A DNA stretch of 32,000 nucleotides. Origin: Bauldia sp. GTDB lineage: Bacteria; Pseudomonadota; Alphaproteobacteria; Rhizobiales; Kaistiaceae. The DNA lies in assembly GCA_035548515.1 (NCBI GenBank), contig DASZSW010000026.1, forward strand, positions 131,900 to 163,899, given 5' to 3'. How positions within the stretch are numbered: position 1 is the stretch's first letter; every line of letters starts with the position of its first letter. Made by a program: the position numbers and the translations under genes. Shown here one piece after another: positions 1 through 32,000 of this stretch. The notes beneath the pieces are model-generated. The model did no database searches and was not told where the DNA came from. It saw only the letters and a program-made list of their open reading frames with translations.

Positions 1-57
1 GAGAAGGCGCTCGGGCATTCGGAGAAGAAGGCGGTGGCGAGGGATTAGCTCCGAGCC

Positions 58-192
58 CTCCCCCTCCCTTGTGGGGGAGATAGCGCAGCTTCGCGAGCGT
101 CAGTGAGCGTAGCGGAGCTGAGAGGGGGTGTATCCCGCCCTGTCAGGGAGACGGCGCCGACCCCGACCCAACCTCCCCCACAAGGGGGAAGG
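58..192. repeat. REP-like GC-rich hairpins (ctccccc-N8-gggggag at 58..79; tccccc-acaa-ggggga at 174..189)
   Basis: Short perfect stems read directly. The same C-rich/G-rich hairpin family recurs at 2855..2904 and 6203..6286. Confidence 0.6.
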
Positions 193-486
193 GTGCGTTG
201 TGCTTGTCCCGTGTCGCTAAAAGGAGAAGACGCCGGCGGGCAATTTCCCGCCGACGCCCCCCTGATGTCGTTTCGGCAGGGAGCGCCGCGCCGTACCCCC
301 TTCCCACGAAAAAGGGGCGCCGGGTTTCACGGACGCGGACGCTTACCCTGTCAGGAACAACGGCCCGGACGGACACTCTGCGGCTTCGCAGCAGCGATGC
401 CGATGCCGGGTTCACCGCGCATTCCCGGCCGCATTGGGTCCGGGAACCTCACGCCTGGTCCAACGGAGTGGCGCCGCCGTTGGGAG

Positions 487-660
487 CAATCGGTTGCCGC
501 CGGCGCTTGCGCCCCGATACGGCCGCCCATGTGCGCTTCCCCGGCAGTTTCCCCGCCGCCCACGCGCGGGTGACGGACTTTCCAGGGCCATGAGCCGCGA
601 CGCGCGAGGCGTCGCAGGAGGGGGAAAGTGACGTGATTCTGGGTTGTGGGGAAGGGAAAC
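487..660. repeat. Copy A of a ~174-bp direct repeat (partner at 933..1106)
   Basis: Manual alignment. Both copies begin caatcggttgccgccggcgc and share cgatacggccgcccatgtgcgc and cgcgacgcgcgaggcg blocks. The offset is 446 bp, with scattered substitutions and small indels. Confidence 0.8.
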
Positions 661-676
661 CTGCGGACGCGGCCGG

Positions 677-859
677 TCAGGCCGGCGGGGCGCGGTGCCA
701 CAGGCCTTTCTTGATGTCGAATTTCACCAGCCCCTCGTCGCGCATCTGCATCAGCAGTATCTGGACGGCATCAACCGAGCCGCCCGGATTGAGGATGGCG
801 CGGAGGGAGAGGGTGGAGCGCGGCTTGTCGAGGGCGGCGAGGACTTTTTCTTTGGTCAT
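677..859 (-). CDS. Small hypothetical protein (60 aa), possibly a winged-helix-like DNA binder
   Basis: Taken from the ORF-track entry 677..901(-), using the internal ATG at 857..859 (MTKEKVLAALDKPRSTLSLRAILNPGG...). It is the only non-Arg/Pro-rich ORF in this region and sits exactly between the two 174-bp repeats. No strong RBS is seen. Confidence 0.35.
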   Translation of the reverse strand: MTKEKVLAALDKPRSTLSLRAILNPGGSVDAVQILLMQMRDEGLVKFDIKKGLWHRAPPA

Positions 860-932
860 GAGGCGAGGGTTTACAGCAATTCTGGGGTGGCGGAGCCCCA
901 ATCGGCGGCGAGATGTGAGGTCTTGCTAGCTA

Positions 933-1106
933 CAATCGGTTGCCGCCGGCGCTTTCGCCCCGATACGGCCGCCCATGTGCGCGTCCCCGGCGGCGTTTCC
1001 CGCCACCCACGCGCGGGCAGCGGCCATTCCAAGGCATGGACCGCGACGCGCGAGGCGCCGCAGGCGGGGGAAGGTGGGGTGATTCTGGCGCGGGGGGAAG
1101 GGTGAC
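933..1106. repeat. Copy B of the ~174-bp direct repeat (partner at 487..660)
   Basis: See copy A; manual alignment. Confidence 0.8.
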
Positions 1107-1192
1107 TTGTTGAAGCGGAGTGCAATCATGAGCAGAAATGGAATTCCCCCTTCCATTGCATTAACCTGCTTTCGTGTCAGAACTCGCCCAAA

Positions 1193-1224
1193 GGTTGACT
1201 TTTAAGTCAACCCACCCCCATATT
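1193..1224 (+). promoter_or_regulatory. Putative operator palindrome overlapping a sigma70-like promoter
   Basis: ggttgactt-tt-aagtcaacc is a 9-2-9 perfect inverted repeat at 1193..1212. It contains TTGACT (1195..1200), followed 18 nt later by CATATT (1219..1224). It lies just upstream of the ATG at 1273. Confidence 0.4.
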
Positions 1225-1272
1225 GGCGGAGCAATCCCGGATTGGCTCGTTTCTGCGCCAGTCCGAGCGCGG

Positions 1273-1728
1273 ATGATCTTTCCGCCAAAACGGTGCTTCT
1301 TGGTTCACAGAGATATCCACGCGAAGCTGGCTCAACCAAACGGTGGCTTCCCAGACGTCCAGGGCGCAGTCTTTGTCACGAACTTTGTCGGCGGCGGGCT
1401 GGTGTCTGCGAGTCTCCGGGGTGACCCCAACAAGAATCGACCGGACATGGAGCGGTTGGTGGACTTAGATGAGGTGTGGGTCGCCTGCTTTCGCCGGCCC
1501 CGCGACAATCAGTGGCGGCTGATGGGTCGCTTTGTACGTCAAAACGTCTTTATTGGATTGTCGCTCTATCGCCGTCGCGAGTTGGTAGATGGCGCCTATG
1601 CAAAGAAAGCCGCCGAATTTATCACGCGATGGAATTCACTCCTCGCGGCGGCGTCAGTGGTCAGAAGTGACTTTGTCGCCGACTATCTGAGCAAGCCCAC
1701 GATGGATGTCGATGCGCGAATTCTCTGA
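1273..1728 (+). CDS. Hypothetical protein whose C-terminal half resembles RelE/HigB (Gp49-type) toxins
   Basis: The ORF track gives 1174..1728. I prefer the ATG at 1273 because the GTG at 1174 would place the palindrome/promoter inside the gene. The segment EVWVACFRRPRDNQWRLMGRFVRQNVFIGLSLYRRRE has the beta-strand pattern of RelE/HigB-like toxins (recognised from memory, not verified). The gene overlaps the next gene by 23 nt and is AT-richer than its surroundings. Confidence 0.5.
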   Translation: MIFPPKRCFLVHRDIHAKLAQPNGGFPDVQGAVFVTNFVGGGLVSASLRGDPNKNRPDMERLVDLDEVWVACFRRPRDNQWRLMGRFVRQNVFIGLSLYRRRELVDGAYAKKAAEFITRWNSLLAAASVVRSDFVADYLSKPTMDVDARIL

Positions 1729-2245
1729 CGCCGAACTTAAGTTTGAGATTGAGTACCAGCGCGAGCTGTTGCGGACAGCCTTCTATGGAGCGTTCCTCAC
1801 TGCGGTGGAAGCGCGTCGCGATGAAGACGGCCTAACTCAGGCCGCTTTGGCACGCCTAACGGGCAAGGACAAAACTGCGGTAAGCAAGCTGCTTTCAGAG
1901 CCCAAGAATTGGACGCTCCGAACCGTTTCAGATCTTTGCGTTGCTCTAGACGTGTCCCTGCTGTTCTGTTTGCTGGACAACGCAAGCGAAACCCGAGTGT
2001 TCAGCGGCACAGGAATCGAACATCTAACGTTGCGCCAGGTTCCCTATGGAAACTTCGTGCCGGCCGCTGGCGGTGGTGGAGGTTCCACCGCGATCTACAG
2101 TAGTTCGATTTCGGGAACAGGAACATCTGTTAGCGTCGCTAGCGGCCCTCTAGCTGCTGTCGCCATCAACGGTTCTACCGTAACCCTTGGGCAAATTGAG
2201 CCGTCCAATATTCCCAATCAAGCGACTACTGGGGGTGCCGGATGA
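1706..2245 (+). CDS. XRE-family helix-turn-helix protein with a Gly/Ser/Thr-rich C-terminal tail
   Basis: LTQAALARLTGKDKTAVSKLLSEPKNWTLRTVSDLCVAL is a classic XRE/Cro HTH. The gene overlaps the upstream gene, and its stop overlaps the next start (ATGA at 2242..2245). Confidence 0.7.
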   Translation: MSMREFSDAELKFEIEYQRELLRTAFYGAFLTAVEARRDEDGLTQAALARLTGKDKTAVSKLLSEPKNWTLRTVSDLCVALDVSLLFCLLDNASETRVFSGTGIEHLTLRQVPYGNFVPAAGGGGGSTAIYSSSISGTGTSVSVASGPLAAVAINGSTVTLGQIEPSNIPNQATTGGAG

Positions 2246-2742
2246 CTGGGGCGCTGACACCCTCACCGCCCTCGATCAACGGAAAATTCAAGTTCAGCGC
2301 CGTCGTCTTTTGCGAGGGAGTTCGGCGAGAGGACAACGGCAAGCTGATGCTACTTGGCGTCCCCGGTGGCGACCTACTGATCCAGCAGGCCTATCCAGCC
2401 AACGTTCCTCTGTTCGCACACATTGAAGGTGACGTCGTCGAACCCGGTCTTTTTTCACAGGTCTTCAGGTTTGTTGACGAAACGGGTGCCGCACTGTCGC
2501 CCCCCATAGAGGTCAAGTCCTCCGCGCCGTTTGTGCGAGGGGGCTTTGCCGTGCAGGTCTTTGCATCAATAGTCTTCCAGCGAAGCTGTACTCTCATTCT
2601 GCAAATGCGCGAAGAAGGCGGATGGCGAGAACTCGCGCGAAAAGCCGTGGTGCACGAAAATGAGCTGATTTCGCGATTTGCTCCCGAGTCTCTCTCAGAG
2701 TTGATTAAGCAAAGCTTGGAGACGCTGCGGCGCCGTTCTTAG
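2242..2742 (+). CDS. Hypothetical protein (166 aa), translationally coupled to the HTH gene
   Basis: Clean ORF with non-GC-biased composition and an ATGA start/stop overlap. I recognise no family with confidence. Confidence 0.55.
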   Translation: MTGALTPSPPSINGKFKFSAVVFCEGVRREDNGKLMLLGVPGGDLLIQQAYPANVPLFAHIEGDVVEPGLFSQVFRFVDETGAALSPPIEVKSSAPFVRGGFAVQVFASIVFQRSCTLILQMREEGGWRELARKAVVHENELISRFAPESLSELIKQSLETLRRRS

Positions 2743-2854
2743 GAAAAAAGTCCTTGACACCGTGACGGTGTTTCGGCATTGTTCGGGCAACGTCGCAGAG
2801 GTGGGCGGCGCGGTGGTGCTGCCGGGTCGGGGCGTTGGTTCGGCGGAGAGGTTA

Positions 2855-2904
2855 CCCCTCCCCAAAACCGCTTTCGCGGTTTTGGCCCTCCCGCAAGGGG
2901 AGGG
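2855..2904. repeat. REP-like double hairpin
   Basis: ccaaaaccgc-tttc-gcggttttgg is a perfect 10-bp stem at 2862..2885. It is immediately followed by ccctccc-gcaag-gggaggg (2886..2904). Confidence 0.7.
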
Positions 2905-3002
2905 CTCATGCGCGGCGATGTCGCGAGTTGCGATCAAGGGTGTGATGGTTTCATGGCCTCCGCGGCGTTTGCCTCGGGGGTCGTTTTGTTTCTGGAGGCG
3001 CG

Positions 3003-3539
3003 GTGGTGACGCATCTGAATGGGGCTGGCGCCTTTCCCGAACTGGGGTCGGTGCGGCCGGATCATGCGGCGGCGGTGGCCGAGGCGCGGCGAATGGTCGA
3101 GGGGACGACGCTGTCGCAGCACGCTATCGCGCAGCAGCTTCGCGTTTCGGACAGCACCGTCTCGCTATGGAAGAAGCGGTGGGGATGGATGCGGCCGGAA
3201 GGGTCACCGGTGGCGCCGCCGGAGTTTGCGGGACGCGATACCGCGAAGGCGGCGGAGAAGCGGCGGGACGTGCTGGTCGGGCGCCTCTACCGCGTGTTTG
3301 ATCGGCAGCTGATGGATGTTGAATCGCGCGCGGCTGATGCCGTGGCGGTGACTGAGGAGAAAGATGCCCGCACTCTGGGCACGCTTGCACGGACGCTTGG
3401 AACGCTGATTGCGCTTGAAGCGGGAGGCGAGCGGGAGGACGGCGCACCGGCGGATGAACCGGAGCGATACGATCCCGATGAAGTCCGCGCGCGACTTGCG
3501 GCACGACTTGCTGGACTACGCGAAGAAGGAGACGATTGA
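3003..3539 (+). CDS. GTA g1-like protein (HTH, small-terminase-like position)
   Basis: First gene of the head cluster. TLSQHAIAQQLRVSDSTVSLWKKRW is an HTH-like segment. The start is uncertain (GTG 3003 or ATG 3093). The 3' end overlaps the terminase gene. Confidence 0.55.
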   Translation: MVTHLNGAGAFPELGSVRPDHAAAVAEARRMVEGTTLSQHAIAQQLRVSDSTVSLWKKRWGWMRPEGSPVAPPEFAGRDTAKAAEKRRDVLVGRLYRVFDRQLMDVESRAADAVAVTEEKDARTLGTLARTLGTLIALEAGGEREDGAPADEPERYDPDEVRARLAARLAGLREEGDD

Positions 3540-4803
3540 GGCGCGGCTGGCGACGCTCTCGCCGCGCGAGCGGGGCGAGCTTTCGCGGGCCTGGGATTTT
3601 CTGGCGCGGCGTGATCAATGGCCGCCCGAGGGCGACTGGCTAGTCTGGCTGCTGATGGGCGGACGCGGCTCGGGCAAGACGCGCACGGGCGCGGAGTGGG
3701 TGCGCGGCATGGCGCTCGGCCTTTGGCCGTTCGCCGACGCGCCGGTCGGGCGCATCGCGCTGGTTGGCGAGACGTTCGCAGACGTGCGTGAGGTGATGAT
3801 CGAGGGCGTGTCGGGTATCCTCGCGGTGCACGAGCGGCAGCGGCGGCCGACCTGGCTGCCGGCGCGGCGCATGATAGTGTGGGACAACGGCGCGCGGGCG
3901 CAGGCGTTTTCGTCGGAGGATCCGGAGTCGCTGCGCGGTCCGCAGTTTTCGGCGGCCTGGTCGGACGAGGCGGCGAAATGGAAACACGCCCAGGCGACGT
4001 GGGACATGCTGCAGTTCGGGCTGCGGCTGGGCGCGCGGCCGCGCCAGGTGGTGACCACGACGCCGCGGCCGGTACCGCTGATCCGGCGGCTGATGGAGGC
4101 GGCGGGAACGGTGGTGACGCGGTCGCGGACGGCCGACAACCGGGCGAACCTCGCGACGGGATTCCTGGCGCGCATGGCCGACCAGTATGGCGGCACGCGG
4201 CTGGGGCGGCAGGAGCTGGACGGCGAGCTGATCGAGGATCGCGCGGACGCGCTGTTCGTGCGCGACCAGATCGAGGCGGCGCGTGTCGCGGCGGCGCCGG
4301 AGATGCGGCGCGTGGTGGTGGCGGTCGACCCGCCGGCCTCGCGGCGCTCGGGCACGTGCGGGATCGTCGCGGCAGGATTGGGCAAGGACGGCTTCGGCTA
4401 TGTGCTCGCCGACGTTTCGGCGGCGGCGGCGCGGCCCACGGAATGGGCAGCTCGGGCGGTGGCGCTCTACCGGCGGCTCGGCGCCGACGCGCTGGTGGCG
4501 GAGGTGAACCAGGGCGGCGACATGGTGGCCGCCGTGATCCGCGAGGTCGACGCCGGCGTGCCGGTGAAGGAAGTACGGGCGACGCGCGGCAAGTACCTGC
4601 GCGCCGAGCCGGTGGCGGCCTTGTATGCGCAGGGACGTGTGCGCCATGCCGGCAAGTTCGCCGAGCTGGAAGACGAGATGGCGGATTTCGGATTGGACGG
4701 GCTGTCGGCGGGACGCTCGCCGGACCGGCTCGACGCGCTGGTGTGGGCGGTGACGGCGCTGATGCTGGGGGAGGGTGGGGAGCCGCGGATCGGGCGGGTC
4801 TAG
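3478..4803 (+). CDS. Phage/GTA terminase large subunit (RcGTA g2-like)
   Basis: Walker A motif LMGGRGSGKTRTGAEWV, preceded by W-x-F-x-ARRDQWPPEGDW as in GTA terminases. The ORF opens at 3409; ATG 3478 is chosen and the start is uncertain. Confidence 0.9.
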   Translation: MKSARDLRHDLLDYAKKETIEARLATLSPRERGELSRAWDFLARRDQWPPEGDWLVWLLMGGRGSGKTRTGAEWVRGMALGLWPFADAPVGRIALVGETFADVREVMIEGVSGILAVHERQRRPTWLPARRMIVWDNGARAQAFSSEDPESLRGPQFSAAWSDEAAKWKHAQATWDMLQFGLRLGARPRQVVTTTPRPVPLIRRLMEAAGTVVTRSRTADNRANLATGFLARMADQYGGTRLGRQELDGELIEDRADALFVRDQIEAARVAAAPEMRRVVVAVDPPASRRSGTCGIVAAGLGKDGFGYVLADVSAAAARPTEWAARAVALYRRLGADALVAEVNQGGDMVAAVIREVDAGVPVKEVRATRGKYLRAEPVAALYAQGRVRHAGKFAELEDEMADFGLDGLSAGRSPDRLDALVWAVTALMLGEGGEPRIGRV

Positions 4804-4887
4804 AGGCTCCTCAAACGGGACGGTTCAAGTTCTGGTCCTTCACCGCAGGCCTGGGCTATCGTTGCCGGATCACCCAGGGAGGGCGGG

Positions 4888-5127
4888 ATGGATATCGAGT
4901 TTGCGCGGCTTGCGATCCGGGCCGGGTTCAGCAGCGGACGCGAGCTGGAGACTTTGATTCACATCACGAAGGCGCACTGGGAGCCGGCGGCGCACAAGGA
5001 ATTCGCGATCGGGATTGCGCGTGCCACAGCGGAAATTCAAGCTGCGACGACGGAAAAAGCCGTCGCAGCATTCCCGGAGCTGGAAGCCGAGGTCGATGCC
5101 GCGGTAAACAAGTACGGGCGTTACTAG
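4888..5127 (+). CDS. Small hypothetical protein (79 aa)
   Basis: ATG preceded by gggagggcggg (a good SD). Ordinary amino-acid composition. No family recognised. Confidence 0.4.
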   Translation: MDIEFARLAIRAGFSSGRELETLIHITKAHWEPAAHKEFAIGIARATAEIQAATTEKAVAAFPELEAEVDAAVNKYGRY

Positions 5128-5153
5128 AAGCGCTCGGATCGGGGCAAATTCAC

Positions 5154-6137
5154 ATGCATTCGCGGCACGCGGCGCGGCTGGGGCGCGATATCTCGGCGAT
5201 CGGATTTGGCGCCTGGCAGATCGGCGGAAGCTGGGGCGAGGTTGCGGAGCATGACGCCGAGGCGGCGTTGGCCGCGGCGCTCGATGGCGGCGTGACGTTT
5301 GTCGATACGGCGGACGTGTACGGCGGCGGACGGTCGGAGGAGATCATCGGCCGCGTGTTGAAGCAGCGCGGCGGGCGGCGGCCGTTCGTCGCGACCAAGT
5401 GCGGGCGCGGCGGGACGAACAAGGCGGATTCGTACACGAAGGCGAACCTCGCCCAATGGGTGGAGGCGAGCCTGAAGCGGCTGCAGGTGGAGGCGCTGGA
5501 TCTCGTCCAGCTCCACTGCCCGCCGACGCAGGTCTATTACATGCCGGAGGTGTTCGGCGCGCTCGACGAGCTGGTCGTGGCGGGGAAGCTCCGCGCCTAC
5601 GGCGTCAGCGTCGAGAAGGTCGAGGAGGGACTGAAGGCGATCGAGTATCCGGGCGTTGCGAGCGTCCAGATCATCTACAACATCTTCCGCCAGCGACCGG
5701 CGCGGCTCTTCTTTCGCGAGGCGAAACGGCGGGGTGTTGCGGTGATCGCGCGCGTGCCGCTGTCGAGCGGGATGCTGACCGGCAAGCTGACGCGCGAGAC
5801 GAAGTTTGCGGAGGACGACCATCGCGACTTCAACCGCGAGGGCGAGTCGTTCGACAAGGGCGAGACGTTTTCCGGCGTGCCGTACGACGTCGGCCTCGAC
5901 GCGGTCGAGGAGCTGCGGCCGCTGGTGCCTGGCGGGGTGCCGATGGCGGCGTTCGCGCTCCGCTGGATATTGATGAACGACGCGGTGACGACGGTGATCC
6001 CGGGCGCGCGCAATGCCGCCCAGGCGAAGGGCAACGCGGCGGCCGACGACGTCGCGCCGCTGTCGGACAGGACGATGGCCGCGGTGGCGGAAGTTTACCA
6101 GCGGCGCATCGCGCCGTGGGTCGAGGCGCGGTGGTAG
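5154..6137 (+). CDS. Aldo/keto reductase family oxidoreductase
   Basis: MHSRHAARLGRDISAIGFGAWQIGG...VTFVDTADVYGGGRSEEIIGRVLK matches the AKR N-terminal signature. It is the last 327 codons of the 3879..6137 ORF-track entry; the ATG at 5154 is in frame. Confidence 0.9.
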   Translation: MHSRHAARLGRDISAIGFGAWQIGGSWGEVAEHDAEAALAAALDGGVTFVDTADVYGGGRSEEIIGRVLKQRGGRRPFVATKCGRGGTNKADSYTKANLAQWVEASLKRLQVEALDLVQLHCPPTQVYYMPEVFGALDELVVAGKLRAYGVSVEKVEEGLKAIEYPGVASVQIIYNIFRQRPARLFFREAKRRGVAVIARVPLSSGMLTGKLTRETKFAEDDHRDFNREGESFDKGETFSGVPYDVGLDAVEELRPLVPGGVPMAAFALRWILMNDAVTTVIPGARNAAQAKGNAAADDVAPLSDRTMAAVAEVYQRRIAPWVEARW

Positions 6138-6170
6138 CGCCCGCCTAACGCGGGTTTCTTGCGGAGGTCG

Positions 6171-6320
6171 GCGAGACCCCCACCCACCGCCTGCGGCGGT
6201 CCCCCCTCCCCGCAAGGGGGAGGGATGGTGCCTCATTCTGCGGCATCGGGATGTTGCGCTGCCTTCCCTCCCCCTTGCGGGGAGGGTGCCGAGCGACAGC
6301 GAGGCAGGTGGGGGTCTCGC
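6171..6320. repeat. 150-bp MITE/REP-like nested palindrome
   Basis: Perfect 14-bp terminal inverted repeats gcgagacccccacc (6171..6184) and ggtgggggtctcgc (6307..6320). They enclose the hairpins ccctcccc-gcaa-ggggaggg (~6203..6224) and ccctcccc-cttg-cggggaggg (~6266..6286). Confidence 0.75.
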
Positions 6321-6348
6321 GACCTCTGATGTGAACTTCGGAGAGCAC

Positions 6349-7929
6349 ATGCGCATTCCATTTCTGGCGGCGCGCGGGAGCGCGGCGGACGACGTCGCGC
6401 GCCGTGAGCATGAGGCGAAGGCTTCGCGCGCCGGGCCGGTGATCGCGTGGCAGACGCAGCACCGCGCCGTGTGGACGCCGCGCGACTATGCGGCGCTGGC
6501 GCGCGAAGGGTTCGCCCGCAACGCGGTGGTCTATCGCTGCGTGCGCATGATCGCGGAGGCGACGGCGTCGGTGCCCTGGCTGCTCTACGAGGGCGAGGCG
6601 GAGCTGACGGAGCATCCGCTGCTGGCGCTGTTGGCGCGGCCGAACCGGCGGCAGGCCGGCGCGGATTTCCGCGAGTCGCTGGCCGGCTACCTGATGGTGG
6701 CGGGCAATGCGTACCTCGAAGCCGTGGATGTGGATGGCGCCGTGCGGGAACTGCACACGTTGCGGCCCGACCGCATGAAGGTGGTGCCGGGCAGCGACGG
6801 CTGGCCGGAGGCTTATGAGTACACCGCGGGCGGGCGCTCGGTGCGCTTCGCCGTGCCTGGCGAGGGCATGTCGCCGATCCTGCACCTTTCGCTGTTCCAT
6901 CCGCTCGACGATCACTACGGCTTCGCGCCGATGGACGCGGCGGCGGTGGCGCTCGACCTGCACAACGCTGCCGGCACCTGGAACAAGGCGCTGCTCGACA
7001 ATTCGGCGCGGCCATCCGGCGCGCTCATCTACCAGGCGAAGGACGGCGGCAATCTCTCCGCCGAGCAGTACGAACGGCTGAAGTCGGAACTGGAGACGGG
7101 CTTCACTGGCGCAGCGCGCGCCGGGCGGCCGCTGCTCTTGGAAGGCGGGCTCGACTGGAAGGCGATGGCGCTAACGCCCAAGGACATGGATTTCCTCGAG
7201 GCGAAGAACGGCGCCGCGCGCGAGATCGCGCTGGCCTTCGGCGTGCCGCCGATGCTGCTCGGCATCCCCGGCGACAACACCTACGCGAATTACAAGGAAG
7301 CCAACGCTGCGTTCTGGCGCGGCACGGTGCTGCCGCTGGCGGCGAAGATCGCGGGCGCGATCGGCGCGTGGCTGGCGCCGGCGTTCGGCGATGGGCTCAG
7401 GCTGTGGTTCGACGCGGACCAGGTCGAGGCGCTTGGCGCTGACCGCGAGGCGCTGTGGGCCCGCATCGCCGCGGCGGATTTCCTGACGCTGAACGAGAAG
7501 CGCGCGGCGGTTGGGTATGAGGCGCTCGCCGGCGGCGATGAGGTGAAGCGGGCGGATGCGGTGCACGCGCCGGAGCGCCGCTACAATCCGGACTGGGCCA
7601 GCCAGCCGCGTGCGCCGGCGGGCAGCGGTGAGGAAAGCGGGCGGTGGATCGACGCCGGGGTAGGTCGCAGAGATGAAGGCACGTCAGACGCGTCAGGCAC
7701 AGTGTCCGCCGCTACGCCAATTGTCGTTGCCGGCGGCTTTGAGCCTGGTCAGGAAAGCATGACGGTGCAGGATTTCGTGTCAGCATTCTGTAGAGCTGGC
7801 ATATACAGCGAGTTACCCGGACAATTCCTTGGGATGACCATTATCGACGTCATGGGCCTCGCCAAGTCTGGTGATGCCGCCGCTCGCACGTGTCTGAAGC
7901 TGCTCGGGCGCGATCGATTTCGAAAATAA
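6349..7929 (+). CDS. HK97-family phage/GTA portal protein (RcGTA g3-like) with a ~123-aa non-portal C-terminal extension
   Basis: ATG 6349 follows ggagag. The portal core runs from ...NAVVYRCVRMIAEATASVPW... through ...FLTLNEKRAAVGYEALAGGDEV (~400 aa). The ORF then continues to 7929 through a Pro/Gly linker and an AT-richer unrelated domain. Confidence 0.9.
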   Translation: MRIPFLAARGSAADDVARREHEAKASRAGPVIAWQTQHRAVWTPRDYAALAREGFARNAVVYRCVRMIAEATASVPWLLYEGEAELTEHPLLALLARPNRRQAGADFRESLAGYLMVAGNAYLEAVDVDGAVRELHTLRPDRMKVVPGSDGWPEAYEYTAGGRSVRFAVPGEGMSPILHLSLFHPLDDHYGFAPMDAAAVALDLHNAAGTWNKALLDNSARPSGALIYQAKDGGNLSAEQYERLKSELETGFTGAARAGRPLLLEGGLDWKAMALTPKDMDFLEAKNGAAREIALAFGVPPMLLGIPGDNTYANYKEANAAFWRGTVLPLAAKIAGAIGAWLAPAFGDGLRLWFDADQVEALGADREALWARIAAADFLTLNEKRAAVGYEALAGGDEVKRADAVHAPERRYNPDWASQPRAPAGSGEESGRWIDAGVGRRDEGTSDASGTVSAATPIVVAGGFEPGQESMTVQDFVSAFCRAGIYSELPGQFLGMTIIDVMGLAKSGDAAARTCLKLLGRDRFRK

Positions 7930-7943
7930 GGGGAGGAAAAAAT

Positions 7944-8186
7944 ATGACGCTAAACGGGATCAATGATCTCCTCGCCTTCGCCAATTTGCTGAGAGCAGCG
8001 AAAGTCGAATATCGTCTGGAGCACTCACGGCACGATGCGTTGACCATCCAGCTCTTCCTGATCGGCGCATTTATCGAGATCGACTTTTTCGATGACCACA
8101 TCGAGTACACTTTTTTCGAAGGAAGCGAGAGCGTACTGGACGATCAGGAACGGCTGTTTGCGCTGATCGACAACGCGAAGGGTTAG
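7944..8186 (+). CDS. Small acidic hypothetical protein (80 aa), an immunity-protein-like candidate
   Basis: ATG 7944 follows ggggagga. The gene starts 15 nt after the portal stop, is visibly AT-rich, and is acidic (DFFDDHIEYTFFEGSESVLDDQE). Confidence 0.55.
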   Translation: MTLNGINDLLAFANLLRAAKVEYRLEHSRHDALTIQLFLIGAFIEIDFFDDHIEYTFFEGSESVLDDQERLFALIDNAKG

Positions 8187-8196
8187 AACGAAACCC

Positions 8197-8424
8197 GCCG
8201 CTGACGGCGAAGATCGCGGGCGCGATCGGCGCCTGGCTGGCGCCGGCGTTCGGCGAGGGGCTCAGGCTGTGGTTCGACGCCGACCAGGTCGAGGCGCTTG
8301 GCGCTGACCGCGAGGCGCTGTGGGCCCGCATCGCCGCGGCGGATTTCCCGACGCTGAACGAGAAGCGCGCGGCGGTTGGGTATGAGGCGCTCGCCGGCGG
8401 CGATGAGGTGAAGCGGGCGGATGC
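8197..8424 (+). repeat. Second copy of the portal 3' end (matches 7332..7559)
   Basis: Manual base-by-base alignment gives 228 bp with 5 mismatches and no indels. Confidence 0.95.
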
Positions 8425-8692
8425 TGCGGCGTGGAAGTACAGCCCCGATCAGCCCCGCGTGCCGGCCGGGAGCCCGGAAGGCGGGCAGTGGACTGTTGGC
8501 GCGGAAGCACTCGCCGAAAATGATATTGGCCGCCTCGTAGCGGAGTTGCCGTGGTCCGGAGGCGGGAGAAAATGCGTTTACCGGTTTGACACGTTCAGTA
8601 TTTTGGTTGACGGACCGGTGAACTTTCGCTGCCAGGACTGGGTGCCCTGGTCGGCGGTGACGCACGGTCAAAGACTGAACGACAACTATTGA
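8198..8692 (+). other. Orphan module: start-less portal 3' fragment fused in frame to a different C-terminal domain
   Basis: The frame is open from the repeat (PLTAKIAGAIGAWLAPAFGEGLRLWFDADQVEAL...GGDEVKRADA) into new sequence (AAWKYSPDQPRVPAGSPEGGQWTVGAEALAENDIGRLVAELPWSGGGRKCVYRFDTFSILVDGPVNFRCQDW...). The only start-like codon is the internal GTG at 8408, which begins the ORF-track entry 8408..8692. Confidence 0.7.
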
Positions 8693-8703
8693 AAGGTCGC
8701 GTC

Positions 8704-9039
8704 ATGACGGACGGTTTGCTCATCGCGACGTTCACGCTGTCCGCGGCAGCAAAGCATGGCGTGGAGCGCGTCAGAGAACTCTATCTTGCACGTTTTCCCG
8801 ACAATCCGCCGGCCGTGGCATCCGTTGCATGGGGGTATGTCGAAGGAAGCGATCCGCTTTCCGGGAAGGTCATCGTTGGATTTTACCAGCAATCCCAGTT
8901 TGCTGAAATCGAACATGGCATACAGGAAGTGTCGGGCGTGCCGCTGATCTATTTCACGACCGAGCAGTTCCATCCGCTGTTCGACGGAAAGGTGTTGGAC
9001 TACGAGGATGGGCAGGGGTTTTTTCTGAGGGCGCCGTAG
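8704..9039 (+). CDS. Hypothetical protein (111 aa), an immunity-like candidate paired with the orphan C-terminal domain
   Basis: ATG 8704 lies 12 nt after the orphan ORF stop, with aaagg upstream. Ordinary composition. No family recognised. Confidence 0.5.
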   Translation: MTDGLLIATFTLSAAAKHGVERVRELYLARFPDNPPAVASVAWGYVEGSDPLSGKVIVGFYQQSQFAEIEHGIQEVSGVPLIYFTTEQFHPLFDGKVLDYEDGQGFFLRAP

Positions 9040-9059
9040 CTGGGCCCGAAGCCGCTGCA

Positions 9060-9222
9060 ATGCTGCTCGGCATTCCCGGCGACAACACCTGCGCCAACTA
9101 CAAGGAAGCCAACGCCGCCTTCTGGCGCGGCACGGTGCTTCCGCTGACGGCGAAGATCGCCGGCGCGATCGGCGCCTGGCTGGCGCCGGCGTTCGGCGAT
9201 GGCCTAGGCTGTGGGTTCGATG
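9060..9222 (+). repeat. Third, degenerate copy of the portal 3' region (matches ~7252..7412)
   Basis: Manual alignment shows about a dozen substitutions plus two 1-nt indels near the 3' end. It translates as MLLGIPGDNTCANYKEANAAFWRGTVLPLTAKIAGAIGAWLAPAFGDGL, against portal MLLGIPGDNTYANYKEANAAFWRGTVLPLAAKIAGAIGAWLAPAFGDGL. Confidence 0.9.
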
Positions 9223-9235
9223 ATGGGAACAGGAC

Positions 9236-9421
9236 TTGGACGACATCACGCGCACGATCAGCGAGCGCGGCGATCTTGCGCACCTGGTGCTCTTCCTTTG
9301 GGCGAGCGGGGCGAGCGGGTTGCTCGTGTGGGTGCTGAAGGAGCTCGCCGCTTCCAACCGGCGGTTCAACGACTTCGTTTCCGAGATCGCGCGGCTGAAC
9401 CGGTTTTTCGATCGGGATTAG
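9236..9421 (+). CDS. Small putative membrane protein (61 aa) at the position of RcGTA g3.5
   Basis: TTG start from the ORF track. It has a hydrophobic core (LAHLVLFLWASGASGLLVWVL) followed by an amphipathic tail. Assignment to the g3.5 family rests on position only. Confidence 0.3.
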   Translation: MDDITRTISERGDLAHLVLFLWASGASGLLVWVLKELAASNRRFNDFVSEIARLNRFFDRD

Positions 9422-9520
9422 TCGCGCTGTGGTGGCCGCGACTGCGCCGACGAAGGCGTGGGCGGCGGGGACGAGCCCGGCCATGACGGTTGGGTGGTGT
9501 TGCGAGGCGCCTGTTCTGGG

Positions 9521-9538
9521 TCCCCGCCTTCGCGGGGA
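9521..9538. repeat. REP hairpin tccccgc-cttc-gcgggga
   Basis: Perfect 7-bp stem. The same family occurs at 10428..10441. This is the common 'ggtccccgccttcgcgggga' intergenic repeat of Bradyrhizobiaceae-type genomes (from memory). Confidence 0.7.
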
Positions 9539-9816
9539 TGACCGTTGGCGGGGTGACGACCTCGCGGGTTCTGGACCAAGGGAAACCTAGATGAAGCATC
9601 TCCTGGCGCGCTTTGGCGCGGGGCCGGGCGCGGATCATCGCGCCGTGTTTTCCGGATTTGCGCGGCGGCTGTCGCGCGTGATCGCGCTGAAGCGCGCCGC
9701 GCCGAAGGTGCGGGCGGTGGCGGGATGAATGCAACGCGAACTGCCTCACCAACGCTGACAGTGAAGTTGAGCCGGTGAAGCAAGCGATGCGCCGCTTCCC
9801 GGAAATTCGAGGTCAC

Positions 9817-10338
9817 ATGAAACACGAAACGAAATTCGCACGCGTGGCGCTCTCGAGCGTTGACGCGGACGGGACGTTTACCGGCTACGCGTCGCTGTTC
9901 GGCAAGACCGACCTTGGCCGCGACGTGGTGATGCCGGGTGCGTTCCGCGCTTCGCTGGCGAAGCGTGGAGCGGGCGGCGTGAAGATGCTGTTCCAGCATG
10001 ATCCCAACCAGCCGATCGGCGTGTGGACGGATATCCGCGAGGACAGCCAGGGGCTGTTCGTCAAGGGGCGGCTGACGGCCGACGTGGCTCGCGCACGCGA
10101 GGTGCTGGCGCTGATGCGCGCCGGCGCGCTCGACGGCTTGTCGATTGGCTATCGGACGGTGCGCGGCAAGACGGACGCCAAGACCGGCGTACGGCGGCTA
10201 ATGGAAGTCGACCTGTGGGAGATTTCCGTCGTGACGTTCCCGATGCAGCCCGAGGCGCGCGTGTCGTCGGTGAAGGCGCTGCAGCTCGCAGCTCTCATTC
10301 GCCGGGCGACGGCGATGCTGCGGGACGCGACCCGCTAG
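9817..10338 (+). CDS. HK97-family prohead protease (RcGTA g4-like)
   Basis: FTGYASLFGKTDLGRDVVMPGAF...MLFQHDPNQPIG...LDGLSIGY...WEISVVTFP is typical of the S78 prohead protease. ATG 9817 follows gaggt; GTG 9775 and ATG 9787 are alternative starts. Confidence 0.9.
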   Translation: MKHETKFARVALSSVDADGTFTGYASLFGKTDLGRDVVMPGAFRASLAKRGAGGVKMLFQHDPNQPIGVWTDIREDSQGLFVKGRLTADVARAREVLALMRAGALDGLSIGYRTVRGKTDAKTGVRRLMEVDLWEISVVTFPMQPEARVSSVKALQLAALIRRATAMLRDATR

Positions 10339-10357
10339 CAAAACGAACGCAGGTGTC

Positions 10358-10441
10358 ATGCCTGCGAAGGCAGGCATCCAGTGTCCGCCGTCGGCTCAGG
10401 TTCTGACGCCGCGGCGGATACTGGGTCCCCGCCTTCGCGGG
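10358..10441. repeat. Two REP hairpins between the protease and capsid genes
   Basis: atgcctgc-gaag-gcaggcat (10358..10377, 8-bp stem) and cccgc-cttc-gcggg (10428..10441). Confidence 0.7.
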
Positions 10442-10491
10442 ACGACGGTGGAGTGTGGCCCACTCCCTCAGGTATTCCCACGAAAGGAAAA

Positions 10492-11748
10492 ATGATGACC
10501 CAGGAAATGAACGCGGCGCCGGAGATGAAATCCGGCGAGGCGACGGAAGCTTTTAGCGAATTCATGCACGCCTTCGAGTCGTTCAAGGAGGCGAACGACC
10601 GTCGGTTGGCCGAGATCGACCGCAAGATGGCGGCCGATGTCGTGACCAACGAGAAGGTGGAGCGCATCAACCGCGCGCTCGATGAACAGAAGCGGGCACT
10701 CGACCAGATGCTGCTGAAGGCCCGGCGTCCGGCTCTCGGCGGCGGCGCGGCGACAAGTGCCGCGGCCTTGGAGCACAAGGCGGCGTTCGAGGCGTACATC
10801 CGCGGCGGTGCCGAGGAGGGGCTGCGCAGCTTCGAGCAGAAGGCTCTGGCGGTCTCCACCAACAGCGGCGCCGACGGCGGCTACACGGTGCCCGATGACG
10901 TCGAGCGCGAGATTGGCCGCCGCCTGGCGTCGATCTCGCCGATCCGCGGCATCTCGGGCGTCAAGCAGATCTCCGGCAACGTCTACAAGAAGCCGTTCGC
11001 GACGAGCGGGGCGGCCACCGGCTGGGTTGCTGAGACGGACTCGCGCACGCAGACCAACACGCCGACGCTCGCCGAGCTGCAGTTCCCGGCGATGGAGCTC
11101 TACGCCATGCCGGCGGCGACCGGCACGCTGCTCGACGACAGCGCGGTGAATATCGACGAATGGATCGCGAGCGAGGTCGAGCTGGCGTTCGCCACGCAGG
11201 AGGGTACGGCGTTCGTCAACGGCGATGGCGACGGCCAGCCGACCGGCTTTCTGCATGGCACCAAGATCGCAGAAGCTTCGTGGGCGTGGACCAAGATCGG
11301 CTACGTCAAGACCGGCGTGTCGGCCGGCTTCGCGGCGGACGGCGGCGGTTACGACAACCTGGTCGACCTCGTCTACACGCTGAAGTCGGGCTACCGGCAG
11401 AACGCGCACTTCGTCATGAACCGCAAGACGCAAGGCGCCGTACGCAAGCTGAAGGACGAGAACGACAACTACATCTGGGCGCCGGCGGCCACTCTCGGCG
11501 CGCCCGCGAGCCTGATGGGCTTCCCGATCGCGGAGTCGGAGGACATGCCGGACATCGGTGCCGACTCGTACTCGATCGCGTTCGGCGATTTCCTGCACGG
11601 CTACCTGATCGTCGACCGCATCGGCGTACGCGTGCTGCGCGATCCGTATTCGGCCAAGCCCTACGTGCTGTTCTACACGACCAAGCGCGTCGGCGGCGGC
11701 GTCCAGGATTACGACGCCATCAAGCTCCTGAAATTCGGCACGGCCTAG
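10492..11748 (+). CDS. HK97-family major capsid protein (RcGTA g5-like)
   Basis: ATG 10492 follows aaaggaaa. It has an N-terminal coiled delta-domain (EFMHAFESFKEANDRRLAEIDRKM...) followed by an HK97-fold body (...GGYTVPDDVEREI...FVNGDGDGQPTGF...). Confidence 0.92.
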   Translation: MMTQEMNAAPEMKSGEATEAFSEFMHAFESFKEANDRRLAEIDRKMAADVVTNEKVERINRALDEQKRALDQMLLKARRPALGGGAATSAAALEHKAAFEAYIRGGAEEGLRSFEQKALAVSTNSGADGGYTVPDDVEREIGRRLASISPIRGISGVKQISGNVYKKPFATSGAATGWVAETDSRTQTNTPTLAELQFPAMELYAMPAATGTLLDDSAVNIDEWIASEVELAFATQEGTAFVNGDGDGQPTGFLHGTKIAEASWAWTKIGYVKTGVSAGFAADGGGYDNLVDLVYTLKSGYRQNAHFVMNRKTQGAVRKLKDENDNYIWAPAATLGAPASLMGFPIAESEDMPDIGADSYSIAFGDFLHGYLIVDRIGVRVLRDPYSAKPYVLFYTTKRVGGGVQDYDAIKLLKFGTA

Positions 11749-11785
11749 AGCCCCGCGTCCCTCCTCTCAAGGACGTGTCGAATGG

Positions 11786-11830
11786 CGGCCCCGCCGGGCT
11801 TCGGTCTGGCGGGGCCGTTCTCTTCTCCCC
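11786..11830 (+). terminator. Rho-independent-like hairpin after the capsid gene
   Basis: A perfect 10-bp stem cggccccgcc (11786..11795) / ggcggggccg (11808..11817) with a 12-nt loop, followed by ttctcttct. Confidence 0.45.
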
Positions 11831-11847
11831 ATTGCCTACTCCCGGAT

Positions 11848-12426
11848 ATGCCCATGACCGCAGCGCTGATCACGCCGCCGGCGATCGAACCGGTGTTGCT
11901 CGATGACGCCAAGGCCTACCTCCGTCTCGACGCAGATGACGATGATGCGCTTGTGACCGCCGCGATCACCGCGGCGCGGGTGCATGTCGAAGCGCTGACG
12001 CGGCGGTGCCTGATCGAGCAGAGCTGGCGAGTGTATCTCGACCAGTGGCCGCGCCGGCGGATCGTGCCGCTCGTTCCGGCGCCGCTGATCTCGGTGGAGT
12101 CGGTTACCGTCTACGACGCGGCTGGCGCGCCACATGTGGTCGACGAGGACGACTACGAGGTCGATACGGTGTCGGTTCCGGGATGCCTGCTGCTTTCCGC
12201 AGCGGTGCCCGTGGCGGCGCGACAGATCAACGGCATCGAGATCGAGCTGACGGCCGGGTACGGCCCCTCGAGCATCGACGTGCCGGGACCGCTGCGCCAG
12301 GCGATCATGATGCTGGTCGCGCATTGGTATGAGCATCGCGGTGTCGTCGGCCATGATCGCGCCGGCGAGATACCGCCGCACGGGTTCGATGCGCTGATCG
12401 CGCCGTACCGGATCCTGTCGCTATGA
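11848..12426 (+). CDS. Head-tail connector (gp6-like/phiE125 gp8 family; RcGTA g6-like)
   Basis: LLDDAKAYLRLDADDDDALVTAAITAARVHVEALTRRCLIEQSW is typical of this family. ATG 11848 (or 11854). Confidence 0.8.
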   Translation: MPMTAALITPPAIEPVLLDDAKAYLRLDADDDDALVTAAITAARVHVEALTRRCLIEQSWRVYLDQWPRRRIVPLVPAPLISVESVTVYDAAGAPHVVDEDDYEVDTVSVPGCLLLSAAVPVAARQINGIEIELTAGYGPSSIDVPGPLRQAIMMLVAHWYEHRGVVGHDRAGEIPPHGFDALIAPYRILSL

Positions 12427-12758
12427 GCGCCGCGCTTTACGATCCGGGCTGGCTGCGGCACCGCGTGACGGTGGAGTCGGCGGCAGGTGTCGCCGACGGT
12501 GCTGGCGGCGAAACCGTGACGTGGGACACGCTCGCGACTCTGTGGGCGCATCTCGCGCCGGTTTCCGACGGCGAGAAGATCGTGGCGGGTCACCTGTCCG
12601 GCGTCGTGACGCATGAGGTGACGCTGCGCTGGCGCGACGACATCGCCGGGGGCATGCGCATCGCCTACCGCGGACGGACGTTCCGGATACTGGCGGTGTA
12701 CGACCCCGATGAAACACGACGCTACGTCGTCGCGAAGACGAGCGAGGAGGCACCATGA
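12423..12758 (+). CDS. Head-tail adaptor/head closure protein (RcGTA g7-like)
   Basis: LRHRVTVES...ETVTWDTLATLWAHL...THEVTLRWR. ATGA overlap with g6. Confidence 0.8.
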   Translation: MSAALYDPGWLRHRVTVESAAGVADGAGGETVTWDTLATLWAHLAPVSDGEKIVAGHLSGVVTHEVTLRWRDDIAGGMRIAYRGRTFRILAVYDPDETRRYVVAKTSEEAP

Positions 12759-12985
12759 CGTCGGCTCTCTCGATCACCGGCGCCGATCTCATCCGCGCAT
12801 TGCGCGATGCGCTGCCCGCGGTGGATGACGCCGTGCGCGACAGGGCCGACGCGCGAGCAGCGGAGCTGGCGCGCGACGGCGTGGCGACACGCGTCCTGCG
12901 CCGCGGCGAGGGCGCCTATACCGTCGAAGTAGCGGGCGATTCCCTCTTCGAGCGCACGTTCGGCGCGCTGGGAGATGAGCTGTGA
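12755..12985 (+). CDS. Small hypothetical protein (76 aa) between the g7 and g8 homologues
   Basis: ATGA overlap with g7 and GTGA overlap with g8, so it is translationally coupled. No family recognised. Confidence 0.45.
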   Translation: MTSALSITGADLIRALRDALPAVDDAVRDRADARAAELARDGVATRVLRRGEGAYTVEVAGDSLFERTFGALGDEL

Positions 12986-13386
12986 CGCATCCCTCGCTCG
13001 CCCTGCAGAAAGCGATCGTCGCGGCGCTGATCGGCGATAGCGCCGTCGGGGCGCTGATCGGCGACCGCATCTGGGATGCACCGCCGCGCGACGCGACGTT
13101 TCCGTATCTGACCATTGGCCAGGTGAACACGACGGACTGGAGCACCGGCAGTGAGGACGGCGCGGAACATCAGCTGACGCTGCATGCCTGGTCGCGCGAG
13201 CGCGGCAAGCGCGAGTGCTACGCGATCGCGGCGGCCGTGGAGGCGACCTTGCATGACGCGGCGCTGACGCTTCAGGACCACGCCCTGGTCAATCTCAGAT
13301 TCGAATTCGCCGAAACCCGGCGCGATCCCGACGGGATCACCTACCACTGCGCGATCCGCTTCCGCGCCGTAACCGAACCGACATAG
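12982..13386 (+). CDS. DUF3168-type tail completion/terminator protein (RcGTA g8-like)
   Basis: LQKAIVAALIGDSAVGALIGDRIWDAPPRDATFPYLTIGQ matches the DUF3168 pattern. GTG start overlaps the preceding stop. Confidence 0.8.
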   Translation: MTHPSLALQKAIVAALIGDSAVGALIGDRIWDAPPRDATFPYLTIGQVNTTDWSTGSEDGAEHQLTLHAWSRERGKRECYAIAAAVEATLHDAALTLQDHALVNLRFEFAETRRDPDGITYHCAIRFRAVTEPT

Positions 13387-13397
13387 GAGAGTCGCCA

Positions 13398-13811
13398 ATG
13401 ACCGCGCAGAAGGGCAAGGACCTACTGCTCAAGATCGATACGGACGGTGGCGGCACGTTCGCGACCGTCGCCGGGTTGCGTTCGCGCCATATCGCGTTCA
13501 ACGCGGAGAGCGTCGACATCAGCAACGCTGACTCCTCCGGGCGCTGGCGCGAGCTGCTGGAAGGCGCCGGCGTGAAACGTGCGAGCATCGCCGGCTCGGG
13601 CATCTTCAAGGACGCATCGACCGACGCCACGGTGCGCCAAGTGTTCTTCGACGGCACCATTCGCAACTGGCAGGTGATCGTGCCGGACTTTGGCACCCTG
13701 GCTGGGCCATTCCAGATCACAGCGCTGGAGTACTCCGGCGAGCACAACGGCGAGGTCGCGTACGAACTGGTACTTGAGTCGGCCGGCGCGATCTCGTTTA
13801 GCGGAGCCTAG
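13398..13811 (+). CDS. Major tail protein, TP901-1 family (RcGTA g9-like)
   Basis: Strong RBS aggaga upstream. KGKDLLLKIDTDGGGTFATVAGLRS...ISNADS...WRELL. Confidence 0.88.
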   Translation: MTAQKGKDLLLKIDTDGGGTFATVAGLRSRHIAFNAESVDISNADSSGRWRELLEGAGVKRASIAGSGIFKDASTDATVRQVFFDGTIRNWQVIVPDFGTLAGPFQITALEYSGEHNGEVAYELVLESAGAISFSGA

Positions 13812-13813
13812 GC

Positions 13814-14122
13814 GTGGTCAACCGGCAACGCGGCGAGATCGAAGCGACGCTCGACGGGCGGTCGTGGACGCTCTGTCTGACGCTGGGTGCGCTGGCCGAA
13901 CTCGAGGCGGCGCTGGGTGAGGGCGACCTGCTGGCGCTCGCCAAACGGTTCGAGGCGGGGCGGCTGAGCGCAACCGATGCGGTGCACGTGATCGGCGCTG
14001 GGCTGCGCGGCGCCGGCAACGACGTCGATGACGCGGCGGTGGCGGGAATGCGGGTGGACGGCGGCGCGGCGGGATATGTCGCCATCGTGGCGGAGCTGCT
14101 CGCGGCGACGTTCGGTGGCTGA
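13814..14122 (+). CDS. GTA family tail assembly chaperone-like protein (RcGTA g10-like)
   Basis: GEIEATLDGRSWTLCLTLGALAELEAAL matches the 'gene transfer agent family protein' pattern. GTG start. Confidence 0.75.
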   Translation: MVNRQRGEIEATLDGRSWTLCLTLGALAELEAALGEGDLLALAKRFEAGRLSATDAVHVIGAGLRGAGNDVDDAAVAGMRVDGGAAGYVAIVAELLAATFGG

Positions 14123-14309
14123 TCGGTTCCCCTGGCGCGAGGTCATGGCGTTTGGCCTTGGACGATTGCGGCTGCCGCCGGCCGCGTTCTGGCGCGCGAC
14201 CCTGCGTGAGCTTTCTGCAGCGGCTGAGGGAGCGGGCGCCGCGCGCGGCGCCCGCATGGAACGTGACGCGCTCGACCGATTGATCAAACGATTTCCGGAT
14301 GGAGCCTGA
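14115..14309 (+). CDS. Small tail assembly protein (RcGTA g10.1/rcc01693-like)
   Basis: FPWREVMAFGLGRLRLPPAAFWRATLREL matches the conserved PW...GLG.L.L.P..FW motif. The in-frame GTG at 14115 (GTGGCTGA overlap with the g10 stop) includes the FPW motif; ATG 14145 is the alternative start. Confidence 0.6.
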   Translation: MADRFPWREVMAFGLGRLRLPPAAFWRATLRELSAAAEGAGAARGARMERDALDRLIKRFPDGA

Positions 14310-14878
14310 TGGCGATCGACCGTCTGACTATCGACTTTGACGCGAACATCGCGCCGGTCGAGGCCAAGCTGACGCAGCTTGCGTCGCGGGCCACCGCATT
14401 TTCGTCGTCCATCAGTCGCGCATTCAAGGACGCGGTGGTCGGCGGCAAGGACTTCGAGTCCGTGCTGTCGTCGCTGGCTCTGAAGCTGGCCGGCCTGGCG
14501 CTCGATCGCGCCATTCAGCCGCTGTCCAACCTGTTCGGCGGACTGGTCGACGGATTGTTCAAGGGCTTCGGACTCGCCAACGGCGGTGTCGTTTCCGCCG
14601 GCGTGGTGAAGCCGTTCGCGCAGGGCGGTGTGGTTTCAGCGCCAACGTTATTTCCCCTGGCGCGCGGGCTGGGCCTGATGGGGGAAGCCGGAGCGGAGGC
14701 GGTGCTGCCGTTGGCGCGCGGTGGCGACGGCACCCTTGGGGTGCGGACCTCCGCGGCCGCACCTGTTGTCGTCAACTTCAACATCACGACGGCCGACGCG
14801 GACAGCTTCCGCAAGGCGGAGACACAGGTCACCGCAATGCTGGCACGCGCCGTCGGTCGCGGAAGAAGGGGCCTCTGA
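14309..14878 (+). CDS. Short tail tape measure protein (RcGTA g11-like)
   Basis: PFAQGGVVSAPTLFPLARGLGLMGEAGAEAVLPLARGGDGTLGV is the conserved GTA tape-measure motif. Confidence 0.8.
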   Translation: MAIDRLTIDFDANIAPVEAKLTQLASRATAFSSSISRAFKDAVVGGKDFESVLSSLALKLAGLALDRAIQPLSNLFGGLVDGLFKGFGLANGGVVSAGVVKPFAQGGVVSAPTLFPLARGLGLMGEAGAEAVLPLARGGDGTLGVRTSAAAPVVVNFNITTADADSFRKAETQVTAMLARAVGRGRRGL

Positions 14879-15516
14879 TGCCGGCGCTGGTTCCGTTTCA
14901 CGAGGTGCGCTTTCCGACCGCCATCGCCTTCGGCGCGAGCGGCGGGCCGGAGCGGCGTACCGACATTGTCGCGCTGGCGTCCGGCCACGAGGAGCGCAAC
15001 AGCCGCTGGGCGGACTCGCGCCGGCGCTACAACGCCGGCTACGGCGTGCGCTCGCTGGACGACCTGCACGCGGTCATCGCGTTCTTCGAGGAACGGCGCG
15101 GGCGGCTCTACGGATTTCGCTGGAAGGATCGCGCCGATTTCCAGTCGTGCGCACCAGGCGCCGTCGTTGCCGCCACCGATCAGACGATGGGCGAGGGCGA
15201 CGGCGAAACGGCAACGTTCCAGCTCGCCAAAACCTATGGAGCCGAACACGCACCGTACGTGCGCGCGATTCACAAGCCGGTGGCGGGCACGGTCATGGTT
15301 GCCGTCGATGGCGTGGCGCTCGAGGACGGATGGAGTGTCGATGTCGCGACGGGCGTCGTGACTTTCGACGCGGCGCCTGCCGAGACGGCGCTCGTCACCG
15401 CCGGCTTCCAATTCGACGTGCCGGTGCGCTTCGACACGGACAAGCTCGAGGTGAACCTCACGAGTTTCGCGGCCGGCGACATACCCGCCATTCCGCTGGT
15501 GGAGATTCGGCTGTGA
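14878..15516 (+). CDS. DUF2460 distal tail protein (RcGTA g12-like)
   Basis: VRFPTAIAFGASGGPERRTDIVALASGHEERNSRWADSRRRYNAGYGVRS. Confidence 0.88.
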   Translation: MPALVPFHEVRFPTAIAFGASGGPERRTDIVALASGHEERNSRWADSRRRYNAGYGVRSLDDLHAVIAFFEERRGRLYGFRWKDRADFQSCAPGAVVAATDQTMGEGDGETATFQLAKTYGAEHAPYVRAIHKPVAGTVMVAVDGVALEDGWSVDVATGVVTFDAAPAETALVTAGFQFDVPVRFDTDKLEVNLTSFAAGDIPAIPLVEIRL

Positions 15517-16403
15517 GGACCATCGATCCGGGCCTCACCGCCCATCTCGCGACGGGCGTCACCACGCTATGCCGCTGCTGGAAGCTGACACGCACGGACG
15601 GAGTCGTTCTGGGCTTTACCGATCATGATCGCGCCCTGGCGTTCGACGCGCTGACGTATGAGCCGGAGAGCGGCTTCGACGCCAGCGAGGAGACGAGCGC
15701 GACGGGCTTCGCGATCGGCGGGATGGAGGTGCTGGGTGCGCTGTCCTCCGACCGCCTGCCTGCGGACGATCTCGCGGCTGGCGTCTACGACAACGCCGAG
15801 GTGCGGGTTTACCTGGTCAACTGGACCACGCCGAGCGAGCGACATCTGCTGCGCGTCGGCCATCTTGGCGAGGTGACGCGCGAAGACGGCGTGTTTCGCG
15901 CCGAGATCCGCGGACTGGCGTCGGCGCTCGACGAGCCGCAGGGGCGGGTGTTCAGGCACGCCTGCGATGCCGACCTCGGCGACGCACGATGTGGCGTCGA
16001 TCTGGAAAGCGCGGACCTGCGCGGCGAGGGCGCCGTGACCGCGGCCACCGGGCGGCGGCGCTTCATCGCGAGCGGGCTTACGGATTTCGACGCCGGCTGG
16101 TTCGAACGCGGGCGGTTGATGTGGACGAGTGGCGCGAATGCCGGCCGCGCCATCGAGGTGCGTGCACATCGCGTGCTCTCCGGCGACGTCGTTCTGGAGC
16201 TGTGGCAGCCGATGCATTTCGACATCGCCGATGGCGACGCTTTCGTCGTGACGGCGGGTTGCGACAAGCTGTTCGCGACGTGCGTGGCGAAATTTCACAA
16301 CGCGGCGAACTTCCGCGGCTTTCCGCACATGCCAGGCAATGACTTCGCGCTGTCCTATGCCCGCGCCGGCGACGTCAACGACGGCGGGCCGGTGATCCCA
16401 TGA
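15513..16403 (+). CDS. DUF2163/BR0599 hub protein (RcGTA g13-like)
   Basis: GTG 15513 overlaps the g12 stop. TLCRCWKLTRTDGVVLGFTDHDRALAFDALTYEP, with the C-terminal motif GCDKLFATCVAKFHNAANFRGFPHMPG. Confidence 0.88.
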   Translation: MRTIDPGLTAHLATGVTTLCRCWKLTRTDGVVLGFTDHDRALAFDALTYEPESGFDASEETSATGFAIGGMEVLGALSSDRLPADDLAAGVYDNAEVRVYLVNWTTPSERHLLRVGHLGEVTREDGVFRAEIRGLASALDEPQGRVFRHACDADLGDARCGVDLESADLRGEGAVTAATGRRRFIASGLTDFDAGWFERGRLMWTSGANAGRAIEVRAHRVLSGDVVLELWQPMHFDIADGDAFVVTAGCDKLFATCVAKFHNAANFRGFPHMPGNDFALSYARAGDVNDGGPVIP

Positions 16404-16831
16404 CGCGCGACGCGATTGTTGCCGAGGCGCTGTCGTGGCTAGGGACGCCATATCGGCACCAGGCATCGCTGAAGGGCGTCGGCTGCGACTGCCTCGGGCT
16501 GCTGCGCGGTGTGTGGCGCGCGGTTGAAGGGGCCGAACCCGAGGCCGCGCCGGCCTATACGCCAGACTGGGCGGAGGCGTCCGGCACCGAGACTTTGGCG
16601 CTGGCCGCGGGCCGGCACATGACGCCGGTTGACGTAGCGGAAGCGCGTGTCGGCGACGTCGTGCTGTTCCGCTGGCGGGAGAATCTTCCTGCCAAGCACG
16701 CGGCGATCCTCGTTGCGCCCGGTCGCATGATCCATGCCCAGCAGGGCGCTGCGGTTGCGACTGCGACGCTCTCGGCCTGGTGGCGCCGCCGCATCGCCTT
16801 CGCATTTCAGTTTCCCGGAGTGATCGAGTAG
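16400..16831 (+). CDS. NlpC/P60 cell-wall peptidase (RcGTA g14-like)
   Basis: WLGTPYRHQASLKGVGCDCLGLLRGVW carries the catalytic Cys context. Confidence 0.9.
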   Translation: MTRDAIVAEALSWLGTPYRHQASLKGVGCDCLGLLRGVWRAVEGAEPEAAPAYTPDWAEASGTETLALAAGRHMTPVDVAEARVGDVVLFRWRENLPAKHAAILVAPGRMIHAQQGAAVATATLSAWWRRRIAFAFQFPGVIE

Positions 16832-19800
16832 TGGCAACGCTTGTTCTGCAGGCAGCCGGCGCGGCAATCGGTTCGCTGTTCGGGCCGCTCGGCACGATCG
16901 TCGGCCGCGCCGTCGGCGGGCTGGCCGGCTACGCGATCGACCAGTCGCTGTTTGGCGAGCACCGCACGATCGAGGGGCCGAGACTTGCGGACCTTACGGT
17001 CCAGACATCGCGTGAGGGCGCGCCGATTCCGCGGCTTTACGGCCGCGTGCGCATCTCCGGGCAGGTGATCTGGGCGACACGCTTCGAGGAGACGGTCTCC
17101 GATGTCGGCGAAGGCGGAAAGGGCGGGGGCAGCGGCACGACGCTCCGCACCTACGCGTATTTCGCCAACTTCGCCGTGGGCCTTTGCGAGGGGCCGATTG
17201 CGCGCATCGGGCGCGTGTGGGCGGACGGCAAGCCGTTCGACCTTTCGACGGTGACATGTCGCATCTATCGCGGCGACGCGGCGCAGGACGTGGACAGCCT
17301 GATCGAGGCGAAGCAAGGCGACGCGCCGGCTTATCGCGACACGGCGATGATCGTGTTCGAGCGGTTGCCGCTGGAGAATTTCGGCAACCGGATCCCGCAG
17401 CTCTCCTTCGAGGTGATCCGGCCCGTCGACGGCATCGAGACGGCGGTGCGGGCGGTGAGCATGATCCCCGGTTCGACCGAGTTTGGCTACGACCCCGAGC
17501 CGGTGACGTCGACGATCACGCCCGGCAGCAGCACGACCGTCAACCGTCACGTCGATGGCGTGCGCACCGACTGGCAGGCATCGGTCGACGAGCTCCAGGC
17601 GGTATGCGCGAACGCCGGTCGCGTCGGCCTGGTGACCGCGTGGTTCGGCAACGACCTGCGCGCCGGCGAGTGCACGTTGAAGCCGGCGGTGGTCGATCGC
17701 ACGACGGTCACCAGCCCATATACCTGGTCGGCCGCGGGGATGACGCGCGACACCGCGCGGCTCGTCTCGACCTTCGAGAGCAAGGCGGCGTTCGGCGGCA
17801 CCCCGGCCGACGCGTCGCTGGTGCGGGCGATCCGCGACCTCAACGAACGCGACATCAAGGTCACGTTCTATCCGTTCATCATGATGGATGTGCCGCCGGG
17901 CAACGGGCGCGATGACCCGTACGGCGGGGCCGAACAGGCCGCCTATCCATGGCGAGGCAGCATGACTTTGTCGGTCGCGCCGGGTCTTCCCGGTTCGCCC
18001 GACAAGACCACCGCCGCGGCCGACGAAGTCGCCGCATTCGTCGGTACCGCGGCGGTGGATGATTTTCACTTGTCTGGCGACAGCGTCGTCTACACGGGGC
18101 CGGACGAGTGGTCGTTCCGGCGATTCATTTTACACTACGCCTGGCTGTGCAAGGCGGCGGGCGGCGTCGATGCGTTTCTCATCGGCTCGGAGCTCCGCGG
18201 ACTGAGCACGGTCCGCTCGGCGGCATCGACCTATCCGTTCGTTACGGCGCTGGTGGCCTTGGCGGACGACGTTAAGGGCATCCTCGGCGGGGCAACCACG
18301 GTGACATACGGAGCCGATTGGAGCGAGTATTTCGGCCATCATCCGGACGACGGCAGTGGCGACGTATTTTTCCACCTCGACCCGTTGTGGGCGAGCGCCG
18401 CGGTCGGCTGCGTTGGCATCGATAACTACATGCCGCTGTCGGACTGGCGCGACGGCAGCGAGCATCTCGACGCTGCCGATTGGGACAATGGCCGCGACGC
18501 CGCATATCTCCGTAGCAACATCGCGGCAGGCGAGGGCTACGACTGGTACTATGCGAGCGATGCCGATCGCGCGGTACAGGTACGCACACCGATCACGGAT
18601 GGCGGTGGCGGCAAGCCCTGGGTGTTCCGCTACAAGGACCTGGTCGGCTGGTGGAGCAACCGGCACTTCAACCGCCCCGGTGGGGTGGAGTCCGGAACGC
18701 ACACCGCGTGGGTACCGCAATCGAAGCCGATCTGGTTCACGGAGGCCGGTTGCCCGGCCATCGACAAGGGACCGAACCAGCCGAACGTGTTCTACGACGC
18801 GAAGTCGTCGGCGAGCGCGCTGCCATACTTCTCCAACGGCCTCCGCGACGATCTCGTCCAGCGCCGCTACATCGCGGCGACGCTGGCGTACTGGAATCCG
18901 GATGCGCCCGACTTCGATGATGCGGCCAATCCGGAATCGTCGGCATACGCCGGCCGCATGGTCGACCATGCCGCCATCCACCTTTGGACGTGGGACGCGC
19001 GGCCGTACCCGGCCTTTCCGCTCTACACCGACGTGTGGTCGGACGGCGGCAACTGGGATCGCGGGCACTGGCTGACGGGCCGCCTCGGCGCGCTCACGGC
19101 GGAGTCGCTCGCCGCGGCGATTCTCGCAGACTACGGCATCACCGACGCGGACATCGGCGATCTTGACGGCGTCGTGGATGGCTTCCTGATCGGCGAGGTG
19201 ACGTCGGCGCGCGGTGCGCTGGAGCCTCTGGCGCAGCTGCTTGCGTTCGAGGGACACGAATCCGGCGATCGGTTCGCGGTTACGCGACGCGGCCGCGCGC
19301 CGAAGCTTGACTTCACCGGCGCGGATCTCGTTGAGGACAAGGACAAGCCGGTCATCAGCATCCGTCGCGCGCAGGAGACCGAGCTGCCTGCGGAGATCGG
19401 CATCGGCTTCTCCGATCCCTTGGCGGACTATCGGCCGACCTCAGTCAGTTCGCGCCGCCTGGTTGGCGGCAGCCGGCGAAGCGTCAGCACCGATACCGGC
19501 GCCGTGCTCAGTCATGCCGTCGCTGGTGGGCTGGCCGACACGATGCTGCAGGACCTCTGGGCGGGGCGCGAATCGATCGCATTGGCGCTGCCGCAGCGCA
19601 CGCTCGCGCTGGAGCCGGCGGACGTCTGCACGCTCGATATCGACGGTGACGTGCGCACGATTCTCGTGACCCGCATCGAGGATGCGGGCCTGCGGCGTAT
19701 CGAGGCACGCACGATCGAGCCGGATATCCTGGCGCCGGTTCCCGCCGCGTCGCGGGTGGTCGCGCCGCCGGTCGCGGTATCGGCATCGCGGCCCGAGGTC

Positions 19801-20727
19801 GTGCTTCTCGACCTGCCGCTGCTTACCGGGAGCGAGCCCGGATATGCGCCTCGGGTTGCCGTGTTCGCCGCGCCGTGGCCCGGCGCGATCGCACTTTCGG
19901 TCGGAACCGCCGACACCGGCTACGTGCCGCGACAGGCGATCGAACGGCGTGCGGTGATGGGCGAGCTTACGTCGGAACTGGCGCCGGGACCGGTTGCGCG
20001 CTGGGACCGGGCGGCCTCGGTCACAGTTCGGCTTTACGGCGGTGCGCTGGCGGGCGCGCCCGAACTTTCGGTGCTCAACGGCGCCAACGTCGCCGCGATT
20101 GGCTCAAGCGAGACCGGATACGAGGTCGTGCAGTTCAGCGCTGCCACGCTGATCGACACGCGGACCTGGCGGTTGGAAGGCCTGCTACGCGGACAGGCCG
20201 GAACGGGAGACATCGCGGCAGCAGGCCATGACGCCGGTGCACGATTTGTGCTGCTCGATCGCGCCGTCGTCCCGCTGTCGTTATCGGAGGCGGAGGCCGG
20301 GCTTGGGCTGACGCTGCGCTGTGGTGCGGCGGGAGCGCCGTACGATCCCGATGTATTCGCCGACGTGACGATTACGGCCGCCCGTCGCGGTCTGCGCTGC
20401 CTGGCGCCGGTGCATGCGCGGGCGCATCGCGATGAAGGCACTGGTGACGTGACGTTGTCCTGGATACGGCAGACGCGCATCGGCGGCGATGCTTGGGAGC
20501 CGGTCGAGGTGCCGCTTGGCGAGACGAGCGAGGCGTATTCCGTTGCCATTGGCGATGGCATGACGACCTTCCGCACGGTGACGGCGGCTTCGCCGTCACT
20601 ACTTTATCCGGCCGCCGACCAGCTTGCGGACTTCGGCGCGCTGCCGGACGAAATCACTATCGCAATCAGCCAGATAAGCCCGACCGAGGGACCGGGTTCT
20701 GGCGCATTTTTTGCGCTCAATGTCTGA
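16831..20727 (+). CDS. Large host-specificity/baseplate protein with a GTA TIM-barrel-like domain (RcGTA g15-like)
   Basis: GTG 16831 overlaps the g14 TAG. The N-terminus has a glycine-zipper (GSLFGPLGTIVGRAVGGLAGYAIDQ). Also present are RIPQLSFEV and WFTEAGCPAIDKGPNQPNVF. The protein is ~1298 aa. Confidence 0.9.
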   Translation: MATLVLQAAGAAIGSLFGPLGTIVGRAVGGLAGYAIDQSLFGEHRTIEGPRLADLTVQTSREGAPIPRLYGRVRISGQVIWATRFEETVSDVGEGGKGGGSGTTLRTYAYFANFAVGLCEGPIARIGRVWADGKPFDLSTVTCRIYRGDAAQDVDSLIEAKQGDAPAYRDTAMIVFERLPLENFGNRIPQLSFEVIRPVDGIETAVRAVSMIPGSTEFGYDPEPVTSTITPGSSTTVNRHVDGVRTDWQASVDELQAVCANAGRVGLVTAWFGNDLRAGECTLKPAVVDRTTVTSPYTWSAAGMTRDTARLVSTFESKAAFGGTPADASLVRAIRDLNERDIKVTFYPFIMMDVPPGNGRDDPYGGAEQAAYPWRGSMTLSVAPGLPGSPDKTTAAADEVAAFVGTAAVDDFHLSGDSVVYTGPDEWSFRRFILHYAWLCKAAGGVDAFLIGSELRGLSTVRSAASTYPFVTALVALADDVKGILGGATTVTYGADWSEYFGHHPDDGSGDVFFHLDPLWASAAVGCVGIDNYMPLSDWRDGSEHLDAADWDNGRDAAYLRSNIAAGEGYDWYYASDADRAVQVRTPITDGGGGKPWVFRYKDLVGWWSNRHFNRPGGVESGTHTAWVPQSKPIWFTEAGCPAIDKGPNQPNVFYDAKSSASALPYFSNGLRDDLVQRRYIAATLAYWNPDAPDFDDAANPESSAYAGRMVDHAAIHLWTWDARPYPAFPLYTDVWSDGGNWDRGHWLTGRLGALTAESLAAAILADYGITDADIGDLDGVVDGFLIGEVTSARGALEPLAQLLAFEGHESGDRFAVTRRGRAPKLDFTGADLVEDKDKPVISIRRAQETELPAEIGIGFSDPLADYRPTSVSSRRLVGGSRRSVSTDTGAVLSHAVAGGLADTMLQDLWAGRESIALALPQRTLALEPADVCTLDIDGDVRTILVTRIEDAGLRRIEARTIEPDILAPVPAASRVVAPPVAVSASRPEVVLLDLPLLTGSEPGYAPRVAVFAAPWPGAIALSVGTADTGYVPRQAIERRAVMGELTSELAPGPVARWDRAASVTVRLYGGALAGAPELSVLNGANVAAIGSSETGYEVVQFSAATLIDTRTWRLEGLLRGQAGTGDIAAAGHDAGARFVLLDRAVVPLSLSEAEAGLGLTLRCGAAGAPYDPDVFADVTITAARRGLRCLAPVHARAHRDEGTGDVTLSWIRQTRIGGDAWEPVEVPLGETSEAYSVAIGDGMTTFRTVTAASPSLLYPAADQLADFGALPDEITIAISQISPTEGPGSGAFFALNV

Positions 20728-23398
20728 TCCTTTGGCGACGAATAACCTGGCGCTTCCGTATATCGCGGCAGCCCAGGCGCAGAAGCACGTCACGCACAAC
20801 GAGGCGCTGCGGAAGCTGGACACGCTGGTGCAGCTGGCGGTCCTCGACTCCATGCTGACGACACCACCCGGCTCGCCGGCCGAAGGCGACCGCTACATCG
20901 TGGCGGCATCGGCGACTGGCGACTGGGCCGATCACGACGCCGAGGTCGCGACCTGGGTGGACGGGCTGTGGGAATTCGCCATGCCCGGCGAGGGGTGGCT
21001 GGCTTTCGACCGCGCGGCCGAGGCGATCCTCGTTTTCCTGAGCGGCGCGTGGGCGCCGGCGGCTGCGGCTCCGTCCGGCGCGCTGGGCATGCTCGGCGTC
21101 AACACGACCGCGGATACCACCAACCGGCTTGCGGTGCGCTCCGAGGCGGCGCTGTTCACCGCGGTGGAAGCCGCCGACGGCGGCAGCGGCGACATCCGCG
21201 TCGCTCTCAACAAGGAGAGCGACGCGGATACGGCATCGCTCGTGCTCCAGAGCGGTTGGTCGGGGCGCGCTGAGATCGGGCTCGCCGGCGACACCGATCT
21301 GGTAGTCAAGGTTTCTGCCGACGGCAGCAGCTGGATCGAGGCGATACGGATCGACAAGGATACGGGCCTTGCGGCGATCCTGTACGACAACGCCGTCTCT
21401 GGGCTTGGCGCGACGACGGTCCAGGATGCGATCGACGAAGTCGCCGCCGGTGGTGGTGGCGGCGGCAGCGCGGTGGTCAGCGTATTCGGCCGCACCGGCG
21501 CGGTGGCTGCCACGAGCGGCGACTACGCCGCCAGCGATGTCGACAATGACAGCGGTGTGTCCGGCGCGAGCGTCAAGGATGCGCTCGACGCGCTGGCAAG
21601 CGCAAAACAGGCCGTGGATGCCGATCTCACCGCCATAGCGGCGCTGTCACCAACCAACGACGACGTCATCCAGCGCAAGGCCGGCGCCTGGACGAACCGG
21701 ACGATGGCTCAGGTCAAGACCGACCTGGCGCTGACGAAGGGCGACGTCGGGCTCGGCTCCGTCACTAACGACGCGCAGCTCAAGGCGGCGTCCAATCTCT
21801 CCGATCTCGGCAGCGCGTCGACGGCCCGCACCAACCTCGGTGTTGCGATCGGGACCGACGTGCAGGCGTACGACGCCGATCTTGCGGCGATCGCGGGACT
21901 GTCGCCGTCGAACGACGACGTCATCCAGCGCAAGGCTGGTACCTGGACCAATCGCACGATGGCGCAGGTGAAGACGGACCTTGCGCTGACGAAGAGCGAC
22001 GTTGGCCTCGGCTCCGTCACTAACGACGCGCAGCTCAAGGCGGCGTCCAATCTCTCCGATCTCGGTAGCGCGTCGACGGCCCGCACGAATCTCGGCCTGG
22101 GCGACTCGGCAACGAAAAACACCGGCACGACGACAGGCACCGTTGCGACCGGCGACGACAGCCGCATTACCGGTGCGGCGCAGAAGGCGTCGAACCTATC
22201 GGACCTCGCCAACGCCGCCACGGCGTTCGGCAATATCAAGCAGGCGGCCGACACGAGCACGACCGGTGTGGTGGAGCTCGCGACGGTAGCCGAGGCGGGG
22301 ACCGGCACCGATACGGTACGCGCCGTGACGCCGGCCGGCCTGTTCCCGGCGCAGGCGTCCGTGGCGTCGGCATCGACGTGCGACATCGGCGCGGCAGCTT
22401 CGTCCCAGGTGACGATCAGCGGTACGACGACGATCACCGCCTTCGACAATGTCGCCGCGGGGATCGTGCGCGAGGGCGTCTTCGAGGGCGCGCTGACGCT
22501 GACCCACAATGCGACCAGCCTGAAGCTGCCCGGTGGCGCGAGCATCACGACCGCCACGAACGATCGGTTCCGCGCGCTTTCGCTGGGATCGGGCAACTGG
22601 ATCGTGCTCGCCTATCAGCGCGCGGATGGCACCGCGATCGCAGGCGGCTCGGGGACCAGCGTGCCGATTGGCACGGTAGTGCCGTACGCCGGCATCACCG
22701 CGCCGGCGAACTATCTCTTCTGCTACGGCCAGAACGTCAGCCGCTCGACGTATGCGACGCTGTTCGCAGCGCTGCGTGTCTCGGCGACCGTCACGATCAC
22801 GATCGCGTCGCCGGGTGTCGTTTCGTGGACTGGCCATCCGCTCAAGGTCAACGACCCCGTGGTCTTCCGTACGACGGGCGCGCTGCCGACGGGCATCACC
22901 GCCGGCACGGTCTACTACGTCATTTCGGCGGGGTATGGCTCGAACAGCTTCCGCATCTCGGCGACGGTCAGCGGCTCGGCGGTCAACACGTCCGGATCAC
23001 AGTCGGGCACCCACACCGGCGTTTACGCCCCGTATGGCGACGGTGACGGATCGACGACGTTTGGCGTCCCCGATCTGCGCGGCCGCGTTGTGGCCGGCCG
23101 CGACGATATGGGAGGCACCAGCGCTAATCGGCTCGTCGGCTCGGCGACTGGCTCGCTTGACGGCGATGTTCTGGGCAAGACCGGCGGCGAGGAGACGCAC
23201 CAGCTGACGACCGGCGAACTGGCGACACACACGCACAGTGTGCCGACGTCGTTTGGCACCGGCGGCGATTCGGCCAATCCGGGCCCCGGTAACGGCGGTG
23301 GATCGTCTGCGACAAGCGGATCGTCCGGCAGCAATACGGCGCACAACACCGTCCAGCCGACGATGATCCTCAACTACATCATCTATGCGGGAGCGTAA
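20720..23398 (+). CDS. Tail fibre protein: DUF2793 N-terminus, repeat-containing shaft, phage tail-collar C-terminus
   Basis: LALPYIAAAQAQKHVTHNEALRKLD marks DUF2793. The shaft contains FGRTGAV-type fibre repeats. The collar domain is marked by TFGVPDLRGRVVAG...GGEETHQLTTGELATHTHS...HNTVQPTMILNYIIYAG. The gene overlaps g15 by 8 nt. Confidence 0.85.
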   Translation: MSDPLATNNLALPYIAAAQAQKHVTHNEALRKLDTLVQLAVLDSMLTTPPGSPAEGDRYIVAASATGDWADHDAEVATWVDGLWEFAMPGEGWLAFDRAAEAILVFLSGAWAPAAAAPSGALGMLGVNTTADTTNRLAVRSEAALFTAVEAADGGSGDIRVALNKESDADTASLVLQSGWSGRAEIGLAGDTDLVVKVSADGSSWIEAIRIDKDTGLAAILYDNAVSGLGATTVQDAIDEVAAGGGGGGSAVVSVFGRTGAVAATSGDYAASDVDNDSGVSGASVKDALDALASAKQAVDADLTAIAALSPTNDDVIQRKAGAWTNRTMAQVKTDLALTKGDVGLGSVTNDAQLKAASNLSDLGSASTARTNLGVAIGTDVQAYDADLAAIAGLSPSNDDVIQRKAGTWTNRTMAQVKTDLALTKSDVGLGSVTNDAQLKAASNLSDLGSASTARTNLGLGDSATKNTGTTTGTVATGDDSRITGAAQKASNLSDLANAATAFGNIKQAADTSTTGVVELATVAEAGTGTDTVRAVTPAGLFPAQASVASASTCDIGAAASSQVTISGTTTITAFDNVAAGIVREGVFEGALTLTHNATSLKLPGGASITTATNDRFRALSLGSGNWIVLAYQRADGTAIAGGSGTSVPIGTVVPYAGITAPANYLFCYGQNVSRSTYATLFAALRVSATVTITIASPGVVSWTGHPLKVNDPVVFRTTGALPTGITAGTVYYVISAGYGSNSFRISATVSGSAVNTSGSQSGTHTGVYAPYGDGDGSTTFGVPDLRGRVVAGRDDMGGTSANRLVGSATGSLDGDVLGKTGGEETHQLTTGELATHTHSVPTSFGTGGDSANPGPGNGGGSSATSGSSGSNTAHNTVQPTMILNYIIYAGA
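21617..22096 (+). repeat. In-frame tandem duplication (255-bp period, 85 aa) inside the tail fibre gene
   Basis: D-A-DL-AIA-LSP-NDDVIQRKAG-WTNRTMAQVKTDLALTK-DVGLGSVTNDAQLKAASNLSDLGSASTARTNLG occurs twice (21617.. and 21872..). It includes a long identical nucleotide run ggctccgtcactaacgacgcgcagctcaaggcggcgtccaatctctccgatctcgg. Confidence 0.9.
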
Positions 23399-23401
23399 GC
23401 C

Positions 23402-23824
23402 ATGCCGATGCGCATCGAACGGGAGCTGGTCGACACGGCGTGGGGCGGTGGCGCGCTGCTCGATGCAGCGATAGCCGATTTCACGGCGGCGCTCGCCGCG
23501 CATTCGGCGACGGAGGGCGTGCCGGCGCCGCGCGCCGATCCGCTCGTCGAGCAGATCGTGCGGAGTGGCGGCGCCTACGAAGTCGTCGACGTCGTCGAAG
23601 CGACACCGGGGGAGGGCCGGCGGCGCGTGGCGAAGTCGCGGATCATCGAACGCCTGCACGCCGCCGGAAAACTCGTCGCGGCCAGCGCAGCGCTCGACGC
23701 CGACATCTACGCGCGCGAGCGCTGGCACGCTCCGGATCGTCCGTCGATCTACGCCGACGATCCGGATGCGTTGGCGCTGCTGGCGGCAATCAGCGCTGAC
23801 GCAGGGGAGATCATGGCGCCGTGA
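23402..23824 (+). CDS. Hypothetical protein (140 aa) downstream of the tail fibre
   Basis: ATG lies 4 nt after the fibre stop. Coding-like composition. No family recognised; position suggests a fibre accessory or assembly protein. Confidence 0.5.
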   Translation: MPMRIERELVDTAWGGGALLDAAIADFTAALAAHSATEGVPAPRADPLVEQIVRSGGAYEVVDVVEATPGEGRRRVAKSRIIERLHAAGKLVAASAALDADIYARERWHAPDRPSIYADDPDALALLAAISADAGEIMAP

Positions 23825-23872
23825 ACGTGAGAAGCGGAATGGCGGGACGATTGCTGTCGGAGATGAAGTCAG

Positions 23873-24082
23873 ATGACTGAGAAGATTGCGGACATTTGGG
23901 ACGCCCTGAAGGGTTGGCGTACCCTCGGCCTGTCGCTCGTTTTGGCTATCGTCGGGGTCTTGCAGACCACCGACTGGGCGACGATCGTGAGCCCGATCGC
24001 TGTCGGACCGGTGATGCTGGGGATCAGTGTCATCGTGGCTGCGCTGCGCGTGCTCACCGACACCCCGGTGGGCACCAAGTAG
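23873..24082 (+). CDS. Small two-TM membrane protein, holin-like
   Basis: 69 aa with ggaga upstream. Two hydrophobic helices (TLGLSLVLAIVGVL and IAVGPVMLGISVIVAAL) and a charged C-terminus. Confidence 0.5.
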   Translation: MTEKIADIWDALKGWRTLGLSLVLAIVGVLQTTDWATIVSPIAVGPVMLGISVIVAALRVLTDTPVGTK

Positions 24083-24492
24083 TGCTGGCGGCGCTGGCTG
24101 GATGGGTGCTGCGCCTCGCCTCGTCCGGACTGCTCGACAAGACGCTTGCCGCTCTTCAGGCGCGGGCGGAGAGCGGGGTCGAGCACGAGCGGATCGAGGC
24201 AAGTGTCGCCGTCGAACAGGTGCGGGCCGAGCTGGCACGCCGCCAGGCCCAGCGCGACGTGCTGCTGGCGGAGCAGGGCAGGCTGGTCACGTCGCTGATG
24301 CGGCCGGCGTTCGCCTATCCGCTGGCGGCCTACTACGCCGCGGTCATTGCGGACAGCCTTGGCCATTTTCGCTGGAACGTCGCAGCATTGCCACCGCCCA
24401 TCGGCGACTGGAGTGGCTGGATCATTTCGGCGATATTCCTGTCCGAAAGTGGCGAGCGCATCACCCGCATTCTCGCCGGCCGCCGGGCCTGA
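24082..24492 (+). CDS. Membrane protein with an N-terminal coiled segment and C-terminal TM helices, possibly GTA_holin_3TM-like
   Basis: GTG 24082 overlaps the preceding TAG. The sequence runs ...ERIEASVAVEQVRAELARRQAQRDVLLAEQ..., then RPAFAYPLAAYYAAVIADSLG and WSGWIISAIFL. The family call is from memory of the architecture only. Confidence 0.4.
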   Translation: MLAALAGWVLRLASSGLLDKTLAALQARAESGVEHERIEASVAVEQVRAELARRQAQRDVLLAEQGRLVTSLMRPAFAYPLAAYYAAVIADSLGHFRWNVAALPPPIGDWSGWIISAIFLSESGERITRILAGRRA

Positions 24493-24540
24493 AACCCAGG
24501 CGGCGCCACACGTTCAGCGGGTGTTCATGTTCTGCGCCTT

Positions 24541-24840
24541 ATGCCATTGCCCATGTTTCGTAGCCTCGCCCTGGCCCTGCCTCTGATCGCCGCGCTCGAC
24601 GTTCCGGCGATGGCGGACCAGTGCTATTCGCCCGCCGAAGCGCGGGCCATGGTCCAGCAGGGGCAGGCGCAGCCTTTGTCCAGCGTGCTCCGCCAGATCC
24701 GTGCCATCGGGCAGATCGTGTCGACCGATGCCATGCTCTGCGACGTGGGCGGGCGGCTGGTGTATCTCATCGATGTGATTCAGAACGGCAACGTCATCCA
24801 CGTGCAGGTGGATGCCACGAGCGGCCAGATCACCTACTGA
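24541..24840 (+). CDS. Secreted PepSY-domain protein
   Basis: Signal peptide MPLPMFRSLALALPLIAALDVPAMA. The C-terminal GRLVYLIDVIQNGNVIHVQVDATSGQI is typical of PepSY, and the gene lies upstream of a two-component system. Confidence 0.75.
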   Translation: MPLPMFRSLALALPLIAALDVPAMADQCYSPAEARAMVQQGQAQPLSSVLRQIRAIGQIVSTDAMLCDVGGRLVYLIDVIQNGNVIHVQVDATSGQITY

Positions 24841-24851
24841 GGAGGCGGACG

Positions 24852-25523
24852 GTGCGCGTGCTGGTGGTGGAGGACGACGCCGATCTGAACCGGCAGCTCG
24901 GGGAGGCGCTGAAGGAGGCGGGCTACGTCGTCGACTCGGCCCGCGACGGCGAGGAGGGCCATTTCCTCGGCGACACCGAACCCTACGACGTCGTCGTCCT
25001 CGACATCGGCCTGCCGGTGCTCGACGGGATCAGCGTGCTGGAGAAATGGCGGCGCGACGGTCGCACCATGCCGGTGCTGTTGCTGACCGCGCGCGACCGC
25101 TGGAGCGACAAGGTGCAGGGCATCGACGCCGGCGCGGACGACTATGTCGCCAAGCCTTTCCACATCGAGGAGGTGCTGGCCCGCGTCCGCGCGCTGGTCC
25201 GCCGCGCCGCTGGCCACGCGTCCAACGAGATCGAGATCGGGCCGGTGCGGCTCGACTCGAAGGCTGGCAAGGTCACGGTCGACGGCAACCCGGTGAAGCT
25301 GACCTCGCACGAGTACCGCGTGCTCGAGTACCTGATGCATCACCGCGACCGGGTCGTCTCGCGCACCGAGCTGATCGAGCACCTCTACGATCAGGACTTC
25401 GACCGCGACTCCAACACGATCGAGGTGTTCGTCGGCCGGCTGCGCAAGAAGCTGTCGGCGGACATCATCGAGACGGTGCGCGGCCTCGGCTATCGCCTGG
25501 TCGTGCCGGGCAATGCGGGCTAA
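24852..25523 (+). CDS. OmpR/PhoB-family response regulator
   Basis: GTG 24852 follows gaggagg. RVLVVEDDADL...DVVVLDIGLPVLDG...DDYVAKPF is the receiver domain; EYRVLEYLM...TVRGLGYRL is the winged helix. Confidence 0.92.
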   Translation: MRVLVVEDDADLNRQLGEALKEAGYVVDSARDGEEGHFLGDTEPYDVVVLDIGLPVLDGISVLEKWRRDGRTMPVLLLTARDRWSDKVQGIDAGADDYVAKPFHIEEVLARVRALVRRAAGHASNEIEIGPVRLDSKAGKVTVDGNPVKLTSHEYRVLEYLMHHRDRVVSRTELIEHLYDQDFDRDSNTIEVFVGRLRKKLSADIIETVRGLGYRLVVPGNAG

Positions 25524-26883
25524 TTCACTCGCCGTACGCCTGATCGTTGCCGCCGGGCTATGGAGCGCGCTGGCGCTCATCGTCGCCGGCTTCATCCTCA
25601 CGTCTCTCTACCGCCATAACGCCGAGCGCGCCTTCGACGACCGCATGGGCGTCTACCTGAAGACGCTGATCGGCAACCTCGCGGGCCAGGATCCCGACGA
25701 ACCGTTCTCCGATCCCGGGAACCTCGGCGAGCAACGCTTCGAGCTGCTGTATTCCGGCTGGTATTGGCAGGTGCGCCAGCCCGGCGGTGGCGCTGTCGTC
25801 CTCTCCTCCCGCTCCCTTTTCTCCGACACCCTCGACATAGCCAAAGCGACCGCCACTACCACTGTCGATGGCGTGACCTCAGGCGCGCTCTTTGGGCCCG
25901 ACGGCCAGCATCTGCGCGTGCTCAGCCAGACGGTGACATTCGATCCCAATCGCCGCTTCGATGTGCTCGTCGCCGGCGACGCCGGCGATCTCGAACGGCA
26001 GGTGCGCGACTTTGGCACCAACGTCGCGTTGACACTGGCGATCTTCGGCATCGGATTGATCCTTGCCACCACGATTCAGACACGCTGGGGCCTGAGGCCG
26101 CTCGACCGCGTGCGCCGCGGTCTCACGGATGTCCGCAGCGGCAAAGAGGCGCGCTTCGTGGAGCAGCAGCTACCGGCGGAAATCGAGCCGCTGGTGAAGG
26201 AGCTGAATGCGCTGCTGGAATCGAACAAGGAGATCATCGACCGCGCGCGCACCCAGGTCGGCAACCTCGCGCACGCGCTGAAAACGCCGCTGTCGGTGAT
26301 CATCAATGAATCGCGCGCCAACCGCAGTCCGTTCGGCACCAAGGTCGCCGAGCAGGCGGAGGCGATGCGGAGCCAGGTGAACCATTATCTCGATCGCGCG
26401 CGCATCGCGGCGCAGGTCAACGTCATCGGTGCCGTGACGGACGTGCCGCCGGTGATCGCCCGCCTCGTGCGCGCTATGCGGCGCATCCATTCCGAGCGTG
26501 GCATCGAGATTTCCGAAACAGGGCCGCAACCGGCGCTCTTCAAAGGCGAGCAGCAGGATCTCGAGGAGATCGTCGGTAACCTCGTCGACAACGCCTGCAA
26601 GTGGGCCAAGGGCAGGGTGACGGTGGCAACGACCTACACTGCGCCGACGGACGGCAACGCCGGGGGCCTCACGATCACCGTTGACGACGACGGCCCAGGC
26701 CTGACGCCCGAGCAGATGAGCGAGGCGACGGCGCGCGGCAAGCGGCTGGACGAAACCAAGCCGGGGTCGGGACTGGGCCTCTCCATCGTCACCGATCTGG
26801 TCCAGCTCTACCAGGGCACCTTCCATCTCGACCGATCGCCGATCGGCGGGCTTCGGGCGGTGGTGACGTTGCCGGCGGCCTAG
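25513..26883 (+). CDS. Sensor histidine kinase (two TM, HAMP, HisKA, HATPase)
   Basis: H-box NLAHALKTPLSVI, N-box DNACKWA, G-boxes DDDGPGL and GSGLGLSIV. Overlaps the regulator gene by 11 nt. Confidence 0.9.
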   Translation: MRANSLAVRLIVAAGLWSALALIVAGFILTSLYRHNAERAFDDRMGVYLKTLIGNLAGQDPDEPFSDPGNLGEQRFELLYSGWYWQVRQPGGGAVVLSSRSLFSDTLDIAKATATTTVDGVTSGALFGPDGQHLRVLSQTVTFDPNRRFDVLVAGDAGDLERQVRDFGTNVALTLAIFGIGLILATTIQTRWGLRPLDRVRRGLTDVRSGKEARFVEQQLPAEIEPLVKELNALLESNKEIIDRARTQVGNLAHALKTPLSVIINESRANRSPFGTKVAEQAEAMRSQVNHYLDRARIAAQVNVIGAVTDVPPVIARLVRAMRRIHSERGIEISETGPQPALFKGEQQDLEEIVGNLVDNACKWAKGRVTVATTYTAPTDGNAGGLTITVDDDGPGLTPEQMSEATARGKRLDETKPGSGLGLSIVTDLVQLYQGTFHLDRSPIGGLRAVVTLPAA

Positions 26884-26953
26884 TTTTCGCCACGCTCGCG
26901 TGTGATCTCCCGCGCGGTCCACCCGACCGAATCAATCCCGCTGGAGAAATGGA

Positions 26954-27412
26954 ATGAGCCGCATTGCCGTCATTGGTGTCCTTGGTGCCGCGTCGCTGTC
27001 GCTTGCGGGCTGCATGGGCAATGGACCGAACCAGGACGCCGGCACGCTGTTCGGCGCTGCCAGCGGCGCGGTGGTTGGCGCCGCCCTCGGCAACGGCAAC
27101 CTCGGCGCGGTTGCGGCCGGAGCCGTGATCGGAGGGTTCCTCGGCAACGCCATCGGCAGCGAACTCGACGCCAACGACCAGCGTCTGGCGACAAATGCGC
27201 AGTACGCTGCGCTAAACAGCGGGCCGACCGGAGCACCGGTGCAGTGGCACGGCCGGCGCAACTATGGGAACGTCGTGGCCGGCTCACCGTATCGCGTGAA
27301 CGACTACAATTGCCGCGACTACACCCACACGATCTATATCGACGGCCAGCCTCAGGTCGCCCGCGGCACCGCCTGCCGGCAGCCGGACGGCACCTGGCGG
27401 GTGGTGAGTTAG
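26954..27412 (+). CDS. Glycine-zipper outer-membrane lipoprotein (17-kDa surface antigen-like)
   Basis: Lipobox LSLAGC. Glycine zipper GAASGAVVGAALGNGNLGAVAAGAVIGGFLGNAIG. The C-terminus has NCRDYTHTIYIDGQPQVARGTACRQPDGTWRV. Confidence 0.8.
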   Translation: MSRIAVIGVLGAASLSLAGCMGNGPNQDAGTLFGAASGAVVGAALGNGNLGAVAAGAVIGGFLGNAIGSELDANDQRLATNAQYAALNSGPTGAPVQWHGRRNYGNVVAGSPYRVNDYNCRDYTHTIYIDGQPQVARGTACRQPDGTWRVVS

Positions 27413-27504
27413 GCCGCCGGGCATTGCCTTCCGCGCCGTTCGCGACACTATGTCAGCGGGCGGCTGCTGACCGGCAGGGCTAAGACCCGCCCCGGACAAG
27501 GCCG

Positions 27505-28533
27505 ATGGTTCTCTGGATCGCCATGGCGGTGCTCGCCGCCGCGGCTGCATTGCCCCTCCTCGTTGCGCTCGGACGTTCGCCGCGAACCGCGGCGGGCGAA
27601 GCGGAAGCTGTCGCGATCTATCGCGACCAACTCGGCGAAGTGTCGCGCGATGTCGCCCGCGGAGTCATTGCCGCCGACGAGGCGGAGGGCGCGCGCATCG
27701 AGATCGCGCGACGCCTGATCCGGGCGGGCAGCGAAAGCACGCCCGCGGCGGCGGCCTCCGACTGGCGTCGCCGCATAGCCGCGATCCTGGTCGTTGCGAT
27801 GCCCGTCGCGGCGCTTGGGCTCTATCTCCTTCTCGGTTCCCCTCTCGACCCTGATCAGCCGTTGCTCTCACGTCCCGAGGCAGTCGAATACCAAGATATG
27901 CTGCAGCGCGTGGCTCTGGTGGAGCAGCACCTCGCTCAGGTACCGGATGACGGCAAGGGCTGGGAAGTGATCGCCCCCGTCTACACCGGGCTCGGCCGTG
28001 ATGCAGACGCAGCGCATGCCTGGTCGCGCGCGATCGCGCTGCTGGGATCGACAGCGGCGCGTCAGGCCAGTCTCGGGCAGGCGCTGATGACGGCGGCCGG
28101 CGGCACCGTAACTCCGGACGCGAAGGCCGCGTTCGAGCGGGCGCGCGACCTCGACCCAGCCGACCCGCGCCCCCGGTTCTATCTCGCGCTCGCGCTTTCG
28201 CAGTCCGGCGAAAAGGACGCGGCATCCGCCGCCTGGCGTCAGCTGATCGATACCGCCCCGCCCGACGCCCAGTGGCTGCCGATTGCACGGATGGAATTCG
28301 CCAAGGTCGCGGGGCCGGAGGGCATGGTCGCCTCGCTGGCGGCGCGGCTGAAGGCGGCACCCGACGACGCCCAAGGTTGGGCGCAACTCGTCCGTTCCTA
28401 TATGGTGCTCGGCCGGCCCGACGATGCGCGCGCGGCCCTGGCCGACGCACGCACAGCGCTGGCGGCGGACCAAGCCAAGGTGGCAATCGTGGAGACAGCG
28501 GCGCGGGAAGCGGGCGTGGAGGCAGGCCAGTGA
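27505..28533 (+). CDS. ccmI: Cytochrome c-type biogenesis protein CcmI (CycH)
   Basis: N-terminal TM, then AIYRDQLGEVSRDVARGVIAADEAEGARIEIARRLI, a second TM and a TPR-like C-terminus. Sits directly upstream of ccmEFH. Confidence 0.85.
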   Translation: MVLWIAMAVLAAAAALPLLVALGRSPRTAAGEAEAVAIYRDQLGEVSRDVARGVIAADEAEGARIEIARRLIRAGSESTPAAAASDWRRRIAAILVVAMPVAALGLYLLLGSPLDPDQPLLSRPEAVEYQDMLQRVALVEQHLAQVPDDGKGWEVIAPVYTGLGRDADAAHAWSRAIALLGSTAARQASLGQALMTAAGGTVTPDAKAAFERARDLDPADPRPRFYLALALSQSGEKDAASAAWRQLIDTAPPDAQWLPIARMEFAKVAGPEGMVASLAARLKAAPDDAQGWAQLVRSYMVLGRPDDARAALADARTALAADQAKVAIVETAAREAGVEAGQ

Positions 28534-29030
28534 CGCGCAAGCAGCGGCGACTGACACTGATTGGCGTTGCCGGGCTGGTGCTCGTCGTGGCGGCCGGATT
28601 GGTGCTCTACGCCCTGTCCGATCGTATTGTGTTCTTCAGCTCGCCGACCGACATCGTCACGAAGCAGATCGCTGCCGGCACGCGGCTGCGCCTCGGCGGA
28701 CTCGTCGTCGCGGGTAGCGTCGTCAAGCAGGACGACGGCCATGTACGTTTCGACGTCAGCGACGGGCGTACGTCGATCGCGGTTTCATACCAGGGGCTGT
28801 TGCCCGATCTGTTCCGCGAAGGGCAGGGGGTTGTCGCCGAAGGTGTCGTGGCCGGCGACTTTTCCTTTGCGGCCGACACGGTGCTCGCCAAGCATGACGA
28901 GCGCTACATGCCGCCCGAGGTCGTCGAGGCATTGAAGAAGGCAGGTCGCTGGCAGGAAGGCGCGGACACGGTGCAGGGTTCCGACGCGGCGAACGGCCCG
29001 CCGATGCCACTGACGTCGCCGGCGCAATGA
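28530..29030 (+). CDS. ccmE: Cytochrome c maturation haem chaperone CcmE
   Basis: GTG 28530 overlaps the ccmI stop. RLGGLVVAGSV...VLAKHDERYMPPEV contains the haem-binding His motif. Confidence 0.92.
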   Translation: MTRKQRRLTLIGVAGLVLVVAAGLVLYALSDRIVFFSSPTDIVTKQIAAGTRLRLGGLVVAGSVVKQDDGHVRFDVSDGRTSIAVSYQGLLPDLFREGQGVVAEGVVAGDFSFAADTVLAKHDERYMPPEVVEALKKAGRWQEGADTVQGSDAANGPPMPLTSPAQ

Positions 29031-31006
29031 TCTCCGAGCTCGGCCACTTCGCGTTGGTGCTTGCGCTGGGGCTGGCGCTCGTGCAGTCCGTGGTGCCGTT
29101 CGCGGGGGCCCTCCGCAACGACGCCCGTCTTCAGGCGATCGCGACGCCGGCGGCCCTGACGCAGTTCCTGTTCGTCGGCCTCGCCTTCGCGGCGCTCGTC
29201 CACGCCTACGTCGTGTCGGATTTCTCCGTCGCCAACGTCGTGGAGAATTCCAACTCCGCCAAGCCACTGCTCTACAAGGTCACCGGAGTGTGGTCGAACC
29301 ACGAAGGTTCGATGCTGCTCTGGGTGCTGATCCTGGCGCTGTTCGGCGCGCTGGTGGCCGCATTTGGCACGAACCTTCCCGAGAAGCTGAAGGCGCTGGT
29401 GCTGGCAGTACAGGGCTGGATCGCCGCAGCGTTCCTTCTTTTCATCCTCACCACGTCCAACCCGTTCCTGCGTGTCGCCTCGCCGCCGCTCGAGGGGAAT
29501 GACCTCAACCCGGTGCTCCAGGATATCGGCCTCGCGATCCACCCGCCGCTGCTCTACCTCGGCTACGTCGGCTGCTCGATCTCCTTCGCCTTTGCCGTCG
29601 CGGCGCTGATCGAGGGGCGCATCGACGCGGCGTGGGCGCGCTGGGCGCGGCCGTGGACACTGGCCGCATGGATGTTCCTCACGGTCGGTATCGCGATGGG
29701 CTCCTACTGGGCCTACTACGAGCTCGGCTGGGGCGGGTTCTGGTTCTGGGATCCGGTGGAGAACGCGTCGCTGATGCCTTGGCTGGCGGCGACCGCGCTG
29801 CTCCACTCCGCCGTCGTCATGGAGAAGCGCGACGCACTGAAAATATGGACCGTGCTGCTGGCGATCCTCGCCTTCTCGCTGTCGCTGATCGGCACGTTCC
29901 TCGTCCGCTCAGGCGTGCTGACCTCGGTCCACGCCTTCGCCTCGGACCCGACGCGCGGCATCTTCATCCTGTGCATCCTCATCGTCTTCATCGGCGGTGC
30001 GCTGGCGCTGTTCGCGTTCCGAGCGGGCACGCTGGCGCCGGGCGGCGTCTTCGCACCGATCAGCCGCGAGGGCGCGCTTGTCCTCAACAACGTCTTCCTT
30101 TCCGCGGCGGCTGCTACGGTGATCGTCGGCACGCTTTACCCGCTCGCGCTGGAGGCACTGACGGGCGAACGCATCTCCGTCGGCGCGCCATTCTTCAACC
30201 TGACTTTCGTACCGCTCGTTGTGCCTCTTCTGGCGATCGTGCCGTTCGGTCCGATGCTGGCCTGGAAGCGCGGTGACCTCTACGCCGCCGCGCAACGGCT
30301 GATGCTGGCGTTTGGTCTGACGCTCGGCGCGACGATCATCGGCTCGGATTTCGCCGGCGTCGACGCGACTTTGCCGCTGCTGGGCGTATGGCTTGGGCTG
30401 TGGCTGATCGGGGGTGCCATCGCCGAGCTGGCGTTCCGCACCAAGCTTGGCTTGGCGCCGCTGGCCGAAACGTGGCGGCGCGCGGCAGGCCTACCACGTT
30501 CGGCGTACGGCACCGCACTGGCGCACGCGGGCGTCGGCGTCACGGTGTTGGGCATCGTGATCGCGACGACGTGGAACAGCGAGACGATCCGCACCATGAA
30601 GGCAGGCGAGACTGCCGAGGTCGCCGACTATGCGGTGACGCTGAACGGCTTCGTCGATCGGCCGAGCGCCGACTACGATGAGACGGCGGTGCAGTTTTCC
30701 GTCCGCCGCGGCGGCTCGCTTATCGCGGTCGTGGAGCCTGCGAAGCGGCGCTATGCGACGCGGCAGACCGAGACGACGGAGGCGGGCATCCGCACCTTCG
30801 GCTTCTCTCAGCTCTACGTCTCGCTGGGCGATATTGCCGCCGACGGTTCGGTCACCGTCCGCATCTTCTGGAAGCCGTGGGTGACGTTTATCTGGTTGGG
30901 CGCGATCGTGATGGCCGCGGGTGGGCTGTTGTCGCTGAGCGACCGCCGGCTGAGGGTAGGGGCGCCGAAGCGCGCGGCGCGGCGGGAAGTGGTGGCGGCG
31001 GAATGA
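29027..31006 (+). CDS. ccmF: Cytochrome c haem lyase subunit CcmF
   Basis: A 659-aa polytopic membrane protein with the WWD motif WGGFWFWDPVENASLMPW. Confidence 0.95.
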   Translation: MISELGHFALVLALGLALVQSVVPFAGALRNDARLQAIATPAALTQFLFVGLAFAALVHAYVVSDFSVANVVENSNSAKPLLYKVTGVWSNHEGSMLLWVLILALFGALVAAFGTNLPEKLKALVLAVQGWIAAAFLLFILTTSNPFLRVASPPLEGNDLNPVLQDIGLAIHPPLLYLGYVGCSISFAFAVAALIEGRIDAAWARWARPWTLAAWMFLTVGIAMGSYWAYYELGWGGFWFWDPVENASLMPWLAATALLHSAVVMEKRDALKIWTVLLAILAFSLSLIGTFLVRSGVLTSVHAFASDPTRGIFILCILIVFIGGALALFAFRAGTLAPGGVFAPISREGALVLNNVFLSAAAATVIVGTLYPLALEALTGERISVGAPFFNLTFVPLVVPLLAIVPFGPMLAWKRGDLYAAAQRLMLAFGLTLGATIIGSDFAGVDATLPLLGVWLGLWLIGGAIAELAFRTKLGLAPLAETWRRAAGLPRSAYGTALAHAGVGVTVLGIVIATTWNSETIRTMKAGETAEVADYAVTLNGFVDRPSADYDETAVQFSVRRGGSLIAVVEPAKRRYATRQTETTEAGIRTFGFSQLYVSLGDIAADGSVTVRIFWKPWVTFIWLGAIVMAAGGLLSLSDRRLRVGAPKRAARREVVAAE

Positions 31007-31467
31007 GCCGCGCGGCACTGCTCCTCCTTCTCCTTCTGATGGCGCTGCCCGCCCACGCTGTGCAGCCGTCCGAGATGCTTCCCGATCCCGCACTGGAGGC
31101 ACGCGCCCGCACGCTGTCGGCGGAGCTGCGCTGCATGGTGTGCCAGAACCAGTCCATCGACGACTCCGACGCGCCGCTTGCCGCCGATATCCGGGTGCTG
31201 CTCCGCGAGCGAATCACTGCCGGCGACAGCGACCAGCAGGTGATCGACTTCCTTGTCGCCCGGTACGGCGAATTCATTCTTCTGAAACCGCAGTTCAACG
31301 CGCACACGGCACTGCTGTGGGTGACGCCGTTCGCAGTGCTCGTGCTGGGGGCGGGAATCGCGGCGCTGACTTGGCGCCGCCAGCGCGGGCGGGCATCGCC
31401 GCCCCTCGATCCCGCCGAACAGGAAGCCTTGCGCCGCCTCATGTCCGACGAGACGCGGCGCGGTTAA
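31003..31467 (+). CDS. ccmH: Cytochrome c haem lyase subunit CcmH (CycL)
   Basis: ATGA overlap with ccmF. Signal peptide, then the LRCMVCQNQSIDDSDAPLAADIR motif. Confidence 0.9.
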   Translation: MSRAALLLLLLLMALPAHAVQPSEMLPDPALEARARTLSAELRCMVCQNQSIDDSDAPLAADIRVLLRERITAGDSDQQVIDFLVARYGEFILLKPQFNAHTALLWVTPFAVLVLGAGIAALTWRRQRGRASPPLDPAEQEALRRLMSDETRRG

Positions 31468-31591
31468 CATTACGGAATCTTAATGGGGCTGACAGTGCTC
31501 CGTAAGGTCCTCTCTCCCATATTCTGCGGCAACTGATGACGCCCCTTTTCCGTTGGCGCCGATCGGCATCTGAGAGGCTACGGAGACTTCC

Positions 31592-32000
31592 ATGAACGAC
31601 CAGATCAACAATCAGAATTCCAGGAAGCGCAGCGTCCGTTCGCTGGCGCTCGCCGGTACCGCGCTCGCGCTCGTACTCGGTGGCGCCGTACTGGGCGGTG
31701 GTGCGCTCGAAGTAGTGCGTCCCAACGCGGCGCTCGCCGACGCAGTGTCGGTGCAGGGCGTCGAGCCGGCAAGCTTTGCCGACGTCGTCGACAAGGTCCG
31801 TCCGGCGGTGGTCAGCGTCCGCGTCAAGTCCGCGGCCGATGACGTCAGCGCCGACGACAGCGACACCCCGTTCTTCGACTTCCCCCCGGGCACGCCGATG
31901 GACCGCTTCTTCAAGCAGTTCCGTCAGCAGAACCCGAACAACAAGCAGCCGCAGCGCATGCAGACTAGCCTCGGCTCGGGCTTCATTATTTCCGAGGACG
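31592..32000 (+). CDS. degP: DegP/HtrA-family periplasmic serine protease (5' part; runs off the window)
   Basis: My own translation from ATG 31592 (ggag upstream): MNDQINNQNSRKRSVRSLALAGTALALVLGG...FADVVDKVRPAVVSVRV...TSLGSGFIISED. The frame is open to the window end. Confidence 0.85.
   Translation, partial: MNDQINNQNSRKRSVRSLALAGTALALVLGGAVLGGGALEVVRPNAALADAVSVQGVEPASFADVVDKVRPAVVSVRVKSAADDVSADDSDTPFFDFPPGTPMDRFFKQFRQQNPNNKQPQRMQTSLGSGFIISED

What the first reader, a model, noticed from the sequence alone, without database searches (positions are those of the whole stretch)
1174..2742. AT-richer three-gene overlapping operon (RelE/HigB-like, XRE-HTH, unknown) inserted just upstream of the GTA cluster
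Three ORFs overlap or abut one another (a 23-nt overlap, then ATGA). Their composition is clearly less GC-rich than everything around them, and REP/repeat DNA flanks them on both sides.
- The first protein's C-terminal half looks like a RelE/HigB/Gp49 toxin core but carries an extra ~65-aa N-terminal region.
- The second has an XRE HTH (the HigA position) plus an odd Gly/Ser/Thr-rich tail.
- The third (166 aa) is unrecognised.

Toxin-first order plus an extra coupled gene suggests a tripartite TA-like or abortive-infection/defence module rather than a canonical two-gene TA. Its position directly 5' of GTA g1 also raises the possibility of a role in GTA control.
Basis: partly seen in the sequence, partly recalled or inferred. 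Interest (0 to 1): 0.65.

Follow-up and report, generated by a model that had tools for sequence, protein, structure and literature searches.

The report
Three-gene HigB-like toxin-antitoxin module
A foreign-looking three-gene cassette next to the gene-transfer-agent genes is one copy of a conserved, uncharacterised toxin-antitoxin-type module: a distant HigB-like toxin, a DNA-binding antitoxin with a floppy tail, and a third protein (DUF6941) of unknown function that may do the job a chaperone does in known three-part systems.

Summary
Three overlapping + strand ORFs (A 1174/1195-1728, B 1706-2245, C 2242-2742) form the lowest-GC stretch of the window (0.565 vs 0.676; GC3 0.56-0.64 vs 0.81-0.90 in GTA genes). 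Repeats flank only the upstream side.

The trio is a real, conserved module:
- A defines an unannotated family of about 196 clusters.
- In 25 of 25 loci with room, an XRE-HTH gene overlaps A's end.
- A third gene follows in 22 of 23 such loci: DUF6941-type in 19, another family in 3.

A has no family hit. A confident model (pLDDT 90.9) has HigB topology, and its best PDB matches are HigB toxins, but weakly (E 0.09). In sister DUF6941 trios the first gene is a bona fide Pfam Gp49 toxin.

B has a 39-105 aa variable tail wherever a third gene exists, and 18 aa where none does. An 18-bp dyad, GTTGACTTTWAnnnCAAC, overlaps A's conserved TTG start in nearly every locus.

My best reading is a mobile tripartite HigBA-type module, analogous to TAC systems but with DUF6941 instead of SecB. 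C's role is unproven. The GTA link is not conserved, although phage packaging or portal genes recur nearby. I rate it a new variant of a known kind.

The parts
1194..1211 (+). 18-bp dyad-symmetric element GTTGACTTTTAAGTCAAC overlapping the TTG start of gene A. It is the putative operator of protein B.
   Evidence: It is unique in the window, with 0 matches expected in shuffles. The consensus GTTGACTTTWAWGNCAAC (up to 3 mismatches) occurs once, at the same position relative to gene A, in nearly every family-A locus that includes the gene's 5' end. That is 28 hits in 227 kb against about 0.3 expected. It forms a stable RNA hairpin only in the window (z -5.0) and not in L016 or L027 (z about -1), so a DNA site is the better reading. 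Binding by B was not tested.
1195..1728 (+). Gene A: 177 aa from the conserved TTG (the ORF is open from GTG 1174, giving 184 aa). It belongs to an unannotated family with a predicted HigB/Gp49-like (BECR-type) core plus N- and C-terminal extensions. It is the putative toxin.
   Evidence: - Exhaustive profile search: 196 clusters at E<=1e-3.
- No hit for the window protein in any family library; 3 of 82 relatives give weak Gp49 hits.
- AF2 with 82 sequences gives pLDDT 90.9 and the order a1-a2-b1-b4-long a3.
- Best PDB matches are HigB toxins 6af4, 5ja8, 8a0x, 7awk and 6kml, with E>=0.09.
- hhalign against canonical Gp49 gives P=0.0066.
- Conserved residues: R115 and G118 in 82/82; R40, W102, R107, R119, K/R134 and Y171 in at least 74/82.
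1706..2245 (+). Gene B: XRE-family HTH protein of 179 aa. It has a conserved N-terminal segment (aa 1-30), an HTH (aa ~31-100; DNA 1808-1960 for Pfam HTH_3 aa 35-85) and a variable low-complexity tail (aa ~103-179, DNA ~2012-2242). It is the putative antitoxin and autorepressor.
   Evidence: - HTH_3 E=8e-8 and HTH_26; phrog_1373 covers aa 10-92, E=8e-12.
- Weak HipB and Y4mF antitoxin similarity.
- It overlaps the end of A in 25 of 25 loci with room.
- The tail is the least conserved part. It is 39-105 aa in all trios and 18 aa in the one A-B-only locus.
2242..2742 (+). Gene C: 166 aa, a divergent DUF6941 (PF22091) protein with the conserved N-terminal motif F-C-[DE]-x-[VI]-R-x-E-x-x-G-K-x(4)-G. 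Its biochemical function is unknown. It is the putative accessory or sensor component.
   Evidence: - Window protein: 22.5 bits against a cut-off of 27. All 4 close homologues hit DUF6941. The C proteins of L020 and L023 pass the cut-off.
- The family profile finds 341 proteins, all annotated 'hypothetical'.
- Invariant residues: R28, E30, K34, G39, P52.
- No similarity to SecB or to any PDB sequence.
- No paper mentions DUF6941 or PF22091.
2863..2905 (+). Two adjacent GC-rich stem-loops (9 bp and 8 bp) about 120 nt downstream of C, with no U-tract. This may be the 3' boundary or terminator of the module, or a REP-like element.
   Evidence: RNA fold of 2780-2915: -72.6 kcal/mol, z -2.5. The consensus terminator scan did not call it, and it is not repeated elsewhere in the window.

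Best explanation
The segment ~1190-2750 is a horizontally acquired, self-contained three-gene toxin-antitoxin-type module. It belongs to a conserved but undescribed family.

- Gene A encodes a very divergent relative of the Gp49/HigB branch of the RelE superfamily. It most likely acts as a translation-dependent mRNA endonuclease. This is inferred from the predicted fold, from conserved Arg/Lys residues at the positions of the HigB catalytic residues, and from its interchangeability with bona fide Gp49 genes in sister operons.
- Gene B, translationally coupled to A by a 23-nt overlap, encodes the antitoxin. Its conserved N-terminal segment plus XRE HTH would neutralise A. It would also repress the operon by binding the conserved 18-bp dyad that overlaps A's TTG start codon (inferred).
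- B also carries a long, fast-evolving, low-complexity C-terminal tail. Gene C (DUF6941), coupled by an ATGA overlap, is proposed to act on that tail. It would stabilise or hold the antitoxin, and act as the input or sensor of the system, as the SecB-like chaperone does on the ChAD tail in TAC (HigBAC) systems. Loss of the C-tail interaction, for example during phage infection, would free the toxin and arrest growth.

Shown here: the gene anatomy, the conservation of the trio and of the dyad, the foreign composition, and the mobility of the module.

Inferred: toxicity, neutralisation and operator binding.

Least certain: the role of C.

The position next to the GTA cluster is best read as an insertion into phage-derived DNA rather than as a GTA regulator.
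For: 1. Conserved synteny.
- An HTH gene overlaps the end of A in 25 of 25 distinct family-A loci with room.
- In 23 loci with room for a third gene, it is DUF6941-type in 19, another family in 3, and absent in 1.
- Seven of 8 sampled DUF6941 neighbourhoods show the trio.

2. A resembles HigB.
- The model has pLDDT 90.9 with a1-a2-b1..b4-long a3. That is the layout described for Gp49-like HigB toxins (PMC9098466).
- The top Foldseek PDB hits are S. pneumoniae HigB, V. cholerae HigB2, M. tuberculosis HigB1, E. coli HigB and BrnT.
- Gp49 is the only Pfam family hit by more than one relative.
- hhalign against canonical Gp49 aligns 61 columns in the expected register, P=0.0066.
- In L033/L034 the first gene of a DUF6941 trio is a Pfam Gp49 protein.
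- R107, R115 and K/R134 are conserved where HigB(TAC) has R68, R77 and K95 (PMC9098466).

3. B as antitoxin and repressor.
- It has an XRE HTH.
- The conserved dyad sits at A's start: 28 hits against ~0.3 expected.

4. Link between the tail and the third gene.
- Tails are 39-105 aa in all trios and 18 aa in the only A-B pair.

5. Mobility.
- GC3 is 0.56-0.64 against 0.81-0.90 in the neighbouring GTA genes. The L004 copy shows the same GC dip.
- Neighbours elsewhere are IS3, IS1, IS1595, portal fragments and terS genes.
Against: - No statistically significant sequence or structure match ties A to RelE/HigB. Foldseek's best E is 0.094 with TM of 0.52 or less. hhalign probability is 5.8%. The window protein has no HMM hit at E<=10.
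- C shows no similarity to SecB or to any chaperone. Its invariant R/E/K motif looks as much like an enzyme or ligand site as like a chaperone.
- The tail-versus-third-gene correlation rests on a single A-B-only locus.
- The window tail has only 3 aromatic residues, whereas ChAD recognition relies on aromatic residues.
- No PADLOC model matches A or C.
- Nothing about toxicity, neutralisation or DNA binding was, or could be, tested here.
Confidence: 0.5

Rival explanations
1. A and B form an ordinary two-gene HigBA-type TA pair. C is a functionally independent passenger gene that simply travels with them. Caulobacter higX is an example: it lies downstream of higBA but acts independently.
For: - One locus (L026/L027) has A-B alone.
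- The third gene is replaced by an unrelated family in L007, L008 and L041.
- One DUF6941-like protein (L039) lies outside any trio.
- There is a precedent for an independent third gene after higBA (PMC13384398).
Against: - C is coupled to B by a 4-nt ATGA overlap or a gap of a few bases in nearly all loci.
- 7 of 8 sampled DUF6941 genes sit behind an HTH gene and a small first gene, even when the first gene belongs to a different (Gp49) family.
- B keeps a long extra tail only when a third gene is present.
- For higX the synteny is not conserved (PMC13384398), which is the opposite of what is seen here.
Confidence: 0.15
2. C (DUF6941) is the real effector or sensor-effector of a defence or abortive-infection system. 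A-B is its regulatory pair, with A being a catalytically inactive or repurposed BECR-like co-regulator rather than a toxin.
For: - C has a strictly conserved charged motif (R28, E30, K34, and D-D at 25-26 in most members) that suggests a catalytic or ligand-binding site.
- A is so diverged that no toxin HMM recognises it.
- Some HigB paralogues are non-toxic (PMC9098466).
- HTH regulators commonly precede defence genes.
Against: - A keeps highly conserved Arg/Lys/Tyr residues at the positions expected for a RelE-type active site.
- Bona fide Gp49 toxins occupy the same slot in sister trios.
- C can be swapped for another family while A-B stays. That fits an accessory role better than an effector role.
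- C matches no PADLOC effector.
Confidence: 0.2
3. The trio is a phage- or GTA-associated regulatory cassette, with a Gp49-like protein and a Cro/CI-like repressor. It would control expression of the adjacent packaging and head genes, here GTA g1/terL, rather than act as a TA module.
For: - It lies directly 5' of, and on the same strand as, the GTA g1-like and terL genes.
- Other copies lie near terS genes (L041), portal fragments (L038, L042) or on IMG/VR viral contigs.
- B matches phage repressor PHROGs.
Against: - No other copy is next to a GTA. Many copies lie between housekeeping genes or next to IS elements.
- The conserved dyad sits at the module's own start and occurs nowhere else in the window, so there is no sign of B sites in the GTA promoter region.
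- The composition marks the trio as foreign to the GTA cluster.
- 260 bp containing stem-loops separates C from g1.
Confidence: 0.1

Closest known systems
TAC (toxin-antitoxin-chaperone) systems, e.g. M. tuberculosis HigB1-HigA1-Rv1957 and E. coli HigBAC (PMC5105189, PMC6377645, PMC9098466, bioRxiv 10.1101/2024.02.24.581848)
   Same: - Three co-directional, tightly coupled genes in the order toxin, HTH antitoxin, ~150-180 aa third protein.
- The toxin is of the Gp49/HigB type with a long C-terminal helix.
- The antitoxin has a C-terminal, poorly conserved, disordered extension of 40-100 aa.
- Known TACs act in anti-phage abortive infection and sense phage structural proteins.
- This module is often found in phage-derived DNA.
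   Different: - The third gene is DUF6941, not SecB-like: there is no Pfam SecB hit and hhalign probability is <1%.
- The toxin is not recognised by the Gp49 HMM and has extra N- and C-terminal segments.
- The tail is G/S/T/A-rich with few aromatic residues.
- Chaperone dependence is untested.
- In three loci the third gene is replaced by yet another family.
Canonical two-gene Gp49(PF05973)/HigB-XRE HTH type II TA modules (Gp49 family as listed in PMC11980606)
   Same: - Toxin-first order and overlapping genes.
- An XRE HTH antitoxin.
- A palindromic site at the operon start.
- A predicted a-a-b-b-b-b-a core.
- Conserved basic residues on b2, b3 and after b4.
   Different: - A conserved third gene is present.
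- The antitoxin is about 40-100 aa longer.
- The toxin is about 50-60 aa longer, and its sequence similarity is at noise level (best pairwise P=0.0066).
- The start codon is a conserved TTG embedded in the dyad.
Caulobacter crescentus higBA-higX (PMC13384398)
   Same: An alphaproteobacterial higBA-type pair of foreign composition, followed by a closely associated third gene.
   Different: [quoted passage not shown]
- Here C is not a transcription factor, it shares the foreign composition of A-B, and its synteny with the TA pair is conserved across distant loci.
Other tripartite TA modules (pasABC, paaR-paaA-parE, omega-epsilon-zeta; from my own knowledge, not checked here)
   Same: A RelE/ParE-type or other toxin with its antitoxin plus a third small protein that modulates neutralisation or transcription.
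   Different: - In those systems the third component is a regulator or enhancer encoded first or last, with a different gene order.
- None involves DUF6941 or a tailed HTH antitoxin.

Membership tests
Gp49 / HigB-type toxins (Pfam PF05973; RelE/ParE BECR superfamily) | Match to the family HMM at or above the gathering score | tested here: not met
   The window protein A has no Pfam, NCBIfam, PHROG or PADLOC hit, even at E<=10. Among 82 relatives, 3 give sub-threshold Gp49 hits, best E 0.0057.
Gp49 / HigB-type toxins (Pfam PF05973; RelE/ParE BECR superfamily) | BECR/RelE fold: two N-terminal helices, a four-stranded antiparallel sheet and (in Gp49-like members) a long C-terminal helix | tested here: inconclusive
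   The AF2 model (pLDDT 90.9, pTM 0.86) has a46-53, a61-72, b77-80, b102-106, b114-122, b125-133 and a141-156. Foldseek's best PDB hits are HigB toxins, but with E 0.09-1.5 and TM normalised to the target of 0.52 or less, and no hit reaches E<=1e-3. A domain-level superposition could not be run.
Gp49 / HigB-type toxins (Pfam PF05973; RelE/ParE BECR superfamily) | Conserved basic catalytic residues on b2, b3 and after b4 (HigB-TAC R68, R77, K95; RelE K54, R61, R81) | tested here: inconclusive
   R107 (74/82 K/R), R115 (82/82) and residue 134 (77/82 K/R) lie at the corresponding places in the model and in the hhalign register (PMC9098466). The correspondence is inferred from a weak alignment.
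Gp49 / HigB-type toxins (Pfam PF05973; RelE/ParE BECR superfamily) | Ribosome-dependent mRNA cleavage and growth inhibition | not testable with these tools
   This needs expression and in vitro translation or cleavage assays.
Type II toxin-antitoxin module (HigBA gene order) | Small co-directional overlapping genes, toxin first, with an antitoxin that has a DNA-binding domain | tested here: met
   A and B overlap by 23 nt. B has HTH_3 at 32.6 bits against a cut-off of 23. The arrangement is conserved in 25 of 25 loci with room.
Type II toxin-antitoxin module (HigBA gene order) | Palindromic operator at the operon start, bound by the antitoxin | tested here: inconclusive
   A conserved 18-bp dyad sits at A's start in nearly all loci: 28 hits against ~0.3 expected, and it is unique in the window. 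Binding by B was not tested.
TAC (toxin-antitoxin-chaperone) systems | The third gene encodes a SecB-like chaperone | tested here: not met
   C and its relatives hit only DUF6941 in Pfam. There is no PDB sequence hit. No structure prediction of C was possible.
TAC (toxin-antitoxin-chaperone) systems | The antitoxin carries a C-terminal, variable, disordered extension (ChAD) that is absent from chaperone-independent relatives | tested here: inconclusive
   All trio B proteins have a 39-105 aa low-complexity tail after the HTH core. The single A-B-only locus has 18 aa. The tail is the least conserved region. Disorder and addiction were not measured, n=1 for the control class, and the window tail has few aromatic residues.
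DUF6941 (Pfam PF22091) | Match to the family HMM at or above the gathering score (27 bits) | tested here: inconclusive
   The window C scores 22.5 bits, E 1.5e-4, below the cut-off. All four close homologues hit the family, best E 6e-6. The C proteins of L020 and L023 pass at 28.8 and 28.0 bits. Many of the 341 profile hits carry precomputed PF22091. C is therefore a divergent subfamily.
Known anti-phage defence systems (PADLOC-DB v2) | The component proteins match the models of a described or candidate system | tested here: not met
   A and C give no hit at E<=1. B gives only generic HTH hits (PDC-M64B/C, HTH_VI, CapH) restricted to residues ~33-89.

The most novel reading that the evidence does not exclude
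DUF6941 is a new, non-SecB class of TA-associated holder or sensor protein. It binds the disordered tail of the HTH antitoxin and is titrated away by a phage (or GTA) structural or packaging protein. That releases a highly diverged HigB-like RNase and aborts infection. The module itself rides as a moron in the packaging and portal region of prophages and GTAs. This would make it a second, independently evolved 'TAC-like' architecture, and it would give DUF6941 its first function.
Probability: 0.2. Interest if true: 0.75.

Novelty: new variant of a known kind. Interest (0 to 1): 0.55.

Why it matters
- It would give a first functional context to two uncharacterised families: DUF6941 (hundreds of members and no literature) and a ~200-cluster family that current TA and defence annotation pipelines miss completely.
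- If C acts on the antitoxin tail, chaperone- or sensor-controlled TA systems would not be restricted to SecB homologues. That would widen the search space for tripartite abortive-infection systems.
- The conserved dyad over a TTG start gives a simple, testable regulatory handle.
- For GTA biology the message is mostly negative. The cassette is a foreign insertion beside the cluster, not a conserved GTA regulator.

Tried and rejected
- The first AF2 run on A with only 4 sequences gave pLDDT 39 and was discarded.
- Direct HMM comparison of the A profile with E. coli RelE, HigB, YoeB, RK2 ParE and V. cholerae HigB2 scored at noise level, 0.6 bits or less. Single-sequence hhalign against HigB2 gave probability 0.4%.
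- PDB sequence searches with the A1 and A5 profiles found nothing relevant.
- NCBIfam and PHROG scans of 82 relatives showed no recurrent family.
- The BFVD fold search gave one unnamed hit (E 5.7e-3) that could not be interpreted.
- SecB homology of C was rejected.
- tblastn of a canonical Gp49 gene against plasmids, meant to build a Gp49 profile, found nothing.
- A mixed alignment with HigB2 was misaligned and dropped.
- The idea that the dyad is an RNA hairpin hiding the start codon was rejected. It is stable only in the window, not in L016 or L027.
- The sigma-70 scan's only promoter call (TTGACT-18-CATATT at 1195-1224) lies inside the coding region. Its -10 is not conserved in L004, so it was not adopted.
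- There are no tRNA or Rfam features in the window.
Full report
**1. What is in the sequence**

The region holds three + strand ORFs: 1174-1728 (184 aa), 1706-2245 (179 aa) and 2242-2742 (166 aa). They overlap by 23 nt and by the 4-nt ATGA.

The stretch is compositionally foreign:
- GC is 0.565 for 1195-2742 against 0.676 for the rest of the window.
- It is the lowest-GC 1.5-kb segment of the 32 kb.
- Third-codon-position GC is 0.56-0.64, against 0.81-0.90 in the terL, portal, capsid and GTA_TIM genes.

An RcGTA-type cluster does follow. It comprises a g1-like HTH/TerS ORF at 3003-3539, TerL at 3409-4803, portal, capsid, a head-tail connector, DUF2460 and a 1315-aa GTA_TIM/Rcc01698-type protein.

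Repeated DNA lies only on the upstream side. It is a ~185-nt direct repeat (487-672 and 933-1118, 80-97% identical) that brackets a small minus-strand ORF. Downstream there are just two adjacent stem-loops at 2863-2905.

**2. The trio is a conserved module, not a chance juxtaposition**

The word-indexed search found only three relatives of A among 5.8 billion proteins. All three contigs carry the same overlapping A, B (HTH), C arrangement.

An exhaustive profile search then showed that A belongs to a real but unannotated family of 196 clusters at 50% identity (107 with E<=1e-10).

I fetched related loci from metagenomes, one MAG and IMG/VR. I scanned them with profiles of A, B and C. This gave 27 distinct family-A loci:
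- In all 25 with DNA downstream of A, a B-type HTH gene overlaps the end of A by 17-38 nt.
- Of the 23 with room for a third gene, 19 have a DUF6941-type gene. It usually overlaps B by ATGA.
- Three (L007, L008, L041) have an unrelated 214-220 aa gene in that slot.
- One (L026/L027) has A-B only.

The reverse test starts from the C profile. It finds 341 DUF6941-type proteins, all annotated 'hypothetical'. Seven of 8 sampled neighbourhoods show the same trio. The exception is L039.

**3. What protein A is**

The window protein hits nothing in Pfam, NCBIfam, PADLOC or PHROGs, even at E<=10. Profiles of the family hit no PDB sequence.

Several independent but individually weak lines all point to the Gp49/HigB branch of the RelE superfamily:
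- Gp49 is the only Pfam family hit by more than one of 82 relatives (3 hits, best E 0.0057).
- With the 82-sequence alignment AlphaFold gives a confident model (pLDDT 90.9, pTM 0.86). Its element order is a46-53, a61-72, b77-80, b102-106, b114-122, b125-133, then a long helix 141-156. This is the 'four antiparallel strands flanked by three helices, with a long C-terminal a3' layout described for Gp49-like HigB toxins (PMC9098466).
- The best Foldseek matches in the PDB are S. pneumoniae HigB (6af4), V. cholerae HigB2 (5ja8, 5jaa, 8a0x), M. tuberculosis HigB1 (7awk, 7nbu), E. coli HigB (6kml) and BrnT. The scores are poor, however: best E 0.094, probability 0.8, and TM normalised to the target of 0.52 or less.
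- hhalign of the family against two canonical Gp49-type first genes aligns 61 columns in the expected register, 'EVWxxCFR..WRLxGRF..VFxGL' against 'ELYEFRIK..QYRPLGTY..YVIL'. The pairwise P is 0.0066 and the probability is only 5.8%.
- In the sister trios L033/L034 the slot of A is occupied by a protein with a clean Pfam Gp49 hit. L035 has a 28%-identical relative of that protein.

The most conserved residues of the family are R115 and G118 (82/82), R40, W102, R107, R119, K/R134 and Y171. R107, R115 and K/R134 fall where HigB(TAC) has R68, R77 and K95 (PMC9098466).

I conclude that A is probably a strongly diverged HigB/Gp49-like protein. It has about 40 extra N-terminal residues and about 28 extra C-terminal residues. 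Formal family membership is not established.

**4. Protein B and the cis-element**

B has a conserved N-terminal segment, an XRE HTH (HTH_3 E 8e-8; phrog_1373 over residues 10-92, E 8e-12; weak HipB/Y4mF antitoxin similarity) and a tail.

The tail is the least conserved part of B. In the window it is 77 aa long, with 42 G/S/T/A residues, 3 charged and 3 aromatic. Across loci the tail is 39-105 aa wherever a third gene follows, and 18 aa in the single A-B-only locus.

The alignment of upstream regions and a palindrome scan gave an unexpected result. An 18-bp dyad, GTTGACTTTWAnnnCAAC, lies at exactly the same position in nearly every family-A locus:
- There are 28 matches in 227 kb, against ~0.3 expected.
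- In the window it lies at 1194-1211 and is unique there.
- Its TTG is in frame with A. In L020 and L027 it is the first possible start of the ORF, so TTG 1195 is the conserved start codon.
- Codon third positions inside the element (ACT, TTT, nCA) and the G before the TTG are held constant in GC-rich hosts. This shows a constraint at the nucleic-acid level.
- As RNA the element is a stable hairpin only in the window (z -5.0 against about -1 in L016 and L027).

A protein-binding DNA site, the likely operator of B, is therefore the better reading. Public gene calls for A start inconsistently; the window's own call is 142 aa.

**5. Protein C**

C is a divergent DUF6941 protein:
- The window protein scores 22.5 bits against the 27-bit cut-off.
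- Relatives reach 28.8 bits.
- The family has an invariant N-terminal motif with R28, E30, K34, G39 and P52.

No paper in the searchable library mentions DUF6941 or PF22091.

I tested the idea that C is a SecB-like chaperone. Pfam gives no SecB hit. No PDB sequence matches.

**6. Mechanism proposed**

The anatomy is that of TAC systems: a toxin-first HigB-like gene, an HTH antitoxin with a variable disordered C-terminal tail, and a coupled ~150-170 aa third gene. In TAC systems a SecB-like chaperone holds the ChAD tail of the antitoxin. Phage proteins that compete for the chaperone then trigger the toxin (PMC5105189, PMC6377645, bioRxiv 10.1101/2024.02.24.581848, PMC11980606).

I therefore propose that:
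- A is the RNase toxin.
- B neutralises A and represses the operon at the dyad.
- C acts through B's tail as a stabiliser or sensor.

The replaceability of the third gene and the tail-less A-B pair fit an accessory or input role for C.

This is a 'works like' statement only. Membership in TAC fails on its defining feature, since C is not SecB-like.

Three rivals remain open:
- C is an independent passenger, as higX is in Caulobacter (PMC13384398).
- C is the true effector and A-B its regulators.
- The trio is a phage or GTA regulatory cassette.

**7. Relation to the GTA**

No other copy is adjacent to a GTA:
- The MAG copy (L004) lies between an IS3 element and housekeeping genes, and it shows the same GC dip.
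- Other copies lie next to IS1- and IS1595-type transposase genes.

Phage-derived neighbours do recur, however:
- L038 sits between two P22-portal fragments.
- L042 sits directly after a truncated SU10-type portal gene.
- L041 lies near two small-terminase genes.
- L043 lies before a tail-fibre-type gene. L041, L042 and L043 are IMG/VR contigs.

The window copy is thus best seen as a mobile cassette that landed in phage-derived DNA. A conserved role in GTA control is not supported, and a local effect cannot be excluded.

**8. Verdict**

The RelE-fold claim is plausible but not proven. The GTA-control idea is not supported.

The system is a new variant of a known kind:
- It is a HigBA-type module with a conserved DUF6941 third component.
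- Its toxin family is invisible to current HMM libraries.
- It has a conserved operator-like dyad over a TTG start.

Interest is moderate (0.55). It would be higher if DUF6941 proves to be a non-SecB antitoxin holder or phage sensor.

Noticed in passing
window 7250-9400: The GTA portal ORF (6013-7929) has a C-terminal extension ('..YNPDWASQPRAPAGSGEESGRW..') that runs into low-GC DNA (GC 0.52 at 7800-8099), followed by a 98-aa ORF (7890-8186). The portal 3' segment is repeated at 8197-8424 (98% identical) and at 9060-9220 (89%). The second copy continues into a different C-terminal domain ('..YSPDQPRVPAGSPEGGQW..', ORF 8408-8692), followed by a 116-aa ORF (8689-9039). This resembles a polymorphic-toxin arrangement, with a C-terminal toxin domain on a head protein, an immunity gene and orphan cassettes.
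   Followed up: partly
window ~5200-6137: An aldo/keto-reductase-like reading frame ('..FGAWQIGGSWG..DTADVYGGGRSEE..') appears to sit between GTA terL (3409-4803) and the portal gene. This would interrupt the usual GTA gene order. It was judged from the translation only. The one Pfam scan here was of the overlapping ORF 5399-6148, which is in a different frame, and it found nothing.
   Followed up: no
window 487-1118: A ~185-nt direct repeat (487-672 and 933-1118, 80-97% identical, spacing 446) brackets a small minus-strand ORF at 677-901 (74 aa) with no Pfam hit. Its nature is unknown: a REP-like or MITE-like element, or a duplicated intergenic segment.
   Followed up: partly
L007 1711-2373, L008 2145-2789, L041 1009-1656: In three family-A loci an alternative third gene of 214-220 aa ('MK.ISY......W...RP..G.....L......RY.F') replaces DUF6941 while B keeps a long tail. 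The judgement that the three are related rests on inspecting their N-terminal sequences. No alignment was run. None has a significant Pfam hit.
   Followed up: partly
L038 825-6474; L042 3786-4442: In L038 the ~5-kb segment carrying the trio lies between two fragments annotated P22_portal. In L042 an ORF covering only positions 2-163 of the 593-position SU10_portal model lies directly upstream of the trio. Both suggest insertion of the cassette into or beside phage portal genes.
   Followed up: partly
L029 1298-2026 and L030 959-1537: Gene A is split over two reading frames in these two related soil contigs: the profile matches two overlapping ORFs. This is either a frameshifted pseudogene or a sequencing error.
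   Followed up: no
B proteins of L011, L016, L020, L033, L037, L038, L040: Many B tails end in small or hydrophobic residues (..ALALA..SAAA..RASA..SRVA..GVVA..LEAA..DRVA). [quoted passage not shown] The window tail ends ..GGAG (bioRxiv 10.1101/2024.02.24.581848).
   Followed up: no

Follow-up and report, generated by a model that had tools for sequence, protein, structure and literature searches.

A GTA portal gene followed by displaced copies of its own 3′ end resembles a polymorphic toxin/immunity locus

In MuF polymorphic toxins, a head-internal morphogenesis protein of temperate phages is the N-terminal carrier of a variable C-terminal toxin domain, an immunity gene lies downstream, and the proteins are predicted to be packaged in the capsid and delivered together with the DNA (Zhang et al. 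2012, PMC3482391; Jamet et al. 2017, PMC5576092). In CdiA-CT/CdiI and Rhs-CT/RhsI loci, a conserved body is followed by a demarcating motif (VENN or PxxxxDPxGL), an abrupt low-GC variable tip, and the matching immunity gene; displaced tips that have no start codon retain homology upstream, through which they can recombine. Single effector domains (PBECR, 2H, and InPase) have been described on phage portals and are likely injected; no immunity partner, tip polymorphism, orphan array, or GTA occurrence was reported for these fusions (Iyer et al. 2017, PMC5512222). [quoted passage not shown] 2020, PMC7296036). Here, we analyzed a 32,000-nt stretch of Bauldia sp. DNA (GCA_035548515.1, contig DASZSW010000026.1, positions 131,900 to 163,899; "the window") in which a GTA portal gene is followed by displaced copies of its own 3′ end. 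The original prediction held this layout to be undescribed for a GTA or HK97-type portal. Our full-text searches, which covered papers available without subscription, agree: in them, neither GTA portals nor GTA clusters have been reported to carry toxins, nor any GTA an effector cargo. Single portal-effector fusions were already in Iyer et al. 2017.

The window contains a genuine RcGTA-type cluster. Its collinear head and tail genes include the GTA large terminase, which identifies the cluster (3409..4803, + strand; Pfam Terminase_6N, 3e-28; Terminase_6C, 5e-20), the portal, the S78 prohead serine protease, a candidate processing enzyme (9817..10338, +; Peptidase_S78, 2e-36; TIGR01543), HK97 capsid, connectors, an Rcc01695-family distal tail protein, and the GTA baseplate "megatron" (16780..20727, +; NF048004 GTA_megatron, 1733 bits; cut-off, 800), which marks the RcGTA type. 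TIGR02217 (5e-92) and PF11836 (GTA-gp10; 3e-31) were also matched, and all structural ORFs annotated in the window are intact. Gene order and families resemble those of RcGTA-type GTAs from terminase to megatron (Bardy et al. 2020, PMC7296036), including a small ORF at the orf3.5 position (61 aa; 9236..9421, +) that is kept in approximately 60 of 80 loci. This ORF usually starts at most a few hundred bases past the portal stop, often directly after it, and in ordinary clusters it adjoins the stop. Whereas the RcGTA portal and most of its orthologues end at the crown, the window portal is extended. An aldo-keto reductase gene lies between terminase and portal. Also upstream of the portal is a stand-alone immunity-like ORF with no adjoining toxin gene (79 aa; 4888..5127, +; GC 0.61), 40% identical (E = 5e-16) to the ORF directly 3′ of a Cys-rich toxin that carries the junction motif in a different GTA cluster (L054, 6002 to 6244). 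A promoter scan of positions 6000 to 10000 gave nothing above chance.

The portal core (404 aa; 6349..7560, +) is the conserved carrier, is of the HK97/GTA g3 type (Phage_portal, 2e-91; TIGR01537, 3e-69), and is 63 to 81% identical to 160 orthologues (80 genome and 80 viral-catalogue loci), most of which stop at the core end, at approximately residue 400. In the window, the frame stays open for another 122 aa, up to a stop at 7927 to 7929, giving a 526-aa protein in which Pfam recognized Phage_portal only, and an 80-aa ORF follows; a domain of approximately 120 aa plus a small ORF had been predicted. The end of the core (7332 to 7559) recurs at 8197 to 8424 with exactly the number of mismatches first counted by hand, 5 in 228 nt (223/228; 98%), of which two are synonymous and three, including an L-to-P change in the displaced copy, non-synonymous. 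Copy 2 (8197..8425, +; portal residues 329 to 404) starts 10 nt past the stop of the first small ORF, and the identity ends exactly at 7559/8424 (...GGDEVKRADA). From there an in-frame stretch of 88 aa reaches a stop at 8690 to 8692 and precedes a 111-aa ORF, in agreement with the predicted domain of approximately 90 aa and second small ORF. The two tips, first described as unrelated, are not wholly so: both open with the same junction motif. Copy 3 (9058..9220, +; residues 302 to 355) is approximately 92% identical to 7250 to 7412 (89% over 161 nt for an ungapped alignment of 7252 to 7412 with 9060 to 9220) and is frameshifted by two 1-nt indels. It is degraded, as first described, but not longer: it reaches further upstream than copy 2 (residue 302 versus 329) yet is shorter. 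Intact unextended fragments in two related loci (L081 and L082), ending ...AAVGYAAVEGG at the stop, are 92 to 94% identical to copy 3, the leftover of a previous portal end that was probably unextended. The length and identity of the repeats rule out chance. GC content falls from approximately 0.71 to 0.51 to 0.57 in the tip domains and partner ORFs, which points to a foreign composition.

The extension of the portal, tip1, is in frame with the core and low in GC. It consists of a junction motif (7579 to 7647; RRYNPDWASQPRAPAGSGEESGRW) with a disordered Gly/Asp/Ser-rich linker (together 7561..7731, +; pLDDT ~50), followed by a folded domain of approximately 65 aa with four helices and the portal stop codon (7732..7929, +; pLDDT 85 to 92; GC 0.56). 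C, PGQF, and GD..AR.C.K.L are invariant in this domain, which is fused to the portal in L081, L082, and L013 also and has 14 metagenome homologues on another, short helical carrier. The acidic ORF that follows, imm1 (80 aa; 7944..8186, +; ATG at 7944; GGAGG ribosome binding site 8 nt upstream; GC 0.51), is a putative immunity gene, and a homologue of it (49 to 55% identity) lies 3′ of a tip1-family domain in 6 of 6 loci examined. By comparison of substitutions, tip1 (versus L081: pN 0.18, pS 0.68; dN/dS ~0.12) and imm1 (pN 0.34 versus pS 0.68) are under purifying selection. Because the pS of the portal core flanking the cassette is lower (0.37), the history of the cassette is deeper than, or separate from, that of its flanks.

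The orphan tip2 (8426..8692, +) is in frame with copy 2 and comprises a junction motif (8435 to 8494; KYSPDQPRVPAGSPEGGQWT), a linker, and a small beta-barrel domain of approximately 55 aa before the stop (pLDDT ~90 for residues 33 to 85), with invariant R, C, C, H, N, and D. Both folded tip domains are small, the predicted fold being limited to the last ~55 to 65 aa of each. The tip had originally been called start-less: it is indeed a displaced tip keeping carrier homology, but an internal GTG at 8408 is a possible start. A word-indexed homologue search with tip2 found no relatives; an exhaustive HMMER search found 311, dozens of them short proteins in which a portal-end, helical, or RW.RPD carrier bears the tip2 domain. 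The partner ORF imm2 (111 aa; 8704..9039, +; ATG at 8704; GC 0.57), also putative immunity, shares 50% identity with the ORF behind the L085 homologue of tip2 and 37% with L054 6308 to 6649. Tip2 is paired with imm2 in 2 of 2 sequenced cases, and a 113-aa ORF of matching size follows P0039. These pairings bear out the small ORFs as cognate partners of their tips. Neither imm1 nor imm2 has an obvious signal peptide by eye. Searches of tip1, imm1, tip2, and imm2 against Pfam, NCBIfam, PHROGs, and PADLOC gave no family match, and structure searches of the window tips and partners against solved and viral folds gave no match; the case for toxicity of these tips is therefore drawn from context.

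Across the orthologous loci, sequence is conserved up to the junction and variable beyond it, as anticipated, and portal ends carry C-terminal domains of at least six families (tip1, tip2, RNase A-like, deaminase, Cys-rich, and an L072 type). A conserved structural extension of all portals was rejected given how many orthologues stop at the core end. Extensions of 115 to 237 aa were found in L013, L028, L035, L072, and L144. The portal tails of L035 and L144 are RNAse_A_bac domains (CdiA-CT RNase A; 9e-14 and 5e-13, respectively), a family also present in L073. The tail of L028 is a Deam_C/MafB19-deam domain with a MuF-style NPHHDDLGRFT junction, followed by an Imm1 gene above the gathering score. 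Cys-rich and tip2-type tips occur on metagenome portal ends (P0015, P0017, and P0037), and within GTA head modules both window tip domains are also borne by short carriers of the helical or RW.RPD kind. On three different carriers the partner family always follows the tip family (imm1 after tip1, imm2 after tip2); other cassettes have Imm-NTF2-2 (after the L054 toxin) or DUF2019 as partner. All cassettes lie inside the head module on the GTA coding strand, and many outside the window are separate genes after portal, protease, or capsid genes. Apparent protease-toxin fusions in L033 and L060 (stop-to-stop ORFs) were rejected, as the toxin reading frames differ from that of the protease and open past its stop, and carrier modules showed no convincing similarity to the prohead-protease C-terminal tail as its mimics. 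L144 has an independent stacked layout with three portal copies (88 to 99% identity). In L082, the portal-tip and imm are kept despite a frameshifted portal and deleted structural genes; its nucleotide alignment with the window breaks at 7558, and its junction matches that of the window's tip2, a sign of mosaicism.

A QPRxPAG..GxW-type junction separates the portal core from tip1, and one of the same kind precedes tip2 in the displaced copy. We found this motif 26 times in related loci, always 5′ of a variable domain; it is degenerate in L013. It is also repeated between the domains of polyvalent proteins with ART-PolyVal, Acb1, and ADP-ribosyltransferase domains. In these capsid-packaged phage proteins it delimits domains, and it probably serves for processing or loading, releasing the tip so that it can exit along with the DNA.

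Together, the variable portal ends, the recognized toxin and Imm1 families, and the pairing of tips with partners provide good support for the predicted polymorphic toxin/immunity-like architecture, and the locus is likely of this type, with the C terminus of the GTA portal as carrier. A conserved carrier bears alternative, unrelated C-terminal domains across homologues. Recognized toxin families are found in relatives (L035, L144, L073, and L028) but not in the window's two tips; downstream cognate immunity genes are Imm1 in L028, Imm-NTF2-2 in L054, and, by family-for-family pairing, imm1 and imm2 in the window; and copy 2, tip2, and imm2 form an orphan cassette, with a like arrangement in L144. 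The locus shares with MuF toxins a phage head protein as N-terminal carrier, a variable C-terminal domain, and a downstream partner gene. In contrast to them, it has no MuF domain by Pfam (PF04233/PF06152 or MuF3/4), the portal itself is the carrier, up to 12 rather than 1 to 2 copies (SPP1 gp7) would be present per particle, the host element is a GTA instead of a temperate phage, and orphan cassettes with carrier homology are stacked in the window (the word "orphan" is absent from Jamet et al. 2017, PMC5576092). With Cdi and Rhs loci it shares the conserved body, demarcating motif (here QPRxPAG..GxW), abrupt low-GC tip, partner gene, and displaced tips with upstream homology, and the CdiA-CT RNase A family is used in the window's relatives. 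It differs from them in having no FHA/TPS, YD-repeat, PAAR, T5SS, or T6SS component and in that its carrier is a virion structural protein with its C terminus towards the capsid interior. Pfam matched neither a TPS/FHA body nor RHS/YD in the window portal protein, whose junction motif is QPRxPAG..GxW instead of VENN and which has no PxxxxDPxGL; it belongs to neither CdiA/CdiI nor Rhs. Polyvalent proteins share only the delimiting motif, one folded domain following the window portal compared to 2 to 15 effector domains in them. The portal fusions of Iyer et al. 2017 (PMC5512222) are single and fixed and the polyvalent proteins are multi-domain giants, with host takeover as their aim.

Under this reading, incoming cassettes would recombine one after another into the portal 3′ end, pushing earlier ends downstream. 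A RecA-type crossover between 7332 to 7559 and 8197 to 8424 would remove 865 bp (tip1 and imm1) and join tip2 to the portal as a 492-aa fusion, so that a different tip is displayed. The crown, the C-terminal part of the portal, faces the head interior in the established portal architecture, so the tips, up to 12 per particle, would lie inside the capsid. A covalently attached tip is confined there unless cleaved, and the cleavage is putative, with a degenerate motif in L013; freed at the junction motif, the tip would leave the particle with the DNA. It would harm recipients that lack the matching partner gene, resulting in kin discrimination or enforcement of the locus. Some points count against this. 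The window's tip domains are small and, like their partners, match no known family or fold; GTA producers lyse, which reduces the need for producer immunity; the portal-orf3.5 junction is a general insertion point; and the decayed L082 keeps its cassette. In addition, an import step is missing from the delivery idea, since RcGTA DNA is ejected into the periplasm (PMC7296036), and the cytoplasm is where the RNase and deaminase tips of relatives should act.

The last two genomic observations would suit cassettes that are selfish toxin-antitoxin-like or defence modules, for which the portal 3′ end and neighbouring gaps are an insertion hotspot, the fusion being incidental or harmful and nothing being packaged or delivered. 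The cluster does tolerate insertions: the portal-to-orf3.5 gap of the closest relatives (L001 to L009) holds unrelated ordinary chromosomal genes, the window has its aldo-keto reductase gene, and many cassettes are unfused. We nevertheless consider such modules unlikely, because in-frame fusions with several tips arose repeatedly in diverged lineages (the window, L013, L028, L035, L072, L081, and L144) and are kept under purifying selection, the cassettes share the GTA coding strand and head module, the motif is otherwise known from capsid-packaged proteins, and no PADLOC defence family was matched. It is very improbable that the repeats arose as an artefact of assembly or duplication, or that they are functionless pseudogene debris. 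Copy 3 is frameshifted, and the source is possibly a metagenome-type assembly, like many related loci; however, the copies have diverged (5/228; 8 to 11%) and are each joined to different unique sequence, the ORFs of both tip/partner pairs are intact and have homologues elsewhere, and independent assemblies (L081, L082, and L144) show the layout too.

Alternatively, the tips could be injected helper effectors that protect the entering DNA or promote it (anti-restriction, anti-defence, or recombination help), with the small ORFs as chaperones or inhibitors quieting them in the producer. The junction motif delimits polyvalent proteins with Acb1 anti-CBASS, NUDIX, GNAT, and ART-PolyVal domains, the portal-borne PBECR, 2H, and InPase domains have been described as injected effectors (Iyer et al. 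2017, PMC5512222), and the window tips match no toxin family. We regard this as quite unlikely given that relatives hold classic interbacterial toxins at the same position (RNAse_A_bac, and a deaminase with Imm1) and that elsewhere in a head module a stand-alone cassette with the junction motif is followed by an Imm-NTF2-2 partner. Strict one-to-one pairing, partners that evolve fast, and orphan cassettes characterize the diversification of toxin/immunity pairs; they are unexpected for helper factors, against which no self-protection is needed.

GTAs are regarded as donating DNA altruistically, and it has long been puzzling how they persist when they kill their producers. A toxin/immunity system in the portal and head module would provide a second GTA function, selfish or kin-selective. 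Extending the polymorphic toxin reading, we tentatively raise the possibility that GTAs in many Hyphomicrobiales are armed particles, in which polymorphic toxins, either portal-fused or on short carrier modules, would be loaded into the head via the junction motif and released into recipients with the DNA. Since the immunity genes lie inside the GTA cluster, such particles would act as a greenbeard: kin would get DNA unharmed, and non-kin or cells that lose the locus would be poisoned. Several unannotated toxin and immunity families are defined here (tip1/imm1, tip2/imm2, Cys-rich, and HHIVEQ/DUF2019), and the portal dodecamer would be a new carrier among polymorphic toxin delivery scaffolds. 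The junction motif, shared with phage polyvalent proteins, may act as a general signal for capsid loading or processing, and the modular junction might be used to load chosen proteins into GTA or phage heads. If true, the greenbeard predicts immune non-producers such as L082, and armed GTAs would explain in concrete terms how such particles are maintained although they are costly and depend on lysis.

The window carries an RcGTA-type gene transfer agent (GTA) cluster. The large terminase gene (3409-4803) comes first, followed in GTA order by genes for the portal (Phage_portal, 2e-91; TIGR01537), an S78 prohead protease, the HK97 capsid, connector and head-closure proteins, a TP901-1 tail protein and GTA-gp10, an Rcc01695-family distal tail protein, an NlpC/P60 peptidase, and GTA_megatron (1733 bits). 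At the position of orf3.5, the small RcGTA ORF after the portal, lies a 61-aa ORF (9236-9421), kept in ~60 of 80 related loci. The terminase and portal genes are separated by an inserted aldo/keto reductase gene (5124-6137, +; Pfam, 1.5e-66), which two related loci, L081 and L082, have as well; therefore the cluster of this lineage is interrupted by housekeeping genes.

Several further features accompany the cluster. Upstream, three ORFs of low GC (0.56-0.57; 1174-2742, +) may form a small foreign island; among their products are an HTH_3 protein with weak PADLOC matches to PDC-M64B/capH (1706-2245) and a protein with a weak DUF6941 match (2242-2742), and the equivalent position in L082 is occupied by an Xre/RES toxin-antitoxin pair. 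A 25-nt inverted repeat between the reductase and portal genes (6204-6228 and 6262-6286, 96% complementary; CCCTCCCCGCAAGGGGGAGGGATGG) is possibly a terminator hairpin or an element of the REP type. The protease gene lies between two identical 21-nt direct repeats (CTGGGTCCCCGCCTTCGCGGG), one intergenic copy before it (9516-9536) and the other before the capsid gene (10421-10441); the repeat resembles small palindromic repeat elements. Directly 3' of the megatron gene, an 895-aa ORF (20711-23398, +; GC3 0.84) without an NCBIfam match may be a GTA accessory gene of the tail-fibre or head-spike type.

The portal ORF runs on for 122 aa past its core (6349-7560, +), through a junction motif (RRYNPDWASQPRAPAGSGEESGRW), a disordered Gly/Asp/Ser-rich linker and a four-helix domain of ~65 aa (predicted with pLDDT 85-92). 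This extension, tip1 (7561-7926), is followed by an 80-aa ORF with a GGAGG ribosome-binding site (imm1, putative immunity; 7944-8186). According to the original prediction, the portal 3' end (7332-7559) recurs at 8197-8424 with 5 mismatches in 228 bp and diverges abruptly after ...GGDEVKRADA. Both statements held: the repeat finder returned 228 nt at 98%, gapped alignment gave 223/228 identical positions, and the identity starts 10 nt past the imm1 stop codon and ends exactly behind the codons for ...GGDEVKRADA. This second copy covers portal residues 329 to 404 and reads in frame into tip2 (8426-8689), made up of the motif KYSPDQPRVPAGSPEGGQWT, a linker and the tip2 domain, a predicted small beta-barrel of ~55 aa (pLDDT ~90), after which comes a 111-aa ORF (imm2, putative immunity; 8704-9039). 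The two tips end in different folded domains, as proposed, but are not unrelated, since the junction motif is common to both. The predicted third piece does recur in degraded form, although it is shorter than the first repeat, not longer: the repeat finder matched 7252-7412 to 9060-9220 (161 nt, 89%), and gapped alignment of 7250-7412 with 9058-9220 gave ~92% identity with two 1-nt indels, so this copy, covering portal residues 302 to 355, is frameshifted. The portal core has a GC content of ~0.71 (GC3 0.89), against 0.51-0.57 for the two tip domains and the two small ORFs. None of the four products matched a Pfam, NCBIfam, PHROGs or PADLOC family; structure search with the tip models gave no significant PDB match, nor a significant BFVD match for tip2.

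We then compared portal ends in 160 related loci, 80 from species-representative Hyphomicrobiales genomes and 80 from IMG/VR, sampled from 517 portal relatives in genomes and 322 in viral sequences; the nearest genome loci were from Bauldia-like MAGs (76-81%). Most sampled portals end near residue 400, with a gap to the protease gene of typically 0.35-0.8 kb, which rules out a conserved structural extension of all portals. The expected pattern of conservation up to the junction and variability after it was found, in that the extended tails differ. The loci with extended portals are L013, L028, L035, L072 and L144, plus two identified separately, L081 and L082. The tails of L035 and L144 are Pfam bacterial CdiA-CT RNase A domains (9e-14 and 5e-13), that of L028 is a deaminase (Deam_C, MafB19-deam) next to a gene matching Pfam Imm1 above the gathering threshold, that of L072 is a domain without a family assignment, and those of L013, L081 and L082 belong to the tip1 family. 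On metagenome fragments, portals also end in Cys-rich (P0015, P0017) and tip2-type (P0037) tips. In L144, behind the portal with its RNase A tip and small ORF lies a displaced portal copy (residues ~178-401) that shares the junction but leads into another tip and small ORFs; a third portal copy comes next, and the copies are 88-99% identical. L144 is thus an independent repeat of the whole stacked architecture.

The genome loci contain 26 instances of the junction motif, [KR]x[YF]xP[DN]QPR[VD]PAG..GG[QR]W, all on the GTA coding strand and each before a different C-terminal domain; small low-GC ORFs follow the motif-bearing ORFs that were examined in detail. The portal is not the only carrier: two short N-terminal modules, one helical and one with an 'RW.RPDA' repeat, are also used, in stand-alone genes 3' of the portal, protease or capsid gene. 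A cassette of this kind or an extended portal is present in at least 21 of the 80 genome loci. Short-carrier tips include an RNAse_A_bac domain (L073), a JAB-like domain followed by Imm-NTF2-2, and a 12-member 'GYDxHHIVEQ' (HNH/AHH-like) family with partner ORFs of 123-126 aa (e.g., L002 8065-8436, L033 12069-12440 and L053 10512-10886), which often overlap the toxin stop codon by 4 nt. The one such partner scanned, in L002, is DUF2019 (3e-29), suggesting that DUF2019 is an immunity family. The tip1 domain was found in 14 metagenome proteins, most with the helical carrier. A search with the tip2 junction and domain returned 311 relatives, of which dozens are short proteins that, between them, show the tip2 domain with each of the three carriers and the remainder are long proteins matching the junction motif only. 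Pairing of tip and partner families is strict: an imm1 homologue (49-55% identity) follows the tip1-family domain in 6/6 loci, and imm2 homologues follow tip2-family domains (50% in L085). After P0039 there is an ORF of 113 aa. Between terminase and reductase in the window, a 79-aa ORF (4888-5127, +) resembles L054 6002-6244 (40% identity, E 5e-16), which is the partner of a junction-motif toxin of the Cys-rich type. No toxin gene adjoins the window ORF, which has the appearance of a solitary immunity gene. The motif also separates polyvalent-protein domains (ART-PolyVal, Acb1, ADP-ribosyltransferase, NUDIX and GNAT); in P0033, P0036, P0041 and P0047 (0.5-4 thousand aa), KYSPDQPRVPAGSPxGGxW delimits domains 3-9 times per protein. 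No Pfam model matches this motif, and no paper naming it was found.

In a pN/pS comparison of the window with L081, values were 0.11 and 0.37 for the portal core, 0.08 and 0.40 for the orf3.5-like ORF, 0.18 and 0.68 for tip1, and 0.34 and 0.68 for imm1. Both tip1 and imm1 are under purifying selection, with imm1 evolving faster. Silent-site divergence of the cassette is ~2-fold that of its flanks, which fits exchange of cassette alleles; different cassette composition may contribute. The nucleotide alignment with L082 ends at 7558, and the L082 junction matches the tip2 junction of the window (8425-8493), indicating a mosaic relation. Behind tip1 and imm1, L081 and L082 keep a portal end that is intact and unextended (...AAVGYAAVEGG*); its identity to the third copy in the window is 92-94%. 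This resemblance supports serial displacement, in which the unextended portal would have come first, the tip2 cassette second and the tip1 cassette third. One crossover between the 228-nt repeats would, from the sequence, remove 865 bp and create a 492-aa portal-tip2 fusion. In the two closest genomes the displaced portal fragment is followed by unrelated ORFs of 406 aa (L081 8409-9629) and 307 aa (L082 8376-9299), neither matched in precomputed Pfam annotations. L082 (6096-10400) retains terminase, reductase, portal-tip1, imm1 and the portal fragment. The portal carries a frameshift, the genes from protease through the last tail genes (window 9727-23883) are deleted, and L082 may be an immune non-producer.

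Other readings were weighed against these data. That the stacked copies are an artefact is highly improbable; the same stack recurs in L144. The tips could be helper effectors rather than toxins, which we consider unlikely; tails elsewhere are RNase A and deaminase domains, the latter beside Imm1. It is doubtful, too, that the cassettes are selfish or defence modules exploiting an insertion hotspot. In favor of this reading, L082 has kept its cassette despite its damaged portal and lost structural genes, and ordinary genes fill the portal-to-orf3.5 gap in the closest relatives, L001-L009. These gaps (e.g., L005 7242-12240) hold 3-5.5 kb of chromosomal genes with native GC3, so the junction is a general insertion point beyond toxin cassettes. 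For example, L002 and L004-L006 share a ~450-aa ORF (GC3 0.87-0.92), and L004 and L009 a 466-aa ORF whose N-terminus has a GGGPGG motif; no family could be assigned to any of these genes.

For tips as portal-borne toxins, the data show the architecture, modularity, pairing and selection; the rest of the mechanism we infer. Because, by the accepted orientation of portals, the C-terminal crown faces the head interior, the tips would sit inside the capsid. RcGTA has a portal of the ordinary clip/stem/wing/crown plan, with a channel of 28 Å (PMC7296036). A loading or processing role is favored for the junction motif because it repeats between domains of phage polyvalent proteins, a class proposed to be packaged and injected (PMC5512222). 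The nearby S78 protease would be one candidate processing enzyme. Delivery is harder to envisage because GTA producers lyse, the partners look cytoplasmic by eye, and the L013 junction motif is degenerate. It is also made harder by RcGTA ejection, which goes into the periplasm (PMC7296036).

The original prediction that this layout was undescribed for a GTA stands insofar as our literature search turned up no account of a toxin carried by a GTA portal or encoded in a GTA cluster. Iyer et al. 2017 noted fusions of portals to effectors in phages; for these, which were not in GTAs, they reported no polymorphism, immunity partner or orphan cassette (PMC5512222). Since the portal has no MuF domain and the system no FHA/VENN or YD domains, it belongs to neither the MuF, the CdiA nor the Rhs class; nevertheless, it would work like these polymorphic toxin loci.

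Follow-up and report, generated by a model that had tools for sequence, protein, structure and literature searches.

A conserved Pro/Gly-rich motif precedes variable portal-anchored tips in an RcGTA-type gene cluster of Bauldia sp. and recurs in phage head proteins

Two mutually unrelated protein tips encoded in an RcGTA-type head-tail cluster of Bauldia sp., one fused to the C-terminus of the portal protein and the other located in an orphan cassette downstream, are each preceded by the same Pro/Gly-rich motif of ~20 residues, with the consensus [KR]-[YF]-x-P-x-Q-P-R-x-P-x-G-x(3-4)-G-G-[QR]-[WF]. When a profile of this motif was searched against a library of 1.84 billion proteins, 5,595 protein clusters were retrieved at E<=1e-3, including 1,086 at E<=1e-10. 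We put at roughly 45% the probability that the motif is a disordered recognition element at the leading edge of modules carried in the heads of tailed phages and GTAs, and that the Bauldia sp. locus is a portal-anchored, toxin-like system.

Results

Organization of the portal locus

The window, that is, the whole 32,000-nt stretch of DNA analyzed, contains a head-tail cluster that was recognized by profile searches and by its gene order and families. NF048004 (GTA_megatron) matched with 1732 bits against a cutoff of 800, and TIGR02218, TIGR02217, and TIGR02219 were also matched. Genes for the hub, distal tail, and tape measure are among those of the cluster, with RcGTA_tape scoring 155 bits, under its cutoff of 220. 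PF04586, PF05065, and Terminase_6 were all detected, with terminase, portal, protease, and capsid in RcGTA order. Judged by its genes, this is an RcGTA-type head-tail cluster, with the same gene order and families as the cluster around the RcGTA g3 portal.

The portal gene (6355..7929; like all features described here on the + strand) encodes a 526-aa protein in which an HK97-family portal (residues ~52-395) is followed by a C-terminal extension of ~130 aa. Pfam PF04860 matched residues 60-388 (2.1e-91), TIGR01537 covers residues 52-395, and the alignments to its closest relatives start at residue 1. The C-terminal ~75 codons of the portal make up the reference copy of a 228-nt direct repeat (7332..7559). 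Beyond this constant region follow motif copy 1 (7576..7647) and a spacer with the first tip, tip1 (7648..7926), which has a small helical domain in its last ~60 aa and where the GC content goes down to ~53-57%. An 80-aa ORF (7945..8186), the first candidate immunity gene, separates the portal gene from the orphan cassette. The orphan frame is open from 8189 to a stop at 8692, and the cassette starts with the second copy of the repeat (8197..8424, 98% identical to the first), continues with motif copy 2 (8432..8491), and ends with tip2 and its stop codon (8492..8692), tip2 being a small beta-rich domain. Next are a 111-aa ORF (8704..9039), the second candidate immunity gene, and a truncated third portal fragment (9060..9220), which is 89% identical to 7252-7412 in a DNA alignment and in which the reading frame departs after ...APAFGDGL. 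This fragment is followed by a 61-aa ORF (9236..9421), presumably RcGTA g3.5, with homologues after the portal in most of 80 related loci (tblastn). Further downstream are a prohead serine protease of the S78 family (9775..10338; Pfam PF04586, 2e-36), the candidate processing enzyme, and the major capsid protein of the HK97 fold family (10492..11748; Pfam PF05065, 1.9e-89).

Two copies of the motif

In the portal frame the junction is translated as ...APERRYNPDWASQPRAPAGSGEESGRWIDAG..., within which motif copy 1 reads RRYNPDWASQPRAPAGSGEESGRW; the orphan frame gives ...AAAWKYSPDQPRVPAGSPEGGQWTVG..., with copy 2 reading WKYSPDQPRVPAGSPEGGQW. Both motifs lie 13-22 nt past the end of the repeat. 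The initial annotation had described two peptides with a common junction motif, and both are present where it located them, but its start for the portal copy (7579) is one codon late, the true start being 7576, and its orphan copy was off by one base. It had also taken the tips to be unrelated beyond the repeat, in agreement with our comparison of the sequences after the motifs (BLASTP E=0.89). The two downstream small ORFs are likewise unrelated to each other.

The regular expression QPR.P.G.{2,8}G.W matched exactly twice when all six frames of the window were scanned, whereas 300 dinucleotide-preserving shuffles gave 0.003 matches on average; no further match was found in any of the six frames, the capsid precursor included. 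The shuffle test and the profile search together rule out a chance origin of the motif pair. Four synonymous changes and one replacement separate the two copies over the eight codons encoding Q-P-R-A/V-P-A-G-S, indicating that their likeness is held at the protein level and is no remnant of the DNA repeat. The same pattern was seen among the motif instances at large, where Q, R, P, G, G, and W are invariant or nearly so and the invariant R, P, and G positions use all synonymous codons, in source contigs of 41-70% GC. The conservation is therefore not one of DNA; as read from codon usage, the motif is conserved by protein-level selection and the DNA itself varies.

Single-chain AF2 models gave pLDDT values of 42-59 across the motif (<50 in the portal copy and 51-59 in the orphan copy) vs 84-91 in the tips (84-89 for tip1, at residues ~55-117 of the extension, and 86-91 for tip2), and the motif is thus predicted to be intrinsically disordered. 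A Gly/Ser-rich spacer, separate from the motif, sits after it. Foldseek returned no significant PDB fold match for tip1 or tip2, and sequence searches of the PDB gave no match either with the motif profile or with the commonest tip, 'HHIVE'. The motif has no entry in Pfam, NCBIfam, or the PDB, and the 80-aa and 111-aa downstream ORFs matched no family, and no known immunity family, in Pfam or NCBIfam.

Tips and partner genes in related loci

About nine in ten of the 80 related portals stop 0-25 aa past ...NEKRAAVGY.P..GG, ahead of where the motif would be, and are without it. A conserved portal C-terminal tail, the simple alternative named in the initial annotation, is thereby ruled out. Unlike these RcGTA-type portals without extension, the portal in the window bears a tip, and an orphan cassette and a displaced remnant of the portal gene lie between it and the 61-aa ORF. 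Among the 80 related loci, 17 have the motif ahead of variable tips, with 21 matches on the gene strand vs one spurious match on the opposite strand, and the 21 tips of these clusters fall into 8 families; 162 viral tips fall into 65. The suggested enrichment of the motif before variable C-terminal tips was borne out, the domains found behind it including PF18431 RNase A, CdiA_C, Zeta, ADP-ribosyltransferase, and PemK. Fusions of portal, motif, and tip were found in L038, L074, and L016, the tip in L038 being a PF18431 RNase A toxin of the CdiA-CT type; PF18431 is also found in L075, within a standalone protein.

Pairs of tip and downstream gene were found again in at least seven other loci. 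Homologues of tip1 are encoded in L016, L001, L106, L141, L158, and L159, and in each of these a homologue of the 80-aa ORF lies directly 3' of the tip1 homologue, with two such pairs in both L001 and L141. Tip2 has homologues in P0001-P0004 and in L173, where a homologue of the 111-aa ORF lies directly 3' of the tip (49% identity, E 6e-30). Repeated portal C-termini, forming orphan arrays, were observed in ~19 other loci. One and the same tip family can carry differing motif variants, as seen for tip1 in the window and in P0005 and for tip2 in the window and in P0001. In L016 the portal, tip1, and the gene behind it are retained although the motif is degenerate, which may mean that it can be dispensed with or that this copy is decaying. 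The motif was also found outside head clusters, e.g. in L003 amid DUF2019 genes.

Distribution of the motif among phage proteins

The top profile matches contain 2-11 motif copies per protein. In phage polyvalent proteins the motif is present at every module boundary, between ART, Zeta, TopoIB, Acb1, and NUDIX modules; Portal_Mu or MuF is present in these proteins, and no conjugation domains were among the families reported for them. A portal domain was identified in 35 of 59 long viral motif ORFs (PF04860 in 29, PF06381 in 3, PF06074 in 2, and PF07230 in 1) and MuF in 3 of the 59, as well as in 2 of 55 multi-motif proteins, which confirms the mention of QPR-type linkers in portal and MuF proteins in the initial annotation. 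In total, six portal Pfam families accompany the motif, four as fusions and two in an adjacent portal gene. Modules with the motif occur fused, split, and reordered, and an S78-like protease is encoded in 28 of 33 viral loci carrying an HK97-type portal.

Standalone genes adjoining portal and MuF genes, eight in L132 and five in L154, also begin directly with the motif, and 17 of 25 Met-led motif instances are preceded by an in-frame stop at a distance of <=20 codons. The L154 module is SPP1-like (SPP1_portal, Phage_min_cap2, Phage_scaffold, and capsid), and no protease gene was found in its portal-to-capsid interval. The demarcation of polymorphic-toxin type that had been proposed for the junction thus holds for the variable tips and toxin domains, the layout, and the orphan; the label 'constant/variable junction' is too narrow, since the motif is also located between all polyvalent modules and opens standalone cargo genes.

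Other searches were less productive. A word-indexed homology search with a 47-aa motif profile gave matches all <=83 aa and was unfit for an architecture table. Among cultured phages, tblastn with short motif peptides returned nothing usable, probably owing to low-complexity filtering and short query length, matches to whole multi-motif proteins were confined to the enzymatic domains, and an Octadecabacter phage protein that was checked has no motif; these searches found no tie between the motif and an experimentally studied phage. Literature searches with motif fragments as strings gave nothing relevant, and searches by topic turned up no report of polymorphic toxins anchored to a GTA or a portal.

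Discussion

Proposed role of the motif

In published portal structures the C-terminus faces the capsid interior. With the graft at this end of the portal, the locus would constitute a portal-anchored polymorphic toxin-like system, in which exchangeable cassettes of tip and downstream gene have been added to an RcGTA-type portal with the motif at the graft point. Tip1 would then be the expressed tip and tip2 a silent orphan, and recombination across the 228 nt of 98% identity could exchange the two. The motif would be a ligand of some conserved part of the head, with the portal vertex as the most plausible partner, and such binding could place cargo at the exit and/or have it threaded out with the DNA. 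In portal fusions, the motif would also mark the cutting site for tip release, as a tip still tethered would be unable to leave the particle, and freed tips would act on recipients without the cognate downstream gene. For cargo covalently fused to the portal, a docking tag looks redundant. Because the tips have no recognisable toxin fold and the partner ORFs match no immunity family, we infer toxicity of tip1 and tip2 only from the architecture of the locus and by analogy with tips found at this position elsewhere. The broader proposition, that the motif is a universal portable tag of tailed phages and GTAs by which a conserved portal-vertex component loads cargo and/or threads it out, and that RcGTA-type particles of Hyphomicrobiales deliver polymorphic toxins in a kin-discriminating manner, is possible but on balance doubtful.

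The initial annotation had offered a protease site or a flexible linker as possible functions, and either reading taken alone is weakened by the data. The motif might instead serve solely as the site that the prohead maturation protease (the S78 enzyme in this cluster) recognizes or cleaves, and the protease would then free tips and split polyvalent proteins in the head. We consider this unlikely, although several observations speak for it: delivery of portal-fused tips requires release, the S78 gene lies 1.8 kb downstream, most viral loci with an HK97-type portal also carry such a protease, and polyvalent proteins have the motif at each module boundary. The internal proteins of T4, whose capsid-targeting sequence is removed by gp21, offer a precedent. 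However, in standalone proteins that start with the motif a cut would take off just 2-5 residues, the SPP1-like module L154 carries the motif without a protease gene from portal to capsid, and the capsid precursor, which HK97 suggests as the substrate of this protease, is without it. Moreover, 20 residues with six invariant positions far exceed the typical needs of a prohead protease site.

Predicted disorder, a position always at module boundaries, modules that are fused, split, and reordered, and the pairing of one tip family with different motif variants would all suit a flexible Pro/Gly hinge without a specific partner, its coding sequence serving as a joint for recombinational shuffling. 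Against such a joint, which we regard as improbable, the six near-invariant residues are spelled with all synonymous codons in contigs of widely different GC content, so that it is not the DNA that is conserved, and the recombination homology in the window is the portal repeat and not the motif. The motif is moreover followed by a Gly/Ser-rich spacer of its own, and a hinge would have no point at the first residues of a protein. Trivial similarity, arising by chance, from low complexity, or from a conserved portal tail, can practically be dismissed: high-GC DNA does give Pro/Gly/Ala/Arg-rich translations in all frames, but the two matches far exceed the shuffled expectation, most related portals lack the motif, and the number of significant clusters in the protein library is large (5,595).

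Comparison with known systems

The VENN motif of CdiA and PxxxxDPxGL of Rhs proteins are likewise short conserved boundary sequences before a variable toxin, and orphans there also keep a stretch of the constant region. The motif described here is unrelated to them in sequence, belongs to a different delivery machinery, and shows no sign of autoproteolysis; direct reading found neither sequence at the junctions in the window, and the Pfam search gave no CdiA or Rhs domain. To our knowledge, the VENN and Rhs motifs are never N-terminal leaders of standalone proteins and never in tandem in one protein. The capsid-targeting sequence of T4, a short N-terminal peptide, directs internal proteins to the prohead, whose protease then cuts it off. 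Its likeness to the motif as a putative head-targeting peptide is conceptual only, as there is no sequence similarity and the motif spans six portal Pfam families and sits internally too.

The locus shares with the MuF polymorphic toxins of temperate phages (Zhang et al. 2012, PMC3482391; Jamet et al. 2017, PMC5576092) an N-terminal head structural domain, a variable C-terminal toxin or toxin-like part, an adjacent gene (here a candidate immunity gene), and a position in the terminase/portal packaging module. Here, by contrast, the anchor is a portal (PF04860) and the host element an RcGTA-type cluster; the window protein has Phage_portal as its sole domain, without PF04233, PF06152, or MuF3/4, and does not belong to the MuF toxin family. 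The words 'linker', 'motif', and 'cleavage' are absent from Jamet et al. (2017; PMC5576092). Compared with polymorphic toxins sensu Zhang et al. (2012), the constant N-terminal region is represented by the portal domain, whose last ~75 codons are repeated in the orphan at 98% identity, the variable tips include known toxin domains across the related loci, with the tips in the window lacking a recognisable fold, and an orphan cassette with a piece of the constant region is present at 8197-8692. Polyvalent proteins were described as head-packaged multi-effector proteins, with PBECR, 2H, and InPase fused to portal/MuF domains (Iyer et al. 2017, PMC5512222); that paper makes no mention of an inter-module motif, and 'linker', 'conserved motif', and 'glycine' are absent from it. 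The window protein has the recurrent inter-module motif of these proteins, but it combines a portal with a single small tip, next to a candidate immunity gene and an orphan, following the logic of polymorphic toxins, and thus falls outside a class with two or more effector modules.

Implications

We know of little understanding of how cargo is selected for, and exits from, HK97- and SPP1-type heads outside T4, P22, and P1. A single 20-residue element in >5,000 protein clusters offers a concrete, mutable handle on cargo packaging and exit, and it may be of use as a tag for loading foreign proteins into the particles of phages or GTAs. In annotation, the motif would help to set module limits in thousands of 'hypothetical' phage proteins. 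The combination of portal-anchored tips, orphan cassettes, and partner genes points to toxin delivery by some GTAs as a means of telling kin from non-kin, which bears on the long-standing question of why GTAs are maintained. If RcGTA-type particles do use the motif as a tag to deliver such toxins, GTAs would be kin-discriminating weapons besides gene-transfer devices.

Organization of the portal locus

In this computational analysis, Pfam and NCBIfam domain searches identified an RcGTA-type head-tail cluster in the window, comprising a large terminase (3409-4803), an HK97-family portal (6355-7929), an S78 prohead protease (9775-10338), a capsid (~10492-11748), connectors, a TP901-type tail, a short tape measure, an Rcc01695-type distal tail, a hub, an NlpC peptidase and a megatron of 1,297 aa (NF048004, 1732 bits). 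Directly after the megatron lies an 895-aa DUF2793/phage tail Collar ORF (20711-23398) with chromosomal genes beyond it, which looks like a cluster-linked GTA tail-fibre gene.

The portal domain extends to about residue 395 of 526, and the last ~130 residues are made up of the Pro/Gly-rich motif, a spacer and a ~60-aa helical domain, tip1 (AF2 pLDDT 84-89), followed by an 80-aa ORF (7945-8186). An orphan then combines 75 codons of the portal C-terminus with a second motif and a beta-rich tip2 (AF2 pLDDT 86-91), and is itself followed by a 111-aa ORF (8704-9039). A third portal fragment (9060-9220), 89% identical to 7252-7412 and truncated after ...APAFGDGL, has the appearance of the portal gene's original 3' end, displaced and bearing a deletion. 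It adjoins a 61-aa ORF (9236-9421), presumably the equivalent of RcGTA g3.5, homologues of which are usually found next after the portal in related clusters. The GC profile falls from ~72% to 52-58% over the tips and small ORFs. Judged from the sequence, the plain reading of the locus is an insertion of putative cassettes at the portal gene's 3' end that pushed the original end aside. The gap between terminase and portal (4888-6137) contains a 79-aa ORF and an aldo/keto-reductase-like ORF (5160-6137; matches well under NCBIfam cutoffs), and in the related locus L001 this position is occupied by a GGDEF/EAL gene; the terminase-portal junction thus looks like another insertion site.

Translation confirmed the two junction peptides of the initial annotation, with positions corrected by one codon in the portal and one base in the orphan: RRYNPDWASQPRAPAGSGEESGRW in the portal frame (7576-7647) and WKYSPDQPRVPAGSPEGGQW in the orphan frame (8432-8491), which is open from 8189 to a stop at 8692. 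Each copy starts 13-22 nt beyond one unit of a 228-nt direct repeat (7332-7559 and 8197-8424, 98% identical), and sequence comparison found no relation between the two tips beyond them, as had been claimed. A regular expression for the shared core gave two matches in the six frames of the window, where 300 dinucleotide-preserving shuffles predict 0.003. Four synonymous changes and one replacement separate the eight QPR(A/V)PAGS codons of the two copies, whose likeness is therefore kept at the protein level.

Properties of the motif

The motif and the following spacer are predicted to be disordered (AF2 pLDDT 42-59), and the tips are predicted with confidence. The Q, R, P, G, G and W/F positions are invariant or nearly so, and every synonymous codon is in use at the invariant positions, in contigs of 41-70% GC. 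Single proteins can contain the main form together with a variant, W-[DN]-E-x-x-H-P-R-x-P-x-G-...-G-G-x-F. The motif was found in no chain by a PDB sequence search, is spanned by no model in Pfam-A or NCBIfam, and gave nothing in full-text literature searches for motif strings. Homology searches that included cultured phages found no link to any experimentally studied phage. Word searches of the text found no mention of it in the MuF-toxin paper (PMC5576092) or in the polyvalent-protein paper (PMC5512222), which does note portal-effector fusions.

Related GTA-type clusters

The window was compared with 80 related loci from genome collections, belonging to Hyphomicrobiales and allies (best identity 81%). 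About nine in ten of their portals end 0-25 residues past ...NEKRAAVGY.P..GG without the motif, which rules out the possibility, raised in the initial annotation, that it is merely part of a conserved portal tail. A loose regular expression matched 21 times on the gene strand, spread over 17 of the 80 loci, and once, spuriously, on the other strand; it misses the variant QPRAAAG of L074 and the degenerate junction of L016. Portal fusions carry PF18431 (CdiA-CT RNase A toxin domain) after the motif in L038, a 200-aa tip in L074 and a tip of the tip1 family in L016. The remaining matches are standalone ORFs located after the portal, between protease and capsid, or after the capsid, in which an N-terminal helix or 'RW[LM]RPDAxRW' repeats are followed by the motif, a Gly-rich spacer and a variable C-terminus; PF18431 is also present in one of these (L075). 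Tandem 'RW[LM]RPDAxRW[LI][RK]PDA' was observed at the N-terminus of standalone motif proteins in L036, L037, L052-L057, L064, L069 and L075 (e.g. L036:10176-11072). This module is without any family match, and may be a head-targeting domain.

The 21 tips fall into 8 families. The commonest (12 of 21; L036, L037, L043, L054, L057, L064, L005, L011 and others) has the signature 'GYDxHHIVEQ...NLVRIPxLKHxxIxxWY' and looks like a nuclease, with no sequence match in Pfam, NCBIfam or PDB. In six loci (L016, L001, L141, L106, L158 and L159), tip1 homologues have a homologue of the 80-aa ORF behind them, and in L173 a tip2 homologue has one of the 111-aa ORF. Orphan arrays of repeated portal C-terminal fragments were observed in ~19 loci. 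In one viral contig (L088:571-7053), four motif-bearing ORFs spaced 1.6-1.8 kb, with five portal C-terminal fragments in all, form a tandem array of near-identical portal-C/motif/tip units. On a Bauldia sp. chromosome (L016:6182-6827), the tip1-family portal fusion is followed by the homologue of the 7945-8186 ORF, and the degenerate junction (…QSTPAGESG…) could be due to decay or a sequencing indel, or to a dispensable motif. In the closest portal relatives (L004, L006-L010, L012), the portal stop and the 9236-9421 ORF homologue lie 3-5 kb or more apart; the intervening DNA gave no regex match to the motif and may hold other cargo types. The motif protein of L003 (21-2289) has three DUF2019 genes around it and is not part of any head cluster, which suggests detached toxin/immunity-like islands with the same motif.

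Distribution among phages and polyvalent proteins

Window and database sequences were combined into a 39-position motif profile, which, scored against 1.84 billion representative proteins, matched 5,595 clusters at E<=1e-3 (1,086 at <=1e-10). The best 150 of these 5,595 were examined, and the top matches are proteins of 500-4,000 aa with 2-11 motif copies at module boundaries, the modules between copies including ADP-ribosyltransferases, Zeta toxin, topoisomerase IB, Acb1, NUDIX and glutamine deamidase. Some have Portal_Mu or MuF, and conjugation domains were not among the families reported for the multi-motif proteins, which are 'polyvalent proteins' of the phage class.

At the DNA level, an exact degenerate pattern encoding QPRVPAG...GG[QR]W matched in at least 120 viral contigs. 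In 59 long ORFs among the matches listed, with the motif >200 residues from the ORF start, we identified portal domains (29 PF04860, 3 Phage_portal_3, 2 Portal_Mu and 1 Portal_T4), MuF (3 ORFs) and C-terminal domains including RNAse_A_bac (5), Ribonuclease (2), CdiA_C, Zeta, ADPrib_exo_Tox and PemK; the 162 viral tips among the matches listed fall into 65 families. Similar linkers in portal and MuF proteins, mentioned in the initial annotation, were thereby verified, and the motif is enriched at constant/variable junctions of other proteins.

The motif was also found at protein starts. In the viral contig L132, a terminase and a DUF4055-type portal are followed by six motif-led small genes (one starting MAFDPKQPRAPKGSPNGGQW...), MuF, two more motif-led genes and a scaffold-like gene. 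The L154 module runs from a terminase through two tagged genes to an SPP1-type portal, and continues with two further tagged genes (one GNAT), a MuF2 protein, one tagged gene, Phage_scaffold and capsid. Requiring Met two codons ahead of the motif gave 25 full instances, 17 of which have an in-frame stop within 20 codons upstream, so that the motif is the true N-terminus there; it also lies near the start (residues 10-40) in about half of the top polyvalent matches. The motif thus leads each cargo module, whether standalone, strung in series or fused to portal or MuF. A constant/variable junction, as first proposed, describes its position ahead of variable tips, but not its role as N-terminal leader of standalone genes.

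Possible function of the motif

The best reading of a conserved, disordered 20-mer ahead of every cargo module is a putative short linear recognition motif. Both motif genes and motif fusions are associated with the portal/MuF neighbourhood, with four portal families as fusions and two more beside tagged genes, and the ejection proteins of P22, T7 and SPP1 are seated at the portal. For these reasons we tentatively favour a conserved feature of the portal vertex as the binding partner (probability about 0.45), where docking would position the cargo for exit or thread it out. A passive hinge or recombination joint would fit the predicted disorder and the module shuffling, but is improbable given the invariant residues with their synonymous-codon diversity, the separate Gly/Ser spacer and the N-terminal location.

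A portal-tethered tip would be unable to leave the particle uncut, and the motif may therefore double as, or adjoin, a cut site, for which the S78 protease would be the obvious cutter. That the motif is purely a protease site fits the portal fusions and polyvalent proteins, but seems doubtful in view of the N-terminal tags, the L154 module, where a protease gene is absent between portal and capsid, and the capsid precursor of the window, which is without the motif. The degenerate junction of L016 is a caution that some fusions may do without the motif.

Comparison with known systems

By its sequence, the layout is a predicted polymorphic-toxin architecture with the portal as constant region, functionally like a MuF-type polymorphic toxin anchored on the portal, in which the tips of the window would be toxic and their downstream ORFs would confer immunity. 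Structure searches of predicted models found no recognisable fold for tip1 or tip2, and the 80-aa and 111-aa ORFs gave no family match in Pfam or NCBIfam. Many post-motif tips of ~60 aa are rich in conserved cysteines (P0006, P0008, P0010, P0013 and P0014), which hints at disulfide-stabilised domains, possibly active outside the cytoplasm. If RcGTA releases its DNA into the recipient periplasm, such small tips might, speculatively, act there.

The window protein differs from MuF toxins in having no MuF domain; it shares the connector motif with polyvalent proteins, but its single tip sets it apart from these in the strict sense. VENN and Rhs junctions are unrelated to that of the window. Head-anchored toxins and portal-effector fusions are already known. 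What appears to be new is the motif itself as defined, a very widespread, unannotated element, its role as module leader beyond a mere junction, and the occurrence, within RcGTA-type clusters, of tip/partner cassettes that are anchored on the portal and accompanied by orphans.

Follow-up and report, generated by a model that had tools for sequence, protein, structure and literature searches.

Positions 8197 to 9039 of the window, the 32,000-nucleotide stretch of Bauldia sp. DNA analysed here as a whole, probably (we put the probability near 0.7) form an orphan toxin-immunity cassette. It would belong to a polymorphic-toxin locus that has as its base the portal gene of a gene transfer agent (GTA), a domesticated phage-like particle, and would have been displaced when the tip 1 cassette was acquired. 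In this segment a second variable tip, tip 2, is fused to a repeated portal end as a probable toxin tip, and a probable antidote gene, ORF2, accompanies it. GTAs are usually viewed as altruistic DNA-donation devices, and it is an open question why cells maintain a system that kills its producers. The arrangement described below suggests that GTA particles, besides donating DNA, may be equipped with weapons that can be swapped.

The sequence comes from a metagenome-assembled genome (MAG). The domain set and the flanks of the cluster in the window identified it as an RcGTA-type gene transfer agent. Terminase, portal, S78 protease, capsid, DUF2460, Gp84_N/BR0599, NlpC/P60 and GTA_TIM domains were all found, and by its genes alone the head-tail module, including the last four of these, is collinear as in the RcGTA type. 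The flanks are cellular, with a two-component system and cytochrome c maturation genes, and a domain scan of them found no phage replication, integration or lysis genes. A prophage was ruled out by the GTA-specific domains and the cellular flanks. The features discussed are listed in Table 1.

Table 1. Features of the portal-protease interval in the window.
Feature	Positions	Strand	Remarks
Expressed GTA portal gene, 526 aa	6349..7929	+	Single ORF; HK97-type portal domain and C-terminal tip 1
Repeat copy 1, portal 3' region, residues 329-404	7332..7559	+	Homology arm common with the orphan
Tip 1 junction motif YNPDWASQPRAPAGSGEESGRW	7582..7647	+	Regex scan of the window
Tip 1 variable region, candidate toxin 1	7648..7926	+	GC down to about 53-60%
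ORF1, 80 aa, candidate immunity gene 1	7944..8186	+	Strong RBS GGGGAGG; GC about 51-53%
Repeat copy 2, orphan portal 3' fragment	8197..8424	+	98% identical to 7332-7559; no start codon
Tip 2, candidate silent toxin 2	8425..8692	+	88 codons to TGA; core a predicted small β-barrel of about 55 aa
Orphan junction motif YSPDQPRVPAGSPEGGQW	8438..8491	+	Motif scan; motif profile
ORF2, 111 aa, candidate cognate immunity gene 2	8704..9039	+	ATG 8704; orphan immunity candidate
Repeat copy 3, older displaced portal 3' fragment	9060..9220	+	89% to 7252-7412
61-aa conserved ORF homologue	9236..9421	+	73-89% identical to portal-protease ORFs of L090, L094/L095, L089
Prohead serine protease	9775..10338	+	Pfam Peptidase_S78, 126 bits; context, candidate processing enzyme

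The expressed portal was matched by Pfam Phage_portal over residues 60-388 (307 bits) and by TIGR01537 portal_HK97 over residues 52-395, and is 58-80% identical to Hyphomicrobiales GTA portals. Its C-terminal tip 1, of about 130 residues, is preceded by the junction motif YxPxQPRxPxGxxxGG(Q/R)W, and a small low-GC gene follows. The GC content drops from about 70% to about 52% across the tips and their partner genes. Searches of Pfam, NCBIfam, PHROG and PDB sequences returned no family for tip 1 or for ORF1, and no tip 1 homologue was present among the 96 fetched loci.

The sequence-only reading had proposed that about 228 bp of the portal recur nearly unchanged downstream, and this was confirmed. 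The first two copies align over 228 nt with 5 mismatches, an identity (98%) far above chance, leaving perfectly identical blocks of 7, 28, 23, 23, 67 and 75 nt. The homology stops at the point where tip 1 and tip 2 diverge, and copy 2 still gave a weak Pfam Phage_portal match (profile positions 263-320). As had been stated, two of the substitutions are silent (A340 and A356) and three replace residues (A331T, D348E and L379P). Portal residue 379 is Leu in 81 of 81 aligned relatives while the orphan carries Pro, so the portal part of the orphan shows relaxed constraint. Where all three copies overlap, copy 2 and copy 3 agree at two of the three differing positions; there the expressed portal, not the orphan, has the odd allele. 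Judged from this alignment, the orphan has kept ancestral alleles at those two positions, and L379P is degenerative. The view that the fragment has diverged only slightly thus agrees with the overall identity, but conceals changes of these two different kinds.

Open from 8096, the orphan frame includes 76 portal codons in the frame of the portal gene (about 70 had been counted), leads directly into the 88-residue tip and terminates at the TGA at 8690-8692. That it has no start at its 5' end was also confirmed, the sole ATG, GTG or TTG before the tip being the GTG at 8408. Tip 2 is presumably untranslatable because it lacks a start codon. It might alternatively be translated alone as an independently expressed small toxin, for instance from this in-frame GTG, which would give a 94-aa product; stand-alone tip2-family genes do exist, directly after portals in L083 and L094 and elsewhere in L088 and L084-L087. 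However, every stand-alone form has a leader of 35-90 residues before the motif, compared with 10 residues in the GTG 8408 product, and the surroundings of this GTG are identical to the internal portal sequence at 7543, with no distinct ribosome-binding site (RBS). We give independent expression little credence, and regard tip 2 as the silent part of the orphan cassette.

The lack of a start codon and the L379P change at an invariant residue would also suit inert debris, that is, a leftover of a displaced portal end in which tip 2 and ORF2 are inactive and the repeat is eventually lost. Copy 3 illustrates the later decay that this would entail, and the toxin parts of relatives are often broken, by an in-frame stop in L085, a truncation in L039 and a frameshift in L093. 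However, the state of tip 2 and ORF2 themselves argues against it. The family alignments of tip 2 (A2 and A3) have 10 invariant residues, and tip 2 retains all 10 together with its native C-terminus; its divergence from its homologues is not greater than that of ORF2. The stops and frameshifts that would mark a duplication in simple decay were therefore not seen in the tip. ORF2 is full length, and conforms to its alignment at every one of the 15 invariant and 7 nearly invariant columns. It starts after a gap of 11 nt from the tip 2 stop, one nucleotide less than had been reported, with a Shine-Dalgarno-like AAAGG element 7 nt upstream; the alternative start TTG 8689 would give 116 aa. The AlphaFold2 (AF2) model of ORF2 was very confident, with a pLDDT of 90.9, and that of the tip 2 core, a predicted small β-barrel, reached 85-88. 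Furthermore, tandem arrays of ORF2 homologues persist in L084 and L087, where the toxins are broken, and this is the pattern expected from selection on orphan immunity genes. Inert debris is thus an unlikely account, and we favour a displaced cassette whose immunity gene may still be in use. A crude scan found no promoter-like site for ORF2 expression outside GTA-producing cells.

Homology and structure searches placed tip 2 and ORF2 in a pair that is conserved elsewhere, and linked them to no known family or fold. Tip 2 had no match in Pfam, NCBIfam, PHROG, PDB sequences, or solved or viral predicted folds, and its profile found nothing in viral contigs; ORF2 matched no known family, PDB sequence, or solved or viral predicted fold. 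A resemblance of the string (R/K)(R/K)Y[NSH]PD to the J-domain (E about 0.5) was judged coincidental. At 10 or more other sites, a tip2-family gene has a homologue of ORF2, with 35-64% identity, behind it. Where toxin and partner are separated, the spacers measured 13-25 nt in the seven cases shown and mostly contained Shine-Dalgarno-like elements; in L090 the ORF2 homologue overlaps the toxin stop. The divergences of tip 2 and ORF2 are correlated (Spearman rho 0.75, p 0.013), so that by synteny the tip2 family has the small covarying downstream partner gene of a polymorphic toxin. In searches that included one metagenome scan for tip2 contexts, the pair was found only inside or beside GTA head modules, and the domain has three N-terminal contexts, namely portal-linked, behind a helix leader and behind an RWxRPDA leader. 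Simple tandem duplication followed by divergence was rejected as the origin of the two units, since tip 1/ORF1 and tip 2/ORF2 are alike only in the motif and the latter has its own family elsewhere.

Assigning toxicity and immunity rests on context, because the tips and the ORFs match no toxin or immunity family, PDB sequence or fold. The tips might accordingly be something else, such as lineage-specific accessory domains of the portal (for DNA retention, anti-defence or head completion), with the ORFs as chaperones or assembly partners, and the motif does also occur in polyvalent proteins with anti-defence domains such as Acb1. However, the same slot behind the same motif holds recognised toxin families in some of the related GTA head modules that were compared. 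In L018 it is occupied by the CdiA-CT domain PF18431 (RNAse_A_bac, 53 bits), which is also present in L069 and L087, and in L024 by a deaminase tip that is followed by a PF14430 Imm1 gene. Altogether 25 motif-bearing genes were found in 21 of 80 such modules, including an RNase A toxin in an isolate of Nitrobacter winogradskyi. Portals that are 58-80% identical thus have tips unrelated to one another (tip 1, tip 2, RNase A, deaminase and others), as expected of polymorphic toxins. Such tip diversity on a conserved scaffold, together with covarying partners, low GC and orphan arrays, is the polymorphic-toxin signature (PMC3482391). A non-toxic role is, in our estimate, even a shade less probable than independent expression of tip 2, and toxin tips with cognate immunity genes remain the preferred reading. 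The core of tip 2 comprises only about 55 residues, a size that was counted against a toxin.

The profile of the junction motif matched 5052 protein clusters. The motif lies at the module boundaries of phage polyvalent effector proteins with ART-PolyVal, Zeta toxin and Acb1 domains, and in giant polyvalent proteins it is repeated 2-10 times between effector domains. We looked for parallels among phage portal extensions and rejected them; the closest portals with a match past residue 400 (H3 and H4) have acidic or glycine tails only, with a MuF gene downstream and no junction motif. In the literature searched, with subscription-only papers outside its scope, we found no description of the motif as a packaging or processing signal, and none of GTA-borne polymorphic toxins or of a system like the one in the window.

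The array downstream of ORF2 retains traces of an earlier event. Copy 3, which was matched by Pfam Phage_portal at profile positions 236-309, has a disturbed internal frame and a truncated 3' end. The small ORF after it is visibly homologous to ORFs at 9083-9271 in L012 and 9469-9654 in L008. A conserved 61-aa ORF between portal and protease occupies what we take to be the position of orf3.5 in RcGTA, and by this homology the ORF at 9236-9421 marks the original end of the portal locus. Seven of the 80 relatives (L002, L005, L008, L010, L012, L024 and L039) likewise have displaced portal 3' fragments downstream of their cassettes. Portal matches extending to residue 475 in L001 and L006 were spurious, as both portals end normally. 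The sequence-only reading had taken the locus for a silent cassette, and had regarded the portal homology as what such a cassette needs in order to be recombined onto the expressed gene. It had not recognised how much the tip/ORF pairs resemble polymorphic toxin/immunity cassettes. The start-less portal fragment with its alternative tip and small ORF was upheld, but not the idea that the sequence has been kept for switching. Because of the fragment at 9060-9220 and the displaced fragments in the seven relatives, the 228-bp homology is better read as a by-product of acquisition.

The possibility that the ORF is never joined to a portal in any genome was also addressed by the relatives. Tip2-family domains stand directly behind full portals, and in L090 the full portal continues in frame, across one TAG, into such a domain; next come a homologue of ORF2, a displaced piece of portal and the small conserved ORF. 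With this intervening stop in L090 and the stand-alone tip2-family genes in L083 and L094, no uninterrupted ORF joining a portal to a tip2-family domain was found in other genomes. The same comparisons bear on whether the array could be an assembly artefact, in which portal 3' ends from two strain variants were joined in tandem. The source is a MAG, and a 228-bp repeat can mislead short-read assemblers. However, strain variants should produce a bubble, not a tandem, and the junction between ORF1 and the fragment (8187-8197) has only about 4-7 nt in common with the portal, which is insufficient for a k-mer misjoin. Displaced fragments also occur in independent assemblies (the seven above and L090), on contigs that in some cases span 0.15-0.6 Mb. 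We consider an artefact highly improbable and treat the array as genuine.

The array would be the record of two successive cassette acquisitions. Incoming DNA carrying a portal 3' end, a tip and a partner gene would recombine on its left through portal homology and be joined illegitimately on its right, so that each acquisition shifted the previous portal 3' end downstream. ORF2, with its own RBS, might supply immunity against the tip2-type toxins of neighbours. Switching of the orphan onto the expressed portal by recombination is possible; no recombinant or exchanged allele was seen. RecA recombination at the 228-bp repeats would delete 865 bp, comprising tip 1 and ORF1, and in silico the product would be a 492-aa portal-tip2 protein. 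Because of the orphan's L379P at an invariant residue, a clean portal would be expected only from crossovers in the last 75 bp.

The toxicity, immunity and delivery of the tips and partner genes are our inferences from this context. The tips would travel inside GTA heads, since the portal C-terminus faces the capsid interior, and would be freed into recipient cells. A tip fused to the portal would need cleavage to leave the head. RcGTA ejects its DNA into the periplasm and not into the cytoplasm (PMC7296036), which counts against the proposed delivery. We tentatively extend the proposal to Hyphomicrobiales GTAs in general, as an idea more plausible than probable, in which these particles are armed. 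The toxins, either portal fusions or proteins with short leader tags, would have their genes at three or four hotspots of the head module; they would be loaded into the capsid, cleaved at YxPxQPRxPxGxxxGG(Q/R)W and injected alongside the DNA. Non-kin would be killed or inhibited, and kin with matching immunity genes spared. Orphan cassettes like that at 8197-9039 would serve as a reservoir for changing weapons, and GTA transfer would spread the cassettes. The junction motif could then mark effectors delivered by capsids in general for packaging or processing.

If this is true, GTAs would gain a second role from toxin/immunity cassettes and orphan reserves, which would lie in the head modules of about a quarter of the relatives sampled (21 of 80), and their part in kin discrimination or interference competition would provide a direct fitness rationale. 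The portal protein would be a new scaffold in polymorphic-toxin biology. Attention is also drawn to the junction motif, which occurs in over 5000 protein clusters, giant phage polyvalent effectors among them, and may be a processing or packaging signal. Existing isolates, for example Nitrobacter winogradskyi and Afipia, allow the idea of armed GTAs to be tested.

In gene order and domain set, the window matches the RcGTA head-tail cluster (Bardy et al. 2020, PMC7296036). However, the RcGTA literature consulted describes no portal tip, toxin/immunity genes in the head module or repeated portal ends. In the sequential displacement reported for type VI secretion system (T6SS) effector-immunity modules in Vibrio cholerae (PMC5361080), new cassettes displace old ones downstream and immunity arrays remain, as in the window; the delivery machine is different, and the displaced unit in the window retains part of the structural gene along with an intact tip. 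Polyvalent proteins and portal-effector fusions (Iyer et al. 2017, PMC5512222) also bear effectors on portal or MuF proteins that are predicted to be packaged and injected. Each polyvalent protein, encoded by a phage or conjugative element, has two to fifteen effector domains, whereas the window has one tip per protein, so that the motif alone is common to both; term searches of that paper found no mention of it. The cognate partner genes and orphan cassettes of the window follow polymorphic-toxin logic and not a multi-effector anti-defence logic.

The MuF toxins of temperate phages, for which capsid co-injection has been proposed as the means of delivery (Jamet et al. 2017, PMC5576092; Zhang et al. 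2012, PMC3482391), are closer. Like the window, they have variable C-terminal toxins on a head-internal, portal-associated scaffold, encoded in a DNA-packaging module with small putative immunity ORFs next to them. In the window, however, the toxin is on the portal itself or on short leaders, and the host element is a GTA and not a temperate phage. Pfam, which covers the MuF domains PF04233 and PF06152, detected Phage_portal alone on the portal-tip protein and no domain on the leaders of stand-alone toxins, and the word "orphan" is absent from the main text of the MuF paper (PMC5576092).

The nearest counterparts of the displaced cassette itself are the orphan modules of Rhs, in which an orphan toxin is activated by recombination in Salmonella (Koskiniemi et al. 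2014, PMC3967940), and of CdiA (Poole et al. 2011, as cited in PMC5576092). The window differs from these in having a GTA portal as scaffold instead of an Rhs/YD-repeat shell or a CdiA filament, the boundary motif YxPxQPRxPxGxxxGG(Q/R)W instead of PxxxxDPxGL or VENN, and a homology arm of only 228 bp. Nonetheless, it has their general layout. A 5'-truncated fragment, devoid of initiation signals and of the delivery region, lies downstream of the main gene; it retains homology to the conserved region abutting the variable C-terminal tip, and has a small partner gene of its own linked to it. In both, recombination with the main gene would yield an expressed fusion and delete the resident tip.

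The orphan module lies in a window whose gene content identifies it as a gene transfer agent (GTA) cluster of the type of the reference RcGTA. Besides the terminase and the portal (see the table), the cluster encodes an S78 prohead protease, the major capsid protein, connector and head-completion proteins, tail completion and tube proteins, and the GTA-specific DUF2460, Gp84_N/BR0599, NlpC/P60 and GTA_TIM 'megatron' proteins. It is flanked by cellular genes (an HTH regulator, a two-component system and cytochrome c maturation genes), and flank annotation revealed no integration or replication genes in its surroundings. In one-genome-per-species data, the closest portals were 58-80% identical, all from Hyphomicrobiales.

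A repeat search found the 3' region of the portal gene three times in the window. Copies 1 and 2 differ at five sites, two silent and three causing replacements (A331T, D348E and L379P), which bore out the count in the sequence-only reading. Copy 2 follows the portal reading frame. This frame is open from 8096, holds GTG 8408 as the sole potential start ahead of the tip, and runs on into an 88-residue C-terminal tip (tip 2) that stops at 8690-8692, confirming that a start-less portal fragment is joined to a tip and followed by an ORF. The fragment, put earlier at about 70 portal codons, has 76, and the partner gene (ORF2) is indeed present, 11 nt rather than 12 nt past the tip 2 stop. The orphan module is real. 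A short GC-rich hairpin (CCGCCG-CTGA-CGGCGG-like) occupies 8194-8211, exactly at the junction of the orphan portal fragment with the end of ORF1, the small partner gene of the expressed portal's own tip (tip 1); a terminator scan scored it on the minus strand only.

Portal repeats and associated genes in the window
Feature	Position	Strand	Remarks
Large terminase	3409-4803		GTA cluster
HK97-type portal	6349-7929	+	GTA cluster
Copy 1	7332-7559	+	inside expressed portal gene
Copy 2 (orphan)	8197-8424	+	228 nt, 98%
Copy 3	9060-9220	+	161 nt, 89% to 7252-7412
ORF2	8704 (ATG) to 9039	+	AAAGG element upstream

About 130 residues follow the portal domain of the window's portal, which ends near residue 395; they start with YNPDWASQPRAPAGSGEESGRW, and the orphan tip starts with YSPDQPRVPAGSPEGGQW. 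Most of 80 related portals end near residue 400. Five extend further, four of them with the same junction motif, YxPxQPRxPxGxxxGG(Q/R)W. The extension at locus L018 is a bacterial CdiA-CT RNase A domain (PF18431, 53 bits), and that at L031 is of this type by visible sequence similarity to L018. At L024, a variant motif (FNPHHDDLGRF) precedes a deaminase and then a PF14430 Imm1 gene. The extensions at L039 and L058 contain domains without assignment, with small low-GC ORFs downstream. In the closest relatives (L002, L008 and L012), the toxin is a separate gene beginning directly past the portal stop. Its product combines a helical leader with the same motif and ends in a C-terminal 'GYDxHHIVE' domain; the next gene encodes a DUF2019 protein. 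A regex survey located 25 motif-bearing genes, distributed over 21 of the 80 loci. All of them lie on the cluster strand, at recurring positions: after the portal, in the protease-capsid interval, 3' of the capsid gene and, in one case, upstream of the portal. Among them is a 225-aa RNase A toxin of an isolate, Nitrobacter winogradskyi NBRC 14297. In the window's GC profile, both tip-partner pairs stood at about 52%, against about 70% around them. The polymorphic toxin signature of Zhang et al. (PMC3482391) consists of interchangeable C-terminal domains on a conserved scaffold, a small partner gene next to them and a foreign base composition. Because a conserved scaffold, swappable tips, adjacent small genes and low GC occur jointly here, the portal tips and their partner genes appear to carry this signature.

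In one group of stand-alone GTA-embedded toxins, the N-terminal leader contains tandem 'RW(L/M)RPDAxR(W/F)' repeats ahead of the junction motif (L030 11194-12072, L044, L048, L051, L055, L061, L069 and L079; proteins P0004 and P0005). Others have an amphipathic 'RLKWLAAAxRFExAMxRHD' helix in its place. These leaders are possibly capsid-targeting or portal-binding.

Tip 2 and ORF2 recur as a gene pair. Two small proteins (P0001 and P0002), 63-67% identical to tip 2, consist of the tip 2 core preceded by a helical leader and the motif, and each gene has an ORF2 homologue (62-64% identity) 12-15 nt downstream. A pair of this type at L083 begins 4 nt inside the stop of the GTA portal gene. Relatives of tip 2 are few. 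ORF2 itself has a 100% identical match, a hypothetical protein from a Bauldia sp. MAG. Further modules, traced through ORF2 homologues (P0009-P0021), lie between the capsid and connector genes of Pseudolabrys and metagenomic GTA clusters; their toxins have a different leader (M.xIHPAALEHExRRWMRPDAHRF). Metagenome and IMG/VR scans added three contexts: a module 1.4 kb upstream of the portal (L088/L089), a stand-alone tip 2-family gene directly 3' of the portal (L094/L095), and a full-length portal that continues in frame, across one TAG, into ERRYNSNWPSQPRVPMGSPDGGQW and a tip 2-family core (L090). Downstream of the L090 tip, an ORF2 homologue is followed by a displaced portal fragment and the conserved small ORF, and then by the protease and capsid genes.

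The TAG, at 552-554 of L090 (metagenome contig Ga0315553_10017919), stands alone between the full-length portal and the toxin (…NNVAGAD*ERRYNSNWPSQPRVPMG…). It could be either a toxin-disarming nonsense mutation or a read-through candidate; low-level read-through would place the tip on only a few portal subunits.

Across ten pairs, which are not independent, tip identity and partner identity to the window copies were correlated (Spearman 0.75, p 0.013). The window's tip 2 retains all ten family-invariant residues and the native C-terminus (...THGQxLNDN), and its divergence from homologues is no greater than that of ORF2. The AlphaFold model of tip 2 is a small beta-barrel with a core pLDDT of 85-88; that of ORF2 is an alpha/beta domain predicted with confidence, at pLDDT 90.9. 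Neither model matched solved or viral predicted folds and neither protein was recognised by any family library, so the assignment of tip 2 as a toxin and ORF2 as an immunity protein is drawn from context. In the capsid-connector interval at L084 (1-2617) and L087 (4375-6219), two or three ORF2-family paralogues stand in tandem, with tip 2-family toxins that are truncated, leaderless or frameshifted interspersed among them; these arrays resemble immunity islands whose toxins are decaying.

At present tip 2 would be silent. ORF2, a candidate orphan immunity gene, has an RBS of its own. The longest perfectly identical blocks shared by the repeats measure 67 and 75 bp. A recombination event joining the repeats would excise 865 bp and give an in silico product of 492 aa, a portal-tip 2 protein. 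A crossover upstream of 8349 would also bring L379P into an invariant portal position. Activation of a Salmonella Rhs orphan is a documented precedent for a recombinational switch (PMC3967940). The silent cassette proposed in the sequence-only reading is structurally apt but unproven; the probable toxin/immunity nature of the modules had been missed.

The repeats also bear on the origin of the array. Additional portal 3' fragments occur downstream of the cassettes at L002, L005, L008, L010, L012, L024, L039 and also L090, typically just ahead of the conserved small ORF or the protease, and this site is the original portal end. The L039 fragment extends into the beginning of the motif before ending abruptly. 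Copy 3 adjoins the window's homologue of the small ORF (9236-9421), before which it is truncated; it is the most diverged copy, and its internal frame disturbance is a compensated 1-nt deletion/insertion. Within the stretch common to all copies, two of the three differences between copies 1 and 2 are variants common to copies 2 and 3, and at both of them the odd allele belongs to the currently expressed portal 3' end. The left junction of the orphan has just a few bases in common with the portal. The array is most simply explained by two rounds of cassette acquisition. In each, homologous recombination would have been anchored in the portal 3' region, an illegitimate join would have closed the event, and the previous portal 3' end would have been displaced. 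The same logic has been proposed for Rhs/CdiA orphans and for T6SS effector-immunity arrays. Given this displacement history, the 228-bp homology would be primarily an acquisition footprint, and incidentally what a recombinational switch requires.

Several side features of the cluster were noted. A complete aldo/keto reductase gene (5154-6137, +; Pfam Aldo_ket_red, 225 bits) lies between the terminase and the portal, a cellular gene within the head module in a 1.5-kb gap missing from the canonical layout. The 79-aa ORF at 4888-5127 (+) belongs to a small family recurring at cassette hotspots of related GTA clusters (L073, L035, L045, L012, L033, L047 twice, and L052). This ORF, which shares 33% identity with the one behind the ORF2 homologue of L090, may be another orphan immunity gene. 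Upstream of the cluster, at 487-672 and 933-1118, three direct-repeat families lie side by side, with lengths of 59, 40 and 84 nt, 80-97% identity and a period of 446-447 nt. A 233-nt tandem-like internal repeat (21608-21840 and 21863-22095; 86%) within the 895-aa DUF2793/tail-collar ORF (20711-23398), 3' of the GTA_TIM gene, looks like a repeated domain of a fibre-like protein.

Toxin delivery by the GTA is the weakest link in reading these clusters as armed. In its favor, the crown of the portal points into the capsid (PMC7296036), and the cassettes are confined to the head module. Against it, RcGTA releases DNA into the periplasm (PMC7296036), a portal-fused tip would need proteolytic release, for which the adjacent S78 protease is a candidate enzyme, and immunity genes would have to be expressed in non-producing recipients as well; a crude scan for promoter-like sites detected none able to drive ORF2 in cells that make no GTA. 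Also in favor of delivery, a motif profile search found the junction motif in 5052 protein clusters. The top matches (P0029-P0034 among them) are 1000-4000-aa proteins with 2-10 copies each, in the form (K/R)(Y/F)xPxQPRxPxGxxxGG(Q/R/E)(W/F), parting GNAT, NUDIX, ART-PolyVal, ADP-ribosyltransferase, Zeta-toxin and Acb1 domains. They are the 'polyvalent' effectors of Iyer et al., who predicted them to be packaged and injected (PMC5512222). No solved structure contains the motif.

Our literature search turned up no paper that connects GTAs with polymorphic toxins, immunity proteins or the junction motif, and none naming the motif. The wider pattern of probable GTA-borne toxin cassettes suggested by the orphan module merits experimental follow-up. 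MuF polymorphic toxins (PMC5576092), portal-effector fusions in phages (PMC5512222) and orphan cassettes (PMC3967940) were already known; what appears new here is polymorphic-toxin logic, orphan cassette included, on a GTA portal.
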